Shown here: positions 1-64,000 of the stretch, piece after piece
Position numbering within the stretch: the first letter of the stretch is position 1
Layout: each line of letters begins with the position of its first letter
Assembly (NCBI GenBank): GCA_964402695.1
Contig: CAYODK010000003.1
Span: 22,697 to 86,696 of the forward strand
From: an uncultured Verrucomicrobiota bacterium
GTDB lineage: Bacteria > Verrucomicrobiota > Kiritimatiellia > PWTM01
Direction: 5' to 3'
DNA length: 64,000 nucleotides
Position numbers and translations under genes: made by a program
The notes under the pieces: generated by a model
Databases searched by the model: none
What the model was told of the DNA's origin: nothing
What the model saw: only the letters and a program-made list of their open reading frames with translations

Positions 1-845
1 TGGATCAGGACCTCGTCGAGCGTCTTCTTCACGTGCAGCGGCCGGGCGACCGCCGGAGCGACGGCGGCCGGCACGGCGCCGGGCTCCGGCGCGCCCTCGA
101 CGGCCAGCTCGGCGAGCAGGACCCGCGTGATGTCCTTGCCGGGACGCACCGCAAAGCGCACGTAGCGCGTCTCGACGGCCAGGTCCGCGCCGATGTCGAT
201 CGTCGAATCCTCGCGGCCCGAGCCGGGATCGGGATTCTCGGCCACGACCGGTTCCGACCAGGCCTTCCCGTCGTCGCTGACGGAGATGCCCACGGCCCCG
301 ACGACGAACTCGTGAGGCCGCTGGTAGGCCTTCACCGACGCGCGCGCGATCTTCGTCCGGGCGCCGAGGTCGGCGACGAGCGTCACGCGGCCGTCGTACT
401 GCACGCTGTCCCGCGTGGCGTTCTCCATCTTCCCGTCGGTCAGGCGCGACGGCGGCTGGGTGTCGGCATGCTTGGGGCTCGGCTTGAGATCCGCCGTGTA
501 GGTCAGCGGCAGCCCCTTCCCCTCCGGCCGCTCCGGCTCGCCCGCGAACAGAGCCCGGGCCAGCTCCCCGCGCGGGGCCTCGCCCGGTTCGAGCCACAGG
601 CGATAGGTCGCGCAGAGGTCGTCGCCCAGGTAGGGGTGCGGCGTCGCGAGAAAAACCTTCGCGCCCGCCTGCGCGGCCTCGGCCGCGGCGGCGACGCCGG
701 CCGAGGCGCCGCCCACCACGACGACATCGACGTCGTGGATCACCGGCAGGTCGCGGGCCGGCGAGCGGACAAGCTCCGCGGCGGGCGCCGACAGGGCGGC
801 GGCGAGAAAGGCGGCGATGGCGGCGGACCGGATCGATGTCGTCAT
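1..845 (-). CDS. FAD-dependent oxidoreductase, secreted; C-terminus lies beyond window start
   Basis: Minus-strand ORF starting at ATG ~845. Signal-like N-terminus MTTSIRSAAIAAFLAAALSAPAA, then dinucleotide-binding motif DVDVVVVGGASAGVAAAAEAAQAGAKVFL. Runs to the window edge. Family call from motif only. Confidence 0.65.
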   Translation of the reverse strand, partial: MTTSIRSAAIAAFLAAALSAPAAELVRSPARDLPVIHDVDVVVVGGASAGVAAAAEAAQAGAKVFLATPHPYLGDDLCATYRLWLEPGEAPRGELARALFAGEPERPEGKGLPLTYTADLKPSPKHADTQPPSRLTDGKMENATRDSVQYDGRVTLVADLGARTKIARASVKAYQRPHEFVVGAVGISVSDDGKAWSEPVVAENPDPGSGREDSTIDIGADLAVETRYVRFAVRPGKDITRVLLAELAVEGAPEPGAVPAAVAPAVARPLHVKKTLDEVLI

Positions 846-967
846 GATGCACCTCAGGCTGTAAGCCCGCATGATGAACGCCCGGAAGGTCGCGGGCAAG
901 CGCGGACCGCGGCCCCCGCGAGCGAGAAGCCCGGCGGGGACAACCCAGGGACGCAACGAGGAGAAAG

Positions 968-1175
968 GCGCCGTCCCGCCCCGGGCTTGTCGCTGATCCA
1001 AAACGCTCACGACCGCCGCCCCACCGGGCTTGTCACTGATCCGCAACGCTCAAGACCGCCTCCCCACCGGGCTTGTCCCGGATCCGCAACGCGCAGGACC
1101 GCCGTCCCACCGGGCTTGTCACGGATCCGCAACGCGCAGGACCGCCGTCCCACCGGGCTTGTCCCGGTGGGGGGC
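968..1175. repeat. Tandem array of five ~44-bp units carrying the REP-like core CCACCGGGCTTGTC; the terminal unit is the full palindrome CCCACCGGGCTTGTCCCGGTGGGG
   Basis: Read directly: units at ~974, 1017, 1061, 1105, 1149 with few substitutions and no unique spacers. Same palindrome family as 22.6 and 23.6 kb. Confidence 0.8.
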
Positions 1176-1192
1176 GAAAACCGGATGCGGGG

Positions 1193-1513
1193 TCAGGACC
1201 GAGGCGTGCCGGAGCGAAGCGCGAAGGCGAGGAGCCCGCCGCCGAGCGCGAGCCCGCCGAGGATGAAGCCGATCTGCAGAGCGCCGGCAATCGCCGCGTA
1301 GCCCTGGCGCGGCAGCGGCTGGCTGACCAGCGCGGCCATGGTGGCGGTGGATGCGAGGCCCGCGAGGGTCGTGATCGCCGCCCCGGCCGTCATGACAACC
1401 GCCTCCGGCCGGCGGGTCCGCACGGCCAGGAAGACGCAGCCGGACAACGTGACCAGGTGGATCAGCAGGTGGAGGATGCCCGGCAGAAGGGCGGTCAGGA
1501 TCGGCGCGTTCAT
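1193..1513 (-). CDS. small hydrophobic membrane protein (hypothetical)
   Basis: Track ORF 1193..1570(-). From the internal Met (MNAPILTALLPGILHLLIHLV...) about 3 TM segments. No family recognised. Could be spurious in high-GC DNA. Confidence 0.3.
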   Translation of the reverse strand: MNAPILTALLPGILHLLIHLVTLSGCVFLAVRTRRPEAVVMTAGAAITTLAGLASTATMAALVSQPLPRQGYAAIAGALQIGFILGGLALGGGLLAFALRSGTPRS

Positions 1514-1579
1514 GGAAGCGGGGGACGGCGCCGCGGCGCCCGCGGGAGGCCCGCGGACACCGCGCGTCATCCCGGGCCC

Positions 1580-2416
1580 TCAGAACGCCCAGGAGGCCTT
1601 GACGCCGCCGAGGAACCACGAATCGTCGTCGAACAGAAGCTCGGCGGACGACTGCACGGGGTCCTCGACCAGGGCCGTGTACTGGGCCAGCAGGGCGAGC
1701 GTCACCTTCTCCGTGACCTCCCACGCGAGCTCGGCCGTGACATTGAGATCGTTGAAGGCATCCTCCGCGGCGCCTTCGTACGGGCTGCCTTCGGGCACGA
1801 CGTCCGACGCATCGAAGAAGAAGGCGTTGTAGTCCTTCAGCCCGTAGCCGATGTTCGCGCCGAGCGTGAGGCTGACGGTCTCCGTCAGGTCCACGGACTT
1901 CTCGAGGCCGACGCTGAAGTAGAAGTCATCGATCTCGAGGAACTCGTAGTAGGCGGCCACGTAGGGCGTGGGCAGCTGCGCGACCCACGAGTCCCCCGCC
2001 GTCGCGGGATCCAGCGAGAGCTTCAGGTAGCAGTCCGCCGTGGTCCCCGCCGCGGCGGCCGGCTCGGCGATCACGTAGGTGGCGGCGCCGATCTCGGCCT
2101 GCAGGACGCCCTCGAACGGCAGCCCGTAGTAGACGGTGAAGTCGATCTCGCCCGGGTAGCCCTGCGTGCTGTTCTCCGGCGTCGAGTTGACGTCGGTGAG
2201 GTCCATGTTCATCCACGCGTTGAACCCGAGGCCGAAGTCGGTCGAGACGTCGAGCGCGGGCTGCAGGACCGGGTCATCCGTGTAGACCTGGCCGCGCCAG
2301 AGGTACTTCGACCACACGCTCGCCTCGAAGGTCGCCTCGGCCGCCTGAGCGACCGCCGCGCCCGCCAGCCACGCCCCGATGACCGCCACCGTCCAACCCC
2401 CGGACTTCCGATTCAT
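1580..2416 (-). CDS. outer-membrane beta-barrel protein (hypothetical)
   Basis: 278 aa. Signal peptide MNRKSGGWTVAVIGAWLAGAAVAQAAEA, alternating amphipathic aromatic-rich segments, C-terminal ...KASWAF typical of OM barrels. Confidence 0.55.
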   Translation of the reverse strand: MNRKSGGWTVAVIGAWLAGAAVAQAAEATFEASVWSKYLWRGQVYTDDPVLQPALDVSTDFGLGFNAWMNMDLTDVNSTPENSTQGYPGEIDFTVYYGLPFEGVLQAEIGAATYVIAEPAAAAGTTADCYLKLSLDPATAGDSWVAQLPTPYVAAYYEFLEIDDFYFSVGLEKSVDLTETVSLTLGANIGYGLKDYNAFFFDASDVVPEGSPYEGAAEDAFNDLNVTAELAWEVTEKVTLALLAQYTALVEDPVQSSAELLFDDDSWFLGGVKASWAF

Positions 2417-2548
2417 GGTCTCTCCCCGTGTTATGCCCCGCCCCTGCGGACGTCGCGGACCGATCCCGTCGGCCCGGCACGCCGTCCGCCCGGACGGGGC
2501 CCCGCCCTGTTCGCACTCCCCGATCCCGACTCCCGGCCGCCTCTCCGC

Positions 2549-3844
2549 CTACACCAGCGCCCACGGCCCGCGGTACGCGCGGGACATCATGCGCGCCGCC
2601 TGCGCGTCGCCCTCGAAGGCCTCCTTCGCCGGGTTCCACTTCAGCGGGCGGCGGAGCTGCATCGCGATGTTGCCGAGGTTGCAGACCGTGGTCGTGCGGT
2701 GCCCGATGGCGAGGTCGGCGACCGGCTTCGCCCGGCTGCGGATGCAGTCGAGGAAGTTCGCCATGTGCGCGTTGCCGCTGTCGCCGCCCTTGCCGGCGCC
2801 GCCGTCGATCTTGAGCAGGGCCTCGTCGCTCGCCTTGAGCTTCGAGCGCGAGACGTCGATCCAGCCCTTCGTGCCGAAGAATTTCACGTTGCCGTCGTAG
2901 ACGCCGTCGGTGCGCGTGCGGACGCGCAGCCGGACGCCGCTCGCGTAGGTCGCCGTGAAATCGACGCGCGTCGGCGCCGTGAAGAGGCCGGAGCTGGGAA
3001 ACTCGCCGGAGCCCTCGACGCCGACCGGGCCGGACGCGTCCATGCCGAGCGCCCACTGCGCGATGTCGATGTAGTGCGCGCCCCAATTGGTCGTCTGCCC
3101 GCCGGCGTAGTCCATGATGTAGCGGAACTGGTAGTGCGTCCGCTGCGACGTGTACGGCGCCCACGGCGCGGGGCCGATCCAGAAGTCGTAGTCGAGCCCC
3201 TCGGGCACGGGCTCGGGCTTCCACGTCGCGCCGACGTACTTGTTGTTGGCCGGGATCAGGATGTCGATGTGGTCGACCGTCCCGAGGTGGCCCTTGGCGA
3301 TGATGCCGGCGACGTAGCGGAAGGAGGCGTCGGACCGCTGCATCGTGCCGGTCTGGCCGACGCGGCCGTGCTTGCGCAGCTCGGCGACGAGGACCTGGCC
3401 CTCGCGGATGCTGTGGGTCAGCGGCTTCTCGACGAAGACGTCCTTGCCGTTGCGGATCGCGTCGAGCGCCGGCAGCACGTGCCAGTGGTCGGGCGTCGAG
3501 ACGACGATCGCGTCGAGGTCCTTCCGCCGCGTGATCTCGCGGAAGTCGCCGACCGCCGCGCAGCCGGTGCCGCCCTGGCCGGCGTCGACCTTCTTCGCCG
3601 CCTTCGCCGCCACGATGCGGTCGACGTCGCAGACCGCGACGATGCGCGCGCCCTGGTCGCGCAGCTTGAGGACACGGTCGATGTTGCTCATCCCCATGCC
3701 GCCGACGCCGACGAAGCCGAACGTCACCTGCTTCGAGGGAGCGTCCGCGCCGAGCACGCGGGAGGGGACGATCTGCGCGGCCGCGACGGCCGCCGCGGCG
3801 GCCGAGGAGGACTTGAGGAAGCTCCGACGGGAAACCGGGTTCAT
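2549..3844 (-). CDS. Gfo/Idh/MocA family oxidoreductase, Tat-exported
   Basis: Start at Met134 of track ORF 2549..4243: MNPVSRRSFLKSSSAAAAAVAAAQ (twin-arginine). Rossmann FGFVGVGGMGMSN and VFVEKPLTH (EKP motif). ATG overlaps upstream stop (ATGA). Confidence 0.8.
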   Translation of the reverse strand: MNPVSRRSFLKSSSAAAAAVAAAQIVPSRVLGADAPSKQVTFGFVGVGGMGMSNIDRVLKLRDQGARIVAVCDVDRIVAAKAAKKVDAGQGGTGCAAVGDFREITRRKDLDAIVVSTPDHWHVLPALDAIRNGKDVFVEKPLTHSIREGQVLVAELRKHGRVGQTGTMQRSDASFRYVAGIIAKGHLGTVDHIDILIPANNKYVGATWKPEPVPEGLDYDFWIGPAPWAPYTSQRTHYQFRYIMDYAGGQTTNWGAHYIDIAQWALGMDASGPVGVEGSGEFPSSGLFTAPTRVDFTATYASGVRLRVRTRTDGVYDGNVKFFGTKGWIDVSRSKLKASDEALLKIDGGAGKGGDSGNAHMANFLDCIRSRAKPVADLAIGHRTTTVCNLGNIAMQLRRPLKWNPAKEAFEGDAQAARMMSRAYRGPWALV

Positions 3845-4392
3845 GCCGCACCTCCGCCCAGGGTCTTGAAGGCCGCGCGCGCGGCGATGGTCCCGGCCAG
3901 CCCGTCGCGGGCGGGACCGGAGAGCTTCGGAAGGGCCGCCTGGAGCGCCGCATCGACCTCGGCGCCGGGGATGTTCTCCAGCGCGTACCGGGCCACGTCG
4001 CTCGTCTTCGCGCCTTCCAGCAGCGGCGCAAGGACCGGCACCGACGCGGCGGAGCCGATCAGGGCCAGCATCCGGCAGGCGAAGTCGCGCGCGGCGTCCG
4101 TGCAGCCGGCGTCCTTGAGGATGCCCAGGACCTTCTTCTCGAGGGCGGGGTACTGCGAGGGATCCGCGTCGAAGATCAGCGTCTGGAGACCCGAGGCGAA
4201 CGTGCGGTCGCCGCCGAACTCCATCGCCGCCGCCTCGGTCCACGGATCGGGCGACTTCTTGAACTCGTCCATCCGTTTGTCCGCATCGGCGTACTTCAGC
4301 GGGTCGCTCGACGCCCGCTTGTCCTGCGCCCGCGCGGCCGCGGCGGCGATCCCCGCCGCCAGCGCCAGCCCGGCTGTTGTCCGTTCGTTCAT
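3841..4392 (-). CDS. secreted hypothetical protein with HEAT-like repeats
   Basis: 183 aa. Signal MNERTTAGLALAAGIAAAAARAQ. Helical repeat-like C-terminal half. Translationally coupled to the oxidoreductase. Confidence 0.45.
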   Translation of the reverse strand: MNERTTAGLALAAGIAAAAARAQDKRASSDPLKYADADKRMDEFKKSPDPWTEAAAMEFGGDRTFASGLQTLIFDADPSQYPALEKKVLGILKDAGCTDAARDFACRMLALIGSAASVPVLAPLLEGAKTSDVARYALENIPGAEVDAALQAALPKLSGPARDGLAGTIAARAAFKTLGGGAA

Positions 4393-4407
4393 CCGGATGT
4401 CTCCCGA

Positions 4408-4518
4408 GGTTTCAGGTGTCAGGAAGGAGGAGTTTCAAGTTCCAAGTTTCACGTTTCAAGTTCAGAAGTCAGCCTCTTGGATGTTGGCTGTTGGGCGTTG
4501 GATGTTGGATGTTGAATC
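4408..4518. repeat. Composite heptanucleotide tandem-repeat element: GGTGTCAGG word, (GTTNCAA)x6 then (TTGGNTG)x6
   Basis: Read directly: gtttcaa gttccaa gtttcac gtttcaa gttcaga agtcagc ctc ttggatg ttggctg ttgggcg ttggatg ttggatg ttgaatc. Abuts the stop of the DUF1080 gene. Confidence 0.7.
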
Positions 4519-4519
4519 C

Positions 4520-5236
4520 CTATTTGGCCGCCTGGATCTTCAGGTTCCGGTACGCGACCTCGTCGTTGTGGTCCTGCAGCAGCAGGTGGCCGTCGGGCCA
4601 CTCGCCGAAGCCGGCGATCTTGGAGAACTTGCTCTTGGCGACCTCGGCGCGGAAGGCGTCGGAGCCGCGCTCGTACTCGACGACCTTGGCGCCGTTGAGC
4701 CAGTGCTCGACGTGCTTTCCCTTCACGACGACGCGCGCGGAGTTCCACTCGCCGATCGGGTTGACCTTCTTGCCCTTCGCGGCGGGCAGGATGTCGTAGA
4801 GCGACCCGACGGTGCGGTTGCCGTCGCGGCCGAGCTTCGCGTCGGGATGGTTGTCGTCGTCGAGGACCTGGAACTCGCACCCGACGCCGTGGCCGCCCTG
4901 CGCGCGGGAGGGGTCGATGAAGTACTTCAGTCCGCTGTTGGCGCCCTTCGTCAGGCGGAACTCGAAGCAGAGCTCGAAGTCGGCGAAGCGGTCCTTCGTG
5001 ATGATGTCGCCGGCCTTCGCGGCCTTGCCGATGGTCAGCGTGCCGTCGACCGCCTTCCACCCCGCGCCGATCTCCGGCTTCGCGAGACCCTTCCACGCAT
5101 CGAGGCTCTTCCCGTCGAACAGCAGCTTCCAGCCGTCCGCGACCTCCTGCGAGGTCAGCGTATTGCACTCCGCCGCCCCCGCGACGCACGCGACGAGAAC
5201 CGCACCCGCCATCCATCCGGCCATCCGCTTCATCAT
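4520..5236 (-). CDS. DUF1080 (3-keto-disaccharide hydrolase-like) secreted protein
   Basis: Signal MMKRMAGWMAGAVLVACVAGAAEC. Then GWKLLFDGKSLDAWKG...WKAVDGTL...FELCFEFRL...GCEFQVLDD...EWNSARVVVKG..VEHWLNG, characteristic of DUF1080. The upstream part of the track ORF (MGAGCWMLI) is repeat translation and is rejected. Confidence 0.85.
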   Translation of the reverse strand: MMKRMAGWMAGAVLVACVAGAAECNTLTSQEVADGWKLLFDGKSLDAWKGLAKPEIGAGWKAVDGTLTIGKAAKAGDIITKDRFADFELCFEFRLTKGANSGLKYFIDPSRAQGGHGVGCEFQVLDDDNHPDAKLGRDGNRTVGSLYDILPAAKGKKVNPIGEWNSARVVVKGKHVEHWLNGAKVVEYERGSDAFRAEVAKSKFSKIAGFGEWPDGHLLLQDHNDEVAYRNLKIQAAK

Positions 5237-5319
5237 GAGATCCCCCCGGCAGCCAGGCGCACCGACGCCCGGGCAAGCCGCGCCAATCCTATCACGCCCG
5301 CCGCGCGCGGATAAACCCC

Positions 5320-5362
5320 GAATCAACATCCAACAACCAGCGCCCAACAGCCAACATCCAAT
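5320..5362. repeat. (TTGGNTG)n heptamer array in reverse orientation, ~85 bp upstream of the DUF1080 start
   Basis: caacatccaacaaccagcgcccaacagccaacatccaa read directly. Confidence 0.6.
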
Positions 5363-5601
5363 CCCGCTCCGCGCTCTCCTCCGGTCCTGATCGTAATCGT
5401 ACTCGTAATCCCTGTCGGGGTGCTTCCTGAGGAACCGTCCGGAACACGCCCGCCTCCTTCACTGACTCGGCGGCCACACGACCGAGGCCGTCCTGTACGA
5501 CGCTCCCCTTCACTCCGCGACCGCTTCGCGCCCGAATGTGGAACGACACAGGCTTCTCTGTCCCCGTACCGCGTGCATTCCCTGTCCCGCGCACATCTCT
5601 T

Positions 5602-6039
5602 TCAGGAGTCGATGGGATTGACGAGACGGGCGAAGCCCAGATCGGAGAAGTCGCGGGTGTTGCGGGTGTGGAACTCCGTCACCCCGTGGGCGCGGAGGGT
5701 GATGCCCAGCACGAGGTCGAACGTGCGCCGGTGCGGGAAGTCGTCCCGCTCCAGATGGGGCGCGACCTTGGGCCAGAAGGCATGCTCCCAGCCGCATCGC
5801 CGGCACCCGGACTGCTCGGCCAGGAAGCGCACGCGTGCGGACGCCTCGGCCGACGGGAGCGGATTCGTGAGGATCCGGGGATGGCGCAGGCAGCGGTAGA
5901 GTTCGAAGAGCACCTGGTCGGCCAGCATCCATTCCAGCGGCGCGGCCAGGAGCCGGTCGAGCACCCCGCGGGCCTTGGAATGCTCTTCGCAATCCCGGTT
6001 CAATGCGTAGACGAGAATCTGCGTGTCCAGGCTCTTCAT
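5602..6039 (-). CDS. vapC: PIN-domain toxin, VapC family
   Basis: 145 aa. N-terminal LDTQILVYALNRD PIN signature. Immediately downstream of a small RHH-like ORF. Confidence 0.8.
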   Translation of the reverse strand: MKSLDTQILVYALNRDCEEHSKARGVLDRLLAAPLEWMLADQVLFELYRCLRHPRILTNPLPSAEASARVRFLAEQSGCRRCGWEHAFWPKVAPHLERDDFPHRRTFDLVLGITLRAHGVTEFHTRNTRDFSDLGFARLVNPIDS

Positions 6040-6048
6040 CGGCGCGCC

Positions 6049-6291
6049 TCAGTCCCGGTCATAGACCAGATCCTTCATCTGCGCGGCATCCGCCCGGATC
6101 GCTCCGCCGTGAAAGAGCAGCGCGTCGGCCGCAGCCGGCCGGGCGCCCTCGTCGGACAGAAACGCGCTCTTCTCCAGCCACTCCTCCGTGGCGCGACGGA
6201 TCAGGTCGCTGACGGATGTATCCACCCGCCGCGCCTGATGCCTCAACCGCGCCATCATCGGCTCGGGGAATAGTATCTGCATCTTCTGCAT
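6049..6291 (-). CDS. putative ribbon-helix-helix antitoxin (VapB-like)
   Basis: 80 aa from Met56 of track ORF 6049..6456: MQKMQILFPEPMMARLRHQARRVDTSVSDLIRRATEEWL (strand + helix). Stop lies 9 nt before the vapC start. Confidence 0.55.
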   Translation of the reverse strand: MQKMQILFPEPMMARLRHQARRVDTSVSDLIRRATEEWLEKSAFLSDEGARPAAADALLFHGGAIRADAAQMKDLVYDRD

Positions 6292-6471
6292 GGATCCATG
6301 TATCGCATGGATGAATGCCGTGTCAAGCCGTCTCCAGTCTCCAATCCATCTCTGTCCCCATCTTCCTTCACCTCGACCCTCGTCCCCCGCACCTCGCCCG
6401 GGTGCAGGATGCGGGGACAGAGAAGCGAATGCCGCGGGTTGACGGCTCCCGTCCACATGGTATATTCATAA

Positions 6472-6490
6472 TCAGACCAGATCTGGTCTG
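6472..6490. promoter_or_regulatory. Perfect 18-bp palindrome CAGACCAGATCTGGTCTG in the AT-rich divergent region between two TA operons; likely antitoxin operator
   Basis: Seen directly. Flanked by tatattcataat and ttacatacatagg (-10-like). Confidence 0.4.
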
Positions 6491-6503
6491 GTTACATACA
6501 TAG

Positions 6504-6767
6504 GTGGCGGACATGATCGTGAACACGGTGACTGAGGCGAAGGCACATCTGTCGGAGCTTCTTGATCTTGTGAGTCGTGGCGAGGAGGTCATCCTTAGCC
6601 GGGCCAGGAAGCCGGTGGCCGTCCTGCAACCCTATCGCCGGTCCGGGCGGCCGCGGCAGCCGGGCAGTCTGCGGGGACAGATACGGATCGCCCCCGACTT
6701 TGACGCGCTGCCGCCGGAGATCGCGGAGGCGTTCGGAATGAAGGCGGATGGAGGCGCGACGCCATGA
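6504..6767 (+). CDS. Phd/YefM family antitoxin
   Basis: 87 aa. NTVTEAKAHLSELLDLVSRGEEVILSRARKPVAVL. Stop overlaps toxin start (ATGA). Confidence 0.8.
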   Translation: MADMIVNTVTEAKAHLSELLDLVSRGEEVILSRARKPVAVLQPYRRSGRPRQPGSLRGQIRIAPDFDALPPEIAEAFGMKADGGATP

Positions 6768-7141
6768 ACCTCCTTCTCGATACCCATGTCGTCCTGTGGT
6801 GGCTGGCGGATGCGCCCGAGCTGGGCGCCGGGGCGCGCGATGCGATCGCCGACCCGGCCAACGTGGTCCACGTCAGCGCCGTCACCGCATGGGAGATCGT
6901 TGTGAAACGCGCCTTGGGAAAGCTGGAGATCCCGGACCGATGGGAGCAGGCGCTGGCGGAGGAGCCGTTCCCGCAGTTGGCCATCTCCTGGCGCCACGCC
7001 TTGCAGGTTGGACAGCTTCCGGACATTCACCGCGACCCCTTTGACCGGCTGCTGGTCGCCCAGGCGGTCGTCGAAGGCCTGACGCTGGTCACCCGCGACG
7101 AGGCCCTCGCCCGCTACGGCATCGCCACGCTGAAGGCGTAG
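6764..7141 (+). CDS. vapC: PIN-domain toxin VapC
   Basis: 125 aa. MNLLLDTHVVLWWL. Paralog of the 53004..53408 product (HRDPFDRLLVAQA vs HRDPADRILIATS). Confidence 0.8.
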   Translation: MNLLLDTHVVLWWLADAPELGAGARDAIADPANVVHVSAVTAWEIVVKRALGKLEIPDRWEQALAEEPFPQLAISWRHALQVGQLPDIHRDPFDRLLVAQAVVEGLTLVTRDEALARYGIATLKA

Positions 7142-7149
7142 CCGCGCAT

Positions 7150-7330
7150 TCTGCCACGCATTCTCTGTCCCCGCGTCCCACTGTCCCCGCGTCCCAGACG
7201 GGCAGGACAGGATGACAGGATCGACAGGATAGGGATGCGGCGGCCACATGCTTGGCTCGGTGGAGGGAGATCCAACCTTCCACAGAGGCTCCGCCTCAAT
7301 CCTGGACATCCTGTCATCCCGTCCGGTTCC
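7150..7330. repeat. Intergenic repeat region: direct 16-mer x2 (ctgtccccgcgtccca) plus inverted arrays of GACAGGAT units
   Basis: ggacaggatgacaggatcgacaggatagg ... cctggacatcctgtcatcccgtcc read directly. Lies between convergent genes. Confidence 0.5.
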
Positions 7331-7360
7331 TCAGGCCGTCAGCGGGTTCGGGGTTCGGGC

Positions 7361-8056
7361 TCAGGCGGCGGCCTTGCGGGCGACTTCGACGGTGATCTCG
7401 GGGGCTCCGCCACCGGAGAAGTCGAAGGCGACCTTCTCGACGCCGAAAGCGCGGGCGAGGGATTGGAGCGTGGCCTTCGCGGAGGACTGGACCTCGGGCT
7501 GGAGGTTGTCGATCAGGGATCGCGCCTGAGCCTCGGCGTGCGCCTTGGCGGCGGAGACGAGGCGGTTCTTGTCCTCCTCCGTGAACCCGCCGGCCAGGAA
7601 CCCGTTGAGAAGGTCCGGCAGCAGCCACGGCAGCAGGCGCGAGCGCTGCTCGTCGTAGAACCGGATGTCGCGGATGCGGGCGTCGTGGTGGCACGGCGGC
7701 ATCCGGATCACGGCGGACCCGTCGGCCGCGGCGACGACGTCAAACTCGGGCCGGCGCAGGTCGTAGCGGAAATCGATCTCGAACTCGAAGATCATCGCCA
7801 TCTTCTTCGTCGAGAGGATCCACGACAGGTACTTCTTCCCGAACTCGCCCCACGTGTGGTCGGTCTCGGTCACGATCTCCCGCGTCATCGCCTTGAAGAC
7901 CGACAGGTGCCCAACCGCGCGCAGGTTCTGCAGTCCCGACTGGATCGAGATCGCGGGGGCCGCACGCCGACGGCGCAGGGCCGTCGTCGCCCAGCCCGCG
8001 CCGGCGAGCGTCGCGAGCGCGGTCAGTACGATCAGGAGCAGGTTGTCGCCCATCAC
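7361..8056 (-). CDS. membrane-anchored hypothetical protein (DUF4230-like, tentative)
   Basis: 231 aa. N-terminal TM MMGDNLLLIVLTALATLAGAGWA then a soluble domain. Confidence 0.45.
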   Translation of the reverse strand: MMGDNLLLIVLTALATLAGAGWATTALRRRRAAPAISIQSGLQNLRAVGHLSVFKAMTREIVTETDHTWGEFGKKYLSWILSTKKMAMIFEFEIDFRYDLRRPEFDVVAAADGSAVIRMPPCHHDARIRDIRFYDEQRSRLLPWLLPDLLNGFLAGGFTEEDKNRLVSAAKAHAEAQARSLIDNLQPEVQSSAKATLQSLARAFGVEKVAFDFSGGGAPEITVEVARKAAA

Positions 8057-8159
8057 CGGGGTCCTCCGTCCGCTGCGAATCTACTCCAGACACCCCGCCG
8101 CGGAAAGCCGTCACCAGCGTCGTGCTTTGGGATTGCCCGGCCGCCCGGACTGTCGCAGC

Positions 8160-10733
8160 ATGGCGCCCATGAAGACCCTCCCCCCCCTCCCGTCCCTCCC
8201 GTCCCTCGCCGCGGCGATCGCGGCCTGCGGACTTGCGCTCGCGCCCGGCGCCGCTTCTGCGGACCGATCGGTCGTACCGCTCGACGGACCCTGGCAGATC
8301 GCGGAGGGCGGGATGGATGCGCCGCCCGCGGCCTACGCCGCCACGGCGCCGGTGCCGGGGCTCGCGGACATGGCCACCCCCGCGTTCGACTCCCCCGGTT
8401 CGACCGTGTCGGCGGAGGACCGCGGCAAGCCGTGGTTGCGCCCGGCCGACCCGCGACGCGAAGCGTTCTGGTACCGGCGCACGTTCCGCCTGGACGGCGA
8501 CGTGCCCGCCGTCGCGCTCTTGAAGGTGAACAAGGCGCGGTACGGGACGAAGGTCTTCGTCAACGGCGCGCCCGTCGGCGAGCACGCGCCGAACTTCACG
8601 CCCGGCTGGTTCGACGTCCGCGCGATGCTGAAGGGCGGCGGGGCGGAGAACGAGGTTGTGATCCGCGTCGGCGCGTCGCTCGCGCAGGTGCCGCCGCACC
8701 TGACCGACGGCTGGGACAACGAGAAGAGCCGCTACATCCCCGGCATCTACGACTCGGTCTCGCTGGTCCTCTGCGGCACGCCGCATGTCGTGAACGTGCA
8801 GGCGGCGCCCGACGTGCCCGGCCGCGCCGTGCGGGCGGCGGTGGAGATCGCCAACGCCGGGGCGGCAGGGGCGCCCGTCGACCTCAAGGCCGTGGTCCGC
8901 GAGGCGAAGTCCGGCCGCGAGGCCGGCTCGGTCCGGCTGACCGTCCCCGCGCCCCGTTTCGGCACGACGAACGCCGTCGACGTGACCGTGCCGATCCGCG
9001 CCGCGCACCCGTGGACGCCGGAGGATCCGTTCCTCTACACGCTGGAGATCGACACGGGGGCCGACACCGCGACGGTGCGGTTCGGCCTGCGTTCGTTCGC
9101 CTCCGACCCCGCCTCCGGCCGCTTCCTGCTCAACGGGACGCCCTGCTACCTGCGCGGATCGAACGTCTGCATCTACCGCTTCTTCGAGGACGCCGAGCGC
9201 GGCGCGCTTCCGTGGGACCGCGAGTGGGTGCGCACGCTGCACCGCCGTTTCCGCGACATGCACTGGAACAGCCTCCGCTACTGCATCGGGTTCCCGCCCG
9301 AGGCGTGGTACGAGATCGCGGACGAGGAGGGCATCCTGATCCAGGACGAGTTCCCGATCTGGTACAGCCGCGCGAAGGACGGCTGGCCCGAGGCGATCAC
9401 GCCCGACCACCTCGCCGTCGAATACACGGAGTGGATGCGCGAGCGGTGGAACCATCCCTGCGTCGTCCTCTGGGACGCGCAGAACGAGACCGCCAACGAC
9501 CGCGTCACCGCCGCCGCGCTGCAGGCCGTGCGCGGGCTCGACCGGTCGAACCGCCCGTGGGACAACGGCTGGGGCGCGCCGCAGCGGCCCGGCGACGTGT
9601 CCGAGGCGCATCCCTACCGCTCCAGCCGGCCCGGCTTCAGCCTCGCGCGCCTCGGCGCCGAGACCGGCATCCCCGACAACGGTCCGCGCCGCAACACCGC
9701 CGCGCCGCCCTACCTGATCAACGAGTACGCCTGGCTCTGGATCAACCGGGACGGCTCGCTGCCGACGCTGACGGTCGAGGTCTACAAGCGCCTGCTCGGG
9801 GAGGACGCAGCGCCGGAGGCCCGCTTCGCCCTCTACGCCCGGCTGCTCGCCGCCAAGACCGAGTTCTGGCGCGCGCGCCGCCGGTGCGCGGGCGTCCTGC
9901 ACTTCTGCGGGCTCGGGTACTCGCGCGCCGACGGCCAGACCAGCGACAACTTCCGCGACGTGCGGGCGCTGGTCTACGAGCCGCACTTCTACGAGCATGT
10001 CCGCGACGCGTTCGCGCCGGTGGGCGTCGCGATCGATTGGTGGGCGGAGCGAGCCGCGCCGGGCGAGACGCTGCGCGTCCCGGTGCGCGTGATCAACGAT
10101 CCCGACGCGCCGTGGAAGGGCGAGGTCACGCTCCGCCTCGAGCGCGACGGCGCGCCGCCGGTCGAGCGACGGAGGCCCGCCGAGGCCGCGCCGCTCGGCA
10201 CGGCCGACGTGGTCTTCGAAATGCCGATGCCCGCGGAGCCGTGCGCCGCGCGGCTGGTCGCGTCGATCCCCGGCGCGGACGGGACGCCGGTGCGAAGCCT
10301 GCGCGACGTCCGCGTGGCCCCCCTCCCGGTCAATCTCGCGGCGGGCCGCCCCGCCACCGCGTCGACCGAGATCCGCAACAACCTCGGGTTCTTCCCCGCC
10401 GCGCTGGCGGTCGACGGCGACCCCGGCACGCGGTGGTCCTCGGTCTTCACCAACCGGCAGTGGCTCGCGGTCAACCTCGGCGGACCGCGCCGCATCGGCG
10501 GCGCGCGCATCGCGTGGGAGGCGGCGCACGGCCGCGTCTACGCGGTCGAGGTCTCCGCCGACGGCGCGTCGTGGAAGGAGGTCTGGACCACGGACAAGGG
10601 CCGCGGCGGCGAGGACGACATCCGCTTCCCGCCTGTCGAGGCCCGCCACGTGCGCCTGCGCTGCGACACGCGCGCCACGCCGCACGGGTTCTCGGTGTGG
10701 GAGTTCGAGGTCTTCGACGCGCCGGAGAAGTGA
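8160..10733 (+). CDS. glycoside hydrolase family 2-like enzyme with C-terminal F5/8 type C (CBM32-like) domain
   Basis: Start at Met103 of track ORF 7854..10733. Signal MAPMKTLPPLPSLPSLAAAIAACGLALA. GH2 sugar-binding-like FWYRRTFRLDGDVPAVALLKVNKARYGTKVFVNGAPVGEH. WDAQNE acid/base-like motif. Discoidin-like C-terminus (GTRWSS...WLAVNLG...HGFSVWEFEVF). Confidence 0.75.
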   Translation: MAPMKTLPPLPSLPSLAAAIAACGLALAPGAASADRSVVPLDGPWQIAEGGMDAPPAAYAATAPVPGLADMATPAFDSPGSTVSAEDRGKPWLRPADPRREAFWYRRTFRLDGDVPAVALLKVNKARYGTKVFVNGAPVGEHAPNFTPGWFDVRAMLKGGGAENEVVIRVGASLAQVPPHLTDGWDNEKSRYIPGIYDSVSLVLCGTPHVVNVQAAPDVPGRAVRAAVEIANAGAAGAPVDLKAVVREAKSGREAGSVRLTVPAPRFGTTNAVDVTVPIRAAHPWTPEDPFLYTLEIDTGADTATVRFGLRSFASDPASGRFLLNGTPCYLRGSNVCIYRFFEDAERGALPWDREWVRTLHRRFRDMHWNSLRYCIGFPPEAWYEIADEEGILIQDEFPIWYSRAKDGWPEAITPDHLAVEYTEWMRERWNHPCVVLWDAQNETANDRVTAAALQAVRGLDRSNRPWDNGWGAPQRPGDVSEAHPYRSSRPGFSLARLGAETGIPDNGPRRNTAAPPYLINEYAWLWINRDGSLPTLTVEVYKRLLGEDAAPEARFALYARLLAAKTEFWRARRRCAGVLHFCGLGYSRADGQTSDNFRDVRALVYEPHFYEHVRDAFAPVGVAIDWWAERAAPGETLRVPVRVINDPDAPWKGEVTLRLERDGAPPVERRRPAEAAPLGTADVVFEMPMPAEPCAARLVASIPGADGTPVRSLRDVRVAPLPVNLAAGRPATASTEIRNNLGFFPAALAVDGDPGTRWSSVFTNRQWLAVNLGGPRRIGGARIAWEAAHGRVYAVEVSADGASWKEVWTTDKGRGGEDDIRFPPVEARHVRLRCDTRATPHGFSVWEFEVFDAPEK

Positions 10734-10750
10734 GGGGCGCCGGCGCCCGA

Positions 10751-11464
10751 TCAGCCGCCGGCCTTGGCGCGCGCGGCGTCGAGCATGGCCATCCACTTGC
10801 CCATGTAGGCGCCGTGGTCGTGGAACGTGCGGCCGCTGACGAGGTTTCCGTCGACCACGCAGGGCTCATTGACGAAGATGCCGCCGCAGACCTCGAGGTC
10901 GAACTGGCACTTGGCGACCGTCGCCATGCGCCGGTCCTTCACGCAGCCGGCGCGGGCGGGCACCTCGACGCCGTGGCAGACGCTGGCGACCGGCTTGTTC
11001 GTCTCGAAGAAGTGCCGCGTGACGCGGATCAGGTCCGGGTTGTCGCGGATGTACTCCGGGGCGCGACCGCCGCTGAAGAAGATGCCGAGGTACTCCTCCG
11101 GCTTGATGTCGCGGAAGGCGATGCGCGCCTCGATCGTGTAGCCCTCCCACTCGCGCGTGATGTCCCAACCGGGCTTCACCTCGTGCAGGACCATGTTGTA
11201 GCGGCGCTTCTCCGGGCCCGCGACAACCGGCTCGTAGCCGCCCTCGATCAGGCGGAAATAGGGATAGAGCGTGTCGACGGTCTCCGTCGCGTCGCCGACG
11301 ATGATGAGCACCTTGTGCGCCATGGCCGAACCCTCCCGTCGAACCTCGTCCGCCGCGTTGGCGGCCAGCGGGGCCATCGCGAGGACGGCCGCGCCGCCGA
11401 CGATCCGGCGGAACGCCTCGCGCCGCCCGATCGCCTCCGGCCCGTCCTGCGGAACCCGTTGCAT
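10751..11464 (-). CDS. DJ-1/PfpI family protein, Tat signal
   Basis: MQRVPQDGPEAIGRREAFRRIVGGAAVLAMAPLAANA. Nucleophile elbow PVASVCHGV. Confidence 0.8.
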   Translation of the reverse strand: MQRVPQDGPEAIGRREAFRRIVGGAAVLAMAPLAANAADEVRREGSAMAHKVLIIVGDATETVDTLYPYFRLIEGGYEPVVAGPEKRRYNMVLHEVKPGWDITREWEGYTIEARIAFRDIKPEEYLGIFFSGGRAPEYIRDNPDLIRVTRHFFETNKPVASVCHGVEVPARAGCVKDRRMATVAKCQFDLEVCGGIFVNEPCVVDGNLVSGRTFHDHGAYMGKWMAMLDAARAKAGG

Positions 11465-11587
11465 GGCGCCGACGCTAGCCCGCCGGCTCCCGTCGCGTCA
11501 AGGCCGGCCGCAGGTTCCAGGGCTGCCCGCGTGGGCCTTGGAGACGCGGCCCGGCTCCTGTACGCTTCGCGCCGGAGACCCACGTCC

Positions 11588-13159
11588 ATGCACCCAGTGA
11601 GCCGCACGGTCCTTGCCCTGCTGGCCGCCGCCCCCCTCGCCGTCCGTGCGGCGGAGGCGCCGAGGCCGAACATCGTATTCATCATCGCCGACGACATGAC
11701 GCGGGAAATGATGAACTGGACGCCCGAGGGGCGCGGGAAGAACCTGACGCCGAACCTCGACCGCCTCGCCGCCGGGGGCGTGATCCTGGAAGGCCAGCAC
11801 ATCGTGTCGCCGGTCTGCACGCCGAGCCGCTTCAATTGCCTGACCGGCCGCTACGCGAGCCGCGACCGGAGCCCGGAATTCGTTCGCCTGACCGAGCGGG
11901 CCGGCCAGACGATCATCACGTGGAACGCCCACATCCTTCCGAACGATCCGACGCTGCCGAAAAGGCTGCAGAAGGCGGGCTATCGGACCGGCTTCGCCGG
12001 CAAGAACCACACGATGAGCTCGCCGCGCCCGCCGAACGTTGCCCCCGACGCCGACGCCCGGGCGCCGGCTGTGGCCGCGAAGCTCCGCGACTACGGCGCG
12101 GCGATGCGCGAGGCGGTCCGCGCCTGCGGGTTCGACTTCGCCGGGGCCGTCTACGCCGGCAACGCGGAGCAGCACAAACCCGCCGTGTTGCGCGTCCACA
12201 ACATGGACACCATCGCCAAGGCCGGCCTCGACTTCCTCGACGAGGCGAAGGCGGGACCCTTCTTCCTCTACTTCGCCCCGACGCTCTGCCATTCGCCCTA
12301 CACGCCGGAGCAATCCTGGAAGGCGGACCCGCTCGCGACGCCCGAGGGCTTCCTCGACAAGGCCCCCGACGTCCTTCCGCCACGCGCGACGCTGCCGGAG
12401 CGGCTGAAGAAGGCGGGGATCGCCGGCCGCAACAAGGAGATGGTGCTGTGGCTCGACGACGCCGTCGGCGCGCTGCTGGCGCGGCTGGAGACCCACGGCG
12501 TGCTGGACCGGACGATCGTCTTCTTCTTCAACGACAACGGGCAGGAGGGGAAGGGCTCCATCTACCAGTGCGCAACCCACAACCCGTCGATCGTCTGGCG
12601 CAAGGGCGGCTTCCCCTGCGGACGGACCTGCGCCGCGCGCGTGACGAACCTCGACTTCGCGCCGACGATCCTCGACCTCGCCGGCGCGCCCGCGCCTCCG
12701 GACGCCTTCGACGGCGTCAGCTTCCGCGCCGCGCTCGAGGGCGGGCCGTGGAAGGACCGCGACGCCCTCTTTTTCGAACTCGGCTTCACGCGCGGGGTGC
12801 TGATCGGGGACTGGAAGTACATCGCGCTCCGCTACCCGCCGAACCCCGAGACGCTGGTCGACCTCCGGAAACCCGGGGAGTACGGGCCGATTGCGGAGAT
12901 CATCGCCCGAAAGGCCGGTCCGAACCCTCCGCCCTACGGCCACATCGGCGGCAACAACAACGAATTCAAGACGCTGAAGGGACAGGCCGCCTACTTCGAT
13001 GCGGACCAGCTCTACGACCTCGCCGCCGACCCGGGCGAGCAGGTGAACCTCGCGGGCAGGCCCGAGCACGCGGCGAAACTGGCGGCGATGAAGGCCGCGC
13101 TGCGGGCGCACCTCGAACGGATGCCGGGCGGCTTCGCCGATCTCAAGCCGGCCCGGTGA
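11588..13159 (+). CDS. sulfatase (formylglycine-dependent)
   Basis: 523 aa, counted back from the stop. Signal MHPVSRTVLALLAAAPLAVRAAEA. PNIVFIIADD. CTPSRFNCLTGRY (C-x-P-S-R). Confidence 0.9.
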   Translation: MHPVSRTVLALLAAAPLAVRAAEAPRPNIVFIIADDMTREMMNWTPEGRGKNLTPNLDRLAAGGVILEGQHIVSPVCTPSRFNCLTGRYASRDRSPEFVRLTERAGQTIITWNAHILPNDPTLPKRLQKAGYRTGFAGKNHTMSSPRPPNVAPDADARAPAVAAKLRDYGAAMREAVRACGFDFAGAVYAGNAEQHKPAVLRVHNMDTIAKAGLDFLDEAKAGPFFLYFAPTLCHSPYTPEQSWKADPLATPEGFLDKAPDVLPPRATLPERLKKAGIAGRNKEMVLWLDDAVGALLARLETHGVLDRTIVFFFNDNGQEGKGSIYQCATHNPSIVWRKGGFPCGRTCAARVTNLDFAPTILDLAGAPAPPDAFDGVSFRAALEGGPWKDRDALFFELGFTRGVLIGDWKYIALRYPPNPETLVDLRKPGEYGPIAEIIARKAGPNPPPYGHIGGNNNEFKTLKGQAAYFDADQLYDLAADPGEQVNLAGRPEHAAKLAAMKAALRAHLERMPGGFADLKPAR

Positions 13160-13181
13160 GCCGCCGGCGGCGGGGCGCGGG

Positions 13182-14516
13182 TCAACGACGCAGCCGGATC
13201 CGCGGACCGGAATCCGGCGCAGACGCGGGAGCGTCGGATTCCGGCGTGCCGGGCACGGGGACCAGGACGCCGGAGGTGAGTTGCTCCCGCATCTGGATGT
13301 AACGATCGTTCATGTCGCGGTAGGACTGGACGATCTCGGCGTGGGTGCGCTCGAGATCCTGCAGGCGTCGCCGGACGGTGTCCACGGCGGACTTCTCGCG
13401 GCGCGCCTGGTCCTCCGCGAGGCGGACGCGGGTGTCGCTGTCGGCCCGGATCGTCGCGAGTTCCTCCTGCGCCTGGCGCAGCTCCTCGTTCTTGTCCGCG
13501 AGCTGCCGGGTCAGGACATCGTAATTGACCATCAGGTCGCGATAGGCCCGGAGCAGGTTCGCATCCTCCGTGGCGGCGGCGGGGCCGCCGGTGCGCGGCT
13601 CCTTCTGCAGGGCCTCGATCTCCCGGCGCAACCGCTCGATCTCGGCGGACGAGGCCAGCTGGTCTTCCTCGGCGCGGCGGGTGATCTCCGCCAGCCGCTC
13701 CGCCTGGGCGCGGGCCGCGGCGCCTTCCTGCTCCAGGAGGCTCTTCCACTTCGCCGCCTCCCGTTCGTAGCGATCGCGCTCGCGCGCGATCGCCTGCCAC
13801 GTCAGGGTTCGCTCCGGCGGCGCGACGGGCGCGGACGGCTCGGCAATTACCGGCACCGGTTCCGGCGCGGGCGCGGGCTCGATGGTCGGCGGAAGAGGAG
13901 GGGGCTCCGGGGCCGGCGGCGTCACCGGCTCGGGGACGGGCATCGGCTCGGGTGCGGAAGGTTCGGGCTCCGAGGCAGGGGGTTCGGGCGCCGGCTGCGT
14001 CGGCGCGGGCTCCGGCTGCGCGGGTGCCGGCGCGGGAACAGGCGGCTCTGGCTCCGTTTCGGGCACGGCAGGCTCCGGCGCCGTGGATTCGGGTTCGGGG
14101 GGCGGTTCCGGAGCTGCGTCGGACGCGGGAGCGGGCCCGTCGAACGATATCTTCTGCGTGTCGCCCTTCGAGACCGGCTCCTCCGGAGGCGCGGCGGCCT
14201 CGCCCAGGACGAGGATTTCGCCCGTGGACTGGTTCCGCAGGCGCAGCGGCGGCTGGAGCGCACCCTCCGCCAGCATGCCCTCGAACGCCAGCCGGTGCGC
14301 GGGACCGTAGGAGAGCCCCTCCTCCAGCTCGAGCAGCCAGTCCATCTCCAGGGCCCCGACCTCGAACGACGCGCGCCACTCCTGCTGGTCCGTGGAGAGG
14401 TAGTCCTCCGGCGCGACGCGGCCGTCCGCCGCCCACGCCTGGAGCGTCGGCAGGTCCACGGGGCCGTAGACGCCCCCCGCCTCCTTCCGCAGATACCAGC
14501 CCACGGGTTCGCTCAT
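13182..14516 (-). CDS. proline-rich coiled-coil protein with two N-terminal GYF-like (DUF4339-type) modules
   Basis: WYLRKEAGGVYGPVDLPTLQAWAADGRVAPEDYLSTDQQEWR plus a second similar module. ~90-aa PEP/PAP-rich linker. Heptad-rich C-terminus. Same strand as the upstream LysM gene. Confidence 0.6.
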   Translation of the reverse strand: MSEPVGWYLRKEAGGVYGPVDLPTLQAWAADGRVAPEDYLSTDQQEWRASFEVGALEMDWLLELEEGLSYGPAHRLAFEGMLAEGALQPPLRLRNQSTGEILVLGEAAAPPEEPVSKGDTQKISFDGPAPASDAAPEPPPEPESTAPEPAVPETEPEPPVPAPAPAQPEPAPTQPAPEPPASEPEPSAPEPMPVPEPVTPPAPEPPPLPPTIEPAPAPEPVPVIAEPSAPVAPPERTLTWQAIARERDRYEREAAKWKSLLEQEGAAARAQAERLAEITRRAEEDQLASSAEIERLRREIEALQKEPRTGGPAAATEDANLLRAYRDLMVNYDVLTRQLADKNEELRQAQEELATIRADSDTRVRLAEDQARREKSAVDTVRRRLQDLERTHAEIVQSYRDMNDRYIQMREQLTSGVLVPVPGTPESDAPASAPDSGPRIRLRR

Positions 14517-14529
14517 GGATGCGACGCCT

Positions 14530-15129
14530 TCACTTCTCGGGGATGAAGAGCTTCTGGCCCGCCCGCACCTTCGACGGGTCGCTGATCCCGTTCTCCTGGG
14601 CGATGACCGCCTGCGTGACGCCGTAGGCGGCCGCGATGGCCGACAACGTCTCGCCGGGCTTCACCACGTGCTCGTAGCCGGTCGCGCTCGAGGAACGGCG
14701 GACGGGAGTCGTGGATCGCGTCGCCCCGGACGACGAGCCGCCGGAGCTCTTCTTGAGCATGTCCGCAACCCGGCGGCTGATGTCGTCGACGATCGCCTGC
14801 CGGTCGCTCTCCCGCGCCGTCTCCAGCTGCCGGACGCGCGTGCCCAGTTCCTGCACCTGTCCCTGCACGAGGCGGCCCTGGCTTTCGCCCGCCGTCGACG
14901 CCAGCCGGCGGACGGCCTCGTTGTCCGCGGCGAGCCGCTGCGTCTCCATCTCCAGGCCCTCGATGCGGCCCGACAGGCGCTGGATCTGCTCCTGAAGCGC
15001 GCGGACGTCCTCCTGCTGCCGGACCTGCTGCGCGTTCATGTCCTCGAAATACGTGGCGCACCCCGGGCCCGCCGCGAGTGCGAGCGCCGCGAGGGCGAGG
15101 GGCGCCCCGGCATGAAGAATACGGATCAT
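14530..15129 (-). CDS. LysM peptidoglycan-binding protein with coiled-coil
   Basis: Signal MIRILHAGAPLALAALALAAGPGCA. C-terminal LysM YEHVVKPGETLSAIAAAYGVTQAVIAQENGISDPSKVRAGQKLFIP. Confidence 0.75.
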   Translation of the reverse strand: MIRILHAGAPLALAALALAAGPGCATYFEDMNAQQVRQQEDVRALQEQIQRLSGRIEGLEMETQRLAADNEAVRRLASTAGESQGRLVQGQVQELGTRVRQLETARESDRQAIVDDISRRVADMLKKSSGGSSSGATRSTTPVRRSSSATGYEHVVKPGETLSAIAAAYGVTQAVIAQENGISDPSKVRAGQKLFIPEK

Positions 15130-15164
15130 GGGGCCACCCTAGCGGACGACGGGGGCAATTCAAG

Positions 15165-15242
15165 CGGATTCAACATCCAACACCCAACATCCAACATCGA
15201 AGCCGGTGCAACCTGAAACTTGGAACTTGGAACTTGAAACTC
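15165..15242. repeat. Composite heptamer element in a divergent promoter region: (CAACANC)x4 then GAAACTT/GGAACTT x4
   Basis: caacatc caacacc caacatc caacatc gaagccggtgcaacct gaaactt ggaactt ggaactt gaaactc. The reverse complement is the (GTTNCAA)n(TTGGNTG)n element oriented toward the LysM gene start ~45 bp away. Contains GGAAC/TGAAAC words. Confidence 0.7.
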
Positions 15243-15283
15243 CCGGATGCCATGATGCGCGACACTCTGCACGGGAGACGGAC

Positions 15284-16651
15284 ATGCGACGGTGGGCGGT
15301 TCTTGCGGCGGGGCTGGCGGCGTGGGTCGGCATCTCGGGCGCGGCGGAGCCGCGGCCGAACGTGGTCGTGATCATGACCGACGACCAGGGCACGATCGAC
15401 GCGCATTGCTGTGGCGCGGCGGATCTCGAAACGCCGGCGATCGACCGGCTCGCCCGGGAGGGGGTCCGGTTCACGCAGTTCTACTCCGCCGCCCCCGTCT
15501 GCTCGCCGTCGCGCGCCGGTCTGCTGACCGGCCGCTACCCTCCCCGCGCCGGCGTGCCGAACAACGCGCCGTCGGAATCCGGCAGGGCCGGCATGCCGCC
15601 ATCCGAGGTCACGATGGCCGAGATGTTCAAGGCCGCCGGCTACGCGACCGCTCACATCGGCAAGTGGCACCTCGGCTACTCGCCGGAGACGATGCCGAAC
15701 GCGCAGGGCTTCGACCTCTCGTTCGGCCACATGGGCGGCTGCATCGACAACTACTCGCACTTCTTCTACTGGCAGGGTCCGAACCGCCATGACCTGCACC
15801 GCGACGGCGTCGAGATCCACCGTCCCGGCCGCTTCTTCCCGGACCTGATGGTCGGGGAGGCCTCGGCGTTCCTCCGCGCGAACCGTGCCCGCCCCTTCTT
15901 CGTCTACTTCGCGCTCAACCTGCCGCACTACCCGTACCAGGGCGACGAGAAGTGGCTGAAGCGCTACGCGTCGCTGCCGCACCCGAGGAACCTCTACGCG
16001 GCCTTCGTCTCGACGCTCGACGAGCGCGTCGGGCGGCTGCTCGACGAACTCGATGCCCTCGGCCTCGCGTCGAACACGGTCGTCGTCTACCAGTCCGACA
16101 ACGGCCACTCGACCGAGGAGCGCGCGCACTTCGGCGGCGGATCGGCCGGCGAGTACCGCGGCGCCAAGTTCAGCCTGTTCGAGGGCGGCATCCGCGTCCC
16201 GGCGATCGTCCGCTGGCCCGGCCGCATCCCCGCCGGCGCGACACGCGACCAGGTCGGCCACGGCTGCGACTGGCTGCCGACGCTCGCGGAGTTGTGCGGC
16301 GTGAAACCGCCGGAGGCCGCGCTCGACGGGCGCAGCCTCGTCCCGGTGATCCGCGACGCCTCGGCGCCGACGCCGCACGACGTGCTGCACTGGCAGGTCG
16401 GCGGGCCGTGGGCCGTGCGCGAGGGCGACTGGAAGCTGCTCGGCCAGCCGCAGGACACGGGCGTCCGCCCGGCGGAGAAGCTGCCGAAGCTGTTCCTCGT
16501 CAACCTGCGCGACGACCCGCGCGAGCGGACCAACCTCGCCGACCGCGAGCCCGCGCGCGTGCAGCGCATGAAGGCGCTCCACGAGGCGTGGGTGGAAGAC
16601 ATCGGACGTCAACAACCAACATCCAACAGCCAACAACCAACAACCAAGTAG
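15284..16651 (+). CDS. sulfatase
   Basis: Start at Met27 of track ORF 15206..16651. Signal MRRWAVLAAGLAAWVGISGAAEP. PNVVVIMTDDQG. CSPSRAGLLTGRY. The last ~13 codons (QQPTSNSQQPTTK) are a translation of the heptamer repeat. Confidence 0.9.
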   Translation: MRRWAVLAAGLAAWVGISGAAEPRPNVVVIMTDDQGTIDAHCCGAADLETPAIDRLAREGVRFTQFYSAAPVCSPSRAGLLTGRYPPRAGVPNNAPSESGRAGMPPSEVTMAEMFKAAGYATAHIGKWHLGYSPETMPNAQGFDLSFGHMGGCIDNYSHFFYWQGPNRHDLHRDGVEIHRPGRFFPDLMVGEASAFLRANRARPFFVYFALNLPHYPYQGDEKWLKRYASLPHPRNLYAAFVSTLDERVGRLLDELDALGLASNTVVVYQSDNGHSTEERAHFGGGSAGEYRGAKFSLFEGGIRVPAIVRWPGRIPAGATRDQVGHGCDWLPTLAELCGVKPPEAALDGRSLVPVIRDASAPTPHDVLHWQVGGPWAVREGDWKLLGQPQDTGVRPAEKLPKLFLVNLRDDPRERTNLADREPARVQRMKALHEAWVEDIGRQQPTSNSQQPTTK

Positions 16652-16723
16652 CGAACGGGAGGACGTGCCCGCTTCGTTGGGTGTTGGGTGTTGGGTGTTG
16701 GTTGTTGGGCGTTGGCTGTTGAG
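16609..16723. repeat. Inverted pair of heptamer arrays, (CAACANC)x6 ... (TTGGNTG)x7 with ~28-nt spacer; potential long hairpin
   Basis: caacaac caacatc caacagc caacaac caacaac caagtag ... ttgggtg ttgggtg ttgggtg ttggttg ttgggcg ttggctg ttgagc read directly. Confidence 0.7.
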
Positions 16724-16767
16724 CTTCCCCGTGCCATGATGCCCGGCAACCTGCAGGGAGACGCATC

Positions 16768-19203
16768 ATGACGCGACGGATGGCGGCGGCAGTAGGTCTG
16801 GCGGCCGGGCTCGGGGCGGCGGCGGGCGCGGCGGAGCCCGTGTGTGTGTCGGGCACCTACCCGCACCTGGCGATGTTCAACAACGAGGGCGAGTGCGGCA
16901 CCGGCGCCGTCGTGCCGTGGGCCGACCGGCTCTGGGTCATCACCTACGGACCGCACCTGCCGAACGGGTCGTCGGACAAGCTCTACGAGATCACGCCCGC
17001 CCTCGATCAGATCATCCGTCCCGAGAGCCTCGGCGGCACGCCGGCCAACCGGATGATCCACCGCGAGTCGAACCAGCTCGTCATCGGCCCCTACTTCATC
17101 GACGCGCAGCGCACCGTCCGCGCGATCCCCTACACGAGGATGCCCGGCCGCCACACCGGCAACGCGCGGCACCTGGCCGACCCCGCCGGCAAGGTCTTCT
17201 TCGCGACGATGGAGGAGGGCCTCTACGAGGTCGACGTGAAGACGCTGGAGGTCCGCGGCCTGATCCGCGACGGCAACTTCAAGAAGCCGCTTCCGGGCGA
17301 GACGAACCCCGCGACGATCGACTCCCAGCTTCCGGGCTACCACGGCAAGGGCTTCTATTCCGGCCAGGGGCGGCTCGTCTACGCCAACAACGGCGAGCGC
17401 GGCAACGTCCACGACCCCACGATCCCCAGCGGCGCGCTGGCCGAATGGACCGGCGAGGGCGACTGGCGTCTCGTCCGCCGCAACCAGTTCACCGAGGTCA
17501 CCGGCCCCGGCGGCATCGAGGGCAACCCGAATCCCGCGACCGACCCGCTGTGGAGCGTCGGCTGGGACCACCGGTCGCTCATCCTGATGCTGCTCGACCG
17601 CGGCGCGTGGCACGCCTACCGTCTGCCGAAGGCGAGCCACTGCTACGACGGCTCCCACGGCTGGAACACCGAGTGGCCGCGCATCCGCGACATCGGCGGG
17701 GCCGACCTGCTGATGACCATGCACGGCACGTTCTGGCGCTTCCCGAAGGCCTTCGCAGCCGCAACGTCGGCCGGCATCGCCCCGCGCTCGACGTATCTGA
17801 AGGTCGTCGGCGATTTCTGCCGCTGGAACGACCGGGTCGTGCTCGGCTGCGACGACAGCGCCAAGAGCGAGTTCCTCAACAAGCGGAAGCTCAAGGGCGG
17901 CATCGGCGGGCCGGGGCAGTCGCAGTCGAACCTGCGGTTCCTCGACCCGGCCGACCTCGACCGCATGGGCCCCGCCCTCGGCCGCGGCGCGGTCTGGCTG
18001 GCCGACGCCGTGAAGGCGGACGAGCCGTCCGACCCGTTCCTCTTCGCCGGCTTCCCTCACCGCTCGCTGCACCTCGCGCACGACGGCGCGGAGGCTGTGA
18101 CGTTCACCCTCGAGGTTGACGCGAAGGGCGACGGCACCTGGACGAAGCTGAGGACCGTTCCGGTGCCGGCGCACGGCAGCGCGTGGACCGCCTTTGGCGC
18201 CGGCGAGGCCGGCGCGTGGATCCGCGTCCGCGCCGACCGCGACTGCGCGAAGGCGACCGCGTTCTTCCACCTGCGCGGCGACGATCCGCGCCCGGCGAAG
18301 GCCGACCCGATGTTCGACGGCATCGCGAGGCCCGGCGACGCGAAGGTTCTCGGCGGCCTCCTCTACGCCCGCGGCGGCGGCATCAAGACCCTGCGCATGG
18401 CCGCGGGTGGCGGCGGCGACACGTGCTTCGACCTCGACGCGGGGCTGAAGCTGGTTGCGACGAATGACGCGACCGGCGCGGCCTACACACGCAAGAACTA
18501 CGCGATTCCGGCCGATGTCGTCACGATCGACGAGGCCTCCGTGCTGATCGTCGATGAGAAGGGCCGCCGCTGGCGGCTGCCCAAGGGCGATCCCGCGTTC
18601 GACGCGCCCGGCCCGCTCGGCGCCGAGCGCGTGTGCCGCGAGGTCTGCACCGAACGCGACCTGCTCAACGTCGGCGGCGCCTTCTACGAGCTGCCCGCCG
18701 AGAACGCCGGCGGCCTGATCAAGGTCCGCCCGGTCGCGACCCACAACCGGCGCATTCTGGACTACACGTCCTACCGCGGCCTGCTCGTCATCAGCGGCGT
18801 CGCGGCCGACGCCCCGGCCGGCCCGCACATCGTCCGCAGCGACGACGGCGCGGCGGCGCTGTGGGTCGGCTCGGTCGACGACCTCTGGAAGCTCGGCAAG
18901 CCGCGCGGACGTGGCGGGCCTTGGAAGGACACGGCGGTCGAGGCCGGCGCGCCCAGCGACGCCTATCTCATGACCGGCTTCGACCGGCGGTCCGTCGAGT
19001 TCACCCACGACGCCGGCGGCCCCGTCACGATGCGCATCGAGGCCGATGTCACCGGCACCGGCGCGTGGACCGACCACGCCTCGGTCGAGGTCCCGAAGGG
19101 CGCGACCGTCCGCCACAAGTTCCCCGCCGCCTTCGGCGCCTACTGGGTCCGCGTCACCGCCTCCAAGCCCTGCCGCGCGACGGCGGCGTTCGCCTACGAA
19201 TAG
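16768..19203 (+). CDS. secreted hypothetical protein with duplicated C-terminal ~130-aa domains
   Basis: 811 aa. Signal MTRRMAAAVGLAAGLGAAAGAAEP. Internal duplication (DPFLFAGFPHRSLHLAHDGAEAVTFTLEVDAKGDGTWTKL...CAKATAFFHL vs DAYLMTGFDRRSVEFTHDAGGPVTMRIEADVTGTGAWTDH...CRATAAFAYE). Confidence 0.6.
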   Translation: MTRRMAAAVGLAAGLGAAAGAAEPVCVSGTYPHLAMFNNEGECGTGAVVPWADRLWVITYGPHLPNGSSDKLYEITPALDQIIRPESLGGTPANRMIHRESNQLVIGPYFIDAQRTVRAIPYTRMPGRHTGNARHLADPAGKVFFATMEEGLYEVDVKTLEVRGLIRDGNFKKPLPGETNPATIDSQLPGYHGKGFYSGQGRLVYANNGERGNVHDPTIPSGALAEWTGEGDWRLVRRNQFTEVTGPGGIEGNPNPATDPLWSVGWDHRSLILMLLDRGAWHAYRLPKASHCYDGSHGWNTEWPRIRDIGGADLLMTMHGTFWRFPKAFAAATSAGIAPRSTYLKVVGDFCRWNDRVVLGCDDSAKSEFLNKRKLKGGIGGPGQSQSNLRFLDPADLDRMGPALGRGAVWLADAVKADEPSDPFLFAGFPHRSLHLAHDGAEAVTFTLEVDAKGDGTWTKLRTVPVPAHGSAWTAFGAGEAGAWIRVRADRDCAKATAFFHLRGDDPRPAKADPMFDGIARPGDAKVLGGLLYARGGGIKTLRMAAGGGGDTCFDLDAGLKLVATNDATGAAYTRKNYAIPADVVTIDEASVLIVDEKGRRWRLPKGDPAFDAPGPLGAERVCREVCTERDLLNVGGAFYELPAENAGGLIKVRPVATHNRRILDYTSYRGLLVISGVAADAPAGPHIVRSDDGAAALWVGSVDDLWKLGKPRGRGGPWKDTAVEAGAPSDAYLMTGFDRRSVEFTHDAGGPVTMRIEADVTGTGAWTDHASVEVPKGATVRHKFPAAFGAYWVRVTASKPCRATAAFAYE

Positions 19204-19305
19204 GGGGAATCAACAACGGCCTGCGTTACGGCGCGCCTCACTGCGGCCGAATGGAGGGAGCGACGACGTGAAGCGTCTGCGACGCGAAACAAGTCGGGGG
19301 CCGCG

Positions 19306-20175
19306 ATGAACCACTCTACCGAGCGCACGCTGGCCGCCCGCGCAACGGCGCTGGGCAACGGGGCGGATGGGGGCGCCTTCGCGGAACTTGCGGAATGCCT
19401 CCGCAGTGAATCCCCGCTCGTGCGCAGGCTGGCCGCCTCGGCGCTCGGCAAACTGGCGGGGCTGGTTCCGGCGGACGCCGCGGTGCAGGCGCTTCTTCCC
19501 CTGCTTTCGGACCCGCACCCGCAGGTTCGGCAGTACGCCGCGAAGGCCCTCGGAGCCTTCGGCGCCCACGCGGCGCCCGCGCTCCCGGACCTGCGCGACC
19601 TGTATCGGAACCCGGCCGAACTGGACTATGTGAAACGAAGCGTGCTTGCCGCAGGGAAGACCATCCGCGCCGCCATGGATCTGGCGGCGGCCAAGACCGT
19701 CCACCGGTGCCGTAGATGCAGTGTCGAGGTCTCGGCCGACGAGTTCGCGCGATCCCGCATGGCCTTCCAACGGGTCTTCTGCGATCACTGCTTCGACGAG
19801 GTCTTCCTCGACCGCCGGAACTTCGAGACCAAGGTCGAGTTGCAGAAGACGATCCGCGCCCGCGACGGCACCCTCGTGCAATCCGATGGCGAACGCCGCG
19901 TCGCGGAATGGCTTTCGGCCCACGGCATCGCCTATCGCTACGACGAGCGCTTCCGCATTCTTGACGGGTACGCCATCCGTCCCGACTTCTACCTGCCCGA
20001 ACACGATGTCTACATCGAATACTGGGGTCTGGACACCGCCGACTACAAGATCGGCATGCTCAAGAAACAGCAACTCTACCAGCAACAGGGCAAGCGCCTG
20101 ATTTCGCTGCACTGGCAGCACAAGGCGACCCTGGAGGCGGATCTGGAGGCCAAGATGAAAGAGATTCGGCGATGA
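19306..20175 (+). CDS. HEAT-repeat / zinc-ribbon protein with C-terminal PD-(D/E)xK- or NERD-like domain (hypothetical)
   Basis: HEAT-like SPLVRRLAASALGKL, DPHPQVRQYAAKALGAFG. CRRCS...CDHC zinc-ribbon. RVAEWLSAHGIAYRYDERFRILDGYAIRPDFYLPEHDVYIEYWG. Stop overlaps the next start. Confidence 0.5.
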   Translation: MNHSTERTLAARATALGNGADGGAFAELAECLRSESPLVRRLAASALGKLAGLVPADAAVQALLPLLSDPHPQVRQYAAKALGAFGAHAAPALPDLRDLYRNPAELDYVKRSVLAAGKTIRAAMDLAAAKTVHRCRRCSVEVSADEFARSRMAFQRVFCDHCFDEVFLDRRNFETKVELQKTIRARDGTLVQSDGERRVAEWLSAHGIAYRYDERFRILDGYAIRPDFYLPEHDVYIEYWGLDTADYKIGMLKKQQLYQQQGKRLISLHWQHKATLEADLEAKMKEIRR

Positions 20176-22604
20176 AACCCTGCATTTCGGTTCCGATCCT
20201 GTTCGCGCTTCTGGCCGGGTGCGCCACGCCCGTCGCGCCGCCGGCGCCGAAGCGGACGGAGGCGCCGCCGTGCGTGGTGGTCGCGAAGGCGGAGTGGCAG
20301 CCGATGAAGGGCTCGCCGACATCCGAGGTCGTGCGCGCCGACGGGCGCGAGGTCGTGCGGCTGGGTTGCACGTTCGCCGGGACGACGATCGAGCGCGTGT
20401 CGTGGGATGTGCCGGTGAAACTCGACCTGACTGCGGCGCGGGGGCTGCGGTTCGAGGTCCGGTGCGACGACCTCGCGCCGGTCTCGCACTTCTCGCTCTA
20501 CCTGCGCAGCGGCAAGGGCTGGTACAGCACCACGTTCCATCCCGAGTCGACGGGACGGTGGGAGGCCGTCGCGATCGAGCGCGACGGCGCGCGCAAGGAG
20601 GGCGAGCCCGCCGGCTGGGGCGCCATCGACATGCTTCGCTTCTCCGCATGGCGCGCGAAGGACGCCGACACGTCGTTCTGCCTCGGCGACATCCGGCCGG
20701 ACGGCGTGCCGGGCGGCGACACGCTCGTCGCGGTCCTGCGCGCCGACTCCGTCGCGAAGACCGACGAGGGCGAGGCGAAGTCCGTCGCGCAGTTCACCGA
20801 CGGCATGGTCGCGGCCTTTCGCGAGGCCGGGGCCGGGTGCACGGTGGTGAGTGATCTCGACATTGCCGCGGAGCGGCTCGCGCCGTTCCACCTCGTGGTG
20901 CTGCCCTACAACCCGAAGCTCCCGGACGGCGCCGAGGATGAGCTTGCCCGGTTCGCCGCCCGCGGCGGGAAGCTGATGGCGTTCTACACCGTCCCGGCGA
21001 AGCTGCGTCCGCTGCTCGGCATCGACGGCGGCGCACACGTGAAGGCGGCGCGCGACGGCCAGTTCGCGGCGATCCGCACGGTCCGTGGCGCACTGGCCGG
21101 CGCCCCGAAGACGACCGGCCAGAAGTCCTGGAACATCCACTCGTTCACGCCCGTCGCCGGCGCGGGCCGCGTCGTGGCCGAATGGCTCGACGACCGCGGC
21201 CAGCCGGCCGGGCATGCCGCGATCCTCGGCTCGACGAACGGCCTTGTGATGTCGCACGTGCTGCTGCCGGACGATCCCGCGAACAAGCGGCGCCTGCTGC
21301 TGGCGATGGCCGGAAGCCTCGCGCCGAAGGTCTGGCGGCAGATCGCGGAGACGGCGATCGCCGGCGTGGGCGACGAACTGGGCTACGACACGTTCGAGAA
21401 GGCGGTCGAGGGCATCCGGTCCTTCGGCGGCGCCGACTGGCGGGGGCGGTGGACGCTCCACGCGGCGCGGTCGCAGTATGCCTCCGCGTTGCGCTCGCTT
21501 TCGCGCGGGCGGTTCGCCGACGCCACCGACCGCGCCGCGCAGGCGGACCGGCGGATCGTCGACGCCTTCTGCGCGGCGCAGCCGCGGACGCCGCTCAAGT
21601 TCCGGGCGTTCTGGTGTCATGACGCGTACGGCGTGGCGGGGATCCCGTGGGATGAGGCCGTCCGCCGCCTGAAGGCGAACGGCTTCACCGCGATCGTCCC
21701 CAACATGCTCTGGGGCGGCTCGGCGTTCTTTCCGAGCGACGTGCTCCCGGTGGCCGCGAAGGTCGCCGAGCGTGGCGATGCGGTGGCCGAGTGCCTGGCC
21801 GCCTGCCGGAAGCACGGGATCGAGATGCACGTGTGGAAGGTGAACTGGAACCTCGGGCACACGGTGCCGAAAGAGTTCACGGAGCGGATGCGCACCGAAG
21901 GGCGCCTCCAGAGGAGCTCAAAGGGTGTCGAGGAGCCGTGGCTGTGTCCGTCGCACCCGGCGAACCGGCAGCTGGAGATCGCCTCGATGGTCGAGGTCGC
22001 GCGGAAGTACCCGGTGGACGGCATCCACTTCGATTACATCCGCTATCCCGGCCACGACCACTGCTTCTGCGACGGCTGCCGCGAGCGCTTCGGAAAGGTT
22101 GCGGGCGCCCCGGTCGCGAGCTGGCCCGCCGACGTGCAGCGCGGCGGGCCTCTGCATGCGAAGTGGCTCGATTGGCGGCGATCCAACATCGACGCGGTCG
22201 TGGAGGCGGTCAGCCGCGAGGCGCGCACGGTGCGGCCGGGGATCAGGATCTCCGCGGCCGTGTTCCGCGAGTGGGCGACGGACCGCGACGGCGTCGGGCA
22301 GGACTGGAAGCTCTGGTGCGACCGGGGCTGGCTCGATTTCGTCTGCCCGATGGACTACACGCCCAGCAACCGGCGCTTCGAGGGCATGGTGTCGCGGCAG
22401 GTCGAATGGGCCGGGAAGGTGCCGTGCTATCCGGGGATCGGCGTCAGCGCGTCGTCGTCCCGCTTCGGCGCCCCGCGCGCGATCGAGCAGATCCGCATCG
22501 CGGAGCGGTACGACACCGGCGGGTTCATCCTCTTCAACTACGGGGCGAAGGAGAGCTCGGTCCTGCTCCCCCGCCTCGGCCGCGGAATCACGCGGCCGGA
22601 GTAG
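20172..22604 (+). CDS. lipoprotein with glycoside-hydrolase-like (GHL10/DUF4015-type, tentative) C-terminal TIM-barrel domain
   Basis: Lipobox LLAGC. 810 aa. HVWKVNWNLGH, DGIHFDYIRYPG, CPMDYT motifs. Confidence 0.55.
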   Translation: MKPCISVPILFALLAGCATPVAPPAPKRTEAPPCVVVAKAEWQPMKGSPTSEVVRADGREVVRLGCTFAGTTIERVSWDVPVKLDLTAARGLRFEVRCDDLAPVSHFSLYLRSGKGWYSTTFHPESTGRWEAVAIERDGARKEGEPAGWGAIDMLRFSAWRAKDADTSFCLGDIRPDGVPGGDTLVAVLRADSVAKTDEGEAKSVAQFTDGMVAAFREAGAGCTVVSDLDIAAERLAPFHLVVLPYNPKLPDGAEDELARFAARGGKLMAFYTVPAKLRPLLGIDGGAHVKAARDGQFAAIRTVRGALAGAPKTTGQKSWNIHSFTPVAGAGRVVAEWLDDRGQPAGHAAILGSTNGLVMSHVLLPDDPANKRRLLLAMAGSLAPKVWRQIAETAIAGVGDELGYDTFEKAVEGIRSFGGADWRGRWTLHAARSQYASALRSLSRGRFADATDRAAQADRRIVDAFCAAQPRTPLKFRAFWCHDAYGVAGIPWDEAVRRLKANGFTAIVPNMLWGGSAFFPSDVLPVAAKVAERGDAVAECLAACRKHGIEMHVWKVNWNLGHTVPKEFTERMRTEGRLQRSSKGVEEPWLCPSHPANRQLEIASMVEVARKYPVDGIHFDYIRYPGHDHCFCDGCRERFGKVAGAPVASWPADVQRGGPLHAKWLDWRRSNIDAVVEAVSREARTVRPGIRISAAVFREWATDRDGVGQDWKLWCDRGWLDFVCPMDYTPSNRRFEGMVSRQVEWAGKVPCYPGIGVSASSSRFGAPRAIEQIRIAERYDTGGFILFNYGAKESSVLLPRLGRGITRPE

Positions 22605-22612
22605 TCCGCCGC

Positions 22613-22800
22613 CGATTTCCGGCCCCACCGGGACAAGCCCGGTGGGAGCCAAGAGGGACGGCCGATCGCTCCCACCGGGCTTGTCGAGGTGCGAGTCCGA
22701 AACTCGTACTCTTGCTCCGCTCCCACCGGGCTTGCCCGGTGGGGGGCCGGATGATGAGGCGAAGCGGCGTTTCCACCGGGCTTGTCCCGGTGGGGCGGAA
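22613..22800. repeat. REP cluster: four copies of the palindrome CCCACCGGG-N6-CCCGGTGGG (left flank of the RAYT gene)
   Basis: ccccaccgggacaagcccggtggg, cccaccgggcttgtcgagg (partial), cccaccgggcttgcccggtgggggg, ttccaccgggcttgtcccggtggggcgg read directly. Confidence 0.8.
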
Positions 22801-22818
22801 AACGAAGGGGGGCGATGC

Positions 22819-23598
22819 GTGCGGTACACGGGCGTGAACGTGCACATCCCGCACAAGCTCCTTCTCGACTGGACCGGCTGGCTCTCCGACGGCGCCTCCT
22901 TCCCTCCCGCCACGGCCGCGGCCATCGAATCCGCCGCGCCCGCCTGGGCCTCCGACGGCCTCACCCTCGACACCTTCCGCATCGCGGGCGACCTCGTGCA
23001 GATCCTCTTCGCAACGACGCCCGACGTGAGTCCGGTCCTTCTCGCCGCCCGCGCGAAGGGCCGTCTCCAGCACGCGCTTCGCGCCGCGGGTGCGCCGGTC
23101 GCGTTCAGCCGCAAGGTGTCCGTCCGCTCCGTCGGGGAGAACACGAGGGCGGATGTCGAGGGCTACCTCGCGCGCCAGGTGGAGCGGGGCGAGTTCGCCG
23201 ATCCGCGTTTCCGCGAACGGATGGCGCGATACACGGCGGTGCGCGACGTGACCGACCTGGCCGCGCCGATGGCGGGCGGACACGGGCGGTACTGGTACAA
23301 CCTGCACGTGGTCTTCGTCACCGCGGACCGGTTCCGCTTCGGGGCGGACGATGTCCTTGCGGGGCTCCGCGACGCGGCTGTCGCGGCGGCGGACCAGAAC
23401 GGGCACGGCCTCAAGTCGGTCGCCGTGATGCCGGACCACGTTCACATGGCGCTGCGGGGGGCCATCGCACGATCGCCGCGGGAGATCGGCGTGGGGTTTC
23501 AGAACGCGCTTGCGGATGTCGCCGGGTGCCGCGCGTGGCAGGACGAGTTCTACGCCGGCACGTTCAGCGAGTACGACGTCTCCGCCATCCGCCGCTGA
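22819..23598 (+). CDS. REP-associated tyrosine transposase (RAYT; IS200/IS605 TnpA-like HUH Y1 enzyme)
   Basis: C-terminal ~125 aa carry the Y1 signature: RYWYNLHVVFVT (beta1), SVAVMPDHVHMAL (HUH), REIGVGFQNALADVAG helix, QDEFYAGTF (Tyr). Start uncertain: GTG 22819 just after the REP cluster, or ATG 23221 / 23269. The upstream in-frame ~130 aa look like a degenerate second copy (DLVQILF in place of HVHMAL). Overlapping minus-strand track ORFs are rejected. Confidence 0.7.
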   Translation: MRYTGVNVHIPHKLLLDWTGWLSDGASFPPATAAAIESAAPAWASDGLTLDTFRIAGDLVQILFATTPDVSPVLLAARAKGRLQHALRAAGAPVAFSRKVSVRSVGENTRADVEGYLARQVERGEFADPRFRERMARYTAVRDVTDLAAPMAGGHGRYWYNLHVVFVTADRFRFGADDVLAGLRDAAVAAADQNGHGLKSVAVMPDHVHMALRGAIARSPREIGVGFQNALADVAGCRAWQDEFYAGTFSEYDVSAIRR

Positions 23599-23750
23599 TT
23601 TCCGGCCCCACCGGGACAAGCCCGGTGGGAGCCAGAGATCTCGTACACTCGGCCCGCTCCCACCGGGACGAGCGCGGTGGGAGCCTGAAGAGACGGCCCG
23701 CTCCCACCGGGCTTGTCCCGGTGGGGCGGAAACGGGTGGAGGCGGGGGCC
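23596..23750. repeat. REP cluster, three copies (right flank of RAYT)
   Basis: ccccaccgggacaagcccggtggg, cccaccgggacgagcgcggtggg, cccaccgggcttgtcccggtgggg. Confidence 0.8.
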
Positions 23751-23774
23751 GGGTCGGCGTAGGATCGTTCCGCC

Positions 23775-24926
23775 ATGAACCGCCGCCGATTTCTTGCCGC
23801 TGTCGGCACCACCGCGTTCGCCGCGCGCCTGCCCGCGGGCGCGGGTGCGAAGACGGACCGCTTCTTCACGCTCGCGCAGCGCGGCGGGCGGTGGTGGCTC
23901 GCCGCGCCGGACGGCTCGCCGTTCTTCTCGATCGCGCTCAATCACATCGACCCCTCGCCTCTGCGGATCGAATCCAACGGCGACCTGTGGGCGCGGAAGT
24001 ACGGCAACTCCATGGAGCGCTGGCTGAAGGAGTCCGTCGCGCCCGACCTGCGCGCATGGGGCTTCAACAGCGTCGGCTGGACGCAGGAGGTCGTCACGCG
24101 GGGCCTAACGAACCACCGGCATTCCCGCGCGTTCACGTTCGAGGAGTACCAGTGGCTCGGCCTTCCCTACTGTCACCAGCTTCCGTTCGCCGACTTCCAC
24201 CAGTGGGAGGCCGAGACGCGCCATCCCGACCTTGCCAGCCCCGAGTTCGCCGACTGGTGCGACTACGTCGCGCGCGAGCACTGCGCGCGCATGGCGGACG
24301 ACCCGAAGCTGATCGGCTACTTCTACCTCGACTGCCCGACGTGGATCCACACGCGGCCGGAGAACGAGTGGAAGGGTCCGGTGTTCGACCCGGCGCGGCT
24401 CGCGACCGACGAGGGGCGGCGCGCTCTCTTCGACCTCGCCACGCGCTGGTACCGGATCACGCACGACGCGATCCGCCGCTACGACAAGCGCCACCTGATC
24501 CTCGGCGACCGCTACGAGGCGGCGCGCTCGATCGCGGACGAGGTGATCGAAGCCGCGAAGCCCTTCGTCGACGCCCTCAGCTTCCAGCATTTCGCGAAGC
24601 CCGACGCCGTCGCCGCGAACCTCGACGCATGGCACCGGAAGACCGGCAAGCCCGTGCTCCTCGCGGATCACGCGATCTCCGTCCGCCTGCCCGACGGCGG
24701 CCAGCGCCACGACGGCGCGGGCTACGCGGAGATGCTGCGGCGGTTGCGCGACGTGCCCGGCTGCGTCGGCTACCACCTGTGCGGCGCCTACCTCCGCAAC
24801 GAGACCCGCAAGCGCGCGCTGCGCGACGCCGCCGAGCACCCCGACGAGGAGGCCCTGCGCGCCATCACCGCCGCGAACCGTGAGACCGCGGACTGGATCC
24901 GCGCGGCGGCGGACACGAAACCCTGA
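23775..24926 (+). CDS. Tat-signal secreted protein, putative glycoside hydrolase, family unassigned
   Basis: MNRRRFLAAVGTTAFAARLPAGAGA twin-arginine signal. 383 aa. Confidence 0.5.
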   Translation: MNRRRFLAAVGTTAFAARLPAGAGAKTDRFFTLAQRGGRWWLAAPDGSPFFSIALNHIDPSPLRIESNGDLWARKYGNSMERWLKESVAPDLRAWGFNSVGWTQEVVTRGLTNHRHSRAFTFEEYQWLGLPYCHQLPFADFHQWEAETRHPDLASPEFADWCDYVAREHCARMADDPKLIGYFYLDCPTWIHTRPENEWKGPVFDPARLATDEGRRALFDLATRWYRITHDAIRRYDKRHLILGDRYEAARSIADEVIEAAKPFVDALSFQHFAKPDAVAANLDAWHRKTGKPVLLADHAISVRLPDGGQRHDGAGYAEMLRRLRDVPGCVGYHLCGAYLRNETRKRALRDAAEHPDEEALRAITAANRETADWIRAAADTKP

Positions 24927-24941
24927 TCGGAAGGATGGACC

Positions 24942-25017
24942 GCTGTAGCCGCGACCGGTCGTCGCGGCAGTGGCGTGCTGTGGTGCAAGGCAACCGCGAC
25001 CAGCGGTCGCGGCTACA
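24942..25017. terminator. Bidirectional hairpin between convergent genes (15-bp stem ctgtagccgcgaccg / cggtcgcggctacag)
   Basis: Inverted repeat read directly in the 105-bp gap between a + gene end (24926) and a - gene end (25032). No U-tract. Confidence 0.4.
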
Positions 25018-25031
25018 GACGACGGTTCGGG

Positions 25032-26936
25032 CTACCGGGACGCGGGGGCGGCCAGATCGGCGCGCTGCCAGATGCGAACGTAGTCGATGATGAAGTCGGC
25101 CGGCAGTTGCGCGTCGTCGAGCGGGCTGTTGTCCCAGCCGCCGGTGACCATGTAGAGGATCGGATAGGCGGGTACGCGCGAGACGCGGACGTTGTCCCAC
25201 CGCGCGACAAGCCGGCCGTTGCAGTAGTACGCGGCGGACCCCGGCAGCCACATCAGCCCGCACGTCAGGAAACCCTCGCGGTCGGGCTGGACGTAGATGT
25301 TCGACGTTCCGATCGACTTGTGCTCCTTGCCGTAGCCGTCCCAGTGCATCGCGATGTTGTAGCGGTACGGCCCCCAGCGCGTCAGATGCTCCATGATGTC
25401 GAACTCCATGCCGCCGTCGCCCGTGCCGGCGCGCTTCCACTGCGGATCGGTCACGGGGCCGCGGTCGGGCATCATCCAGAACGCGGGCCAGAGTCCGGGC
25501 GCGGTCGGCAGCTTCATCCGCGCCTCGAAGTAGCCGTAGCGCTGCGCCCAGCGGCCCCACGTGTCGAGGTAGCCGACGGTGTAGGGCGTCGACTTCCTCT
25601 TCGGGTCGTCGTTCTCGGGACCGGTCTTCTTCTCCATGCGCAGCCGCGCCACGCCGCCGCCGACGAGGATGTTGTCCTTCGATAAGTGGCTGCGCTTGTC
25701 CCAGTAGTTCTCCGTGTGGATGTTCCACCGCCCGCGGTCGAGGATGTCGCCGTCGAACTCGTCGCGGAACGTGACCGACCAGTCGCCGTCGGCCGGCGGT
25801 CGCTTCCCGAGCCAGTCCGGCAGGTCGGCGGGCGTCGCCTCGGCGACGATCGATTCGACCCGCACCTCCGCCGCGCCGTCGTGGGCGAAGGCGACGCGCA
25901 CGGTGTCGGCCTTGTCGCTCGCGAAGTCCGTGCCCGTACCGCGCTCGCCGCCGGCGTTCAGGCGCGTCACCTCCGAGGTCGATCCGGTCCAGGCGCGCGC
26001 CGGCGCAAAGGGGACGAGGATCTCGCAGGCGTCGCCCGGCGCCAGCGGCGCGGCGGCGGCCGCGAGGTCCGTGCCATGGTGCCGGTCGCTCGTCGCCTGC
26101 GCGGCCGGCGTGACCTGCGTCGCGCCCGTGTTGCGAAGCGTCACGCGCAGCCCGGTCGCCTGCGTCAGGTCCCAGCGGCCGACGGGTGGGCGCACGAACA
26201 CCTCGTGGTTCGTCCGGCCGGCGGGCAGCGCGACGACGATCGAGTCACGCTCGATCCGCGCCGTCGCGCCGTCGCGCGCCTCGACCTGCTTCGCGGCGTC
26301 GAGCGGCTCGGCGCCGGCGCCGAGGATGCGGCCGGCGGGCGGACGGATCCGCACGTCCTCGGGCTTCACCGGCGGCTTCTCGCCCTTCGGACCCGCCGCG
26401 CGGAGCGACTCGATGCGGAACGAGACCGGCTCCTTCGCCTTCCCGGTGAAGAGAAGCACCTGGGTCACCCTGGAGGGATCGAGCGGGAAGCCGGGCTTCA
26501 GGCCGTACTGGTGCCCGAAGATCGTCGTGACGACGCCCGTCGCGCCGGGGGCGAGGTGGACGCTCTCGCAGTTCCAGGGGTTGTCCTGCCAGGCGCCGTC
26601 ATTGTCGACGCGCAGGCTGACGTCGATCGCCGCGCCGCCGGTGTTGACGATGCGCGCCTCGACGTGGCCGAACGAGGAGAGATCCCACGCGGCGCCCGGC
26701 GGCTTGATTCCGAGGCCGGGCCAGCCGGCGTCGCCCGGGGCGATTCGGACGACCAGCGCGGAGGCGTCCCGCGCGAACGTCACCTGTCCGTCGCTTGGCG
26801 TGCAGCGCGCGGCAAGGTCGTCCGCCGCCGGATCAAGCAGCGCCATGCGGGGTCCTTCAGCCGCGGCCGGAAACGCTGCCACGAGAAGAAGTGCTCCCAA
26901 CCGTGCGCCACGGGGGAAGGCGAAGATCGTGTTCAT
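25032..26936 (-). CDS. glycoside hydrolase family 16 enzyme with N-terminal beta-sandwich/CBM-like domains
   Basis: Signal [28 protein letters not shown]16 catalytic motif E-F-D-I-M-E ([10 protein letters not shown]) with WPAFWMM. The track ORF extension to 28319 is rejected. Confidence 0.8.
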
Positions 26937-27026
26937 CCCGCCAGAAGTACGGGAAGCCGATGCCCGGCGCAAGGCGCTCGTCGCATTGAAGGTGCCTTGC
27001 GACGCGGCCGACGCTATAAACGGGGC

Positions 27027-28415
27027 ATGAAGACTGCTCTCCGTTGGTCGTGCCGCACCGCCGGCGTCCTGGCGTTTGCGATCCAGTCCGTCCCCGCCCA
27101 GAACCCGCCGTACGACGTGTTTCCGCCTGCGGAGCCGCCGGTGTACCGCGTGCGCTACGAAGCCTCGTCGGAGCCGGGCGGACTGGCCTTCCCCGTGAAT
27201 TACACGATCTGGATTCCGCCCGGGGCGAAGACGCTGCGCGGAGTGATCGTCCACCAGCACGGCTGCGGCGAGGGCTCGTGCAAGTCCGGCCTGACCGGCG
27301 CCTACGACCTGCACTGGCGGGCGCTGGCGAAGGCCCATGACTGCGCGCTGCTCGCGCCGGCCTACGAGCAGCCGGAGAAGGCCGAGTGCCAGAAGTGGTG
27401 CGATCCGCGCAACGGGTCGGACGCGGCCTTCCAGCGCGGCCTCGCCGATCTCGGCGCGCGGTCGGGCCATCCCGAACTCGCGACGGTGCCGTGGGCGCTC
27501 TGGGGACACAGCGGCGGCGGGCACTGGGCGGGCGCCATGACGCTGCTGCACCCCGACCGCGTCGCCGCCGCGTGGCTGCGCTCGGGTGTGCCGTTGCTGG
27601 CGGCCAATCCGGACCGGCCGACGATCCGGCCGCACGCGCTGCCCGACGCGCCGCTCGGGGTTCCGGTCATGTGCAACCCCGGCACGAAGGAGGGCGTGAC
27701 CGTCAGGGAGGGCCGCTTCAAGGGCGTCTGGCCCGCCAACGAGGCCTTCTTCGGCGCCGTGCGGTCGCGCGGCGGACTGATCGGCATCGCGATCGATCCG
27801 CTCACCAGCCACGAGTGCGGCAACCAGCGCTACCTCGCGATCCCGTGGCTCGACGCCTGCCTGCGCGCCCGCCTGCCGGAGACGCCCGGCGGCACGCTCC
27901 GCCCGATGCCTTCCACCGCCGCGTGGCTGGCCCCCGTGGGCGGCACGGAGGCCGTGCCCGCCGCGTCGTTCCGGGGCGATCCGCTCAAGGCCGTGTGGCT
28001 GCCGGACGGGGCCGTGGCGCGGAAGTGGATGCAGTACGTGAAGGACACGGCGGTCGCCGACGCCACGCCGCCGCCCGCGCCCGTGAACGTGCGCGTCGCG
28101 GACAACGTCCTCACGTGGGAGGCCGAGGCCGATCCCGAGAGCGGCATCGCGCGGTTCGTCATCGAGCGCGACGGCCAGGCGATCGCGCGCGTGCCGGAGA
28201 AGGACGCGAATCCCTTCGGCCGCCCGGTCTTCCAGGGCCTCCAGTACAGCGACACGCCGGTCCAGCCGCTCGTGCCGATGCGCTACGCCGACACCAACGC
28301 CGCCCCCGGCCGCACGCACGCCTACCGCGTCATCGCCGTCAACACCGCCGGCCTGCAGTCGCCGCCGGCCGGTGCGGACGGGAAGGATGGCAAGCGAATG
28401 GGGGCGGGCGAGTAG
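27027..28415 (+). CDS. alpha/beta-hydrolase esterase with C-terminal fibronectin type III domain
   Basis: Signal [31 protein letters not shown] nucleophile elbow. FN3-like [41 protein letters not shown]...[16 protein letters not shown]. Confidence 0.7.
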
Positions 28416-28592
28416 AGGGCGGGCGTTGGCGGGGACGGAAACCGAGGGAGCTGGCGTCCGGAATCACATCCTGATGGAGGGGCGAGCTACCGCGAGCCCG
28501 AACGCAGCGCACCCGATGGGGCGCATCTGCGTTTCATTGCATCGAGGACAACGATGCTCGCGCGGGCTTCCCGTTCGGCCGGGCGAGCCGCC

Positions 28593-28631
28593 CGGCCCTA
28601 CCACGGTTTCCATGGGCACGCATGGTAGGGC
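28593..28631. other. Stem-loop: 10-bp perfect inverted repeat ggccctacca / tggtagggcc with 19-nt loop inside a 490-bp intergenic region
   Basis: Read directly. Function unknown. Confidence 0.35.
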
Positions 28632-28817
28632 CGGACCGCCGGGCCGGCCGTTCGATGGATCCCCGAAGCCATGCAGGCTCTGCGAAGCGCCGGCCCGATG
28701 CAGGTCAATGAATCGCCCCTCCCGATGCATCCCCCCGCCGGCCTCGCATAGCTCGGCCCTCCATCCTAGGAAAGGGGACGAGGTCGGGGGACCCGGGAGG
28801 ACGGCGCCGGGCGGGGA

Positions 28818-28868
28818 GTTTCACGTGGTTGGATGTTGGTTGTTGGGTATTGGCTGTTGGATGTTGAT
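28818..28868. repeat. (GTTTCAC)(TTGGNTG)x5 heptamer element ~40 bp upstream of the GH26 start
   Basis: gtttcac gtgg ttggatg ttggttg ttgggta ttggctg ttggatg ttgatc. Confidence 0.7.
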
Positions 28869-28908
28869 CTCTCGTGGCATGCTGTCCGCGACACGCGGGA
28901 GGAGACTG

Positions 28909-30711
28909 ATGAAACGAGCGGCACGGCTTGTTGCAATGGCGGCGGGGCTGGCGGCGGCGGCCGGGGCGGTCGAGCCCGTGGACCGCGACCTCATTCCCGA
29001 GGCGCGGGCGGCGCTTGGCTACCTCGAGTCCGTCTACGGGAAGCAGTCGCTCGGGGCGGTGTCGGGCACCGACAACGCGGGGTTCGTCCAGGAGGTGTCC
29101 GGGCGACTGCCGGCGATCGTCTCGTTCGACCTGTGCGGCTGGAACAGCCCGACGTGGGGCAAGACCTACACGCCGGTGGTCGAGCGCTCGGTCGAGGCGG
29201 CGAAGGAATGGTGGGACCGCGGCGGCATCGTCGCGATGCAGTTCCACTGGAAGCATCCCGCGAAGACCAACGGCTCCGCGTGGGTCGGCAAGCACGGCAA
29301 CAGCCCGCCGAGCGGCCCCTACGACATGGCGAACGTCACGAAGCCCGGCACGCCCGCGCACGGGGCGTTCATGACGGATCTCGCGAGGCACGCCGACTAC
29401 CTGCAGCGGCTCGCCGACGCCCGCGTGCCGGTGCTGTGGCGTCCGTTCCACGAGATCGACGGCGGCTGGTTCTGGTGGACGGATCAGGAGACCCCGGAGA
29501 ACACCGCCGCCGCCTGGCGGATGATGTTCGACTTCCTCGTGAAGGAGCGGAAGCTCCACAACCTGATCTGGGTCTTCAATCCCGGCGTCCACGCGGGCGG
29601 CTACAAGAAGATGCTGCGCGAGACGAAGAAGGAGGCCACGCTCGCCAACGAGATCGCGTTCCGCAAGCGCTACTACCCCGGCGCGGCGTACTGCGACCTC
29701 GCGGGCATCGACATCTACCCGAACAAGGCCGAGGGCTACGGCGATCCCACGGGCGACACGTTCCCGAAGGCGTGGGAGATCATGACGCAGGTCGCGCCGG
29801 GGAAGATGCTCGCGATGTGCGAGTCGTCCGGCGTGATCCATCCCGGTCTCATGGAGAAGAACGGCCCGCGCTGGCTCTACACGCTCCAGTGGTTCCCCGG
29901 CGAGCCCGCCTATGCCCGCGAGGTCTACAACCATGACTTCCTCGTTACCCTCGACGAATTGCCGCCGCTGAACCCCGACGCCCTGCCGTTCGCGCGGCTG
30001 GTCGCGCCGGCGGACGGCGCGGCGCCGCCCGCGGGCGCGGTGGAGCTGAAGGCCGACACCGGCGCGCGGACGGACGGCATCGCGCAGGTCGAGTTCCTCG
30101 CCCTGGCCGGACCGTGGAAGAACGGGTGGATGATGAAGGCCTCGGAGAAGGAGGAGTCCTTCGCCGGCGCGACGTCGGTCGGCGTCGCGAAGGCGGCGCC
30201 GTTCACCGTGTCATGGAAGGCCCCGCCCGCCGGGCTGCACACGGTCGTCGCGCGCATCACGGACCGGAAGGGCCGGTCGACGCTGTCCAACGCGGCGCGG
30301 GTGAGTGCGGGGCTCGACAACCTGGCGCGGCGCGGGACGTTCACCGCCTCGTCGGGGGCCGACGGCGCGGCGAAGGCGGGCGACGGCGACCCCTTCACGT
30401 CGTGGAACGGCGAGAAGAAGGACGACCAGTGGCTGGCGGTCGATCTCGGCGCGGCGAAGACGGTCGGCGCCGTCGCGGTGTCGTGGTGGAAGGCCTACGC
30501 GAAGGCGTGGGAGATCCAGGTCTCCGACGACGGCGCGGCGTGGCGGACGGTCCACGCGGTGCCGAAGAAGAGCGAGTTCCTCGGCAACACCGACGTGGTC
30601 CGGTTCGACCCGGTCCGCGCGCGGCACGTCCGCCTTCTCTGCAAGCAGCGCGCCACCGACTGGGGCGGCTACACGGTCTACGAACTCGGCGTCTACGGGA
30701 GCCTTCCATGA
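28909..30711 (+). CDS. glycoside hydrolase family 26 (mannanase-like) with C-terminal F5/8 type C (CBM32-like) domain
   Basis: Signal MKRAARLVAMAAGLAAAAGAVEP. WRPFHEIDGGWFWW GH26 signature. Discoidin-like FTSWNGEKKDDQWLAVDLGAAKTVGAVAVSWW...GGYTVYELGVYG. Confidence 0.85.
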   Translation: MKRAARLVAMAAGLAAAAGAVEPVDRDLIPEARAALGYLESVYGKQSLGAVSGTDNAGFVQEVSGRLPAIVSFDLCGWNSPTWGKTYTPVVERSVEAAKEWWDRGGIVAMQFHWKHPAKTNGSAWVGKHGNSPPSGPYDMANVTKPGTPAHGAFMTDLARHADYLQRLADARVPVLWRPFHEIDGGWFWWTDQETPENTAAAWRMMFDFLVKERKLHNLIWVFNPGVHAGGYKKMLRETKKEATLANEIAFRKRYYPGAAYCDLAGIDIYPNKAEGYGDPTGDTFPKAWEIMTQVAPGKMLAMCESSGVIHPGLMEKNGPRWLYTLQWFPGEPAYAREVYNHDFLVTLDELPPLNPDALPFARLVAPADGAAPPAGAVELKADTGARTDGIAQVEFLALAGPWKNGWMMKASEKEESFAGATSVGVAKAAPFTVSWKAPPAGLHTVVARITDRKGRSTLSNAARVSAGLDNLARRGTFTASSGADGAAKAGDGDPFTSWNGEKKDDQWLAVDLGAAKTVGAVAVSWWKAYAKAWEIQVSDDGAAWRTVHAVPKKSEFLGNTDVVRFDPVRARHVRLLCKQRATDWGGYTVYELGVYGSLP

Positions 30712-32239
30712 ATCGCGCGACGGCGGGCACGGTGGTCTTCGGACTGGCAGCGGCGCTCGGCTGGGCGACACGGGGGACGGCGGCGGCCGCCCCCGCGGCG
30801 CGGGGGGACCGGGGTGTTGTGGCCGGGGGCCCCCCCCGCCCCGCGCCGGGGGGGACGACCTGCGCCCGGAGCTGGGCTGCTCCGGCGTGAAGGGGATCCA
30901 CTCGCCGGCCATCGACCGGCTCGCCGCACGGGGCACGGTCTTCGAGCGCGCCTACTGCCAGCAGGCGGTCTGCTCGCCGTCGCGCACGAGCCTGCTGACC
31001 GGCTGCCGGCCGGACACGACGCGGGTCTACGACCTCGAGACGCATTTCCGGAAGAACCTGCCGGACGTCGTCACGCTGCCGCAGCATTTCAAGGCCCACG
31101 GCTACTTCACGCGCAGCGTCGGCAAGATCTTCCACGGCGGGCTCGACGACGCGCCGTCGTGGTCCGAACCGCCCGCAAAGGCCGGCCGGCCGATGTACGC
31201 GCTGCCGGTGAACAGGGACCTGGTCGCCCGCAAGGCCGAGGCGGCGAAGGGCCGCGAGTTCAAGACCGCCAGCGCCCGCTACAACGCGATGACCGGTCCG
31301 TCGACCGAATGCGCCGACGTTCCGGACAACGCCTACTCCGACGGCGCGATCGCCGACGCCGCCATCGAGATGCTGCGCGCCGCGAAGGACAGGCCGTTCT
31401 TCCTCGCCGTCGGCTTCCTGAAACCGCACCTGCCCTTCATCGCACCGAAGCGGTACTGGGATCTCTACAGGCGGGACGGGATCGCCACCGCGCCGAACCC
31501 GTTCGCCCCCGACGGCGCGCCGCGCTTCGCGCTGCCCGACTGGGGCGAGATGCGCGCCTACTCGGACATCCCGCGCACCGGTCCGCTGCCGGAGGAGCAG
31601 GCGCGCCTGCTCAAGCACGGCTACTACGCCTGCGTCAGCTACATGGACGCCCAGCTCGGGCGCGTGCTCGACGAACTGGACCGCCTCGGCCTGCGCGAGA
31701 CGACCGTCGTCGTCCTCTGGGGCGACCACGGCTGGAAGCTCGGCGACCACGGCGCGTGGTGCAAGCACACCAACTTCGAGGTCGACACCCGCGCGCCGCT
31801 GATCTGCGCCGCGCCGGGGCGGAAGGGCGCGGGGCGCCCCAGCCGCGCGCTGGTCGAGTTCGTCGACATTTACCCGTCGCTGTGCGAGCTCGCCGGCCTG
31901 CCGCCGCCGCCGCACCTGGAGGGCCTGAGCTTCGCGCCGCTGCTCGACGCGCCCGACCGGCCCTGGAAGCCCGCCGCGTTCAGCCAGTACCCGCGCGGCC
32001 CGGTCATGGGCCACACGATGCGCACCGACCGGTACCGGTTCACGCGCTGGGTCGCGAAGGACGGCACCGAATCCGCCCGCGAGCTCTACGACCACGGGGC
32101 GGATCCGCAGGAGAACCGCAACATCGCCGAGACGCCGGAGAACCGCTCACGGGTCGCGGAGCTCACCGCGCAGATGCAGGCCGGCTGGCAGGCCGCCCGC
32201 GCCGCGGCCGCCGGCGGCGCGAAGGACAACCGGCCCTGA
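30708..32239 (+). pseudogene. sulfatase (iduronate-2-sulfatase-like) with an apparent frameshift between signal peptide and catalytic domain, in G/C homopolymer tracts
   Basis: ATG 30708 overlaps the GH26 stop and encodes MNRATAGTVVFGLAAALGWATRGTAAAAPA... in a frame that stops at 30890. The sulfatase body (DDLRPELGCSGV...CSPSRTSLLTGCRPD) sits in another frame (track ORF 30305..32239) with no start or signal of its own. The junction lies in gggggg / cccccccc / ggggggg runs (~30800-30855). One extra G would give ...APGGDDLRPELGC. Confidence 0.6.
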
Positions 32240-32361
32240 TTCGCGACAGTTTCCTGTCGCCTCATGTCCGTCTTTGCCCTCCGCCGGCTTCCGCGAAAGG
32301 ATCGTGGGTGCGGCACGATTCGTATTGACGGTGCGAATGTTTCGTATTGTACTTACGAATC

Positions 32362-33591
32362 ATGACACGTTATCGCAGGCGGGAGGTGGGGGTATTGCTG
32401 GCGCGGGCGCTGAAGCAGGCGCCGGTGGTGGTGGTCAGCGGGCTGCGCCAGTCGGGGAAGAGCACGCTGCTGCGGCAGGATCCGGCGGTCAGCGCCGGCC
32501 GCGCGTACCGGACTCTCGACGACCTGGACCTGCTCGCCGGCGCGCAGGCGGCGCCGCGTCCGTTCCTGGAGGCGGAGCCGGTGATGGCGCTGGATGAGGT
32601 GCAGCGTCTGCCATCGCTGTTCCTGCCCCTGAAGCAGACCGTCGATGAGGACCGCCGTCCGGGCCGCTTTGTCCTGACGGGCTCGGCCAACCTGCTGCTG
32701 CTCAAGAGCGTGGCGGACAGCCTGGCGGGTCGCGCGGTGTACGCCACGCTGCACCCAATGAACCGGCGCGAGATCCTGGGCCGCATCGACCGTCCCCCGG
32801 CGACGGTCCGGTTCCTGGCCGAAGGACGATGGCCGTCGGTCCGGGACGTGCCCGCGGTGACAGAGTCCGAGATCCTGCGCGGCGGATTCCCGGAAGTGGC
32901 CCTGCATCCGGACCTCGATGCGACGCTGTGGTTCGAGGGCTTCGAGCGGACGTATCTGGAGCGCGATGTGCGGGACCTGCGGCAGGTGGCCGACCTCGTG
33001 AGCTTCCGCCGGCTCCTTCGCCTGACGGCCCTGCGGGTGGGCGGCGTTCTGAACGTCAACGGGCTGGCGCGCGACGCGCAGTTGCCCGAGGCGACGGTGC
33101 GCAATCATCTGAACCTGATGGAGACGCTGATGGTCATCCGCCGGCTGCCGCCCTTCCGCGGCAACCGAAGCGCGCGGCTGATCAAGGCGCCGAAGCTGTA
33201 TCTTGCCGATACGGGGCTGGCCGCCTTCCTGGCCGGTGTGCGGGATATCGGGGCCGGCTCCGCGGAACCCTTGCGGGGCGCGCTGATCGAGAACTATGTT
33301 GTCCAGAACCTGATCGCCGCGATGGAACCGCACCTCGCCGGCGTGCAGTTCCATTACTGGCACGAGCAGGGGCGGCACGAAGTGGATCTAGTGGTCGAAT
33401 ACGGACGGCAGGTGCTGGCGATCGAGATCAAGGCCGGCGGACGCCTGGCGCCGGGGGACACCCGCGGGCTCGAAGCGTTCATGGCTCGCACCCCCGGGTG
33501 CGTGGGCGGGGTCGTCGGCTACCTCGGTCGCGACGTGGTGCCGTTGGGAGCGAAGATCCGGGCCGTTCCGCTGTCGCTGCTGCTTTCCTGA
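32362..33591 (+). CDS. AAA-family ATPase with C-terminal DUF4143-like domain
   Basis: Walker A VVVSGLRQSGKSTLL, LALDEVQ Walker B-like. Alternative start 32347. Preceded by an unusually AT-rich segment with TTCGTA/TACGAA inverted repeats. Confidence 0.75.
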   Translation: MTRYRRREVGVLLARALKQAPVVVVSGLRQSGKSTLLRQDPAVSAGRAYRTLDDLDLLAGAQAAPRPFLEAEPVMALDEVQRLPSLFLPLKQTVDEDRRPGRFVLTGSANLLLLKSVADSLAGRAVYATLHPMNRREILGRIDRPPATVRFLAEGRWPSVRDVPAVTESEILRGGFPEVALHPDLDATLWFEGFERTYLERDVRDLRQVADLVSFRRLLRLTALRVGGVLNVNGLARDAQLPEATVRNHLNLMETLMVIRRLPPFRGNRSARLIKAPKLYLADTGLAAFLAGVRDIGAGSAEPLRGALIENYVVQNLIAAMEPHLAGVQFHYWHEQGRHEVDLVVEYGRQVLAIEIKAGGRLAPGDTRGLEAFMARTPGCVGGVVGYLGRDVVPLGAKIRAVPLSLLLS

Positions 33592-34035
33592 AGTGTCACG
33601 CTCCACTTGAATCGCCGGGACTTCCCGAGCCCCCGCATCGGCATGGGCCGATCCGCTCCTGCCTGTCCGCCGGAGCCTCGGGTTGCGAAGGCGAAAGCGG
33701 ATCCCCGCGGTGCTCGCGGGAGATGAAGATCGCTGCGCTCAACGACGACCGCGCCGTCATCGAGCGCATTCCGCCATCGCCCCGGGCGGCTACGACGGAC
33801 AGGCCTGCGCCACCTCGGCCTGTGGCGTGCCCACCATAGCTTCAGCGAAGGAGGGGGACAGGGCGTGCGCGTCACGCCCGCCACCTGCCCCGCGTGGAAG
33901 AAGAAGGCCAGGCCCCTTGCAGCATCGCAGCCCGGAGGCTGAGCCGTCGGCCGGGGTCCCGCGGGGCCGGCTTCAATTCCTTCCTGCGATCGGTCAGGAT
34001 CCGGCCGCGTGGTGCGTTGCATTCATCGGTGCACG

Positions 34036-34563
34036 ATGGCCCTGTCGCACGAAGAGATCATGCGGAGCCTGTTCGCGGCCCGGTCGAGGCTGTCCGCGGC
34101 GGCGTGGGTCGTCGTGCGCGACGCCCAGGCGGCGGAGGACCTTTTCCAGAACGTCGCGCTGAAGGCCATGACGAAGAACGTCGTGTTCGAGCACGAGGGG
34201 GCGTTGCTTTCGTGGGCCACCGTGTCCATCCGGCGCGAGGCGATCGACTGGATCCGGCGTCGCCGGCCCGAACTGCCCGGCCTCGACCCGGACGTTCTCG
34301 ACCTTCTTGACGCGGACGCGCAGGCTTCCGCCGTCGCCGACTCGGGGCGCGTGGGCGCCCTACGGGATTGCCTTGAAGCGGTGCCCGAACCGGCCCGGCG
34401 CCTTCTCGAACTGCGCTATTTCGACGGCCACACGTGCGGCGAGGTGGCCCGCCGGGCCGGGCTCGGGCTCGACGCCGTCTACCAGCGGCTCTCGCGGCTT
34501 CACCGGCAGCTTCGCGCGTGCATCGAACAGCGGCTCGCCGCCGGGGCGGAGGCGGTTCCATGA
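34036..34563 (+). CDS. ECF-type RNA polymerase sigma factor
   Basis: Region-2-like LFQNVALKAM. Region-4 HTH ELRYFDGHTCGEVARRAGLGLDAVYQRLSRLHRQLR. Stop overlaps the anti-sigma start (ATGA). Confidence 0.8.
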   Translation: MALSHEEIMRSLFAARSRLSAAAWVVVRDAQAAEDLFQNVALKAMTKNVVFEHEGALLSWATVSIRREAIDWIRRRRPELPGLDPDVLDLLDADAQASAVADSGRVGALRDCLEAVPEPARRLLELRYFDGHTCGEVARRAGLGLDAVYQRLSRLHRQLRACIEQRLAAGAEAVP

Positions 34564-35864
34564 CGCCCCGCCGCGACACGTTCGACCTGCTGATGCGCCA
34601 CCTCGACGGGCGGCTCTCGGGCGACGACCTCCGCGCGCTGAACGACCTCCTGCGCACCGACGCGCGGGCGCGGGACTGGCTCCGGGAGATCGCGGGGCAG
34701 GCCGTGGCGATGGGCGACCTGGCGCGGAGCCGCACGGCGGAGCGACCGGCGGCGGTTGCCGGGCCGGCCCGCAGCCCGCGATGGTTCGCCGCTCCTGCCT
34801 GGGCGGCGCTCGCGGTCGCCTCCGTCGGGCTGATGTGGTGGTGGGCCGGCCCGGCGCGGCGGTCGGCCGCGCTCGTTGACGTGTCCGGCTCCGTGCTCTG
34901 GAGCGATGGCGGGACCGGCCCGCAGCCCGTATCGGCCTCCGGCGCCCGGCTGCATTCGGGCACGCTGGAGACCGTGGGGGCGGTGTCCTCGGCGCAGCTC
35001 CGGTTCGACGACGGAACGTGGTTCACGTTGGGCGGCAACTCGGAACTCTCGTTCTCGGCGGTCGGAGCGACGCGCGTGCATCTTCGCGGCGGATCGCTCA
35101 CCGCATGGGTCGCCCGGCAGCCTCCGGGGCGGCCCCTGGTCGTGCGCACGCCGACGGCGGAGGTGGAGGTTCTCGGCACCGAGTTCGCCGTCAACACCGT
35201 GGCCGACCAGACACAGCTCAACGTGGAGACGGGACGGGTCCGGCTGCGAAGACTCGTGGACGGACGCGTCGTCGAGGTCGCGGCGCGGCACGAGGCCGTG
35301 GCGTCGCTCGACGCACAGCAGCCTCTGGTGGCGGTTGCGCCGGCGGTTCCGCCGGGCGAGTGGAACGCCGATCTCGCCTCCGCCCCGACGGGCGGATCGA
35401 AGGGCGAACCGATTGCGGCGACCGGCGCCCGGCCCGCATGCTGGCGCGCCGTGCCCCTGGTCATGGGTCGCCGCGCCGCCGGATCGCCCGTCATCCACCA
35501 CGGGATCAGTGTCCGCGAGACGTCCCGCTCCCCGGCGGGATCGTTCGTATCGCTGTCGTCGGACAGCGAGGTCGTGCTGCGCTGGCGAACGGACCGGCCG
35601 TCGGGCCTCTTTGTCTTCCTGATCACGCAGCGCCCGGGCGGGGGCTTCGGCGGGAACTTCGAAATCAAGACGGCCGCGTTGGCGGGATCGGACGACGGCG
35701 GCGGGTGGCGGCGGGCGGCGCTTCCGCTCCGCGATTTCCGCCCCCTTCATCCCGGCCGGGCGGCTTTCGCGGGCCACGGCGTCTCTGCGGTTCTGGTGAC
35801 GACGTACGGCACGGACGCGGGCCTGGAGGTGGCGGCGGTGCGGATCGGGAGCGCCCGGCCATGA
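34560..35864 (+). CDS. FecR-domain anti-sigma factor, single-pass membrane protein
   Basis: Start at Met43 of track ORF 34434..35864. TM WAALAVASVGLMWWWAG. FecR-like LRFDDGTWFTLGGNSELSF...GRVRL. Confidence 0.8.
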   Translation: MTPRRDTFDLLMRHLDGRLSGDDLRALNDLLRTDARARDWLREIAGQAVAMGDLARSRTAERPAAVAGPARSPRWFAAPAWAALAVASVGLMWWWAGPARRSAALVDVSGSVLWSDGGTGPQPVSASGARLHSGTLETVGAVSSAQLRFDDGTWFTLGGNSELSFSAVGATRVHLRGGSLTAWVARQPPGRPLVVRTPTAEVEVLGTEFAVNTVADQTQLNVETGRVRLRRLVDGRVVEVAARHEAVASLDAQQPLVAVAPAVPPGEWNADLASAPTGGSKGEPIAATGARPACWRAVPLVMGRRAAGSPVIHHGISVRETSRSPAGSFVSLSSDSEVVLRWRTDRPSGLFVFLITQRPGGGFGGNFEIKTAALAGSDDGGGWRRAALPLRDFRPLHPGRAAFAGHGVSAVLVTTYGTDAGLEVAAVRIGSARP

Positions 35865-38701
35865 CCGTGCGGCACGCACGGGCCGCGGCGATCCTGCTGG
35901 CCCTCGCGCCGGCGGTCCGCGGCGCCGACACGCTGGAGTCTGCGGAAGCCCTGCTGGCCGCGGCGACGGGGGCGACCGGAGGGCGCGAGAAGACGCGCGT
36001 CTGCGGGCTGACCGACGCCCTGGCCGACCGCGCCGCGGCGCTGCTTTCGGACCCCGATCCGTTCGTCCGCGGAATCGCCGAATGGGCGATCGCGATCCGG
36101 GTCGGCACGGACAACGACCGGCGCCGGTACTGGCCGCGGCCGGATCCGCCGGCGTGGTATGCGCGGTGGAGCCGCCTCCGGCCGGAGGAGATGCTGGACG
36201 CCGACTACGTGCGCCAGGCCGTGGCCCTCGGCGAACACCGGTCGGCGGAGGCGATGCTGAGGTCCGCCGACGCAATTCTCCGCCGCGCGACGGGCCCCTC
36301 CGGGGAGGTGCGGCGGCGCGGGACCGAAGCGCGGCGCGCCCGCCTCGATCGCGATGTCGCGGCCCTTGCCGGGGCGCACGAGGCGGTGGTCCGTCTGGGC
36401 CGGCAAACGCCCGTCCCCATGACCGGGCTGCGCTCCGCGTGGCTGGCCCTCCGCCGCGCGGCGCGCCCGGTGGTGATGGCCCACCCGGACCTGGACTTCG
36501 ACGCGATGGTCTTCCTGACCCGCTACTCCTGCATCGGCCCCCACAACCTTGCATCCTACAGCTACCACCCGGACCATTACCGTCCCGGCGGTGACATCGT
36601 CGTGCAGCAGGGTCTCGACCCCGCCGCACCCGTGCGCGGAATCCTCGCCGGCCGGCCCGGCCCGGGCCACCTGCGCGGCATGGACCTCTGGTGGGACGCC
36701 GGCCGCGTCTGCTTCGCCTTCACGCCCCAGCCCGGCTGGACGAACGGGCCGGTCGGAGACGGAGGCGTCCATTCCGAACCGACGCACGTGTATGAGGTGC
36801 GCCTCGACGGAACCGGGCTGCGAGCGCTCACCCACGACCCGAAGTGGATCGACACCGAGCCGGCCTACCTGCCCGACGGCGGCGTGATCTTCGGCTCGGA
36901 CCGCGCCGGCATCGGGAGCGAATGCGGCGGATGGACGCAGAACGCCGGCGTTCTGAACCTCTTCCGGGTCTCCGCCGACGGGCGCACGGTGCGGCGCCTG
37001 ACGGTGAACAAGGACTACGACCGCTATCCGCACACGCTCGACAACGGCACGGTCGCCTTCCTCCGCTGGGACTACGCCGAGCGCCAGTTCTTCAGCTGCC
37101 ACTCGCTCTGGACCGTCCGCCCGGATGGCACGATGGCCGATGCCCTCTACAAGTCGCACATCCAGGCGCCGCCCTACTCGCTGCGCGATCCCCGTCCGGT
37201 CCCGGGCGGCACCAAGCTCGTGGCGATCGCCTGCGGGCACCACACCCTCGCCGAGGGCGCCGTGACGGTCGTCGACCCCCGCCGCGGCGTCAACGAGTCC
37301 GGCGGCATGCGCTACATCACACCGCACGCCGGCCCGACCGAGGGCGGGCTCGGCCGCATCGAGCCGGTCGCCGAGGGCGGGGTCGTCGATGCCGGCGGGC
37401 TCTATCAGACCCCCTGGCCGCTCTCGGAACGGGGCTTCCTGGTGTCCTACGCCTACGCGCATCCGGCGTCCGCGGGCTTCGCGCTGTACTACATCGACGC
37501 CTGGGGAAACAAGGAACTGCTCCGCCGCGACCCGGTCCTCGACTGCGCGTACCCCATGCCGCTTCGCCCGCGCCCGCAGCCGCCCGTGCTCGCGGAGGCC
37601 GCGGAACCCGGCCGGCCGCATGCGGTCTGCCATGTCAGCGACGTCTACCACGACCTTGACGGCGTCCCGCGCGGCGCCGTGAAGTGGTTGCGGATCTCCG
37701 AGCGCGTGCCCTGGCCGTTCGACAAGTCGCCGCGCGGCGAACTGCGCTGGGTGCCGGGCAACCCCTTCGCCCCGCAGTTTGGTTACTGGACATGGGCGCC
37801 GGTCCGCGTCATCGGCATCGTGCCGGTCGCGGCGGACGGCTCGGCCCACTTCCGGGTCCCTGCGGGCCTGGGCGTCTACTTCCAGGCGCTCGACGAGCGC
37901 TTCATGGAGATCCGCCGGATGCGGAGCCACGTCGCCTTCCAGCCGGGCGAGACGCGATCGTGCCTCGGCTGTCACGAGACCCGGGGAGGCGTCACCCCCT
38001 CGACCTACTGGACGGCCTCCACGGCCGCGCGCCGCCCGCCCGACGTTCCGGCGCCGCCGCCGTGGGGCGACACGGCCCTGTTCGATTTCGAGCGGATGAT
38101 CCAGCCGATCCTTGACCGCCGCTGCGCCGGCTGCCATGGCGCGACCCGGCCGAAGGGGGGGCTCGATCTGACCGCGACCCCCGACCCGTACGGCTTTGCG
38201 CAGTCCTACCGCTCGCTCTTCGGACTGAAGCCCGGCCGGCCGACCCCGGTCTCCGATGGCGACGGCTGGTACCGGAAGCACTTCCCCGGCGTGCCGTCGT
38301 ACGAGGACAAGGACTGGTACCGGCTCGTTCTCGAAAACCGGGCGCCCGGCCAGCTCGTCGCGGTCTCGGACCGCACCACCTCGCCCTGGCAGAAACCGGT
38401 CGACGCAAGCATCTCCCGGCCGATGCAGTTCGGCTCGCACCAAAGCGGGCTTGTGCTCAAGCTGCTGCGCGACGACGCGCACCGGCGTGCGGCCGCGCTC
38501 ACGGACGACGAATGGCACCTGCTCGTCGCGTGGATCGACGCCAACGCACCCTACCGTGCCCCGTTCTTCCAGAAGTTCGACGAGAACGGCGCGCCGCTCG
38601 CCCGGCCGTGGCGCGTGGAACTCGCGCTGCGGTCCCCCTGGGCCGCGGAACCGGCGGGGATGACCGGCCCCGTGCCGGTCCCGGAAGGAGGGACACCGTG
38701 A
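35861..38701 (+). CDS. large secreted protein: PD40/TolB-like beta-propeller region plus C-terminal Planctomycete-type cytochrome c (PSCyt-like) domain
   Basis: Signal MTVRHARAAAILLALAPAVRGA. LPDGGVIFGSDRAGIG and RVSADGRTVRRLT propeller-like repeats. Two CxxCH motifs (CLGCHE; IQPILDRRCAGCHGATRPKGGLDLTA). Confidence 0.65.
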   Translation: MTVRHARAAAILLALAPAVRGADTLESAEALLAAATGATGGREKTRVCGLTDALADRAAALLSDPDPFVRGIAEWAIAIRVGTDNDRRRYWPRPDPPAWYARWSRLRPEEMLDADYVRQAVALGEHRSAEAMLRSADAILRRATGPSGEVRRRGTEARRARLDRDVAALAGAHEAVVRLGRQTPVPMTGLRSAWLALRRAARPVVMAHPDLDFDAMVFLTRYSCIGPHNLASYSYHPDHYRPGGDIVVQQGLDPAAPVRGILAGRPGPGHLRGMDLWWDAGRVCFAFTPQPGWTNGPVGDGGVHSEPTHVYEVRLDGTGLRALTHDPKWIDTEPAYLPDGGVIFGSDRAGIGSECGGWTQNAGVLNLFRVSADGRTVRRLTVNKDYDRYPHTLDNGTVAFLRWDYAERQFFSCHSLWTVRPDGTMADALYKSHIQAPPYSLRDPRPVPGGTKLVAIACGHHTLAEGAVTVVDPRRGVNESGGMRYITPHAGPTEGGLGRIEPVAEGGVVDAGGLYQTPWPLSERGFLVSYAYAHPASAGFALYYIDAWGNKELLRRDPVLDCAYPMPLRPRPQPPVLAEAAEPGRPHAVCHVSDVYHDLDGVPRGAVKWLRISERVPWPFDKSPRGELRWVPGNPFAPQFGYWTWAPVRVIGIVPVAADGSAHFRVPAGLGVYFQALDERFMEIRRMRSHVAFQPGETRSCLGCHETRGGVTPSTYWTASTAARRPPDVPAPPPWGDTALFDFERMIQPILDRRCAGCHGATRPKGGLDLTATPDPYGFAQSYRSLFGLKPGRPTPVSDGDGWYRKHFPGVPSYEDKDWYRLVLENRAPGQLVAVSDRTTSPWQKPVDASISRPMQFGSHQSGLVLKLLRDDAHRRAAALTDDEWHLLVAWIDANAPYRAPFFQKFDENGAPLARPWRVELALRSPWAAEPAGMTGPVPVPEGGTP

Positions 38702-40677
38702 GAATCTGGATTCCGGCCGCACTCGCTGCGGCGATGGGGGCGGGCACAGCGGCAGGACCCGTCGACGGCGGCGGACTGCGCGTGTACCACATCGGCAACA
38801 GCCACACCGATTCGCTGCGGAACACGCTGATGCCGCTGGCCGTCGCGGCCGGGCACTCGAACCACTTCTTCTCGACGTCGATCATCCTCGGCGCGCCGCT
38901 CCGCTGGATCCGCGACCACGACAAGGACTGCCGCGAGCAGCCGTGGTCGGAGGGGCTCGCGCCCGGGAACGCCTGGGACGCCGCGACGCTCCAGTGCTAC
39001 GCGAGCGACGACGACGACATCGCCGCCGCCGTGCACTTCGCCGGGCTGCTCCACCGCGGAAACCCGCGGTGCCGCATCCTCATCTACACCATCTGGCCCG
39101 GCGCGGACGACGACTGGGAGGCCCCGAAGCACGAGCGCACCGAGGCGCGCTCGGAACGCTACGCCGAGGCGATCGCGAAGGCCTTCCCCGACGCCCCGCC
39201 CCCGCGCGTCGCGCCGACCAGCCTGGTCCTGCGCGAACTCGGCCGCCTCGCCGACGCCGGGGACCTGCCCGGCGTGCCGTCGCGGTTCGCGCTGCTCTCC
39301 GACGGCGGCCACCTCGCCGCGGCGGGCCACTACGCCGTCAGTGCGACGTTCTGCTCGATGCTCTACAACGAGCACCCGTTCGCCTACCCCGGCCGGATCC
39401 TGGCGTACGCAAAGGAGTCGAAGACGGAGAAGCGGGTCAGCCCCGACCGGGTGCAGTTCGAGCTTGCGCCGGAGACCGCCGCGGTCATCCGGCGGGTCGT
39501 GTGGGATGTGCTCGCGACCTATCCGCCCGCGGGCGTCGAGGCCGGGCTGGTCATCGCCGACCGCGCACTGCCCGCCGCGGTCGCCGGCCGGCCGTACGCC
39601 CATGCGTTCCGCGCGCTCCATGCCTCCGGCCCTGCCGCGTGGTCGCTCTCCGCCGACGCGCTCCCGGCCGGGCTGGCGCTGGGCGCGGACGGCACGCTCT
39701 CGGGCGCCCCGGCGGCGCCCGGCTCGTTCGCGATCACGGTCCGCGTCGAGGCCGGCGGGCGCCGGTTCGAGAAGCCCTTCACACTGGTCGCAAGCGAGGA
39801 CCGTCCGCCGCGGATCGCGTCGGGCGATCTTGAGTCCGTCCCGCTCGACCGGCACGTGTTCCACGAACTCCGGGCCGACGGCGGGGTGGGCAAACTCACA
39901 TGGAGCCTCGCATCCGCCGAGGCGCGCCTGCCCTACGGCGTGCGGCTGGCGAAGACGGGGATCCTGCTGGGCACGCCGGGCGAGGCCGGGGAGTTCCGCT
40001 TCGCCGTCCGCGTGACCGATGCGCATCCCGACGGCCCGCGCAGCGACGAACGGTCCATCGTCTGGCGGATCGACCCCGCGACGCCCGGCGCGCTGGTGGC
40101 GCCCGCGGTGGCGACCGCACCCGTGCTGGACGGGAACCTCGACGAACCATTCTGGCGCCTCGACCAGGCCGTCACCGGCGCCCCGCCCGCGAAGGCCGCC
40201 TCGCTCGGAGTCGTCTGGGTGCCGAACCGCGACTGGCGAAAGGGCGGCACCGTCCACATCGCGATGAAGGTGAGCGACGGCGCCTCCGGCCGGAGCCCCC
40301 GGGATGCGGTCCACCTCTATCTCGACGGCATGCACAACCGCGAGCGGATGTACAACCAGGACGACACCCATTTCGTGATCCGGCGCGACGGGCGGAGCGA
40401 AACGGTCCGCGGCAAGCCGAACTGGTTCCTCAAGGCCGCCGCGCGCGAGGCCGACGGCGGCTGGACGTTGGAGATCGCCGTGCCGCACAATTACTTCGTC
40501 GGCGCCGGCTCATGGATCGACATGGCGCCGCGGGCCGTCTACGGATTCGACCTGGCCGTCGCGTCCGGCACGGAGGGGGCGGCAAGCGCCTTCTGGCGCG
40601 GCTCGGCGGCGAACGACGAGGACACGAGCGGATTCGGAAGCCTGGTGCTCGGCGGGGCCGGGGACGGGAAGCGATGA
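38698..40677 (+). CDS. secreted multidomain protein: SGNH-like N-domain, two putative Ig (dystroglycan/cadherin-like) domains, C-terminal CBM9/DOMON-like domain
   Basis: GTG start overlapping the previous stop (alternative ATG 38734). LRVYHIGNSHTDSL. ALPAGLALGADGTLSGAPAAPGSFAITVRV and LPYGVRLAKTGILLGTPGEAGEFRFAVRV. C-terminal TAPVLDGNLDEPFW. Confidence 0.55.
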   Translation: MRIWIPAALAAAMGAGTAAGPVDGGGLRVYHIGNSHTDSLRNTLMPLAVAAGHSNHFFSTSIILGAPLRWIRDHDKDCREQPWSEGLAPGNAWDAATLQCYASDDDDIAAAVHFAGLLHRGNPRCRILIYTIWPGADDDWEAPKHERTEARSERYAEAIAKAFPDAPPPRVAPTSLVLRELGRLADAGDLPGVPSRFALLSDGGHLAAAGHYAVSATFCSMLYNEHPFAYPGRILAYAKESKTEKRVSPDRVQFELAPETAAVIRRVVWDVLATYPPAGVEAGLVIADRALPAAVAGRPYAHAFRALHASGPAAWSLSADALPAGLALGADGTLSGAPAAPGSFAITVRVEAGGRRFEKPFTLVASEDRPPRIASGDLESVPLDRHVFHELRADGGVGKLTWSLASAEARLPYGVRLAKTGILLGTPGEAGEFRFAVRVTDAHPDGPRSDERSIVWRIDPATPGALVAPAVATAPVLDGNLDEPFWRLDQAVTGAPPAKAASLGVVWVPNRDWRKGGTVHIAMKVSDGASGRSPRDAVHLYLDGMHNRERMYNQDDTHFVIRRDGRSETVRGKPNWFLKAAAREADGGWTLEIAVPHNYFVGAGSWIDMAPRAVYGFDLAVASGTEGAASAFWRGSAANDEDTSGFGSLVLGGAGDGKR

Positions 40678-42146
40678 GACGGACGTTGGGATGGGCGATG
40701 GCGCTTTGGATGGCGGGGGTTGCGACACCGGGCGCTGTCGGGGCCTCGCCCGCCGCCACGGAGCCGATGCCGCGCCTCGGCGTCGCCCCGAACGGCCGGC
40801 ATCTGGTGCAGTCGGACGGGACGCCATTCTTCTGGCTCGGCGACACCGCCTGGCACCTGTTCGGCAAGTCCGTGCGCGAAGACGCGACGAACCAGCCTTC
40901 CGTCACCCGCTATTTCGCGGCGCGGGCCGCCCAGGGATTCACCGTGATCCAGTCCGTGATGGTCCGCGAGACCGACGGGGGGCCGGCGCGGAACGAGGCC
41001 AATGCGTACGGGCACGTTCCGTTCGAGGAGGGCGACGCGTCGCGGCCGCGGATTCGACCCGGGGCCGACGACGACTACTGGGACCACATCGGGTGGTGCA
41101 TCGACGAGACGGCCCGCCACGGGCTCCGCATGGCCGCGCTGCCGGTTTGGCTGCAGGATATCGAGGATGACGATCCGTTGGCTGCGGATCCGACGGTCGC
41201 CTATCGCTACGGACGCTTCCTCGGCACCCGCTGGGGCCGGTCGCCGTCGGTGGTCTGGGTGCTGGGTGGCGACGCATGGAAGAAGGGCCGCAACGTCGAC
41301 ACCCCCTCCCGGCTCGCGCTCGTCCGTGCGATGGCCGAGGGCATAGCGGACGGCGCGACCGGGTCCGACGCCTTCGACGGTGCGGCCCGCTGGGATGCGG
41401 TGCTGATGACCTTCCATCCGCCCGGCGGCGGACATTCCTCATCCGAATGGCTGCACGACGAGCCGTGGCTCGATTTCAACATGATCCAGACGACCACGCG
41501 CTTCTCGTTCGACAACTGGCGCACCGTGGCGCGCGACTTCGCCCGGACTCCGCCGAAGCCGACCTTCGACGCCGAGGTCGCCTACGAGGAGTCGCTCTCG
41601 CTGCGCAAGACCGAGCGACAGGACATCCGCATCCGACCGTGGGATGTGCGCCGCGCCGCCTGGTGGGGCGTGCTCTCCGGCGGCTGCGGCCACACCTACG
41701 GTCACCGCAGCTTCATCGGGTGGATTCGGAAGGGCGAGACCTACAAGCACGGGGCGCACATCCCGTGGGTCGAGCGTCTTGATGCGCCCGGGGCCACGCA
41801 GATGATCCACCTCCGTCGCCTGGTCGAGACGTGCCGCTTTCACGACCACACGCCCGCGCCGGAGTTGATCGAGGGCGGTCCCGGCGACGGCGACGCACGA
41901 ATCCAGGCCGCGCGCTCCGCCGATGGCCGCGTGGCCCTGGTCTACACGCCCATGGGCCGCGCCATCGCCCTCCGAGGCGACCGCTTCGGCGCACCGGCGG
42001 ACGCGTCCTGGTACGATCCGCGCACCGGCGAGACGACCGGGATCGGGCCGTTGTCCGCTTCCGCGGGCCGCCCCTTCCGTCCGCCGACCTCCGGCGAGGG
42101 TTGCGATTGGGTCCTGGTGGTTCGTGCACGGGAGGAGCAACGATGA
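40674..42146 (+). CDS. DUF4038-domain glycoside hydrolase (GH140/apiosidase-like)
   Basis: Signal MRRTLGWAMALWMAGVATPGAVGA. DGTPFFWLGDTAWHLF N-terminal motif of DUF4038. Confidence 0.7.
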   Translation: MRRTLGWAMALWMAGVATPGAVGASPAATEPMPRLGVAPNGRHLVQSDGTPFFWLGDTAWHLFGKSVREDATNQPSVTRYFAARAAQGFTVIQSVMVRETDGGPARNEANAYGHVPFEEGDASRPRIRPGADDDYWDHIGWCIDETARHGLRMAALPVWLQDIEDDDPLAADPTVAYRYGRFLGTRWGRSPSVVWVLGGDAWKKGRNVDTPSRLALVRAMAEGIADGATGSDAFDGAARWDAVLMTFHPPGGGHSSSEWLHDEPWLDFNMIQTTTRFSFDNWRTVARDFARTPPKPTFDAEVAYEESLSLRKTERQDIRIRPWDVRRAAWWGVLSGGCGHTYGHRSFIGWIRKGETYKHGAHIPWVERLDAPGATQMIHLRRLVETCRFHDHTPAPELIEGGPGDGDARIQAARSADGRVALVYTPMGRAIALRGDRFGAPADASWYDPRTGETTGIGPLSASAGRPFRPPTSGEGCDWVLVVRAREEQR

Positions 42147-44983
42147 ACGCGATGAGGTGCCGCACTTTTCGATGTCTCGACCCGCGGGGGCCACTCGCGC
42201 GGGCGTGGGGCGCGGTGTCCGGCACCGCCGTCAGGCCCGTACTTCTGGCTGTCGTCGCGCTCGCGGCCGCGGCCCCGGCGGCGGAGAACCTGGTGCGGAA
42301 CGGGTCCTTCGAGGGCGCGCTGCTCTACTGGCACGGGGTCAGCCCGTCGAACCACGCGCTCGCGCGCGGGGCGCGGTGCGGCGACTACGCGCTCCAACTC
42401 CGCAAGGGCGCCGTGATGAGCGCGCCGTTCGTCTGCGAGCGCGGGAAGAATTACACGGTGAGCTTCTTCGTCCGGGGCGAGACGCCATGCGAGGTCCACG
42501 TGCAGATGCCGCCGAGCGCCCGCGAGGAGGGACAGAAGGCGGGGCGGCTGTGGTCGCGCGAAGGGACGAAGTCGGCGAAGGTCGGAACGGCGTGGCAGCG
42601 CGTTTCGTTCTCGTGGCCGGCCGATGTGCCGCCGAGCGGCTTCTGGCCGAATCCGCACTACATGGCCCAGATCGAACCACGCGGGGGCACGATCCTGGTC
42701 GACGGCATGACCGTCACGGAGGGCGACACGGGAACGGACGACTACGTTCCGCGCCGCCCCGTCGAGGTCGTCGCCGAATGTCCCGACCTGCCCGGCTACG
42801 AAGGCGCGAAGGCAAACCTGTTCGCGACCGGCGCGACGGTCCGCGTCACGGGACACGTCTCGAATCCGGGCGCCGCGGACCGCGAAGTGCGCCTCTGCTG
42901 GCAGTTGTTCGACTACGAGGGCGAGCGGCCCGTCGGCCAGCCGGTCGTGAAGGACATCCGCGTGCCCGCCGGAAGGACCGCGAGCGAAACGGCGCTGCTT
43001 CAGCTCACGGCCAGCGGCTGCGTTCTTGCCCGCGTCAGCGTCCTCGATGCCTCCGGGATTTCGACGAAGGGCCCGTCGCGGCTCGACGCGTCCGAGATCC
43101 CGCTGACGTCCCTGCCCTATCCGAAGGCGGCCGTGAAGCCGGACTGGCGGGAGCGCTTCGGCGGTTCGTTCGCGGGCGGAACCGGGTGCGTCGACAAGTT
43201 CCGCGCGCTGGGCTTCGGCTGGATCCGCTGGCGGCCGCACATGAACGGCCAGGACCACTGGCCCGACCGCGACGCGCCGATGCTCTTCTTCGACAAGGAA
43301 CTCGACGAGCAGGAGTCGCGCGGCTGCTCGACCCACTGCGTGCTCTATCCGCCGCCGAAGTGGATCATGGAGAAGGGCCATCCGCTGCCCACCGACATGC
43401 GGTGGGCGGCGGACGATCTGCGCTGGGACGACCTCGCCGTCGAGACCACCTGGGACCGCTTCGTCAAGGCGGCGGTCGGGCACTACCGGGGGCGTTCGCT
43501 CATCTACGAGATCGAGAACGAGCCGGAATTCGACAAATGGGACGACCACCTGGAGCAGTACGCGAAGTTCACGATCCGCACCGCGAAACTGATTCGTCAG
43601 ACCGATCCCGCCGCGAAGATCATGGTGAACAACGTCTATGGCATCCCCAGCAAGGTGAACGCGGCCTTCTTCAAGGCGGGCGGGCTGAAGTTCATCGACG
43701 TGATGTCCTGGCACGACTACCACGAGGGATGGCTCGCCGACGCGACGGGTATCAAGCGGATGCGGCAGAACATGGACGAGGCCGGCGGCAGGAACGTTGA
43801 GATCTGGTTCAACGAGGGCTGGGCGTTCTCCAACACGGCCGTCGACGAGCCGATCGCCTGCACGCGGCTGACCGCCGCGCAGAGTTGCAACGCGATCGTG
43901 GACTCCGTCGCCGAACTGAGCGCCAACGGGCAGGCGAAGACGATCCTGTTCCACGTCGCGTACGAGACGCACGGCATGAGCTTCTGGGACTACAGCGGCC
44001 CCGGCACGATGCTGTGGGACTGGTACGACCTGCCGATGCCCCTCGTGGCCGCCTGGAACGTGCTCGCGCACCACATCGGCGTCAGCGAGGCCGTCGGGTT
44101 CGTCCGCCCGCCCGGCGCCAGCGTGTGCATCTTCGACGACCTCCGCAACAGGCGCGGCGTGATGATCGCCTACGCGGACCGCGACGCGAAGACCGACGCG
44201 GTCGTCGACCTTCCCGACGTCGGCGCCCCGCTGGTCGCCGAGGACATCATGGGCAACGCGGCCTCCGCGCCCGCGCGGCTCGTGCTGTCGAAGACCGGGC
44301 GGCCGGTGATCCTGTACGCCGCGCGCCCCGTCGGCGGGCGCGTCTTCTTCGACCGGCTGGCTCCGCTCGACCGGAAGCACGCGGGCTTCGTCCGCACGGG
44401 CAAAGGCGGCGCGCGGACGTGGTCGCTTCCGCCCGCATGGGAGGGAACGGCCAAGGGGTCGCCCGACGGCAGCGCGGTGCTCGCCGACGGCCGGCCCGTC
44501 TGGAAACTCGAGCAGGTCTGGCCGCCGGAACCGCGAAAGCCTGCGAACTACCGGCCGATGGTCTGGAGCGGAACGGCGTGGAACGTGGCCGAGGGCGGGT
44601 TCGGCGGCCAGCCCGGCGCGGGTCTCCGCGACAGCGCGATGGTCCTTTCCACCCGCGCGGCGCACGGCCAGCCGCCGCAACGCCGGTTCTGCGCGCTGGT
44701 CTTCGTCGCGCCGGATCCCGGCCGCTACACGCTCCGGGGCACGGTCCGCGCCCGCATCTGGGACGGCAGGCAGACGACCGTCCTCCGGCTGCTGCGCAAG
44801 AACGCCGCCGACGCGGTGGAGATCGCGCGGATGTCGGTCGCACACGGCGCGTCGGCTGCGCTGGACTGGCCTGCTGTCGAACTGGGCGCCGGCGACGAAC
44901 TGGTTCTGCTGCCCGAGATCGAGGGCATGTACGCCGGCGGCGACCTGGCGATCGAAGACCTCTCCGTGGCCGGCGCTCCGTGA
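42143..44983 (+). CDS. clan GH-A glycoside hydrolase with N-terminal CBM4/9-like module
   Basis: Signal. ENLVRNGSFEGAL..W. IYEIENEPEF (NEP acid/base) and VEIWFNEGW nucleophile region. Confidence 0.65.
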   Translation: MNAMRCRTFRCLDPRGPLARAWGAVSGTAVRPVLLAVVALAAAAPAAENLVRNGSFEGALLYWHGVSPSNHALARGARCGDYALQLRKGAVMSAPFVCERGKNYTVSFFVRGETPCEVHVQMPPSAREEGQKAGRLWSREGTKSAKVGTAWQRVSFSWPADVPPSGFWPNPHYMAQIEPRGGTILVDGMTVTEGDTGTDDYVPRRPVEVVAECPDLPGYEGAKANLFATGATVRVTGHVSNPGAADREVRLCWQLFDYEGERPVGQPVVKDIRVPAGRTASETALLQLTASGCVLARVSVLDASGISTKGPSRLDASEIPLTSLPYPKAAVKPDWRERFGGSFAGGTGCVDKFRALGFGWIRWRPHMNGQDHWPDRDAPMLFFDKELDEQESRGCSTHCVLYPPPKWIMEKGHPLPTDMRWAADDLRWDDLAVETTWDRFVKAAVGHYRGRSLIYEIENEPEFDKWDDHLEQYAKFTIRTAKLIRQTDPAAKIMVNNVYGIPSKVNAAFFKAGGLKFIDVMSWHDYHEGWLADATGIKRMRQNMDEAGGRNVEIWFNEGWAFSNTAVDEPIACTRLTAAQSCNAIVDSVAELSANGQAKTILFHVAYETHGMSFWDYSGPGTMLWDWYDLPMPLVAAWNVLAHHIGVSEAVGFVRPPGASVCIFDDLRNRRGVMIAYADRDAKTDAVVDLPDVGAPLVAEDIMGNAASAPARLVLSKTGRPVILYAARPVGGRVFFDRLAPLDRKHAGFVRTGKGGARTWSLPPAWEGTAKGSPDGSAVLADGRPVWKLEQVWPPEPRKPANYRPMVWSGTAWNVAEGGFGGQPGAGLRDSAMVLSTRAAHGQPPQRRFCALVFVAPDPGRYTLRGTVRARIWDGRQTTVLRLLRKNAADAVEIARMSVAHGASAALDWPAVELGAGDELVLLPEIEGMYAGGDLAIEDLSVAGAP

Positions 44984-45035
44984 CCGCGCCGGCCCCGGTT
45001 CGTGGACAGTGGCACGGGTGCGGGAGGGATGGACG

Positions 45036-46631
45036 ATGAGGATGCAGGCGGTGGCGATGGCGGTGGCGGCGGCCCTGGGCGTGCCGGGGCTCGCGGGGAC
45101 GGGGATGGCCGCGCAGCCGGCGGAGGCGCCCGCCGCGACGCGGCTGGGGATCAACCTCGCCGGCCCGGCGGACTGGAACAGCGAACTGCCGTTCGTCGAT
45201 GTCTTTCGCCAGTCGAGACCGTGGATCAGCCAGAAAGAGGGCGCCGCGTGGGGCAAGGGGCCGGACCTCGCGCTGGACGAGTTCGGCTGGGTGAAGCGGC
45301 TGGAGCCCGGCTGCTACGCCGAGAGCATGCTCTGCACGGTCGGCGGCGGACACTACCCCGGCGGCGTCTACACGGTCCTCTACGAGGGCGAGGGAAAGCT
45401 GGGCGTCGGACACAACGCGAAGATCGTCGACGCCGCGCCCGGCCGGATGCGCGTCGACGTCGATTCGTCCAAGGGCGGCTGGTCGCTGCAGATCCGCGAG
45501 ACGAACCCGCAGAACCCCGTGCGCGACATCCGCGTCCTCATGCCCGGCTTCGAGGCGACGGGGCAGACCGAGCCGTTTCATCCGGTCTTTCTGAAGCGAT
45601 GGAAGGGCTTCGCGTGTTTCCGGTTCATGGACTGGATGCATACCAATGGCTCGGAGATCCGCACGTGGGCCGACCGCCCGACGCTGCGCCACGCGACGTT
45701 CTCCAGGCGCGGCGTCGCGCTGGAATGGATGATCGACCTGTGCAACCGCCAGAAGGCCGATCCGTGGTTCTGCATGCCGCACCTGGCCGACGACGACTAC
45801 GTGCGACGGTTCGCGCGCATGGTGAAGGAGCGGCTGGACCCGGGACGGAAGATCTACATCGAATATTCCAACGAGGTCTGGAACGGCCAGTTCGCGCAGA
45901 GCCGGTACGCCGGCGAGCAGGGCGTGAAGCTCGGCCTCGGTCCGAAGGACAAGCCGTGGGAGGCGGGCTGGCACTATACCGCCGTCCGGTCGGTGGAGAT
46001 CTTCCGCATCTGGGAGGAGGTCTTCGGCGGGCACGACCGGTTCGTCCGCGTGCTGCCCGTGCAGACCGGCGTCGGCGCGGTCGCGGACGGCGTGTGCGGC
46101 TTCCGCGACGCCGCGAAGCACGCCGACGCGATGGCCGTCGCGCCGTACATGGGCTACAGCATCGGGCGCGGGAAGACGGCGGACCTCGGCCCGACGATGC
46201 GCGACTGGACCGCGGACCAGATGCTCGACCACTTCGAGAAGACCGGCTTCGCCGACGCCCTGCAGCGGATGGCGAAAGACAAGGCCTCCGCCGCGAAGCA
46301 CGGCCTCGCGCTCGTCGCCTACGAGGGCGGGCAGCACATGGTCGCGTTCGTGAAGGACCGCGACCTCACGGCGGCCCTCACGAAGACGATGCACGCCTGC
46401 AACCGGCATTCGCGGATGGGCGACCTCTACCGGCGCTATTTCGCGGAATGGGCCCGGCTCGGCGGCGGCACGTTCTGTCACTTCTCCAGCATCGGCAACT
46501 GGAGCAACCACGGCGCGTGGGGGTTGGCCGAACACTACGACAGCCGGCCCGCCGACTACCCGAAGCTGGCCGCGGCCCTGGATTGGGCGAAGACGCTCGG
46601 CCAGCCGGTTGAACTCGAGGCCCGCAAGTGA
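45036..46631 (+). CDS. clan GH-A (GH5-like) glycoside hydrolase
   Basis: Signal MRMQAVAMAVAAALGVPGLAGTGMAA. IEYSNEVWN. Confidence 0.6.
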   Translation: MRMQAVAMAVAAALGVPGLAGTGMAAQPAEAPAATRLGINLAGPADWNSELPFVDVFRQSRPWISQKEGAAWGKGPDLALDEFGWVKRLEPGCYAESMLCTVGGGHYPGGVYTVLYEGEGKLGVGHNAKIVDAAPGRMRVDVDSSKGGWSLQIRETNPQNPVRDIRVLMPGFEATGQTEPFHPVFLKRWKGFACFRFMDWMHTNGSEIRTWADRPTLRHATFSRRGVALEWMIDLCNRQKADPWFCMPHLADDDYVRRFARMVKERLDPGRKIYIEYSNEVWNGQFAQSRYAGEQGVKLGLGPKDKPWEAGWHYTAVRSVEIFRIWEEVFGGHDRFVRVLPVQTGVGAVADGVCGFRDAAKHADAMAVAPYMGYSIGRGKTADLGPTMRDWTADQMLDHFEKTGFADALQRMAKDKASAAKHGLALVAYEGGQHMVAFVKDRDLTAALTKTMHACNRHSRMGDLYRRYFAEWARLGGGTFCHFSSIGNWSNHGAWGLAEHYDSRPADYPKLAAALDWAKTLGQPVELEARK

Positions 46632-48058
46632 AGCCCGCGCCCACCGCGCCGCGCCTCGTCTGCCTGGGGCTGCTGCTTGCCGTTTCGCCCGCATCCAGTC
46701 AGGAAGGCCGGCCGGCGGCGGGCGGCAGGCCCAATGTCCTCTTCATCATCGCCGACGACCTCAACCGCAGCCTGCCGTGCTACGGCCATTCCATCGTCAA
46801 GACGCCGAACGTGGACCGGCTGGCGGCGCGGGCGGTCCGCTTCGACCGCGCCTACTGCCAGTATCCGGTGTGCAGCCCGTCGCGCGTTTCGTTCCTGAGC
46901 GGGCGGCGGCCGGAACAGACGCGGATGTTCGGCAACGAGGACGCCTCGCGCACGCCGTCGCTGAAGGACGCCGTGTTCCTGCCGGAGTTCTTCCGGCAGC
47001 AGGGCTACTTCACCGCGCGCGTCGGCAAGGTCTTTCACATCGGCCGCGACGTGCCGGAGTGCTGGGACGTGACCGAGGAAGGCACGCCGGACGGCAAGGT
47101 CATCTACCAGCCCCAGGAGCCGGACAAGCTCGGCCTGCGGGAGAGCATCGCGCAGGAGGGCGAACTCGACGGCGACACGGGCGAAGGCGGGCACTGGTAC
47201 CGGCTCGCGCCCGTCGAGGAGAAGCTGATCGACCCGAGCACCGCGCGTCGCGTTTCGGCACTGATCGAACAGGGCGCGACGGGCGGCCGGCCGTTCTTCG
47301 TCGCGTGCGGTTTCCGCCGTCCGCATCTCCCGTGGATGGCGCCGGAGGAGTTCTTCGCGCCCTACCCGCCGGAGACCCTGCCGCTGCCGGCCCGGGGCGA
47401 GGTGCCGCGCCCCGTCGGCCCGGTGCAAGGCAAGGCGCCCGCCGCGTCGGACGACTCGCGGCGCGCCGCCCTGCGCGCCTACTTTGCCTGCATCAGCTTC
47501 ATGGACCGGCAGCTCGGCCGCGTGCTCGACACGATGGACCGGCTCAAGCTCTGGGACAACACGGTCGTGCTGCTGCTCGGCGACAACGGCTACCACCTCG
47601 GCACGCGCGGCGGCTACTGGGGCAAGGGCACGCCCTACGAGGAAAGCTGCGGCGTGCCGCTGCTGATCGCCGCTCCCGGCAGGGCCAAGGCGGTCGGTTG
47701 CCCGCGCGTGGTGGAATACGTGGACTTCTACCCGACGCTCGTCGACCTCTGCGGCCTGCCCGCGCAGCGCGACCTGGCCGGCCGCAGCCTGCGCCCGCTG
47801 CTCGACGATCCCGCCGCGCCGTGGGGCCACGCCGCATTCAGCATCAACGCCCGGAACAACCAGCCGTGGAATCTCGCCGTCAGCACCGAGCGGTTCCGGT
47901 ACATCGAATACGCGGATGAGAAGAAGCCGTGCGAACTCTACGACATCCAAACCGACCCGCGCGAGTGGACGAATCTCGCCGCCGCACCGGAGCACGCCGC
48001 GACGCTGGATGCTCTGCGGAAGCTGGCGGCGGAGCACCGACAGAGATTCTGGAGGTAG
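46628..48058 (+). CDS. sulfatase
   Basis: GTG start overlapping the previous stop. PNVLFIIADDLN. CQYPVCSPSRVSFLSGRRP. Confidence 0.9.
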   Translation: MKPAPTAPRLVCLGLLLAVSPASSQEGRPAAGGRPNVLFIIADDLNRSLPCYGHSIVKTPNVDRLAARAVRFDRAYCQYPVCSPSRVSFLSGRRPEQTRMFGNEDASRTPSLKDAVFLPEFFRQQGYFTARVGKVFHIGRDVPECWDVTEEGTPDGKVIYQPQEPDKLGLRESIAQEGELDGDTGEGGHWYRLAPVEEKLIDPSTARRVSALIEQGATGGRPFFVACGFRRPHLPWMAPEEFFAPYPPETLPLPARGEVPRPVGPVQGKAPAASDDSRRAALRAYFACISFMDRQLGRVLDTMDRLKLWDNTVVLLLGDNGYHLGTRGGYWGKGTPYEESCGVPLLIAAPGRAKAVGCPRVVEYVDFYPTLVDLCGLPAQRDLAGRSLRPLLDDPAAPWGHAAFSINARNNQPWNLAVSTERFRYIEYADEKKPCELYDIQTDPREWTNLAAAPEHAATLDALRKLAAEHRQRFWR

Positions 48059-48061
48059 GTC

Positions 48062-49339
48062 ATGAAGCGCACGCTTGAAGTGCTGGCCGTCGTCCTCGCC
48101 CTGGCGGCCCCGGCGGTGGAGGGCGCGCCGCGCTGGGAGATCCGGGCGGCGGGAGGCGGCTGGCAATTGCTCCGCGACGGCCGGCCGTTCCACATCGAGG
48201 GCGCCGTCGCGCCGAACCGGTTCGACGTGCTGGCCGCGTGCGGCGGCAACGCGGTGCGCGTCAATGCCAGCCGCAAGGCGCTCGACGCGGCGCAGGGAGC
48301 CGGTCTCGCCGTCATGGCCAACCTTCCCGTCCGCGGCGAGCGCAACCAGCTCGACTGGGACAACGCCGGGCAGGTCGCCGAACAGAAGGAGAAGGTCCTC
48401 GCGGTGGTGCGCGAGTTGAAGGACCACCCGGCGCTGATGTTCTGGTCGATCGGGAACGAGCTCGACCACATCCCCGGCAACCGGCGCTACAACCCCGCCA
48501 TCTGGGCGCGCCTGAACGACCTCGCCGTCGCCATCAAGCAACTCGACCCGCATCATCCGGTGATGACCGTCGTCGGCACCGGTCACTTTGAGACGAAGGT
48601 TCAGGAGATCGCCGCCGGCTGCAAGGACATGGACCTTCTCGGCATCAACGCCTACGGCGACATCGCGCGGGCGTGCGAGCTGGCCCGCGCGCATTGGCCG
48701 AAGGCGTACGCCGTCACGGAATGGGGGCCGACCGGTCACTGGGAGGTTCCGAAGACGGCCTGGCGCGCGCCGATCGAGCAGACCAGCAGCGAGAAGGCGA
48801 AGGTCATCGAGGAGCGGTATCGCAACGTCATCCTCGCCGACCGGACGCGCTGCCTTGGCTCGTTCGTCTTCTACTGGAGCGAGAAGCAGGAGACGACGCA
48901 CACGTGGTACGGCCTCTTCTGCGACGGCCTGCGCACCGAGTCGATCGATGTGATGCAGCATCTCTGGACCGGGGCGTGGCCGTCCAATCGCGCGCCGGCG
49001 ATCGCAGGGCCGGCCATCGAGGGCGTTGCCGACCCACGGGCCGTCGTGCTGAAGGCCGGAGCGGCGCACCGCGCCTCGGTCCGGGTGACGGATCCGGACG
49101 GCGATCCGCTTGCGTACACCTGGGACATCCGTCCGGAGGTCGTGATCCCGCCCGGCTCCTACGCGGGGGGACTTGAGAAGCGCGCCGAGCCGGTCCCCGG
49201 CCTCGTCCGCGAGCCCGCCGCGGCGGCGACCGGATTCTCCGCGCCGCTCGCGCCCGGGGCCTACCGCCTCTTCGTCGCGGTCGCCGACGGCCGCGGCCAC
49301 ATCGCATACGGCAACGTGCCGTTCCGGGTGGAGGAGTAG
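48062..49339 (+). CDS. clan GH-A glycoside hydrolase
   Basis: Signal MKRTLEVLAVVLALAAPAVEGA. WSIGNEL and AVTEWG motifs. Confidence 0.65.
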   Translation: MKRTLEVLAVVLALAAPAVEGAPRWEIRAAGGGWQLLRDGRPFHIEGAVAPNRFDVLAACGGNAVRVNASRKALDAAQGAGLAVMANLPVRGERNQLDWDNAGQVAEQKEKVLAVVRELKDHPALMFWSIGNELDHIPGNRRYNPAIWARLNDLAVAIKQLDPHHPVMTVVGTGHFETKVQEIAAGCKDMDLLGINAYGDIARACELARAHWPKAYAVTEWGPTGHWEVPKTAWRAPIEQTSSEKAKVIEERYRNVILADRTRCLGSFVFYWSEKQETTHTWYGLFCDGLRTESIDVMQHLWTGAWPSNRAPAIAGPAIEGVADPRAVVLKAGAAHRASVRVTDPDGDPLAYTWDIRPEVVIPPGSYAGGLEKRAEPVPGLVREPAAAATGFSAPLAPGAYRLFVAVADGRGHIAYGNVPFRVEE

Positions 49340-49342
49340 GCC

Positions 49343-49485
49343 ATGATGCACCGCGGGCTGACGTTCGGGCTCCTGCTGGGCTGCGCCGCGGCCGCGGCCG
49401 GAGGGCCGACGCAGGAGACCCTCCGCGCCTTCTATTTCGGCAACAGCCTGACTGACCGCGCGGCGGGGACAGAGATGATCGGATT
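49343..49485 (+). pseudogene. N-terminal remnant of an SGNH-like lipoprotein, truncated where a dispersed repeat begins
   Basis: MMHRGLTFGLLLGCAAAAAGGPTQETLRAFYFGNSLTDRAAG (lipobox LLGC; FYFGNSLTD, compare VYHIGNSHTD of the 38698 gene). The downstream frame dissolves into repeat-derived sequence. Confidence 0.3.
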
Positions 49486-49560
49486 CGTAGACACGGCACC
49501 CCCGCCGCGTTTCCCGGGAGGGGCAGCGGCCCCGCTGCCCGAGCGCGGGATCCCCGTCCC
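49462..49560. repeat. Dispersed repeat, copy A (upstream flank of the ATPase gene)
   Basis: ggggacagagatgatcggattcgtagacacggcacccccgccgcgtttcccgggaggggcagcggccccgctgcccgagcgcgggatccccg, ~85% identical to 50983..51085. A second shared segment gtttccgagaggcgcc..gccttctcc lies at ~49700 and ~51140. Confidence 0.7.
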
Positions 49561-49650
49561 GCCGTTTCCTCCGCACGAACCCCTGATCCGGCCGTCGGGC
49601 TTGTCGCGCCGGAGCGTAAGCGAAGGCGGAGCCGGCGGCCCTCCCGACCC

Positions 49651-50922
49651 TCACCCTCCTCTCGCGGGGGCGGCGTCCCAGGGGATCACGATGTCGGTTT
49701 CCGAGAGGCGCCACGCCTTCTCCACGGGTGCGACCACCAGCCCGGGAGCGATCGAAAGGCCCGGGTAGGTGGCGCGAAAGGCGCCGATCCCGCGGGCGTC
49801 GTTGCGCGACAGTCGCGTGGAGGCCTTGATCTCGACGGGGTGATATCGCCCGTCCCGTTCCAGGATCAGATCGACTTCCGCGCCGCCATGCGACCGCCAG
49901 TGATACAAGGCGGGCGGCGCGGACATGCGGCTGCACAGGCGTCGAACCTCGCCCGCAGCCGCGGTTTCGACCAGCGCGCCCAGCGCCGGGTGGGACGCGA
50001 TCGCCGATGGGCTGGAGATCGCCAGCGCCATGCAGGCGATGCCGGTATCGGCGATGTACCCCTTGGCCTTGCCCGACACGCGCTTGACGGTGTTGCCCGA
50101 GAAGGCCGGCGTCTCGAACCACTGAAACGAGGACTTCAGAATCGCCAGCCAGTGGGCGGCCGTCTTCGGATTGATCCCGATGTCACGCCCCAGATGGGCG
50201 AAGTTGATCTCCTGCGCGGTCAGCGCAGCGGCGAGCCTCAGGAACCGGCCGAACAGCTGGCCGTCGGACACATCCGCCATCAGACGAACATCCCGCTCGA
50301 TGTAGGTCCGCTGGTAGCCCTCGTGGAACGAGCGCACCCCGTCCAGGGGCAGCCGCCGCGCCTCCGGCAACGCGCCCCGGTACAGGTACTCGTAGGGACC
50401 GACGGGAAGCCCGCGCGATATCCACGCCAGGGCCGTTTCGGGCTCCGGTGCCCGGAGCCAGTCCTCGATCCAGGACATCGACGGAGAGGCCGCGCCGCAC
50501 CACTCCGCCATTTCGAACCCATGCAGATCGAGGAACACCGCGCGGCCGGCCAGGCTTTCCGACAGGCTGCGCATTACGGCCCATTGCTGGCTTCCAGTCA
50601 GAAGAAACCGGCCCGGACGACGGTCGCGATCCACCGCGCGCTTGACCGCAGCCGCGAGTTCCGGGGCGTACTGGATTTCGTCGAGCACCAACGGCTCGCG
50701 GTGGTTCTTCAGGAAGAGATCCGGATCCCGGCGGGCACCCTCCACATCGTACGAAGGATCGAACGTCACGTAGTCCGCATCCGGAAGGATGTGACGAAGC
50801 AGTGTCGACTTTCCCACCTGCCTTGCGCCCGTCACCACCACCACCGGAAAGAGACTGAATAGCCTCGTCAGCCGTTCCGTGACCTGACGATACGTATAGT
50901 TATCTTGATTTGCGGTATCCAT
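49651..50922 (-). CDS. AAA-family ATPase with DUF4143-like domain (paralog of 32362..33591)
   Basis: Start at Met20 of track ORF 49651..50979: MDTANQDNYTYRQVTERL...VVVVTGARQVGKSTLL Walker A. Somewhat lower GC than its neighbours. Its C-terminal codons overlap repeat segment 2. Confidence 0.75.
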   Translation of the reverse strand: MDTANQDNYTYRQVTERLTRLFSLFPVVVVTGARQVGKSTLLRHILPDADYVTFDPSYDVEGARRDPDLFLKNHREPLVLDEIQYAPELAAAVKRAVDRDRRPGRFLLTGSQQWAVMRSLSESLAGRAVFLDLHGFEMAEWCGAASPSMSWIEDWLRAPEPETALAWISRGLPVGPYEYLYRGALPEARRLPLDGVRSFHEGYQRTYIERDVRLMADVSDGQLFGRFLRLAAALTAQEINFAHLGRDIGINPKTAAHWLAILKSSFQWFETPAFSGNTVKRVSGKAKGYIADTGIACMALAISSPSAIASHPALGALVETAAAGEVRRLCSRMSAPPALYHWRSHGGAEVDLILERDGRYHPVEIKASTRLSRNDARGIGAFRATYPGLSIAPGLVVAPVEKAWRLSETDIVIPWDAAPARGG

Positions 50923-50982
50923 AGGACTGATATTCAAGAAAAGTATGCCTACATCTGAACAAGAGCAAGCCTGATCCACGGT

Positions 50983-51180
50983 CGTTCGGGGACAGCGATG
51001 CGCGCAGTCGTAGACGCGGCGCCCCCGCCGCGTTGCCCGTGCCCGGGAGGGGCAGCGGCCCCGCTGCCCGAACGCGGGATCCCCGCAGCCATGCAGGCTC
51101 CGCGATGCGTCCGCAGGATCGGGTCAACGAAGCGCAGATGCGCCCGTTTCCGAGAGGCGCCGGGCCTTCTCCGCGCGCGG
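50983..51180. repeat. Dispersed repeat, copy B (other flank of the ATPase gene); its right part (gccatgcaggctc..gcga.gcg) also occurs at ~28650-28720
   Basis: Read directly. Confidence 0.7.
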
Positions 51181-51245
51181 GTTTCGTGCTACACGGAGTG
51201 TGGCGGGCCGACGGACCGGGCGCGCCGGACCCGCGGGAGGACCGG

Positions 51246-52733
51246 ATGAGAACGACGATCGTCGTGATGGCGCTTCGGTTCCTGGTCGGCTGGCACTTCC
51301 TCTACGAGGGGCTGGCCAAGATCGTGCAGCCCGGCGGCTGGTCCGCGGCCGGCTACCTGCGGATGAGCCAGTGGTTCGCCGCCCCCCTGTTTCATCACAT
51401 CGCCGACACGCCGGCGCTGCTGCGCGCGTGCGATCTGCTGAACATGGGAGGGCTGACGCTGATCGGACTCGCGCTGATCCTTGGCGTGTTGGTCCGCCCG
51501 GCGGCGCTCTGCGGCATCGCGATGCTGGCCTTCTACTACATCGCGCAGCCACCGTTCCTTGCGTGGTCGGCCGAGGGGCATTTCCTCTGGATCGACCGCA
51601 ACGTCGTCGAGGCGGCTGCGCTGGCGGTGATCGCGCTGCTGCCGTCGGCCGATCTCGGCCCGTGGATCGCCGCGAGGCTGCGCGCCCGCCGCGGGTCGGC
51701 GGAGGGCGCCGCAACGGTCGCCCAGCCGCCGGCCTCGCAGACCCGGCGCGATCTTCTGCTGCGCCTCGGCTCGCTGCCGGTGCTCGGCGCGTTCGGGTTC
51801 GCGTTCCTGCGCAAGCACGGGCCCGTCTGGGAACGCGAGAACCTGAGGGACCGCGTGGATGTCGTGACGACCGCCACAGTGAAGGCGTTCGACTTCGCCG
51901 ACATCAAGGATCTCAAGAAGCCGATCGACAAGTTCGGGAAGATCGGCAACCTGAAACTCAGCCGGATGTTTCTCGGTGGAAACCTGATCGGCGGCTGGGC
52001 GCATGCGCGCGACCTGCTCTACGCCGACAAGCTCGTGAAGGCCTATTTCACCGACGACCGCGTCTTCCGGACCTTCCGCATGGCCGAGGCGTGCGGCATG
52101 AACGCGATCCTCACCAACCCGGCGCTGATGCGGGTCATCAACGATTACTGGAAGAAGGAAGGCGGGAAGATCCAATTCATCTCCGACTGCGGCCACAAGG
52201 ACGGCCTGATCCGCGGCGCGGAGCTGTCGGTCGAGCACGGCGCCAGCGCGGTCTACACCCACGGCGGCCGGTCGGACCAGCTCGCGGCCGGCGGCGCGTT
52301 CGGCGAGATTGCCAAGGCGCTCGACGCGATGCGCAGGCTCGGGGTGCCGGCGGGAATCGGCGCGCACCGGCTCGAGACGGTCAAGGGCTGTGTCGAACAC
52401 GGCATCATCCCCGACTTCTGGATGAAGACGCTGCACCACACGAAATACTGGTCCGCCCATCCCGAGGCCGGCTACTACTCCCACGACAACGTCTGGTGCC
52501 TGGACGCCGACGACGTCGTCACCTACATGGAGCAACTCGAACAGCCGTGGATCGCCTTCAAGATCCTCGCCGCCGGCGCGATCCAGCCGCACGAGGCCTT
52601 CCCCTACGCCTTCCGGAGTGGCGCCGACTTCATCTGCGTCGGGATGTACGACTTCCAGCTCGTCGAGGATGTCAACCTCGTGAACACCATCCTCGACGCC
52701 CCCATCGAACGCCGCCGCCCCTGGTGTGCATGA
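51246..52733 (+). CDS. DoxX-family membrane domain fused to ~330-aa uncharacterised soluble domain
   Basis: MRTTIVVMALRFLVGWHFLYEGLAKI DoxX-like N-terminus with 4 TM segments. The C-terminal domain is not recognised. Confidence 0.6.
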   Translation: MRTTIVVMALRFLVGWHFLYEGLAKIVQPGGWSAAGYLRMSQWFAAPLFHHIADTPALLRACDLLNMGGLTLIGLALILGVLVRPAALCGIAMLAFYYIAQPPFLAWSAEGHFLWIDRNVVEAAALAVIALLPSADLGPWIAARLRARRGSAEGAATVAQPPASQTRRDLLLRLGSLPVLGAFGFAFLRKHGPVWERENLRDRVDVVTTATVKAFDFADIKDLKKPIDKFGKIGNLKLSRMFLGGNLIGGWAHARDLLYADKLVKAYFTDDRVFRTFRMAEACGMNAILTNPALMRVINDYWKKEGGKIQFISDCGHKDGLIRGAELSVEHGASAVYTHGGRSDQLAAGGAFGEIAKALDAMRRLGVPAGIGAHRLETVKGCVEHGIIPDFWMKTLHHTKYWSAHPEAGYYSHDNVWCLDADDVVTYMEQLEQPWIAFKILAAGAIQPHEAFPYAFRSGADFICVGMYDFQLVEDVNLVNTILDAPIERRRPWCA

Positions 52734-52773
52734 CGCCCTTGATTTGTGATGACCGGTCATATAGACTGGTCAT

Positions 52774-53007
52774 ATGAAGACGATGAGCGCGTCGCAGTTC
52801 AAGGCGGAGTGTCTCCACATTCTGGATGTGGTTAGCCAGACGGGGGATCCGATCACAATTCTGAAGCGTGGAAAGCCGGTGGCTCAGGTGGTTCGGGCTC
52901 CGCAGGGCACGCAGAAGCCGTGGCTTGCCCTGGCCGGGAGCGGTCGCTTCGAGGGCGATCCCCTTGCGCCGGCGATCGGCGAGGACGAGATCGAGGCGCT
53001 CCGGTGA
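52774..53007 (+). CDS. Phd/YefM family antitoxin
   Basis: 77 aa. MKTMSASQFKAECLHILDVVSQTGDPITILKRGKPVAQVV. Confidence 0.8.
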   Translation: MKTMSASQFKAECLHILDVVSQTGDPITILKRGKPVAQVVRAPQGTQKPWLALAGSGRFEGDPLAPAIGEDEIEALR

Positions 53008-53408
53008 AGCGACCTCTGCTGGATACGCACATCTGGATCTGGTGGATGATCCGGTCCGAAGAGCTTCCAACGGAGAGCGCGAGTCGTCTCGACGCGATGC
53101 CGACCGACCGACGCCCCCTCGTGTCCGCGATCAGCCTCTGGGAAGTCGCGACACTGGTGGAACGGGGACGCCTCAAACTGGATCGGGACCTCCGCGCCTG
53201 GCTTCGGATCGCCGCGGCGGCGGAATGTGTCGAGCTTGTGCCGATCACACCGGACATCGCCGCAGAAACCGCCGCCCTGCCTCCGGACCTTCATCGTGAC
53301 CCGGCAGACCGGATCCTCATCGCCACGTCCCGCATCCTCGGTTGCCCGGTCTTCACCCGCGACGACCGGATCCGCCAGTCGGGGCTCGTCGACCTTTGGT
53401 CGGACTGA
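53004..53408 (+). CDS. vapC: PIN-domain toxin VapC
   Basis: GTG start overlapping the antitoxin stop. VKRPLLDTHIWIWWM...HRDPADRILIATS. Confidence 0.8.
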   Translation: MKRPLLDTHIWIWWMIRSEELPTESASRLDAMPTDRRPLVSAISLWEVATLVERGRLKLDRDLRAWLRIAAAAECVELVPITPDIAAETAALPPDLHRDPADRILIATSRILGCPVFTRDDRIRQSGLVDLWSD

Positions 53409-53497
53409 CCGGTGGCGCCCGATCCCGTCTCGCGTTGGAGGCCGCCAACGGCTAGGCTGTGCGGGCCGGCCGCGGAGCGCGCGCCGGTCCCGGAGAG

Positions 53498-56014
53498 ATG
53501 CTCGTGAAGCCGAACACCGACCCGTCCGTCACCGACGCGAACGACCGGCCCCGACGGGGTCTGGGCGCGGGGATCCTCCTGGCCTTCCTCCTGCTCGCCT
53601 CGCTGGGCATGGCGAAGGTGCTGCTGCGCCCGGACCACGTACTCGACTTCAACGACGGCAACATCGAGTCGGTCCTCTCGCCGACCTTCGCGCTGCCCGA
53701 CGCGATCCTGCGAGTCTGGGACAACCAGTTCTTCTTCGGCCAGGGCGGCAAGCTGTTCTCCCTCTCCTCGGCCAGCATCGGCGAATCGCTGATGGGGCCG
53801 CACGAGTACCGGCGCATCTTCGTGGCGCTCCTGGTCGCGCTCGCCGGGGCGGGCGTCTACTGGATGCTTCGCCAGTTCCGCATCGCCCGCGCGGCCGCCG
53901 CGCTCGCGGCCGGGGCCGTGATGCTCGGCGGCACATGCTACACGTTCTCCGTGCTGGGGCTGATGGTCCGCGCCGGGGCGCTCGGCTTTGCGGCGCTCGC
54001 GACGGGCTTCCTCGAGCGGGGCCGGCGCGACGGCGCCTGGATCCCCTATGCCCTCGGCGGCGGGTGCCTGGGCCTCGCCCTCTCCGAGGTGCCGGACATC
54101 GGTGTGTTCCTGGCGGTCGCGACGGCGGGCATCTGGCTCTGGACGCACTGGCCGGAGGCGCCGGCGAAGGCCCCGTGGGCGAAGCTGGCCGGCCGGTTCG
54201 CGCTGTACGTCGTCTGCAGCGGCCTGCTGGCGTGGCAGACGATCGGCGTGATGTTCGCGACGCAGGTGGAGGGCGTGCAACAGGGCGCCGCCGAGGATCC
54301 CGCCGAACGATACGCCTGGGCGACGCAGTGGAGCCTGCCGCCGGAAGAGACGTGGAACCTGGTCTCGGGAACCTACTTCGGCACGACGTCGCGCTCGGCG
54401 GACGCGCCGTACCGCGGCCGGATGGGCCGCAGCCCCGGCTGGGAGACGACGAAGCAGGGGTTCCGCAACTTCTCGCTGACCGGGCACCACCTCGGTGTCG
54501 TCCCGTCGATCCTGCTGCTGACCGCAATCGCCGTCGCCCTGGCGGGGCCGCGCGACCGCCGCCGGCTGGCATGGCTGGCCGTCGCCGGGGGCGGCGTCTC
54601 CCTCCTGCTCGCGATGGGCAAGTTCACACCGCTGTACCGGCTCGTCTTCTCGCTCCCCTACTTCAGCACCATCCGCAATCCCGAGAAGTGGATGGTCCCG
54701 TTCGTCCTGTTCGCCGCGCTCGGCATCGCGCTGGCGGTCGAGGCGCTTCGCAATCCGTCCGGCGAGGAGTCCCGGCGCGTGCGCCGCTGGACGCTCTGGA
54801 CCTGCGCCGGGATCGGCGGGCTCTCGCTGCTGCTGCTCGTTGCGACCTTCGCCGGGAAGTCCGGGTTCCTCGCGCAGATGCAGGCCGAAGGCTATGGCGA
54901 GCAATCCGCCGCCGCCTGGTCGGCCGCCGTCCTGGCGTGCCTGAAGACCGCCGCGATCGCAGGGGTCTTCGCGCTGGCCGTGGGTGCGATGTCCCGGCCC
55001 GTCTCCCTCTCGTTCTCCCGCCGGGCGGCCCTGCTGACGGCGGCCGCAGGGGTCCTGACCGGGCTCGATCTCCTGGCGGTCAACGGCCACTACGTCGCCG
55101 GCCGCACCTACGGCGCGGTGCTGACCCCGAACCCGCTGCGGCAGTTCATCGACGCCCATCGCGGCGACGGCCGGTTCAAGATGCTCCCGCCCACGCACCC
55201 GGCGCTGAACAACATCCGCATGAGCCACATGCAGGTGTCGGGATGCGACCTCTTCGACCCGGTCAGCGTCTCGCGCATGCCGACGGACTACGCCGCGCTG
55301 TTCGAGGCGCTGCAGCCCCTCCCGATGCGGATCTGGGAACTGGGCGGCGTGCGCTACTTCGTCACCCTGCCCGGCGGCGCGCAGCAGCTCGAGCAGGCCG
55401 ACGGCGGGCGGGGCCGCGTGAAGGAGGTCTTCGCGGCCGGCATCGCGCAGATGGACAACGCCCTCGTCCCGGTCGACGGCGCCCCGGCGGACCAGCAGGT
55501 CCTTCGAATCGCCGAGTTCTCCGGCGCCCGGCCGAAGATCGCCTTCTCCACCCGCGTGACCGCCGTTCCCGTCACGGCCGACGGCGAGAAGGCCGCGCTG
55601 GCCCGGCTCGCGGCGCCGGACTTCGACGCCGCCTGCGAGGCGGTCGCCCACGGGGAGCCCGCCCCGCCCGCCGCGCCGGCGGAGGCGAAGGTGCTGCGCA
55701 CCGCGCGTGACGAACCCGCCGACGCCGCGGTCGAGGTGGAAACCCCCGCCCCCGCCCGTCTGACCCGCACGACCAAGTTCGATCCCGACTGGAAGGTGCG
55801 GATCGACGGCGCCCCGGCCGCCCTGCTGCGCGTGAACTCCACGTTCCAGGGCGTCGTCATCCCCGCCGGCCGCCACACCGTCGACTTCGAGTACCGCCCC
55901 GACCGCAGCTCGCTTGCCGTCGCCGCCGCCGGCCGCCTCGGCTGGCTCGGCCTCTGGCTCGTCTGGCTCGTCTGGCTCGTCCGCCGTCGAGCCGAACTCA
56001 CACAGAGGCGCTGA
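53498..56014 (+). CDS. large polytopic membrane protein, YfhO/GT39(ArnT-PMT)-like putative glycosyltransferase
   Basis: ~839 aa. More than 10 predicted TM helices at the N-terminus and middle, periplasmic C-terminal region, final TM (LGWLGLWLVWLVWLV). Start at Met14 of track ORF 53459. Confidence 0.55.
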   Translation: MLVKPNTDPSVTDANDRPRRGLGAGILLAFLLLASLGMAKVLLRPDHVLDFNDGNIESVLSPTFALPDAILRVWDNQFFFGQGGKLFSLSSASIGESLMGPHEYRRIFVALLVALAGAGVYWMLRQFRIARAAAALAAGAVMLGGTCYTFSVLGLMVRAGALGFAALATGFLERGRRDGAWIPYALGGGCLGLALSEVPDIGVFLAVATAGIWLWTHWPEAPAKAPWAKLAGRFALYVVCSGLLAWQTIGVMFATQVEGVQQGAAEDPAERYAWATQWSLPPEETWNLVSGTYFGTTSRSADAPYRGRMGRSPGWETTKQGFRNFSLTGHHLGVVPSILLLTAIAVALAGPRDRRRLAWLAVAGGGVSLLLAMGKFTPLYRLVFSLPYFSTIRNPEKWMVPFVLFAALGIALAVEALRNPSGEESRRVRRWTLWTCAGIGGLSLLLLVATFAGKSGFLAQMQAEGYGEQSAAAWSAAVLACLKTAAIAGVFALAVGAMSRPVSLSFSRRAALLTAAAGVLTGLDLLAVNGHYVAGRTYGAVLTPNPLRQFIDAHRGDGRFKMLPPTHPALNNIRMSHMQVSGCDLFDPVSVSRMPTDYAALFEALQPLPMRIWELGGVRYFVTLPGGAQQLEQADGGRGRVKEVFAAGIAQMDNALVPVDGAPADQQVLRIAEFSGARPKIAFSTRVTAVPVTADGEKAALARLAAPDFDAACEAVAHGEPAPPAAPAEAKVLRTARDEPADAAVEVETPAPARLTRTTKFDPDWKVRIDGAPAALLRVNSTFQGVVIPAGRHTVDFEYRPDRSSLAVAAAGRLGWLGLWLVWLVWLVRRRAELTQRR

Positions 56015-56095
56015 GGACGCAGGGAAGCACGATCAAAGTGGTCCGGGAGGGCCGCCGGGTTGATTCCGCGCTGTGCCGCGGCTACTCTGCGCATC

Positions 56096-57043
56096 ATGAG
56101 CAATCCTCCGCAACGCGTGCTCGTCACGGGCGGCGCCGGCTACATCGGGTCGATCCTCGTCCCGATGCTGCTGGCCGAGGGCCACCCGGTGACGGTGCTG
56201 GACAACTTCCTCTACGGCCAGTCCTCGCTGCTGGACTGCTGCCACGATCCGAAGCTCCGGATCGTCCGCGGCGACGCCCGCGACGAGGGCCTCCTGAAAC
56301 GCCTCGTTCCCGAGGCGGACGTGCTGATCCCGCTCGCGTGCCTCGTCGGCGCGCCGCTCTGCGAGAAGCGGCCCGTGGAGGCGAAGACCCTGAACCTCGA
56401 CGCCGTGGAACGGATCGTCGCGCTCAGCCGCCCCGGCCAGAAGATCGTCTACCCGAACACCAACAGCGGCTACGGCATCGGCGAGGAGAACCTCGAGTGC
56501 ACCGAGGAGTCGCCGCTTCGGCCGATCTCGCTCTACGGGCGGCTCAAGGTCGACGCCGAGACGGCGGTGCTCGGCTCCGGCCGCGGCGTGGCGCTGCGCC
56601 TGGCGACGGTCTTCGGCATCAGCCCGCGCATGCGGCTGGACCTCCTCGTCAACGACTTCACCTACCGCGCCGTCACCGACCGCTTCGTGGTCCTGTTCGA
56701 GGCCCATTTCAAGCGGAACTACATCCACGTTCGCGACGTCTCGCAGGCCTTCATCCACGCGATGACGAACTTCGAGGCGATGAAGGGGCAGGCCTACAAC
56801 GTCGGCCTCAGCGAGGCGAACCTTTCCAAGATGGAGCTGTGCCTCGCGATCAAGGAACAGGTGCCGGATTTCACGATCATGGAGGCGCCGATCGGCAAGG
56901 ATCCCGACCAGCGCAACTACATCGTGAGCAACGCGAAGATCGAGGCGACCGGCTACCGCCCGCGCGTCGGGCTGCGGGCCGGCATCGCCGAGCTGATCAA
57001 GGGCTACCAGGTCGTGCGGCGGAACCAGTTCTCCAATGTCTGA
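56096..57043 (+). CDS. NAD-dependent epimerase/dehydratase family protein
   Basis: VLVTGGAGYIGS Rossmann motif. Extended-SDR fold. Confidence 0.85.
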   Translation: MSNPPQRVLVTGGAGYIGSILVPMLLAEGHPVTVLDNFLYGQSSLLDCCHDPKLRIVRGDARDEGLLKRLVPEADVLIPLACLVGAPLCEKRPVEAKTLNLDAVERIVALSRPGQKIVYPNTNSGYGIGEENLECTEESPLRPISLYGRLKVDAETAVLGSGRGVALRLATVFGISPRMRLDLLVNDFTYRAVTDRFVVLFEAHFKRNYIHVRDVSQAFIHAMTNFEAMKGQAYNVGLSEANLSKMELCLAIKEQVPDFTIMEAPIGKDPDQRNYIVSNAKIEATGYRPRVGLRAGIAELIKGYQVVRRNQFSNV

Positions 57044-57088
57044 AACGGACCGACAACACGGAGACGCGGAGATCGCAGAGAGGACGAT

Positions 57089-57679
57089 GTGAAGGAAGAG
57101 CCCGCCAGACCGATCATGTCGCACGCGTGCGATCCGTCGCAGCCGCTGGCGCGCCGCCTGGGGGTCGCGGTGCATGTGTCGCCGCTGCGGATGCGATTGC
57201 GCCGGCTGATGGCGGAGCATCCGTCCGCCGGCGCGGTCTGCGTTGAAGACTGGCTTCTCGATGTCGCGCAGACCCGCGGTGTCCGATCCGTCACGCGGGA
57301 CATCCATCCCCCCGCCGGTTTTCAACCTCCGTCGCTATCGGAGCTTTCGACCGAGGAGCTTGTCGCGGCCATCACGCAGCCGCAGAACCTGGACCGCCCC
57401 CAAATCCTGCGCGCCGCTGCGGAACTCGTTTCGCGCGGAGCCGTGGACCCCTCCGTGCTGGCGGCGACCGCCCGCAGGGAGCGCGCGGATCGTGTGCTGG
57501 CCGAGCTGGCGCGGCAGGCGCTTCATGTCGAGCCCGCCCATTTCGTATGGCGCGCTCTGGCCGGCGCCCTCGGCGATGTCCGGCCGCTGCGTTCGCCGCT
57601 TCTGCATTGGACGCGAATCGCCTTCCCTGTTCCCGACGAGCGGGGCGTTTGCCGGGGCACATGGAGGCTGGTCGCGTGA
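57089..57679 (+). CDS. hypothetical protein
   Basis: 196-aa ORF. Start ambiguous (57089, 57116, or later). No family recognised. Confidence 0.4.
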   Translation: MKEEPARPIMSHACDPSQPLARRLGVAVHVSPLRMRLRRLMAEHPSAGAVCVEDWLLDVAQTRGVRSVTRDIHPPAGFQPPSLSELSTEELVAAITQPQNLDRPQILRAAAELVSRGAVDPSVLAATARRERADRVLAELARQALHVEPAHFVWRALAGALGDVRPLRSPLLHWTRIAFPVPDERGVCRGTWRLVA

Positions 57680-58212
57680 ATCGCGCGGAGATCATCCTGG
57701 CGACGCTGGACCGGCACCTGCAGTCCCGGGTCGAACTCACGCTGTTCGGCCGGGCCGCGCTGGCCCTCGGCTTCTCCGATCCCCCGCCCGAGTTCGGACT
57801 GAGCCTCGATGTGGATGGCGTCCTCTGGAACGGTCAGGCCGAGGAACTGCTGGAACGGACGGATTTCTGGAGCGCGGTCGAGCGGGCCAATGCCGAGCTG
57901 GCCGGCGCGAAGCTCTACATCAGCCATTTCTTTCAGGAAGACCAGATCGTGCTCTCTCCCGACTGGCGCACCCGGCGGGTGCCCGTGCCCGGCGCATGGA
58001 GTCATCTGACCCTCTTCCGGCTTGGCGATGAGGATCTCTTTCTTTCCAAACTGATGCGTCTGGATCCGCAGGATCTCGCCGATGCGCGGTTTGTTGCAAA
58101 CCGCGCCGGCTGGACTCCGGCGCAGATTCGGACGATCCTGCACGACGCGCGGGTTCCGGGCATTCCCGAGATTCGCGAGCAATTCGAGCTATGTTCCAGA
58201 GAATTCTTGTAA
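57676..58212 (+). CDS. hypothetical protein with nucleotidyltransferase-fold-like signature
   Basis: GTG start overlapping the upstream stop (alternative ATG 57661). ELTLFGRAALALGF...SLDVDGVL resembles the hG[GS]-x9-17-DxD minimal NTase motif. Tentative. Confidence 0.4.
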   Translation: MNRAEIILATLDRHLQSRVELTLFGRAALALGFSDPPPEFGLSLDVDGVLWNGQAEELLERTDFWSAVERANAELAGAKLYISHFFQEDQIVLSPDWRTRRVPVPGAWSHLTLFRLGDEDLFLSKLMRLDPQDLADARFVANRAGWTPAQIRTILHDARVPGIPEIREQFELCSREFL

Positions 58213-59135
58213 CCGGCGCCACCGGCTTCCTCGGGCACCACATCGTGCCGGCGCTCCGAACGGCCCTCCCCGGCGCCGAGCTGGTGCCGGTCGGCCGGCG
58301 CGACGCCGACCTCCTGCAGCCCGCCGCGCCGGCGCGGCTGCTGGCGGACGTGAAGCCGGACGCCGTCGTCCACCTCGCCGCGAAGTCGGGCGGCATCCAG
58401 GACAACCGGAAGCGCCCGGCGGACTACTTCTACGAGAACCTCGCGATGAACACCGCGGTGTTCGAGGCCGCGTTCCGCGCGGGCGTGACGAAGTTCCTCA
58501 CGCTGATGGGCGGCTGCTCCTACCCGTCGAAGGCCGTCTCGCCGATCGGCGAGGACCAGATGTGGAACGGCTTCCCGCAGATCGAGAGCGCCGGCTACTC
58601 GGTCGCGAAGAAGATGATGCTCGTCCAGTCGTGGGCCTACCGCGTCCAGCACGGCTTCAACTCCGTCGTGCTGATCCCGGGCAACGTCTACGGCGAATGG
58701 GACAACTTCAACCTCGAGCAGTCGCACGTGATCCCGGCGCTTGTCCGCAAGTACATCGAGGCGCGCGACCGCGGCGACGCCGAGATCGTCGCGTGGGGCA
58801 CCGGCCGGCCGACGCGGGACTTTGTCTACGCCGGCGACGTTGCCGCGACGATCCCCTGGTTCCTCTCGAACTACGACTCGAGCGATCCGGTCAACATCTC
58901 CACCGGCACGCGGATCTCGATCCGCGAGCTCGCCGAGACCGTCGCGCGGACCACCGGCTTCGCCGGACGCATCGCGTGGGACACCACCAAGCCGGACGGC
59001 CAGGTCGACAAGATCTTCGACGTGTCGCGCCTTGCCTCCCTCGGGCTCTCGTGCCGGACGACGCTCGAGGAGGGCCTCCGGCGCACCGCGCAGTGGTTCG
59101 ACCAGGCCCGCCGCGAGGGGACGGTGCGCCTGTGA
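58191..59135 (+). CDS. fcl: GDP-L-fucose synthase-like 3,5-epimerase/4-reductase (GMER family)
   Basis: ILVTGATGFLG...RPADYFYENLAMNTAVFEAA...FLTLMGGCSYPSKAVSPIGEDQMWNGFPQIESAGYSVAKKMM closely follows the GMER/Fcl pattern. Confidence 0.85.
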   Translation: MFQRILVTGATGFLGHHIVPALRTALPGAELVPVGRRDADLLQPAAPARLLADVKPDAVVHLAAKSGGIQDNRKRPADYFYENLAMNTAVFEAAFRAGVTKFLTLMGGCSYPSKAVSPIGEDQMWNGFPQIESAGYSVAKKMMLVQSWAYRVQHGFNSVVLIPGNVYGEWDNFNLEQSHVIPALVRKYIEARDRGDAEIVAWGTGRPTRDFVYAGDVAATIPWFLSNYDSSDPVNISTGTRISIRELAETVARTTGFAGRIAWDTTKPDGQVDKIFDVSRLASLGLSCRTTLEEGLRRTAQWFDQARREGTVRL

Positions 59136-59944
59136 GCGACGCCCGCCAGCGCACGTGTCTCGTGCTCGGCGCGAAGGGCTTCGTCGGCTCCGCGATCGCC
59201 GCCGAGGCCGCGCGGCGCGGCTGGACCGTGCTTGCGGTGGACAAGGACGAGTACGACGCGGCCGTCGGATCGGCCTGCGACCTCCTGGTCAACGCGAACG
59301 GCAACTCGCGCAAGTATCTCGCGGCGCAGGATCCGAAGCAGGAGTTCGACCTGTCCGTGCGGTCCGTCGAGCGCTCGCTGCACGACTTCCGCGCGGACCT
59401 CTACGTGCATCTCTCGACCATCGACGTCTACGCCGACGCCTCGTCGCCCGCGACGACCGGCGAGGACGCGCCGATCGACCCGGCCCGCCTCTCGCCCTAC
59501 GGCTTCCACAAGTGGCTCGCCGAGCGGCTGGTCGAACACGACGCGCGGCGACGGCTGATCCTGCGCATGGGCGGCTTCGTCGGCCCGCGCCTCTGGAAGA
59601 ACTCGATCCACGACCTTCTCGCCGGCGTCCCGCTGCGCGTGCACCCGGATTCGGAGTACCAGTACCTCGACACGCGGGAGCTCGCGCGGATCGTGTTCGA
59701 CCTTGTCGCGGCGGGCGTCGAGGGGACACGCCTCAACGCCTGCGGCGCCGGCACCGTCGCGTTGCGCGAGGTCGCGTCGTGGATCCCGGGCTGCGACCTG
59801 TCCGCGCTGCCCGCCGGATTGCCGCGCGAGCGCTACGAGGCGTCGACCGGCCGCCTCGCGGCCCTGCGCCCCGTTCCGCCGACCCGCGACATGGTCCGCG
59901 CCTTCCTCGCCGAGTGCCGGACCGCCGGAGGGATCCCCCGATGA
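59132..59944 (+). CDS. NAD-dependent epimerase/dehydratase family protein
   Basis: GTG start overlapping the fcl stop. LVLGAKGFVGSAIA Rossmann motif. Confidence 0.7.
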   Translation: MSDARQRTCLVLGAKGFVGSAIAAEAARRGWTVLAVDKDEYDAAVGSACDLLVNANGNSRKYLAAQDPKQEFDLSVRSVERSLHDFRADLYVHLSTIDVYADASSPATTGEDAPIDPARLSPYGFHKWLAERLVEHDARRRLILRMGGFVGPRLWKNSIHDLLAGVPLRVHPDSEYQYLDTRELARIVFDLVAAGVEGTRLNACGAGTVALREVASWIPGCDLSALPAGLPRERYEASTGRLAALRPVPPTRDMVRAFLAECRTAGGIPR

Positions 59945-60927
59945 TCATCGCGCGCGCCCCGTTCCGCATCAGCTTCTTCGGCGGCGGCACCGACTTCCCC
60001 GGCCACTACCGGCGGCACGGCGGCGCCGTGCTCGCGACGACGATCGACAAGCACACCTACCTGAGCCTCCACGCGCTGAGCCCCTTCTTCAAGTACCGCT
60101 TCCGCGCCAGCTACGCGCGGACCGAGCTCGTGCAGCACCCGCGCGAGTTCGAGCATCCGCTGATCCGCGAGAGCCTGCTGATGCTCCGCGTCCGCGAGGG
60201 GCTGGAGCTCACGCACGTCTCGGATCTGCCCGGCCGCACGGGGCTGGGCACCTCGTCGGCCTTCACCGTCGCGCTGCTGCACGCGCTGCACGAGCGGCGC
60301 GGCGACCGGGTCGGTCCTGAGGATCTCGCCCGCGAGGCGATCGAGGTCGAACGCGAGCGCGTCGGCGATTCCGGCGGCCACCAGGACCAGTACGCCGCGG
60401 CCTACGGCGGCATGATGCGCATCGACTTCGGCCCCGGCGACGCGGTGCGCGTCCGTCCCCTCGCCCTCCGCGCCGCGCGCCTCGCACAGCTCGAGGGCCG
60501 CCTGCTGCTCTTCTACCTCGGCCGCGAGGAGTCCGCCGAATCGATCCTCGCCGAGCAGACACGGCGCTCGCGCCGCAACGCGGACGCCCTGAAGCGCATG
60601 CACCGCATGGTTGATCAGGCGGAGCGGATCCTCACCGCCGGCGAGCTCGATGACTTCGGCCGGCTGCTGCACGAGGGCTGGACGCTGAAAAAGACGCTCT
60701 CGAGCGGCATCTCGAACGCGCCGATCGACGACGCGTACGCGGCCGCGCTCAAGGCCGGCGCGCTGGGCGGCAAGCTGCTCGGCGCGGGCGGACGCGGATT
60801 CCTTCTGGTCTTCGCCGACCCGGCGCGCCACGCGACCGTGCGCCGCCGCCTCTCGGCGCTGCGCGAGGTGCGGTTCCGCTTCAGCCGCGAGGGGAGCCGG
60901 ATCGTGTTCCGGTCCGGCGGGTCATGA
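59941..60927 (+). CDS. GHMP-family sugar kinase (HddA-like heptose/fucose kinase)
   Basis: MIIARAPFRISFFGGGTDFP is the N-terminal motif of HddA-type GHMP kinases. GHMP motif LPGRTGLGTSSAF. Confidence 0.8.
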   Translation: MIIARAPFRISFFGGGTDFPGHYRRHGGAVLATTIDKHTYLSLHALSPFFKYRFRASYARTELVQHPREFEHPLIRESLLMLRVREGLELTHVSDLPGRTGLGTSSAFTVALLHALHERRGDRVGPEDLAREAIEVERERVGDSGGHQDQYAAAYGGMMRIDFGPGDAVRVRPLALRAARLAQLEGRLLLFYLGREESAESILAEQTRRSRRNADALKRMHRMVDQAERILTAGELDDFGRLLHEGWTLKKTLSSGISNAPIDDAYAAALKAGALGGKLLGAGGRGFLLVFADPARHATVRRRLSALREVRFRFSREGSRIVFRSGGS

Positions 60928-61937
60928 CGGAACCCGCCGCGCCGCCGCGCGTGTCGGTCATCGTCCCCTTCAAGAACGAGGAGGCGACGATCCCGCTCGT
61001 GCTCGACAGCCTCGCGCGGCAGGTCGTCGACTTCCCCTACGAGGTCATTTTCGCCGATGGCTGCTCGACCGACCGGTCCGTCGAGGTCATCCGCGCCCAT
61101 CCGCTGAACGCGAAGGCCGACGTCCGCGTGCTGCCGCTGCCGCCGGAGAACCACGGGATGAACGTCGGCCGGAACCTGGGCGCCGCCGCCGCCCGCGCCC
61201 CGTTGCTGGTGTTCATGCAGGCGGATGTCCGCATCCGCGACCCCGACGCACTGGCGAAAACGGCCCGTCGGCTCGACGAGCCCGGCGTCGTCGGCACGAC
61301 CTTCGTCGGTCTCGGCGCCGGGGAGGATTTCCGGGCGTACGACTTCTGGGGCCAGGTCTTCCTCGCCCGATACCAGGGCCTCCGGTGCGAGAACGACTTC
61401 GACACCAAGTTCAACGGCGTGCGGCGCGAAGTGTTCGAGAAGATCGGCGGCTTCGACGACCGCCGGTTCCCCTACGGCGGCGAGGATTTCGATTTCCGCG
61501 TCCGCCTCGCCCGCGAGGGGCGCATCGTCGGGACGGGGGTCGATGTGGAGCACCTGCACGGCTTCGGCAAGCGGCACACGTGGCAGGGTCTCCTGCGCAA
61601 GTATGCGCGCAACGCGGAGTGCATGGGCGCGACGACGCCAGTCTACCTTGCGCACCTCGACCAGGAGCCCGGCTACCTCCGGACCCTGACCGCGCGCCTT
61701 GCGCTCTGCATCTGCTGCCTCGCGGCGCCGCTGCCATGGGCGTGGCCGTGGGCCGCGCTGGGCGTTCTGGCGTTCAGCCTCGCCTGGAGCGCCCCGGCCT
61801 ACCGGCACGTCCGGAGCCCGCGCCTCGCCGTCGTCCCCTTCTTCGGCATCGCTGCGATGTACGTGTTCACGGTGTATTATCTTCGCGGCCTGGTCGGGGG
61901 CCGGGTGCGGGTGAAGATCGAGAATCCCATGCAATGA
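60924..61937 (+). CDS. glycosyltransferase family 2
   Basis: VSVIVPFKNEE...ADGCSTD. C-terminal TM helices. Confidence 0.85.
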   Translation: MTEPAAPPRVSVIVPFKNEEATIPLVLDSLARQVVDFPYEVIFADGCSTDRSVEVIRAHPLNAKADVRVLPLPPENHGMNVGRNLGAAAARAPLLVFMQADVRIRDPDALAKTARRLDEPGVVGTTFVGLGAGEDFRAYDFWGQVFLARYQGLRCENDFDTKFNGVRREVFEKIGGFDDRRFPYGGEDFDFRVRLAREGRIVGTGVDVEHLHGFGKRHTWQGLLRKYARNAECMGATTPVYLAHLDQEPGYLRTLTARLALCICCLAAPLPWAWPWAALGVLAFSLAWSAPAYRHVRSPRLAVVPFFGIAAMYVFTVYYLRGLVGGRVRVKIENPMQ

Positions 61938-62791
61938 GCGACGCGGAACCCAGAACGAACGCGGGGGCGCTGCCGGACCGGCACACGCTGCGCGCGGCCA
62001 TCGAGCGGATCCACGGGGAGTGCATGCGGGCCGACCCGGCCCTGCGCGACGCCCTGCACGCCGAGTACGGCCGCGCCGGGATGGTCACGCGGTTCGCCTC
62101 GATCGTCCGGGCGTTCCGCCGGCTCCTGCCCGCCGGCCGCCCGCTCGACGGGCTCGAGGTCGGCGTCGGCGAGGGCGCGCTCGTCCTCGCGCTGCACGAG
62201 TTCGTCCCGGCCGTCCGCTGGCAGGGCGTCGACATCCCGCTGCGCCATTCCACCTACCAGCGCGAGTTCGACGCGATCATGGCGCGGCACTCGATCCGGA
62301 TCGTCGAGGCCGACCTGACGAGGAACACGATCCCCTTCCCCGACGCGTCGTTCGACGCGGTATCGTTCTCCGAGGTGCTCGAGCACCTGCCCGCCAACGG
62401 CGTGATGCCGACCCTGCGCGAAATCGCGCGCATCCTGCGCCCGGGCGGGGTCGTCGTGGCCACCTCGCCGAACCTCCTCTCGCTGATGAATCGTCTGCTG
62501 CTCCTGGCGGGACGGAGCCCGTTTCACCTGCCGGTCTCCGAGAATTACAACGGCAGCGATGTGTATCCCCACATCCACCTCTACGCCGCGTTCGAGTTCG
62601 AGGCCCTGTGCCGCAAGGCGGGGCTCGAGCCCGCGGGCCGGGAGCACCTGACCTACCTGACCCACGCGTTCTTCGGCGGGAACGCGGCCCGCAACGCGGC
62701 GCTGCGCGCCTACCTCGCCGCCGAAGCCGTGCTGGGCGCGGTCGCCCCGGCCCTGAAGGACGGCTGGCTCGTCGCGGCGCGCAAGCCATGA
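61934..62791 (+). CDS. class I SAM-dependent methyltransferase
   Basis: LEVGVGEGALVL (motif I) and FDAVSFSEVLEHL. Confidence 0.8.
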   Translation: MSDAEPRTNAGALPDRHTLRAAIERIHGECMRADPALRDALHAEYGRAGMVTRFASIVRAFRRLLPAGRPLDGLEVGVGEGALVLALHEFVPAVRWQGVDIPLRHSTYQREFDAIMARHSIRIVEADLTRNTIPFPDASFDAVSFSEVLEHLPANGVMPTLREIARILRPGGVVVATSPNLLSLMNRLLLLAGRSPFHLPVSENYNGSDVYPHIHLYAAFEFEALCRKAGLEPAGREHLTYLTHAFFGGNAARNAALRAYLAAEAVLGAVAPALKDGWLVAARKP

Positions 62792-63639
62792 TGCCGCCGG
62801 CGATCATCCTGTGCGGCGGCCGCGCCACGAGGCTGGCCGCTCTCCACGGCGACCGCCCGAAGGCGCTCGTGCCGGTCGCGGGCCGCCCCTTCCTCGAGTG
62901 GCAGATCGCGTGGCTCGCGCGCGGCGGCGTGCGACGTGTCCATCTCGCCGCCGGCCACCTGGCGGACCAGCTCGCGGCGTGGGCGGAGGAGGTGTCAGGT
63001 GTCGGGTGTCCGGTGTCAGGAGGACGGGCCGGATGGCTGCCACCGATGATTCGATATCTGTCCTCCGGCGTCCTCGAGGGCGGGGGGTTGACATCCGGTG
63101 CCCGGTGTTCGGCCTCCGCCCCTGACACCCGACACCTGACACCTGAAACCTCCGTGTCTCTTTCCGTCGAGCCCCGGCCGCTGGGCACGGGCGGCGGATT
63201 GCGGTACGCGGCGGACTTTGTCGACGGCGACGCGATGCTCGTGGTGAACGGCGACACGCTGCTGCCCGGCCTGGATTTCCAAGGGTTGGAAGCCGCGGCC
63301 GAGCGGACTTCCAAGGGTTGGACGTCGATCGCGGTGACGCGGGTCGACGACGCGGCCCGGTTCGGAACCGTGACGGTCGAGGACGGCCGCGTGGTCGATT
63401 TCCTCGAAAAGGGGCGCTCCGCGTCGGGCTGGATCAACGGCGGCGTCTACCGGATGAGCCGCGCGGCCGTCGACTCGATCCCGCGCGAAACGGCCGTTTC
63501 CATCGAGACCGACCTCTTCCCGGACTGGGCGCGCGACGGCCGCATCGCCGCCGTCCCCGCCGATCCGCCCCTGCTCGACATGGGCACGCCCGACGGTCTC
63601 GCGGAGATGGTCCGCTGGCTGGACGCGCACCGCCCGTGA
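62788..63639 (+). CDS. sugar-1-phosphate nucleotidyltransferase (HddC/ManC-like) carrying an in-frame ~160-bp palindromic insertion
   Basis: AIILCGGRATRL (G-G-x-x-T-R), PLGTGGGL, VVNGDTL, GVY motifs in HddC order. Insertion lies between AAWAEE and VSLSVEPRPLGTGGG. Confidence 0.8.
   Translation: MMPPAIILCGGRATRLAALHGDRPKALVPVAGRPFLEWQIAWLARGGVRRVHLAAGHLADQLAAWAEEVSGVGCPVSGGRAGWLPPMIRYLSSGVLEGGGLTSGARCSASAPDTRHLTPETSVSLSVEPRPLGTGGGLRYAADFVDGDAMLVVNGDTLLPGLDFQGLEAAAERTSKGWTSIAVTRVDDAARFGTVTVEDGRVVDFLEKGRSASGWINGGVYRMSRAAVDSIPRETAVSIETDLFPDWARDGRIAAVPADPPLLDMGTPDGLAEMVRWLDAHRP
62989..63148. mobile_element. MITE-like element with terminal inverted repeats built from NGGTGTC heptamers (ggtgtcaggtgtcgggtgtccggtgtcagg ... 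cctgacacccgacacctgacacctg)
   Basis: Read directly inside the nucleotidyltransferase ORF. No stop codon introduced. Confidence 0.55.
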
Positions 63640-63716
63640 CGGCCCGTCCGCGCGTTCCCCAGCCCTCCGACTCCCCCCCTCCCGGCCGCCCTTCGTCTCT
63701 CCGCTTCGTTCCGCAG

Positions 63717-63758
63717 GTGTAACATTATCGAGTGCGACCGCACTCGGTAATGTTACAC
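63717..63758. promoter_or_regulatory. Near-perfect palindrome with 20-bp arms gtgtaacattatcgagtgcg-acc-cgcactcggtaatgttacac (one mismatch), AT-richer than surroundings
   Basis: Read directly. Lies 78 nt after the nucleotidyltransferase stop and ~58 nt before the next ATG. Operator or terminator. Confidence 0.35.
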
Positions 63759-63815
63759 ATCGAGGCGACCGCGCGCGGCAGTCCGATCGGTCGGGCCTTG
63801 AAACCGCGGCCCGGA

Positions 63816-64000
63816 ATGTCGAGACTCGCGGGCATGAACCCGATGCCTGAAGGCGTGGATGCCGCCCCGAGCGGATCGCCCCCCGGACGCGGAACGCCGA
63901 ATCCGGAACCCGGAACCTCCGCGCCCGTGCGCCCGCTGCCGCGTACGCGGACGTGCTATGTCTGCGGCGTCGAGAATCCCGGCGGATTCCGGCTCGCGAT
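63816..64000 (+). CDS. partial CDS (5' end), possibly hotdog-fold thioesterase-like
   Basis: MSRLAGMNPMPEGVDAAPSGSPPGRGTPNPEPGTSAPVRPLPRTRTCYVCGVENPGGFRLA. The C-x-x-C-G-x-x-N-P-x-G-[FL] word recalls the PaaI-like thioesterase N-terminus. Truncated by the window end. Confidence 0.3.
   Translation, partial: MSRLAGMNPMPEGVDAAPSGSPPGRGTPNPEPGTSAPVRPLPRTRTCYVCGVENPGGFRLA

Follow-up and report, generated by a model that had tools for sequence, protein, structure and literature searches.

The window (the whole stretch of DNA that was analysed, 64,000 nucleotides) contains six loci at which 7-nt units are repeated in tandem. Five of them, loci A to E, are intergenic, and the exception, locus F, is located inside a gene. 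The first-pass annotation had listed loci A to E and had missed locus F as well as a third heptad at 4408-4425 within locus A. The gene identities that it gave near the arrays agree with Pfam. The features are as follows.

4408..4518, minus strand: locus A, three arrays between the DUF1080 stop codon (4520) and the start of a 183-aa gene (3841-4392, minus strand), 15 nt from the ATG at 4392
4408-4425: array 1 of locus A, GGTTTCA/GGTGTCA, 2.5 units of the third heptad
4431-4462: array 2 of locus A, (AGTTYCA)4.6; minus-strand reading (CTTGRAA)n
4476-4518: array 3 of locus A, (GTTGGNN)5 with a GTTGAAT cap
5320..5362, minus strand: locus B, a single (GTTGGNN)5 array with a GTTGATT cap, 83 nt from the DUF1080 start codon (5236, minus strand)
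5286-5294: TGaTAGGAT, a -10-like box between the locus B array and the DUF1080 start
15136..15163, minus strand: putative LysM core promoter, TTGAAT (15163-15158), N16, TAGGGT (15141-15136), N6, ATG (15129)
15165..15242, unstranded: locus C, in the divergent intergenic region between the LysM and sulfatase genes, 38 nt from the LysM start (15129, minus strand) and 41 nt from the sulfatase start (15284, plus strand)
15168-15198: arm 1 of locus C, (CAACANC)4; on the minus strand it is (GTTGGNN)n and is directed at LysM
15213-15242: arm 2 of locus C, (CTTGRAA)4 on the plus strand, directed at the sulfatase
15248..15257, plus strand: TGCCATGATG motif, 5 nt beyond the array and 32 nt 5' of the sulfatase ATG, with the Shine-Dalgarno sequence GGGAGAC after it
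16607..16724, unstranded: locus D, an inverted pair of one heptad with a 28-nt loop, forming an imperfect hairpin of ~32 bp, 43 nt from the ATG (16768, plus strand) of an 811-aa gene
16610-16647: left arm of locus D, (CAACANC)5, which doubles as the last 13 codons of the sulfatase
16676-16724: right arm of locus D, (GTTGGNN)6 with a GTTGAGC cap
16732..16741, plus strand: TGCCATGATG motif, 32 nt 5' of the ATG at 16768 (811-aa gene)
28818..28868, plus strand: locus E, GGGAGTTTCACGTG followed by (GTTGGNN)5 with a GTTGATC cap, 40 nt from the GH26 start codon (28909, plus strand)
28875..28884, plus strand: TGGCATGCTG, a variant of the TGCCATGATG motif, 30 nt 5' of the ATG at 28909
62989..63152, plus strand: locus F, an in-frame insertion of ~47 codons in a nucleotidyltransferase gene, with (GGTGTCN)4 at 62989-63020, a ~98-nt core and (NGACACC)4 at 63119-63152

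The heptad arrays are far beyond chance. TRF and sequence reading identify head-to-tail 7-nt arrays at all five of the loci noted earlier, with a period of 7 and 3.6-6.6 copies at every locus, and comparison with shuffles upholds them. The pattern GTTGGNNGTTGGNNGTTG (GTTGGNN repeated 2.5 times, at most one mismatch) has 23 matches in the window, all of them within loci A-E, versus 0 in 100 shuffles. TTGRAACTTGRAAC has 6 matches versus 0.02 and is restricted to loci A and C. A lag-7 self-similarity scan of the window returns 8 segments, and the other lags from 4 to 12 return 0-2 each.

Each unit consists of a fixed 5-nt core and two free positions. The main unit is GTTGG+NN, and the related units are CTTGR+AA and CCTGA+CA. 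Across 68 tallied units, positions 1-5 are fixed at 88-99%, position 6 is open (A24/C17/G15/T12) and position 7 is T in 85%. The single variable position described earlier is thus a pair of adjacent ones (GTTGG+NN). A -35-like TTGR or CTGA is part of every unit, and each array has a polar TTGA cap as its gene-proximal unit.

The five loci had been regarded as copies of one two-part element, but (GTTYCAA)n and (TTGGNTG)n occur together only at loci A and C. Locus B is a single array, and locus E contains merely 1.5 GTTTCA units, a vestige of a second arm. In locus D, (CAACANC)5 precedes (GTTGGNN)7, the same heptad in reverse complement, and the locus is therefore a single heptad in inverted repetition. 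The TTG/TGAC strand points outward at each of the five two-armed loci, which has a chance probability of (1/4)^5 if the loci are independent. The orientation of arms towards a gene is not significant (7 of 9, p ~0.09); the arm at 4476-4518 in locus A and the left arm of locus D face a gene 3' end, not a start codon.

The arrays are located 15-83 nt 5' of seven start codons. The distances reported earlier hold, and two more are added by the 183-aa gene at locus A and the sulfatase (15 and 41 nt). A non-coding position is also usual at related loci with independent gene calls, where 88-95% of the DNA is coding: eight of 11 arrays are non-coding, two occupy the last codons of a gene and one is ambiguous.

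Promoter-like sequences stand beside the arrays. On the LysM side of locus C, the array is 4 nt upstream of the putative -35 box as measured to the first array base (15168), and 8 nt as measured to the TTG of the cap unit. The layout of this putative promoter is identical in three strains and, judging from the sequence, would give a leaderless transcript. Because the array is positioned upstream of the conserved -35/-10 pair, it would not be transcribed from that putative promoter. At locus B, strain L120 keeps both the array and the TGaTAGGAT box. Three strains share the reference promoter TTGATT-N17-TACTCT-N7-ATG, and the array caps GTTGAAT and GTTGATT, like the gene-proximal TTGA unit itself, therefore resemble the -35 boxes of this lineage, TTGAAT and TTGATT.

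The sulfatase, 811-aa and GH26 genes, all on the plus strand, share a second kind of motif. TG[GC]CATG[ACG]TG occurs three times in the window versus 0.35 expected. Each occurrence follows an array by 5-16 nt and precedes an ATG by 30-32 nt, with a Shine-Dalgarno sequence located between motif and start codon, and the orthologues are all alike. The version upstream of the GH26 gene, TGGCATGCTG, is conserved as TGGCATGGTG in strain L125. A TTGNNN hexamer is found 16-18 nt upstream of the CATGAT box in eight of eight C and D orthologues, despite indels. The CATGAT sequence is without the usual first T of a -10 box. A strict sigma-70 consensus scan and a terminator scan of these regions return no sites, and the promoter assignments therefore rest on a relaxed TTGnnn / TAnnnT reading together with conservation. 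In a test of -35 spacing, four of five distinct offsets are compatible, which is not significant (p ~0.1). Two other readings of the motif were rejected. A sigma-54 reading of TGGCATGCTGTCCGC is approximated in its -24/-12 elements only at locus E, and loci C and D have GC for the -24 GG. The ATGATG within the motif is not coding as a leader peptide or true start, because its frame relative to the main ORF, with an offset of 30 or 32 nt, varies between orthologues and an upstream Shine-Dalgarno sequence is absent.

ECF promoters combine a GGAAC/TGAAAC -35 element, a spacing of 16-17 nt and a CGT-type -10 element. The first-pass annotation suggested that the arrays mark such a regulon, with the tandem GGAACTT/TGAAAC words serving as -35 boxes for the sigma factor encoded at 34036-34563. 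An ECF-type sigma gene is indeed present there, inside the window, the words do occur at loci A and C, and the arrays do have a promoter-side placement in that they abut conserved promoter-like motifs; the link to an ECF sigma factor and its regulon fails. Loci B and D are without the words, and the single TGAAAC of locus E faces away from GH26. No CGT-type -10 box is found 16-19 nt downstream in the window or the orthologues read. Among orthologues, GGAAC is located 17 or 22 nt from the conserved motif, whereas the TTGNNN hexamer keeps to 16-18 nt. Furthermore, the array upstream of the 811-aa gene is built from GTTGGNN in one lineage and from GGAACTT in another. The region upstream of the sigma gene (33560-34036) contains neither heptads nor GGAAC; autoregulation through a motif upstream of the sigma gene is usual, not universal, for ECF factors. 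Spacing, the absent -10 box, the word-less loci and the sigma gene's own upstream region lead us to reject the ECF promoter reading, to which we assign a negligible probability.

Do the arrays act in RNA instead? They might serve as CA- or GU-rich leaders or trailers bound by S1, CsrA or cold-shock proteins, or as hairpins that stabilise or terminate transcripts or are cut by RNase III, of the kind found in the hmw 5'-UTR of Haemophilus. Locus D is placed exactly between two co-directional genes and folds strongly (-65.9 kcal/mol, z -6.4 versus shuffles), locus F reaches z -7.1, and the left arms of loci A and D are at gene 3' ends. C-rich arrays in other phyla often adjoin start codons, translational control has been proposed for TAACTGA repeats by MacGregor (PMC4679880), and the hmw heptamer repeat is transcribed and makes an RNase III hairpin (PMC12721329). 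Against this, the folding of loci A, B, C and E does not exceed that of shuffles on either strand (z -1.4 to +0.6), and the 5'-leader structure considered earlier as a general feature is thereby rejected, since only loci D and F exceed shuffles. Rfam at gathering thresholds has no matches in the whole window. Both array orientations relative to the downstream gene occur, the LysM and DUF1080 arrays are upstream of a putative -35 box, and locus D is without a U-tract, in line with the empty terminator scan. Taken together, the two variants of an RNA function are quite unlikely. The heptad arrays are neither ECF promoters nor, in general, RNA structures.

Arrays occur at the same sites in strains with at least 90% protein identity, and sites A, B, C and D were compared between the window and strains L120 and L210; the contigs derive from freshwater metagenomes, Lake Tanganyika among them. 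Variation between strains affects 1 of 80 alignment columns at core positions, 10 of 33 at free positions and 63 of 337 in the flanks (core versus flank, Fisher test p=9e-6), although the in-register alignment of repeats can overstate core conservation. The cores are far more conserved between strains than the coding or non-coding flanks, and this difference argues for sequence-specific constraint. Concerted evolution could contribute to the conservation of the cores, though the free positions should also have been homogenised. Changes in the arrays between strains consist of whole-unit indels, one 7-nt indel being present among the three strains, and of substitutions that fall only on the two free positions.

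The feature is lineage-specific and not tied to a gene family. Among 78 relatives of the 811-aa gene, anchored on orthologues, the motif is located upstream only in the 92%-identical one, which is the basis for this assignment; the 77 distant orthologues (57-72% identity) have no motif and at most one period-7 array of any kind.

Such a distribution also fits neutral slippage, according to which the arrays are functionless by-products that expand wherever they are tolerated, in intergenic DNA, at gene ends or in a surface loop, and their nearness to promoters only reflects where non-coding DNA is located in a ~90% coding genome. Period 7 dominates generally: across phyla, 119 loci contain 181 arrays of period 7 versus at most 9 for each of the periods 5, 6 and 8-11. 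Polymerase slippage is credited with the heptamer excess (Mrazek 2007, as summarised in PMC4679880 and PMC4692102). The whole-unit indel between strains is consistent with slippage, as is the drift of locus F, which at ~80% nucleotide identity resembles that of neutral sequence. Tandem repeats of 8, 9, 11 and 16 nt are also present in intergenic regions of this lineage, including the same regions as the arrays, and fit a general slippage tendency.

The internal make-up of the arrays is harder to reconcile with neutral slippage. Adjacent units are mostly unlike at their NN positions and seldom identical, whereas slippage gives identical neighbours. Variation is restricted to 2 of 7 unit positions, the cores exceed the flanks in conservation without homogenisation of the free positions, the same polar TTGA cap ends every array, and one orientation is kept in all two-armed loci. 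Across phyla, a concentration of variation at particular unit positions is seen at about the chance level (7 of 95 unbiased arrays at p<0.05), in a test that is diluted by array edges. Slippage without any function is thus a somewhat unlikely account of the arrays.

The arrays might alternatively be the termini of small non-autonomous mobile elements of the MITE kind, possibly with outward promoter parts. Correia elements in Neisseria provide a precedent for outward-facing promoter parts. The inverted arms of loci D and F form strong hairpins. The ~47-codon insertion at locus F is without a counterpart in distant homologues and PDB relatives of the nucleotidyltransferase. Loci A, C and E have both end sequences in common, GGGAGTTTCA... 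and ...GATGTTGAWYC, and the 4408-4425 array of locus A is the reverse complement of the right end of locus F. The two arms of locus C are separable: the gap between them is 15 nt in the window and measures ~170 nt in two related strains at the orthologous site, an interior difference of ~155 nt. In one acidobacterial MAG (L029, L119), similar hairpins recur with conserved flanks.

Other observations disfavor mobility. Within the few strains and ~150 kb compared, no presence/absence polymorphism is seen, all syntenic sites being occupied and locus F being present in all close relatives, and target-site duplications are likewise absent. A suspected empty site for locus A in strain L210, where HEAT and DUF1080 are fused in one protein, proved to involve a non-orthologous protein. 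The internal cores of loci C, D and F are unrelated. The arms of loci A and C are different heptads that do not pair. As to terminal inverted repeats, the picture is mixed: loci D and F have inverted arms, and loci A, C and E have unlike end heptads with a weak common GGGAnTTCAA. No associated transposase was found. The window does contain a Y1_Tnp gene, flanked by CCCACCGGGACAAGCCCGGTGGG palindromes (22616-22802, 23600-23732) that are unrelated to the heptads, and a RAYT/REP link was rejected. We consider a mobile origin unlikely.

A further mechanism proposed for the Xanthomonas GGGAATC repeats is the formation of a G-quadruplex or i-motif. The right arm of locus D contains four GGG tracts, and G-rich heptamer repeats form quadruplexes in vitro (PMC4692102). 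With the exception of that arm, most units contain only GG, the GTTYCAA arrays have no G runs, and the orientation to ORFs is opposite to that of Rehm et al. A quadruplex-based action is accordingly very improbable.

We propose that the arrays are heptanucleotide tandem repeats of the STRR or long-simple-sequence-repeat kind that are retained as promoter-side heptads bound by protein on double-stranded DNA, a tentative reading to which we give a probability of roughly 0.4. The arrays would arise and be resized by replication slippage, and they would be retained because proteins bind their contiguous 7-bp sites in duplex DNA next to core promoters. Each arm would serve the gene that it faces, and the elements described as composite would be two such arms placed back to back. 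One candidate binder is region 4 of sigma-A, given that the units hold a -35-like TTGR/CTGA and that the gene-proximal unit is always TTGA. A second candidate is a cooperative repressor or activator that reads heptads, comparable to the omega protein of plasmid pSM19035.

A stronger form of this proposal is that a single cooperative protein, be it a heptad-binding regulator or sigma-A, reads the heptads as a code in the DNA, in which the core would serve recognition, the free bases would stabilise the arrays against slippage and the number of units would set promoter output for a group of genes. We regard this form as distinctly improbable. If it is true and if similar readers exist in other phyla, it would explain the excess of 7-nt repeats in bacterial intergenic DNA.

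The present arrays are an unusually clean case, since they are short and the split between core and free positions is visible between strains. They adjoin putative core promoters of glycan-degrading and cell-wall genes, and the question of why such repeats are heptamers becomes testable. For annotation, heptad elements should be recorded neither as ECF promoters nor as RNA motifs, and their occurrence extends into coding sequence at the sulfatase C-terminus and in the 47-codon loop insert of the nucleotidyltransferase.

Records of heptanucleotide repeats in bacterial intergenic DNA go back to 1990, and these repeats are the commonest long simple repeat in many large genomes. To our knowledge, no function has been shown for them outside a few phase-variable pathogen genes. 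The arrays described here belong to this known but unexplained class, to which they add new units and a new host lineage. As far as the kind is concerned, the view that no described element has this architecture therefore does not hold: earlier work documents intergenic heptanucleotide tandem repeats close to the ends of ORFs, with an excess in non-coding DNA and with differences in length and sequence between close relatives (PMC4692102, PMC4679880). Examples include the GGGAATC / GGGGAYT repeats of Xanthomonas and Nostoc (Rehm 2015, PMC4692102), the TAACTGA repeats of Beggiatoaceae, Cyanobacteria and Bacteroidetes (MacGregor 2015, PMC4679880) and, as cited in these two papers (PMC4692102/PMC4679880), the cyanobacterial STRR (Mazel 1990) and LSSR5-11 (Mrazek 2007). 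Like the members of this STRR/SSR class, the present arrays usually consist of ~4-7 tandem 7-nt units with period 7 over-represented, are biased to non-coding DNA within tens of nucleotides of ORF starts or stops, form occasional inverted pairs, and occupy the same intergenic sites in related strains with varying length and sequence. They differ from the class in their units (GTTGGNN, CTTGRAA and GGTGTCN) and in their host, a Lentisphaerae-like PVC bacterium with 71% GC. Moreover, their units are imperfect, five positions being fixed as a core and two left free, and their arms are regularly paired back to back, end in a TTGA cap and are tied to a conserved promoter-like motif. In contrast to the Xanthomonas repeats, they are in opposite orientation to ORFs.

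Short, dispersed, intergenic sequences that often form inverted hairpin pairs and sometimes contribute promoter parts are also typical of REP/BIME-REPIN elements and MITEs. REP elements are unit palindromes tied to the RAYT transposase. Unlike REP and MITE families, the heptad elements were found without target duplications, empty sites or shared interiors.

Two functional systems provide closer parallels. The (ATCTTTC)n repeat of Haemophilus influenzae hmw1A/hmw2A, like arrays here, is made of heptamers and precedes the gene of a secreted or surface protein; its copy number tunes expression, and one arm can pair with the downstream region (PMC12721329). The hmw repeat is perfect, has at least 11 units, is hypermutable and is transcribed in the 5'-UTR, whereas the units described here are imperfect and few and some of the arrays are upstream of a putative -35 box. 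The omega heptads of pSM19035 are contiguous 7-bp sites in direct and inverted order that are read by a ribbon-helix-helix protein and of which at least four are needed (PMC9499535). The present arrays likewise consist of gapless 7-bp units with a conserved pentamer and degenerate edges, occur in direct and inverted order with at least four units and stand beside promoters, which are putative here. The omega heptads are plasmid-borne WATCACW units with a known reader, whereas the present arrays use another unit at many chromosomal sites, and the resemblance is thus one of mechanism only.

The window (G+C content, 70.7%) contains period-7 arrays of 3.6-6.6 copies at loci A-E, as located by Tandem Repeats Finder and confirmed by direct reading. 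Each heptad is a 7-nt unit with a fixed 5-nt core and two free positions (NN). A lag-7 scan adds a sixth locus, F.

Heptad arrays of the window
Locus A, 4408-4518: GAGGTTTCAGGTGTCAGG, then (AGTTYCA)4.6, then (GTTGGNN)5 with GTTGAAT last
Locus B, 5320-5362, minus strand: (GTTGGNN)5 with GTTGATT last
Locus C, 15165-15242: (CAACANC)4, 15-nt spacer, (CTTGRAA)4
Locus D, 16607-16724: (CAACANC)5, 28-nt loop, (GTTGGNN)6 with GTTGAGC last
Locus E, 28818-28868: GGGAGTTTCACGTG, then (GTTGGNN)5 with GTTGATC last
Locus F: (GGTGTCN)4 at 62989-63020 and (NGACACC)4 at 63119-63152

These arrays are not chance events. With at most one mismatch, GTTGGNNGTTGGNNGTTG has 23 matches, all within loci A-E (0 expected from shuffles), TTGRAACTTGRAAC has 6 (0.02 expected) and GGTGTCNGGTGTC has 7 (0.45 expected). 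A self-similarity scan of the window returns 8 segments at lag 7 versus 0-2 at lags 4-12. The head-to-tail arrays reported by the first-pass annotation are thus real at all five loci. Its single two-part element fits A and C only; E retains a trace of the second half, D consists of one heptad arranged as an inverted repeat, and B has one array. Five loci have two arms (A, C, D, E and F), and in each of them the outward-facing strand is TTG/TGAC. The left end of A (4408-4425) is the reverse complement of the right end of F.

Other repeats lie nearby. REP-like palindrome clusters (CCCACCGGGACAAGCCCGGTGGGAGC) at 22616-22802 and 23600-23732 flank one gene, identified as a Y1_Tnp (IS200/RAYT-like) transposase by calls in three related contigs (L120, L125 and L211). 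REP-RAYT systems are classically arranged in this way. The heptads have no relation to it, and we rejected them as REP elements because the transposase gene is flanked by a different palindrome. A 43-bp tandem repeat at 981-1167 (4.3 copies, 90% identity) has in its unit CCGGGCTTGTC, similar to one half of the REP palindrome. The intergenic region 7141-7335 contains a 12-mer twice, the 16-mer CTGTCCCCGCGTCCCA twice and the 8/9-mer GACAGGAT(C) three times; a 76%-complementary partner in inverted orientation lies at 7299-7335. Several intergenic regions of the lineage carry tandem or inverted copies of another short motif, AAGCACGAAAC(A) (L120 8300-8340; L212 3120-3215; window ~56020-56035), the extra 170 nt between the locus C arms in L120 being one of them.

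Genes adjoining the arrays
4520-5236 (-): DUF1080 / 3-keto-disaccharide hydrolase (Pfam)
14530-15129 (-): LysM protein (Pfam)
15284-16651 (+): sulfatase (Pfam)
28909-30711 (+): GH26 with F5/8-C domain (Pfam)
3841-4392 (-): secreted HEAT-like protein, 183 aa, adjoining locus A
16768-19203 (+): 811-aa protein, no Pfam match

The claimed proximity to start codons holds for more genes than were listed: the distances from the arrays to start codons, seven altogether, are 15, 83, 38, 41, 43 and 40 nt, with locus C serving two divergent genes and locus A serving 4392(-), a start codon overlooked at first. The left arm of locus D encodes the final 13 sulfatase codons (QQPTSNSQQPTTK, then stop; 16610-16651), and the repeat has thus entered coding DNA at the 3' end of a gene. 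In related loci for which independent gene calls exist, coding sequence makes up 88-95%, yet 8 of 11 arrays there are non-coding, with 2 in terminal codons and 1 ambiguous.

In 68 units, drawn from relatives as well as the window, fixation is 88-99% at positions 1-5 (GTTGG), position 6 is free (A24/C17/G15/T12) and position 7 is T in 85%; a TTGA unit, the cap, forms the gene-proximal end of every array. When D and B are aligned between strains, 1/80 core columns, 10/33 NN columns and 63/337 flank columns (coding and non-coding) are variable (core versus flank, p=9e-6, Fisher test; in-register alignment of repeats can flatter the core). The arrays are rather unlikely to be neutral slippage products. 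Slippage alone makes neighbouring units identical and homogenisation would erase NN differences as well; the simplest reading is therefore selection on the core, subject to that alignment effect. The pattern S-Y-T-G-R-N-W fits all three heptads and is a putative -35-like word plus one base.

The sequence beside the arrays is promoter-like. TG[GC]CATG[ACG]TG has three occurrences in the window (0.35 expected). Each precedes an ATG by 30-32 nt, GGGAGAC or GGAGG lying between them, and follows an array by 5-16 nt. The motif is present in every orthologue and may be an extended -10 box (TGn + CATGAT). A TTGNNN hexamer precedes CATGAT by 16-18 nt in 8/8 C and D orthologues despite indels, and GGAAC precedes it by 17 or 22 nt. 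On the LysM side, the array starts just upstream of a putative -35 box in TTGAAT-N16-TAGGGT-N6-ATG, a layout identical in three strains. The clearly promoter-like, array-free reference TTGATT-N17-TACTCT-N7-ATG at 56060-56098, upstream of an epimerase gene and also conserved in three strains, indicates that the -35 box of this lineage resembles the array caps; it also suggests that leaderless transcripts may be common here. All sequence upstream of this layout diverges among the three strains. The equivalent upstream site in contig L214 (3220-3248) carries heptads, (CAGGTTT)2(CATCCCT)2, and in the window the 9-mer repeat (TCTGGCTCG)3.2 lies at 55953-55981. A strict promoter consensus scan found 0 sites in these regions, spacing and orientation tests were both not significant, and the promoter assignments beside the arrays are accordingly candidates.

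The ECF sigma gene proposed at 34036-34563 is real. That the arrays are its promoters, marking an ECF regulon, is highly improbable: a -10 partner is missing, B and D lack ECF words, and the region upstream of the sigma gene has no heptads. Locus E has a single TGAAAC, pointing away from GH26. The 1273-aa ORF downstream of the sigma gene (34880-38701) shows no recognisable anti-sigma domain; it matches a hydrazine-synthase-alpha middle domain (PF18582, E 6e-20).

Locus D folds better than shuffles (-65.9 kcal/mol, z -6.4), as does locus F in a DNA fold (z -7.1); the other four loci (A, B, C and E) fold no better than shuffles, and Rfam gave no match. A 5'-leader structure is thus not supported as a general feature, and RNA-level roles for the arrays are improbable. 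Quadruplexes are a far more remote explanation.

Gene order (LysM-sulfatase-811aa) and array sites are common to the window, L120 and L210. The locus C arms are ~170 nt apart in those two contigs versus 15 nt in the window, indicating that arms are separable and each kept with its own gene. At locus D, the differences among three strains are a single whole 7-nt unit and substitutions, the latter confined to the variable dinucleotide. Contigs L125, L209 and L211 have another upstream neighbour for the 811-aa gene; (GGAACTT)2 GAGACTC replaces the GTTGGNN units there and is followed by the same downstream motif. Among 78 upstream regions of 811-aa homologues, the motif occurs only in the closest (92% identity) and in 0/77 others (57-72% identity, other PVC organisms), no more than one of which carries a period-7 array of any kind; the feature therefore belongs to the lineage and not the gene family. 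The 90% cluster of the protein contains a protein named 'Lentisphaerae bacterium'.

Locus F lies in a nucleotidyltransferase ORF (62020-63639(+), real start near 62788). In the encoded protein, residues 5-62 and 121-269 match residues 4-61 and 73-215 of PDB 6jq8_A, leaving ~47 extra residues exactly at locus F, where the codon-position signal is flat. The whole element, inverted arms around a ~98-nt core, is in frame; close relatives (61-86% identity) have inserts of similar length and hypervariable sequence, and more distant homologues and PDB relatives have none. In DNA alignment the arms decay, at ~80% identity, with the frame unchanged. Locus F is an old heptad element, tolerated in frame within a loop. 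That the arrays generally are MITE-like elements is unlikely. In the intergenic DNA after this gene, 63717-63758 holds a near-perfect 20-nt palindrome (GTGTAACATTATCGAGTGCG / CGCACTCGGTAATGTTACAC, arms 2 nt apart), AT-rich for this genome, that looks like an operator.

We propose, with a probability of roughly 0.4, that the promoter-side heptads would bind protein and act on DNA, with slippage generating the arrays and selection on the 5-nt core retaining them. The first-pass annotation knew of no described element of this architecture, but the class is already in the literature (PMC4692102, PMC4679880), and the window arrays are a real, further case of it. Among long simple repeats, heptamers are the most abundant class (Mrazek 2007, as cited in PMC4679880), and Calothrix has STRR repeats (as cited in PMC4692102). 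Xanthomonas GGGAATC repeats are intergenic, within 50 bp of ORFs, at sites kept in relatives with varying length (PMC4692102), and TAACTGA repeats closely precede start codons (PMC4679880). A screen for four GTTGGNN units across 185,579 species genomes matched at least 119 loci; those listed come from Acidobacteriota, Cyanobacteria, Bacteroidota, Planctomycetota, Verrucomicrobiota, Chloroflexota and others, and the matches listed contain, in addition, at least 74 period-7 arrays built from many different units, versus at most 9 at any other period. In a Candidatus Acidoferrum MAG, (CAACATC)n / (GATGTTG)n hairpins with ~20-nt loops recur on separate contigs (L029 34-140; L119 2059-2160) with the conserved flank ccgaggttcagggag; in that genome the same heptad belongs to a dispersed element. 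For this class, a function is known only for the phase-variable hmw heptamer (PMC12721329). A mechanistic precedent is the omega heptads of pSM19035, whose contiguous 7-bp units are read by protein in direct and inverted order (PMC9499535).

Follow-up and report, generated by a model that had tools for sequence, protein, structure and literature searches.

The closest described systems are the REPtrons, in which a single-copy, non-mobile Y1 HUH gene encoding a REP-associated tyrosine transposase (RAYT) lies between cognate extragenic palindromes (REPs). The REPs occur in inverted pairs and tandem clusters and are also dispersed, hairpin and enzyme co-evolve, and the enzyme has effectively one active site per molecule. 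Described types are the E. coli group 2 (subclass 2.2) and the Pseudomonas/Stenotrophomonas group 3 (subclass 2.5). RAYTs (TnpAY1 class 2) have the signature Y---NP according to the class definitions (PMC6006769), consist of one domain of 150-200 aa and have a single site through loss of dimerisation, with the Tyr acting in cis. The IS200/IS605 transposases TnpA (IS608, ISDra2; subclass 1.1) carry the motifs DH[VI]H and Y---Q and are homodimers with two sites. The active sites of IS608 are described as hybrid: one monomer contributes the HUH, its partner Y127 on helix alphaD (PMC3597680), and the metal has a third ligand in Q131, four residues past the Tyr (PMC6006769). Two groups related to the IS200 transposases, TnpAY1 subclass 1.2 and class 3, are not IS and occur at low copy number (Quentin et al., 2018, PMC6006769). 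Their members have a single domain (median length 148 and 178 aa, respectively), whose core contains both the HUH and the Tyr. Subclass 1.2 has the signature Y---Q--HH; class 3 is found in Planctomycetes, is flanked by atypical secondary structures, and has NHVH, Y----Q and a CnGA foot (PMC6006769).

The locus described here lies in a 64-kb stretch of DNA (64,000 nt; the window) from an uncultured Verrucomicrobiota bacterium. It shares with the REPtrons the flanking by cognate palindromes, their inverted pairs, tandem clusters and dispersal, and the co-evolution of hairpin and enzyme. The gene is present in one copy in the 64-kb window and is probably non-mobile, and a single active site per molecule is predicted. 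It differs from them in the protein, which has 259 aa and two domains instead of one, carries Y---Q instead of Y---NP, and would have reached a single site by fusion and complementary decay and not by loss of dimerisation. In our judgement this is probably a REPtron-like locus, comprising a fixed, single-copy gene for a two-domain Y1 nuclease/ligase with a split composite site, flanked by its cognate REPs.

The gene is located on the plus strand (22819..23598), has a GTG start and encodes 259 aa. As the original prediction had stated, the ORF ending at 23598 contains the Y1 hallmarks YWYNLHVVFVT and PDHVHMAL, and the protein matched the Pfam Y1_Tnp profile above its gathering score (44.2 bits, cutoff 23, E 2.6e-11). 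The main match fell in the C half, and the N half aligned weakly with profile positions 38-121. The N-terminal Y1-like domain (aa 1-124, 22819-23190) has L59-V60-Q61 in place of the HUH and contains Y116 (codon 23164-23166) and Q120 (codon 23176-23178). An interdomain linker (aa 125-155) leads to the C-terminal Y1 domain (aa 156-259, 23284-23595), which holds the HUH motif H207-V208-H209 (23437-23445) and ends just short of the canonical Tyr position. The N-terminal domain is real and translated, because the GC3 periodicity of the gene starts at ~22819, an 89% identical orthologue has an ATG at the position matching the GTG start, several hundred homologues are conserved over the full length of the protein, and the fold is predicted confidently. 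The suspected upstream degenerate Y1 domain without HUH was thus confirmed, but it is common to the family and not the oddity of a single gene. PADLOC defence models gave no match.

An AF2 model of the 259-aa protein (pLDDT 92, pTM 0.89) showed two domains of the same topology, each beta-alpha-beta-beta-alpha-beta-alpha. The fold resembled that of IS200/IS605 TnpA more than that of E. coli TnpA_REP, and when the N domain alone was searched with Foldseek the top 29 matches were all IS200/IS605 TnpA. Both halves of the family profile aligned with PDB entries. The C domain aligned to IS200 transposases with an Ile at the catalytic Tyr position, and the entire N domain aligned with residues 9-138 of IS608 TnpA (E 0.0035), its segment VrslGENTravveeYlrkQ lying opposite ILTVSENTRAQIQKYIESQ of ISDra2. 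A census of 187 two-domain members found Y116 and Q120 in every one (187/187 each) and H207 and H209 in 186/187, within a conserved D206-H207-V208-H209 motif. The N-domain equivalents of both His never formed H-x-H, and the canonical Tyr position of the C domain was occupied by I, L or nothing. The alignments and the census indicate two fused IS200-type domains with complementary decay, the N domain having lost the HUH and the C domain the alphaD Tyr and Gln. In hhalign the DLVQIL of the N half was set against the DHVHMA of the C half, and both domains retain the Pro that follows the HUH strand (P68/P72 and P220), which in IS608 forms the dimer interface. Direct similarity between the halves was not significant (BLASTP E 0.2; hhalign 0.55 global and 0.07 local), and the halves may therefore stem either from a duplication or from two already diverged genes that were joined.

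By alignment, the equivalent of the catalytic Tyr is Y116 of the N-terminal domain. The FYAGTF segment, originally named as the Tyr region, holds Y245, a conserved beta-strand aromatic. Both Y245 and Y252 were rejected as the catalytic Tyr, since the alignment with 2f4f puts the catalytic position beyond the end of the protein, where the homologues have Ile. Y252 is nearly invariant in the C domain (182/187) and could in principle act as a cis nucleophile; 4/187 members have F, W or I instead, whereas all 187 keep Y116. From this motif logic and the known IS608 dimer we infer that the chain forms a pseudo-dimer by itself, with a single composite site similar to the trans site of IS608 TnpA. 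The N domain is the defining feature of the whole family, and is probably catalytically essential.

Clusters of a non-coding hairpin, CCCACCGGG-CTTGT-CCCGGTGGG, with a loop of 5 nt, are present on both sides of the gene. The clustering was far above chance, as the pattern CCACCGGG-N3-7-CCCGGTGG occurred 6 times in the window and 0 times in 100 shuffles, and the 15-mer of arm and loop occurred 13 times against 0.43 expected. The N6 spacer first assigned to the palindrome was not upheld: an N6 pattern matched only with 3 mismatches, and the arms are in fact separated by 5 nt, or by 4 nt in a single copy. The predicted clusters of four palindromes on the left and three on the right exist, but the left one comprises three complete hairpins and a half-site, and the right one two perfect hairpins and one with a mismatched pair. 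Similarly, the shared sequence with which each of the two flanks starts, taken for an identical 45 bp, proved to be 47 nt long with one mismatch (98% identity) between the left (22605..22651) and right (23588..23634) proximal copies, both on the plus strand.

The left copy of this direct repeat (family D2) holds an inverted REP (iREP, 22624-22646), CCCACCGGG-ACAAG-CCCGGTGGG, which corresponds to the REP on the minus strand and has a perfect 9-bp stem and a 5-nt loop (-15.2 kcal/mol as ssDNA, z -4.6). The right copy takes in the last 11 nt of the ORF including the stop codon and also contains an inverted REP (hairpin 23607-23629; -17.4 kcal/mol, z -6.5). The left and right proximal REPs were homogenised within each genome, which is a hint of activity. 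The remaining elements on the left, all on the plus strand, are a half REP (22671..22685), a REP variant (22722..22743) and a REP adjoining the gene start (22767..22798). The half REP, which matches the 15-mer without a mismatch, consists of left arm and loop, lacks a complementary right arm and gave no stable ssDNA fold (z +0.9). The variant has a 4-nt loop, CCCACCGGG-CTTG-CCCGGTGGG (-14.2 kcal/mol). In the REP adjoining the gene start, upper stem and loop occupy 22772-22794 (8 bp and one T.G), and the 3' tail GGCGGAAAA extends into the ribosome-binding region of the gene (GAAGGGGGG). On the right, a degenerate, near-symmetrical REP (23656..23684), GCTCCCACCGGG-ACGAG-CGCGGTGGGAGC, forms a hairpin at 23659-23681 with one mismatched pair (-14.4 kcal/mol). 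It is followed by an intact REP on the plus strand with the full bipartite structure (23698..23729; -17.4 kcal/mol, z -4.1), consisting of a lower stem CCGC/GCGG, a bulged T at 23702, an upper stem pairing 23703-23711 with 23717-23725, a CTTGT loop (23712-23716) and the 3' tail AAAC. The minimum-energy ssDNA fold of this REP was exactly the bulged bipartite structure; a bulged stem is also a feature of the E. coli group-2 REPs (PMC8266576).

Overall, the REP structure spans ~32 nt and gave ssDNA folds of about -15 to -17 kcal/mol with z values of -3.3 to -6.5. The conserved tetranucleotide foot that precedes classical REPs, usually GTAG, is absent next to the hairpin; in this lineage gnTC comes before it instead, contributing to the lower stem and the bulge. 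Of the unpaired sequence, the CTTGY loop and a 3' tail are conserved, the tail being GG-N2-5-AAA in this lineage. Some planctomycete copies of the hairpin have CTAC ~15 nt on its 3' side. A second, GTAG-tagged REP family was also considered and rejected, as the candidate pair (24941-25020) was unique in the window. Codon-position GC periodicity was absent from 22600-22820, 23600-23770 and 901-1200 and strong in the adjoining genes; the REPs are extragenic.

The 64-kb window contains three REP clusters, the third of which is a tandem array on the plus strand (977..1172), at a distance of 21 kb from the gene and located between two minus-strand genes in a region without codon periodicity (901-1200). 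An array had been noted before as five 44-bp units at 968-1175; it does exist, at ~977-1172, but with a period of 43 nt, 4.3 copies and one full palindrome (TRF: 981-1167, 90% matches). The units at 977, 1020, 1063 and 1106 consist of the left arm, the loop and a locus-specific spacer, and the array ends in the sole complete REP (1149-1171; tail GGGCGAAAAC; -16.3 kcal/mol). A possible degenerate iREP arm was located at 924-938 on the minus strand.

In the metagenomes of a relative, ~11 further loci with lineage-specific flanks were found, and inverted pairs and arrays of the hairpin were also present in other clades. The exact 21-mer was detected in at least 117 genome blocks across phyla, a count that represents a lower bound. 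A stem variant identical over 21 nt was shared by Planctomycetota, Lentisphaerota, Verrucomicrobiota and Kiritimatiellia, and possibly by Alphaproteobacteria. Among the matches listed, a homologue of the protein was present in only 2/117 genome blocks (L024, L076) and 2/119 metagenome stretches. In Devosia and other Alphaproteobacteria the 21-mer was abundant and the protein was not found within the 8-kb blocks around the matches; another enzyme may also use the hairpin.

The association of gene and hairpin was conserved. Flanking hairpins were present in the window, in the 89%-identical orthologue and at the loci of homologues with 59, 56, 50, 40, 37 and 35% identity, and eight homologue loci more distant than the orthologue had flanking hairpins. 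These retained the CTTGY loop and showed compensatory stem changes, and the hairpin type tracked the protein family through at least nine unrelated genomic contexts. Across the homologue loci 10/12 pairs covaried, including three lower-stem pairs, and pairing was 91% as compared to 36-53% when the partners were slid; the set was picked by upper stem and loop, and the lower stem alone constitutes the unbiased test. Nearly all stem changes replaced both bases of a Watson-Crick pair, and G-U intermediates were very rare. The orthologue occupies the same chromosomal position, after a GHL10 gene, and the window is colinear with a Lake Tanganyika relative from 20082 to 23781 at 87% nucleotide identity. 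The REPtron architecture recognised in the original prediction therefore holds, since it recurs at distant homologue loci with covarying hairpins and its position is conserved in a related species.

The further claim that the gene is a RAYT (TnpA_REP, TnpAY1 class 2), with an upstream extension that is irrelevant or untranslated, is very improbable. It would account for the REPtron-like architecture, for the name 'REP element-mobilizing transposase RayT' that JGI gives to some homologues, and for weak matches of 12/42 relatives to NCBIfam NF047646 REP_Tyr_transpos (best E 4.4e-6). However, this profile scored the full protein at 15.3 bits and the C half at 18.1 bits, far under the cutoff of 80, and 42/42 members scored better on the IS200 model. 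In the HMM comparison suggested at the outset, Y1_Tnp was thus above its cutoff and the RAYT model below. The motifs DHVH and Y---Q are present and the class-2 Y---NP is absent; the family motif Y116-x3-Q120, with no NP after it, is part of a separate, translated and invariant N-terminal domain that has no HUH. The hairpin also has no adjoining GTAG foot. Judged by these profiles and motifs, and with a fold nearer to IS200/IS605 TnpA, the gene is not a member of the RAYT/TnpA_REP family proper. Class-1-like motifs would suit an autonomous IS200/IS605-type IS, with the flanking hairpins as its ends and the whole 1.1-kb unit transposing, as would the hairpins on both sides, the 47-nt direct repeat at both flanks and the label 'transposase' given by both Pfam and PHROG. 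NCBIfam NF033573 transpos_IS200, however, gave 40.2 bits, below its cutoff of 55, with only profile positions 6-64 matched. Instead of the classic single core (~150 aa, HUH and Y---Q together), the protein has two cores in 259 aa with the motifs split between them. The layout of the locus was also not that of an IS, which is multi-copy, is bounded on each side by a single subterminal hairpin (LE and RE) and often carries tnpB. There is one copy in 64 kb, with several hairpins per flank in both orientations, and no tnpB-like partner was found in 9 genomic contexts. The position is the same in a species with ~13% nucleotide divergence, the window contains hairpin clusters without the gene, homologues are rare among the hairpin matches listed, and members of the family are 35-60% identical across phyla, with no near-identical copies. 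An autonomous IS is likewise very improbable.

The strongest alternative, itself unlikely, is that the protein is an inactive hairpin-binding factor, for example a transposase-derived regulator or nucleoid protein, and that the REPs spread or persist via host processes. One of the two domains is clearly without a metal site, few REPs are present in the window, and the activity of classical RAYTs is itself described as weak and auto-inhibited (PMC3479197). Against this, Y116, Q120, H207 and H209 are kept in 186-187 of the 187 members, down to ~35% identity, and the losses are exactly complementary and leave one full catalytic set. The retention of these four residues is hard to explain without chemistry. 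Least probable of all is a coincidental association in which the hairpins act as terminators of transcription or as structured RNA elements and have nothing to do with the neighbouring protein. The hairpins are indeed GC-rich, stable and intergenic, and they gave weak matches to eukaryotic miRNA hairpin models of Rfam. These matches represent generic hairpin similarity, and no Rfam family reached its threshold. Moreover, neither orientation of the hairpin is followed by a T-run, the two orientations are found next to each other, the double Watson-Crick changes with few G-U are those expected of a DNA palindrome, and the hairpin type follows the protein family through its unrelated contexts.

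We thus favour a REPtron-like locus with a split two-domain enzyme. Its protein family was found in Lentisphaerota, Kiritimatiellia, Planctomycetota and Desulfobacterota-type MAGs, a further difference from the REPtrons, and its planctomycete members carry Y---Q--HH, the signature of subclass 1.2. No Y1 or RAYT protein with two domains, in tandem or as a pseudo-dimer, was found described in the PDB, Pfam/NCBIfam or the searchable literature, two domains are described for none of the 12 TnpAY1 subclasses of the 2018 classification (PMC6006769), and nothing relevant on the hairpin sequence itself was found in the searchable literature. The two-domain enzyme is a variant of the known REP/RAYT systems for which we found no description. 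The monomeric LAGLIDADG homing endonucleases offer an analogy only, as there too an obligate homodimer was fused into one polypeptide whose halves diverge asymmetrically; fold and chemistry are unrelated, and the asymmetry here consists of complementary catalytic loss with a single site left.

In the proposed mechanism, two IS200/IS605-type TnpA domains in one chain would have decayed in complementary ways. The N domain would supply the alphaD helix, in which Tyr116 is the nucleophile and Gln120 binds the metal, and the C domain, its own alphaD Tyr and Gln lost, His207 and His209. The domains would pack like the obligate IS608 TnpA dimer, the hybrid site of which serves as the template, such that the N-domain helix completes the HUH site of the C domain. 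The composite site would then equal one of the two trans sites of the dimer, the other being dead on both counts. With one chain in place of a homodimer and one predicted site in place of two, coordinated excision of two ends with a helix swap could not work in the same way. The predicted substrate is a folded, single-stranded REP with a lower stem of 3-4 bp, a 1-nt 5' bulge, an upper stem of 8-9 bp and a CTTGY pentaloop. Nicking and rejoining would take place at or near the REPs, presumably on transiently single-stranded DNA, and would duplicate and disperse them, giving rise to inverted pairs, tandem arrays and homogenised neighbouring copies. The recurring arrays with an intact hairpin at their 3' end only may be the footprint of a directional, enzyme-driven duplication, which would differ from the peel-and-paste of IS608. 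We see about an even chance that the family as a whole, several hundred clusters at 50% identity, reached a single site by fusion of a TnpA dimer independently of the RAYTs, co-evolves with a bulged hairpin whose CTTGY loop is kept across phyla, and leaves 3'-intact arrays as the footprint of directional duplication.

How REPs spread has been a puzzle, as it is not clear how a monomeric, single-site RAYT moves DNA when its IS200/IS605 relatives are described as requiring a two-site, helix-swapping dimer (PMC3479197, PMC8266576). A second, independently derived single-site enzyme would be a natural experiment on this question. Here the dimer geometry would be frozen in one chain with a single hybrid site surviving, and one trans-type site would suffice for whatever REP-associated enzymes do. 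The locus offers a defined substrate with which cleavage and strand transfer can be assayed in vitro, and it accounts for a class of mis-annotated 'transposases' with starts called through REPs. An HUH enzyme this compact and inherently asymmetric, with a conserved hairpin as its target, could also serve HUH-tag or ssDNA-targeting uses. Finally, these findings bring the PVC superphylum and sulfate-reducer-type lineages into the range of REPtron biology.

The flanks of the Y1 gene, at 22605-22818 and 23599-23774, were non-coding, with no codon-position GC periodicity, and were full of a single palindrome. The pattern CCACCGGG-N3-7-CCCGGTGG occurred six times in the window and in none of 100 shuffles, and the 15-nt arm-plus-loop was present 13 times against 0.43 expected. 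This bore out the original prediction of a Y1 gene bracketed by clusters of REP palindromes; the spacer was 5 nt and not 6 nt as had been stated. The left flank carried an inverted copy (22624-22646), a half copy (22671-22685), a copy with a 4-nt loop (22722-22743) and a copy at 22772-22794 that lay 25 nt ahead of the start codon, and the right flank an inverted copy (23607-23629), a symmetrical copy with one mismatch (23659-23681) and a perfect copy (23703-23725). The predicted clusters of four and three palindromes were real, with counts to be corrected for the half, 4-nt-loop and one-mismatch copies. The flank sequence described as identical over 45 bp was a direct repeat of 47 nt with 98% identity, which held both proximal inverted REPs and whose right-hand member took in the last 11 nt of the ORF. 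A third cluster was located at 977-1172, 21 kb from the Y1 gene and between two minus-strand genes. The tandem array that had been placed at 968-1175 with a period of 44 bp was confirmed there by TRF at 981-1167, with a period of 43 and 4.3 copies. Its units consisted of left arm, loop and spacer only, and the sole full hairpin was the last unit (1149-1171).

Other repeats were also observed in the window. An inverted hairpin pair tagged with GTAG, present only once, was situated between two convergent genes at 24941-25020 (GTAG-GCCGCGAC-cggtc-GTCGCGGC ... CCGCGACC-agc-GGTCGCGG-CTAC) and resembles either a classical GTAG REP doublet or a terminator that acts in both directions. Arrays of 7-nt repeats, seemingly less GC-rich than the ~70% GC genome, were found at 4431-4514, 5324-5361, 15171-15241 and 28828-28866 and, as facing arrays, at 16610-16647 / 16676-16721 and 62990-63020 / 63121-63151. 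The facing inverted arrangement was frequent, with (CCAACAN)5 opposite (NGTTGGN)6 across a 28-nt spacer and (AGGTGTC)4 opposite (CCTGACA)4 across 100 nt as examples, and such arrays could form long imperfect hairpins. They look like a second repeat family, unrelated to the REP.

The reading frame that ends at 23598 was open from 21925, and three lines of evidence indicate that the true start is GTG 22819. The codon-position GC periodicity (GC3 ~0.9, as in neighbouring genes) started at ~22820 and was absent from 22600-22820; in the 89%-identical orthologue P0002 an ATG, preceded by GGAGG, occupies the exact position of this GTG; and all close homologues aligned from residue 1 of the resulting 259-aa protein. 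A database protein with exactly this sequence is known, from a single NCBI contig of 87.8 kb, and the gene had one copy in the 64-kb window. Many family entries of 300-390 aa (P0013, P0016, P0022, P0029 and P0042 among others) carried 40-130 surplus N-terminal residues. Their start sites are wrongly placed, and the upstream REPs that are translated as a result appear in the over-long entries as ..PTGLVPVG.. or, more generally, ..P(T/N/A)GL(V/A)P(V/L)G...

Residues 160-220, including PDHVHMAL, matched positions 5-65 of the Pfam Y1_Tnp profile with an E-value of 2.6e-11, and residues 45-120 matched positions 38-121 weakly. The protein scored 40 bits with the NCBIfam IS200 model (cutoff 55) and 15 bits with the NCBIfam RAYT model (cutoff 80), so that its predicted assignment held for the Y1 model and failed for the RAYT model. 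The PDB sequences were searched with a profile of 42 family members. The C-terminal domain aligned to Sulfolobus IS200 transposases and ISDra2 TnpA, with the catalytic tyrosine of the solved enzymes falling on an Ile or past the C-terminus. The N-terminal domain aligned over its full length to IS608 TnpA (E 0.0035), and its segment VrslGENTravveeYlrkQ aligned to the ISDra2 segment ILTVSENTRAQIQKYIESQ, the tyrosine of which is probably catalytic, as PDB entry 2xo6 ('Y132F mutant') suggests.

A residue census of 187 members covering both domains, aligned to the family HMM, revealed that the catalytic motifs are divided between the domains. Y116 in the N-domain helix and Q120, four residues past it, were present in 187 of 187 members, and H207 and H209, the two histidines of the C-domain HUH, each in 186. 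At position 59, the N-domain counterpart of the first His, the six commonest residues were K, M, L, R, Q and T, with no His among them; position 61, the counterpart of the second His, was Q in 163 members and His in 5. The canonical Tyr position of the C domain was occupied by I, L or the chain end, and Y252, a conserved aromatic residue of the C domain, was found in 182 of 187 members, with F, W or I in its place in 4. The motif was split in the same way in planctomycete relatives with 35-40% identity.

The active sites of IS608 TnpA are hybrid: one monomer contributes the HUH and the other contributes Y127, on helix alphaD (PMC3597680). Q131, four residues past this tyrosine, is the third metal ligand (PMC6006769). 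The simplest reading of the 259-aa protein would be a covalently fused TnpA pseudo-dimer, in which one hybrid site would be kept complete by N-domain Y116/Q120 and C-domain H207/H209 and the second would be lost on both sides. The Pro after the HUH strand is a determinant of the IS200/IS605 dimer interface and is lost in the monomeric TnpA_REP (PMC3479197). It was kept in both domains (P68/P72 and P220), which fits a dimer-like packing. We consider the composite active site as proposed, with a geometry that we infer, to be rather likely. The upstream domain had been predicted as a degenerate Y1 domain lacking the HUH; the domain is real and is probably one of two essential halves of a pseudo-dimeric fusion enzyme, between which the active site is split.

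Homologue contexts were fetched at 89, 59, 56, 56, 51, 50 and 53% identity, and three more distant relatives (40, 35 and 37%) were found beside hairpin matches. An unbiased search for stems of at least 7 bp with loops of 3-7 nt detected hairpins flanking the gene at every homologue locus submitted to it. At these loci nearly all loops were 5 nt and of the CTTGY/RCAAG type, with a few CTCGC/GCGAG variants, and the stems differed by compensatory changes (CCCAACGGG/CCCGTTGGG; CCAGCGGG/CCCGCTGG; CCTGCCGG/CCGGCAGG; CCGGCGAC/GTCGCCGG; CCCACCGAG/CTCGGTGGG; CCACGGGG/CCCCGTGG). An oriented alignment of thirty such hairpins, drawn from 11 loci, showed a bipartite structure with a lower stem of 3-4 bp, one bulged base on the 5' side, an upper stem of 8-9 bp and a pentaloop. 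Paired cells amounted to 91%, compared with 36-53% when the partners were slid by 1-3 columns, and 10 of the 12 pairs had changes on both sides. The covariation score was 0.52 against 0.14 in shuffles and was reached by none of 500 shuffles, the upper stem and loop being selection criteria and hence no independent test; three lower-stem pairs outside these criteria covaried (CG/GC/AU; GC/CG/UA; CG/UA). Intermediates of the G-U type were almost absent, as would be expected of a palindrome in DNA more than of an RNA element. ViennaRNA with DNA parameters returned the exact bulged structure for the intact copies of the window (-15 to -17 kcal/mol, z -3.3 to -6.5) and no fold for the half-site. 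No Rfam family matched the hairpin at threshold, and no T-run followed it in either orientation. Together, these comparisons point to a structured hairpin that co-evolves with the Y1 protein as its partner.

Between 20082 and 23781, which runs from the GHL10 glycosidase-like gene upstream, across the Y1 gene, up to where the right REP cluster ends, the window was colinear with a Lentisphaerota population of Lake Tanganyika (P0002, MBM4154535.1) at 87% nucleotide identity. Colinearity ended exactly at the outer edge of this cluster (window 23782-~25906 versus 3984-3992 in L118, the stretch from the relative), so the cluster marks an indel or rearrangement boundary. The ~2.1 kb of the window past this edge had no counterpart at that position in the relative and included an ORF of 383 aa (23775-24926) with an N-terminus, MNRRRFLAAVG..., that resembles a twin-arginine signal. 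The left and right proximal REPs (window 22596-22665 and 23579-23648; L118 2792-2861 and 3761-3830) shared extensions within each genome that differed between the two genomes, namely 5' TCCGCCGCYG and 3' AGCCA(A)GAG in the window and 3' AGCCCGGAAC in the relative. Since the left-flank copy of the window also carried 11 nt matching the 3' coding end of the Y1 gene, these homogenised, genome-specific flanks indicate that conversion probably took place between the two flanks after the two species diverged.

Perfect hairpins of this lineage typically closed a short tandem array as its last, 3'-most unit. These arrays had a period of 41-59 nt and a spacer specific to the locus, and their upstream units kept the 5' flank, left arm and loop, with the right arm broken or missing and no A-tail. 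Such arrays occurred at 977-1172 and 22671-22794 in the window and in the fetched stretches L179 (8129-8312), L170 (5520-5950), L164, L131, L140, L199 and L008. A directional duplication reaction or preferential maintenance of the terminal copy are possible explanations. Other clades had arrays of complete hairpins with a period of 66-73 nt and inverted hairpin pairs ~60 nt apart (L076 7060-7351, L142, L228, L148, L154 and L163 are among the examples), and planctomycete array units each ended in GCA(A/C)CTAC. These arrays and pairs resemble mini-IS (PATE-like) or REPIN-like units and may be a clue to the cleavage or target site. As regards catalysis, the cleavage position and the mechanism of dispersal, our account is putative.

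Homologues of the Y1 gene occupied unrelated neighbourhoods, and no tnpB was present in those examined. A gene that stays in place, has one copy in the window and lacks tnpB behaves as RAYT genes are described to do, in contrast to insertion sequences (PMC8266576). On metagenome contigs of matching GC (0.69-0.74) that came from the same lake, ~11 further loci had the lineage-specific form gnTC-CCACCGGGCTTGTCCCGGTGG-GG-N2-5-AAA. At least 117 8-kb blocks from the genomes of GTDB species contained the exact 21-mer CCACCGGGCTTGTCCCGGTGG, for which we estimated a chance expectation of ~0.3 matches at uniform composition and at most ~11 if every genome had 70% GC. Among the matches listed, these blocks came from Planctomycetota, Lentisphaerota, Verrucomicrobiota, Kiritimatiellia, Acidobacteriota and many Alphaproteobacteria, Devosia above all, and the flanks of the 21-mer were clade-specific. 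A protein homologue was encoded in 2 of the 117 genome blocks among the matches listed (L024 and L076) and in 2 of 119 metagenome stretches, one being the orthologue locus itself; most hairpin copies thus lie far from such a gene.

In Devosia and other Alphaproteobacteria (L001, L003, L011, L018, L027, L044 and others) the 21-mer was dispersed with flanks of its own (cgtca-HP-tccatg...), often followed by a second hairpin with the same loop, GCCGGGACAAGCCCGGC. No two-domain homologue was encoded within the listed 8-kb blocks of this group. A PIN_4/PhoH-type ATPase gene adjoined the Y1 homologue in two unrelated contigs (L122 3442-4761 and L124 1072-2382), convergent in one and divergent in the other, and none was adjacent to the Y1 gene in the window; this may be coincidence or a loose association.

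The main idea of the original prediction was right: this is a genuine REP-plus-Y1-nuclease locus, and it behaves as a REPtron. In both sequence and fold, though, its enzyme is closer to class 1, the IS200/IS605 TnpA (DHVH and Y---Q), than to the class-2 RAYTs, whose motif is Y---NP in contrast to the Y---Q of this family, and the enzyme fails the curated models of both. The TnpAY1 classification into three classes and twelve subclasses contains only single-core proteins with accessory tails or insertions (PMC6006769). Its nearest entries, class 3 (Planctomycetes, atypical structures) and subclass 1.2 (Y---Q--HH), each have HUH and Tyr in one core. No dedicated model for the family exists in Pfam, NCBIfam, PHROGs or PADLOC, and the searchable literature yielded no description of two-domain, tandem or pseudo-dimer Y1/RAYT proteins or of the hairpin sequence. 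The family comprised 199 clusters at 50% identity with E <= 1e-30 and 509 with E <= 1e-10 among 1.84 billion representatives, and most full-length members were 255-275 aa and covered the whole profile. We regard membership of a REP-associated Y1 family as very likely and the explanation as a whole as likely. The split-site architecture, which we have not found described, would in this family go together with a hairpin that has a bulge and a loop conserved across phyla.

Follow-up and report, generated by a model that had tools for sequence, protein, structure and literature searches.

Comparison with two intact orthologs shows that the sulfatase gene starting at position 30708 of the window (the whole 64,000-nucleotide stretch of DNA analysed here) is split between two reading frames by the replacement of 24 nt with 50 nt, an exchange that, read at the level of sequence, also deletes strand 1 of the enzyme. 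Because this core strand is removed and the frame is shifted, no functional enzyme can come from the gene as written. The frame shift follows from the net gain of 26 nt, which makes the lesion a replacement and not a one-base slip. The 50-nt segment, referred to below as the patch, is listed with the other features of the locus in Table 1.

Table 1. Features of the split sulfatase gene, its surroundings and the other S1 sulfatase genes of the window
Feature	Position	Strand	Remarks
Further S1 sulfatase genes	11597-13159, 15314-16651, 46628-48058	+	strand-1 region NxxxI..DD intact, C[TS]PSR motif
Upstream gene	28909..30711	+	secreted GH26 glycoside hydrolase, C-terminal F5/8 type C domain
Native sulfatase 5' end	30708..30803	+	start codon and signal peptide MNRATAGTVVFGLAAALGWATRGTAAAAPAAR; aligns with L002
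G6 run	30802..30807	+	left edge of patch
Patch (lesion)	30804..30853	+	50 nt for the orthologs' 24 nt; net +26 nt
G5 then C8, GGGGGCCCCCCCC	30825..30837	+	G5 30825-29, C8 30830-37
G7 run	30848..30854	+	right edge of patch; G8 or a -1 ribosomal slip would join the frames
Sulfatase body	30854..32239	+	metal-binding DD motif (DDLRPELGC...) to stop; otherwise intact
Private Tyr to Ser, LGCYG (TAC to TCC)	30881..30883	+	9 codons (28 nt) past the patch
Stop TGA of signal-peptide frame	30888..30890	+	overlaps GTG 30887-30889 (GTGA)
CSPSR	30971..30985	+	formylglycine motif C-x-P-x-R

The gene lies directly behind a GH26 glycoside hydrolase gene whose product begins MKRAARLV, with its ATG confirmed, and matches Glyco_hydro_26 (1.3e-41) and F5_F8_type_C (5.4e-20) in Pfam. 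An earlier note on this DNA had described a sulfatase start coupled to the GH26 gene, a signal peptide in the frame of that start with a stop at 30890, and a catalytic frame that holds the CSPSR motif and has no usable start of its own, and each of these elements was found where it had been placed. The sulfatase ATG at 30708 and the GH26 stop TGA at 30709-30711 share an ATGA overlap, which is also present in the ortholog of L002 (described below), and the signal peptide that the 30708 frame encodes is plausible and resembles that of L002 (MKRTMAGAVVFGLAAALGWATRGTAADAPAAR). This arrangement suggests that translation of the native gene is coupled to that of GH26 and that its product is exported via the signal peptide.

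The 1386-nt sulfatase body is read in the frame of 30854, other than that of the signal peptide, and a coding-signal scan places the beginning of coding signal in this frame exactly at 30854. The only starts in the body frame are a GTG at 30305, deep within the GH26 gene, and a GTG at 30887, past the DD motif, with none between them. Translation of the body-frame ORF from GTG 30305 was ruled out, since coding signal is confined to the part from 30854 and the upstream part overlaps GH26, and reinitiation at GTG 30887 was rejected because its product would have neither signal peptide nor DD motif. No single unbroken ORF therefore carries the sulfatase together with a start and an export signal of its own. 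Automatic annotation is likely to begin a 450-residue 'sulfatase' at GTG 30887, a product devoid of signal peptide, strand 1 and metal-binding DD.

To judge from its domain matches and motifs, the gene is an S1 formylglycine sulfatase, probably of the iduronate-2-sulfatase-like type (SulfAtlas subfamily S1_7). The body scores 136.7 bits against the S1 domain (PF00884, gathering cut-off 25), the Sulfatase match (E = 1.3e-39) covering profile positions 13-300 of 301, and it also matches SGSH_C (E = 8.5e-16, 58.9 bits). The motif CSPSR conforms to the formylglycine pattern C/S-x-P-x-R. The Asp-Asp pair is present, and the strand expected before it in S1 sulfatases is missing in all three frames. 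The solved chains nearest to the intact ortholog P0001 are 6hhm_A ('Arylsulfatase', E = 3.9e-109) and then human iduronate-2-sulfatase 5fql_A (E = 4.5e-84), and among the homologs returned by a protein search with the body some are labelled 'iduronate 2-sulfatase' by their sources.

That search retrieved thousands of full-length homologs, the closest of 5.8 billion proteins being P0001 (491 residues, 93% amino acid identity), which is encoded on contig L001 (JGI 3300036987). A scan of genome contigs yielded L002 (contig VGWF01000027.1 of the Lentisphaerae MAG K_DeepCast_100m_m2_028), whose sulfatase shares 90% amino acid identity with the body; the best identity among the matches listed was 90% in the genome scan and 80% in the metagenome scan. 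L002 carries the positional ortholog, with an esterase-like gene, a GH26 gene ending GVYGSLP* and the ATGA-coupled sulfatase in the order of the window. Nucleotide identity to L002 is 90-91% over window positions 26990-28516 and 28869-32239, and the GH26 gene is collinear at 91%.

Two segments next to the locus differ in how far they are shared with these contigs. A 449-residue ORF at 27066-28415 (+) has a strong coding signal and 88-90% nucleotide identity in both L001 and L002, and no Pfam match at E <= 1e-5; its neighbours are the GH genes in L002 as in the window, and in L001 it lies upstream of the sulfatase. The ~6.4 kb that follow the sulfatase directly (32240-38680) have no counterpart in L002, where ~1.4 kb of other sequence is found instead. 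This segment opens with a spacer of unusually low GC (52-57% G+C at 32250-32399), and its genes specify an AAA_14/DUF4143 ATPase, an ECF sigma factor, a FecR-type anti-sigma factor and a 950-residue protein in which a CxxCH motif is combined with an HZS_alpha middle domain. It may represent an inserted or variable stretch.

The earlier note had proposed a comparison with orthologs, and the split was seen in neither of the two close ones. Both P0001/L001 and L002 are intact and read in one frame ...(A/D)APAAR MNVLFVAV DDLRPELGCYGVKG.... In the DNA alignment with L002 and L001 the left flank is conserved up to GCGGCGCGG and the right flank from GACGACCTGCGCCCGGAGCTGGGCTGC; between these flanks the orthologs have the 24 nt ATGAAYGTGCTSTTCGTCGCGGTC, encoding MNVLFVAV, and the window has the 50 nt GGGGACCGGGGTGTTGTGGCCGGGGGCCCCCCCCGCCCCGCGCCGGGGGG, with the left flank of the patch reading GACGGCGGCGGCCGCCCCCGCGGCGCGG. 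L002 thus shares with the window the order of the esterase-like, GH26 and sulfatase genes and a near-identical signal peptide, whereas L002 and P0001/L001 differ from it in having a single frame with MNVLFVAV and a Tyr where the window has the patch and a Ser.

The eight lost residues are, as judged by alignment, the most conserved N-terminal element of the family. The pattern xN[VI]LF[IVLF][AP][VAI] stands directly before DD in ~116 of the 120 best homologs, and the alignment with the solved sulfatase 6hhm_A includes the segment. An AlphaFold model of P0001 (mean pLDDT 86, pTM 0.88; mean pLDDT 91 for residues 31-40) shows the lost residues as strand E29-35, which runs into D36-D37. The start of the Pfam Sulfatase match recedes in step, from profile position 2 in P0001 to position 9 once the frames of the window gene are rejoined and position 13 when the body is taken by itself. 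The remark of the earlier note that a rejoined protein would still lack an NVLFI-type first strand is borne out by the orthologs, in which that strand occupies the place of the patch.

A split gene with G/C runs at its junction invites the label 'phase variation', which is refuted here by the two orthologs. The runs G6, C8 and G7 that the earlier note had pointed to are indeed present at the junction, and it was right that one more nucleotide in the last run rejoins the frames, a change from G7 to G8 giving ...APGGDDLRPELGC. More generally, one extra G at whichever of the eight runs nearby puts signal peptide and body into a single ORF, and slippage in G7 or C8 during replication or transcription would on this view switch a full-length exported sulfatase on and off. 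A switch by programmed recoding, that is a -1 slip on G GGG GGG, is formally encoded as well, since CCG GGG GGG in the signal-peptide frame fits X XXY YYZ and the shift lands on GAC GAC CTG. There is also precedent for variation in short tracts, in that C/G tracts as short as C6 can phase-vary in the high-GC Bordetella pertussis (PMC1891110).

The products of such changes nevertheless argue against a switch. Length changes of +1, -2, +4 and -5 were tried on every one of the eight G/C runs from 30772 to 30854, and all 30 frame-restoring changes gave a 14-19 residue linker rich in Gly, Pro, Arg and Cys before DDLRPELGC, with no hydrophobic strand where the conserved strand 1 belongs. As no length change recreates strand 1, there is no 'on' state that slippage could reach, and the -1 slip on CCG GGG GGG, which makes the same product as G8, fails likewise. 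Both close orthologs have ordinary codons in place of the tract, with no frameshift at the site. For recoding, the heptamer is present, but the orthologs are single-frame, an Rfam search at the junction returned no match at E <= 1 and the predicted folding equals that of shuffled sequences. In B. pertussis (67% G+C), moreover, only C/G tracts longer than 8 exceeded chance, even if shorter ones can vary (PMC1891110), and the number of G/C runs of at least 7 in the window (5) equals that expected under a second-order Markov model (4.97). These data show that the lesion is not a phase-variation or recoding switch, and a functional switch of either kind (the earlier note had entertained phase variation) is a reading to which we give hardly any credence: the runs are part of a replacement that deletes a core strand, so no switch is possible.

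It is not the number of long runs but their clustering that sets the patch apart, and the view that such runs are unusual stands only in this respect. The patch is 90% G/C (45 of 50 nt; 26 G, 19 C, 4 T and 1 A), the left half being rich in G and the right half in C. Only 2 of 200 simulated windows had two G/C runs of at least 7 within 25 nt, and the homopolymer load of the patch, with 31 of its 50 nt in runs of at least 4, was reached in none of the 200 simulations (maximum 23). The next-highest load elsewhere in the window is 17, and other stretches with at least 90% G+C lie far below the patch. Since this load is unreached both in the simulations and in the rest of the window, the homopolymer cluster is real and not a product of chance, and the patch is unlike the genomic sequence of the organism as judged within the window.

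Outside the patch the gene shows no decay. The dN/dS of the body is 0.36 against L002 and 0.27 against L001, the value between L001 and L002 being 0.33, and in the three-way alignment the window has the shortest branch, with 33 private changes (18 of them at codon position 3) against 55 and 50. Of 161 columns conserved to at least 95% in 120 homologs, the window differs at 3, of which 2 are common to P0001 and 1 is private; this is the Tyr to Ser change of Table 1, in a column where 113 of 118 homologs have Tyr and none has Ser. Over the ~7 kb aligned with L002 and the 2.7 kb aligned with L001, the patch is the sole out-of-frame coding indel and the sole stretch of low identity, all other coding indels being multiples of three. 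With a single lesion, one private change at a conserved site and a dN/dS like that of the intact orthologs, the gene does not resemble an old, decaying pseudogene. Because the rest of the gene is undecayed, the lesion is either evolutionarily very young or not biological.

A generally error-prone assembly was ruled out as the source. A coding-signal scan of the whole window (~45 genes) found no further frame break, the indels relative to the orthologs keep the frame, and the other long runs examined, C8 at 8180 and G7 at 38155, are in frame, with runs of at least 7 elsewhere in frame or intergenic.

Lesions in orthologous sulfatases were seen in two other MAGs. In a Planctomycetota MAG (GCA_026386955.1, contig JAPLMQ010000142.1; L162, ~1440-1530) the ortholog is likewise split near its N terminus, one frame reading ...RPNILFIAVDDLRPELGCYGE and another resuming SPNIDRLAARG..., a pattern that would imply a short out-of-frame deletion after GCYG. 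In a Rhodopirellula sp. MAG (GCA_012728855.1; L163, 781-1500, and L164) the ortholog lacks its first ~70 codons and begins just before CSPSR. It directly adjoins genes for Y1_Tnp (IS200/IS605-type) and DDE transposases in L163, which suggests truncation by an insertion sequence.

For the lesion in the window we slightly favour, with no better than even confidence, a local sequence or assembly error in an otherwise intact gene over a pseudogene, because outside a stretch of ~95 nt the gene looks to be under purifying selection and the patch is unlike the window's genomic sequence. Such an error would fall in the most G/C-rich, hairpin-prone stretch of the gene and could have arisen where error-laden read ends were fused over a gap in coverage. 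In some assemblers, gaps are closed by linking extended read tips on the strength of an overlap of only ~10 nt. Joining of this kind could set the noisy tails of two strands end to end and lengthen the region, and the organism itself would then have the native ...AAR-MNVLFVAV-DDL... and a working enzyme. G/C-rich regions, GGC motifs and inverted repeats trigger strand-specific Illumina miscalls, dephasing and loss of coverage (PMC3141275). Substitution-type short-read errors alone, however, add no 26 nt, and assembly of the same G/C-rich context succeeded in two other metagenomes (L001, L002). The remainder of the window looks like high-quality consensus, and the disruptions in related genomes (L162, L163/L164) are real; all of this weighs against an error. 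An origin of the patch as two error-washed, degenerate copies of the native sequence, one in the G-rich left half and one in the C-rich right half, was rejected, as 137-239 of 1000 within-half shuffles scored at least as high as the best split alignment (p ~0.14-0.24). A global alignment of the patch to a single copy of the native 24 nt was not significant either.

If the patch is real, the gene would be a very recent pseudogene produced by a single complex deletion-insertion event, a reading whose chance of being right we put somewhat short of even. Aberrant break repair or a template switch in the hairpin-prone G/C stretch, for example, could have removed the strand-1 codons and inserted filler DNA, and the nearby Tyr to Ser change could stem from the same error-prone repair event. 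The frame break and the loss of strand 1 are, after all, in the sequence, and the clean remainder of the window speaks against sloppy assembly. The disrupted orthologs in other assemblies (L162; L163/L164) likewise favour a pseudogene. With four S1 sulfatase genes in the window alone, together with GH2, GH16 and GH26 genes, and 110 to more than 500 sulfatase genes in related PVC bacteria (PMC6388578), such redundancy means that the loss of one should cost little.

The state of the body counts against a pseudogene, for without relaxed selection in its 1386 nt the event would have to be very recent. Addition of ~50 nt of run-rich G/C without a template is not known to us from any bacterial process. 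A copy templated elsewhere in the genome, on the other hand, should look genomic, but the patch has a homopolymer load far beyond anything in the window or the simulations. Templated insertion from nearby was rejected, there being no match of at least 12 nt on either strand elsewhere in the window. A hairpin or quasi-palindrome was rejected too: the patch region holds an inverted repeat with 25-nt arms that are 80% complementary, but it folds no better than shuffled sequences (z = -0.14) and could not be told apart from an effect of G/C composition. We regard it as a long shot that the patch is genuine and the mark of an unusual mutational process of a high-GC PVC bacterium, the near-untemplated synthesis of run-rich G/C filler at a repaired break. 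Were it true, the slippage-prone cluster of runs would have arisen as a by-product and could be the birth of a hypermutable site.

From its gene content, with sulfatases among GH2, GH16 and GH26 genes, the window is a cluster for the degradation of sulfated polysaccharides. Its other longest homopolymer, a C8 run at 8180-8187, likewise falls where the gene of an exported protein begins, inside the region coding for the signal peptide (MKTLPPLPSLPSLAAAIAACGLALA...) of an intact GH2 and F5/8 type C gene (~8169-10733, +). A real lesion would mean that a polysaccharide-degradation cluster has only just lost one sulfatase out of many redundant paralogs; with an artefact, the enzyme of the organism is normal and the record needs correcting. 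The biological weight of the finding is small and the finding itself ordinary. It carries the caution that orthologs should be checked before runs at a frame break are called a contingency locus.

Set beside S1 sulfatases of the 6hhm_A/5fql_A type, the window gene has the same Sulfatase and SGSH_C domains, DD pair, CSPSR motif, signal peptide and glycoside hydrolase neighbours, and differs from the iduronate-2-sulfatase type in missing the first β-strand before DD and in having its ORF split over two frames. What the locus has in common with the fim, bapC and tcfA tracts of B. pertussis (PMC1891110) is a set of G/C runs close to where the gene of an exported protein begins, so placed that a 1-base change alters the frame. 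Unlike those contingency loci, the window has neither a tract in its orthologs nor a functional 'on' state, and its tracts do not surpass the length above which chance is exceeded in a high-GC genome. The disrupted orthologs of L162 and L163/L164 share with the window an N-terminal lesion in an otherwise conserved paralog of a sulfatase-rich PVC genome; their lesions are of ordinary kinds, a short deletion in one and a truncation beside a transposase in the other, whereas that of the window consists of run-rich G/C filler.
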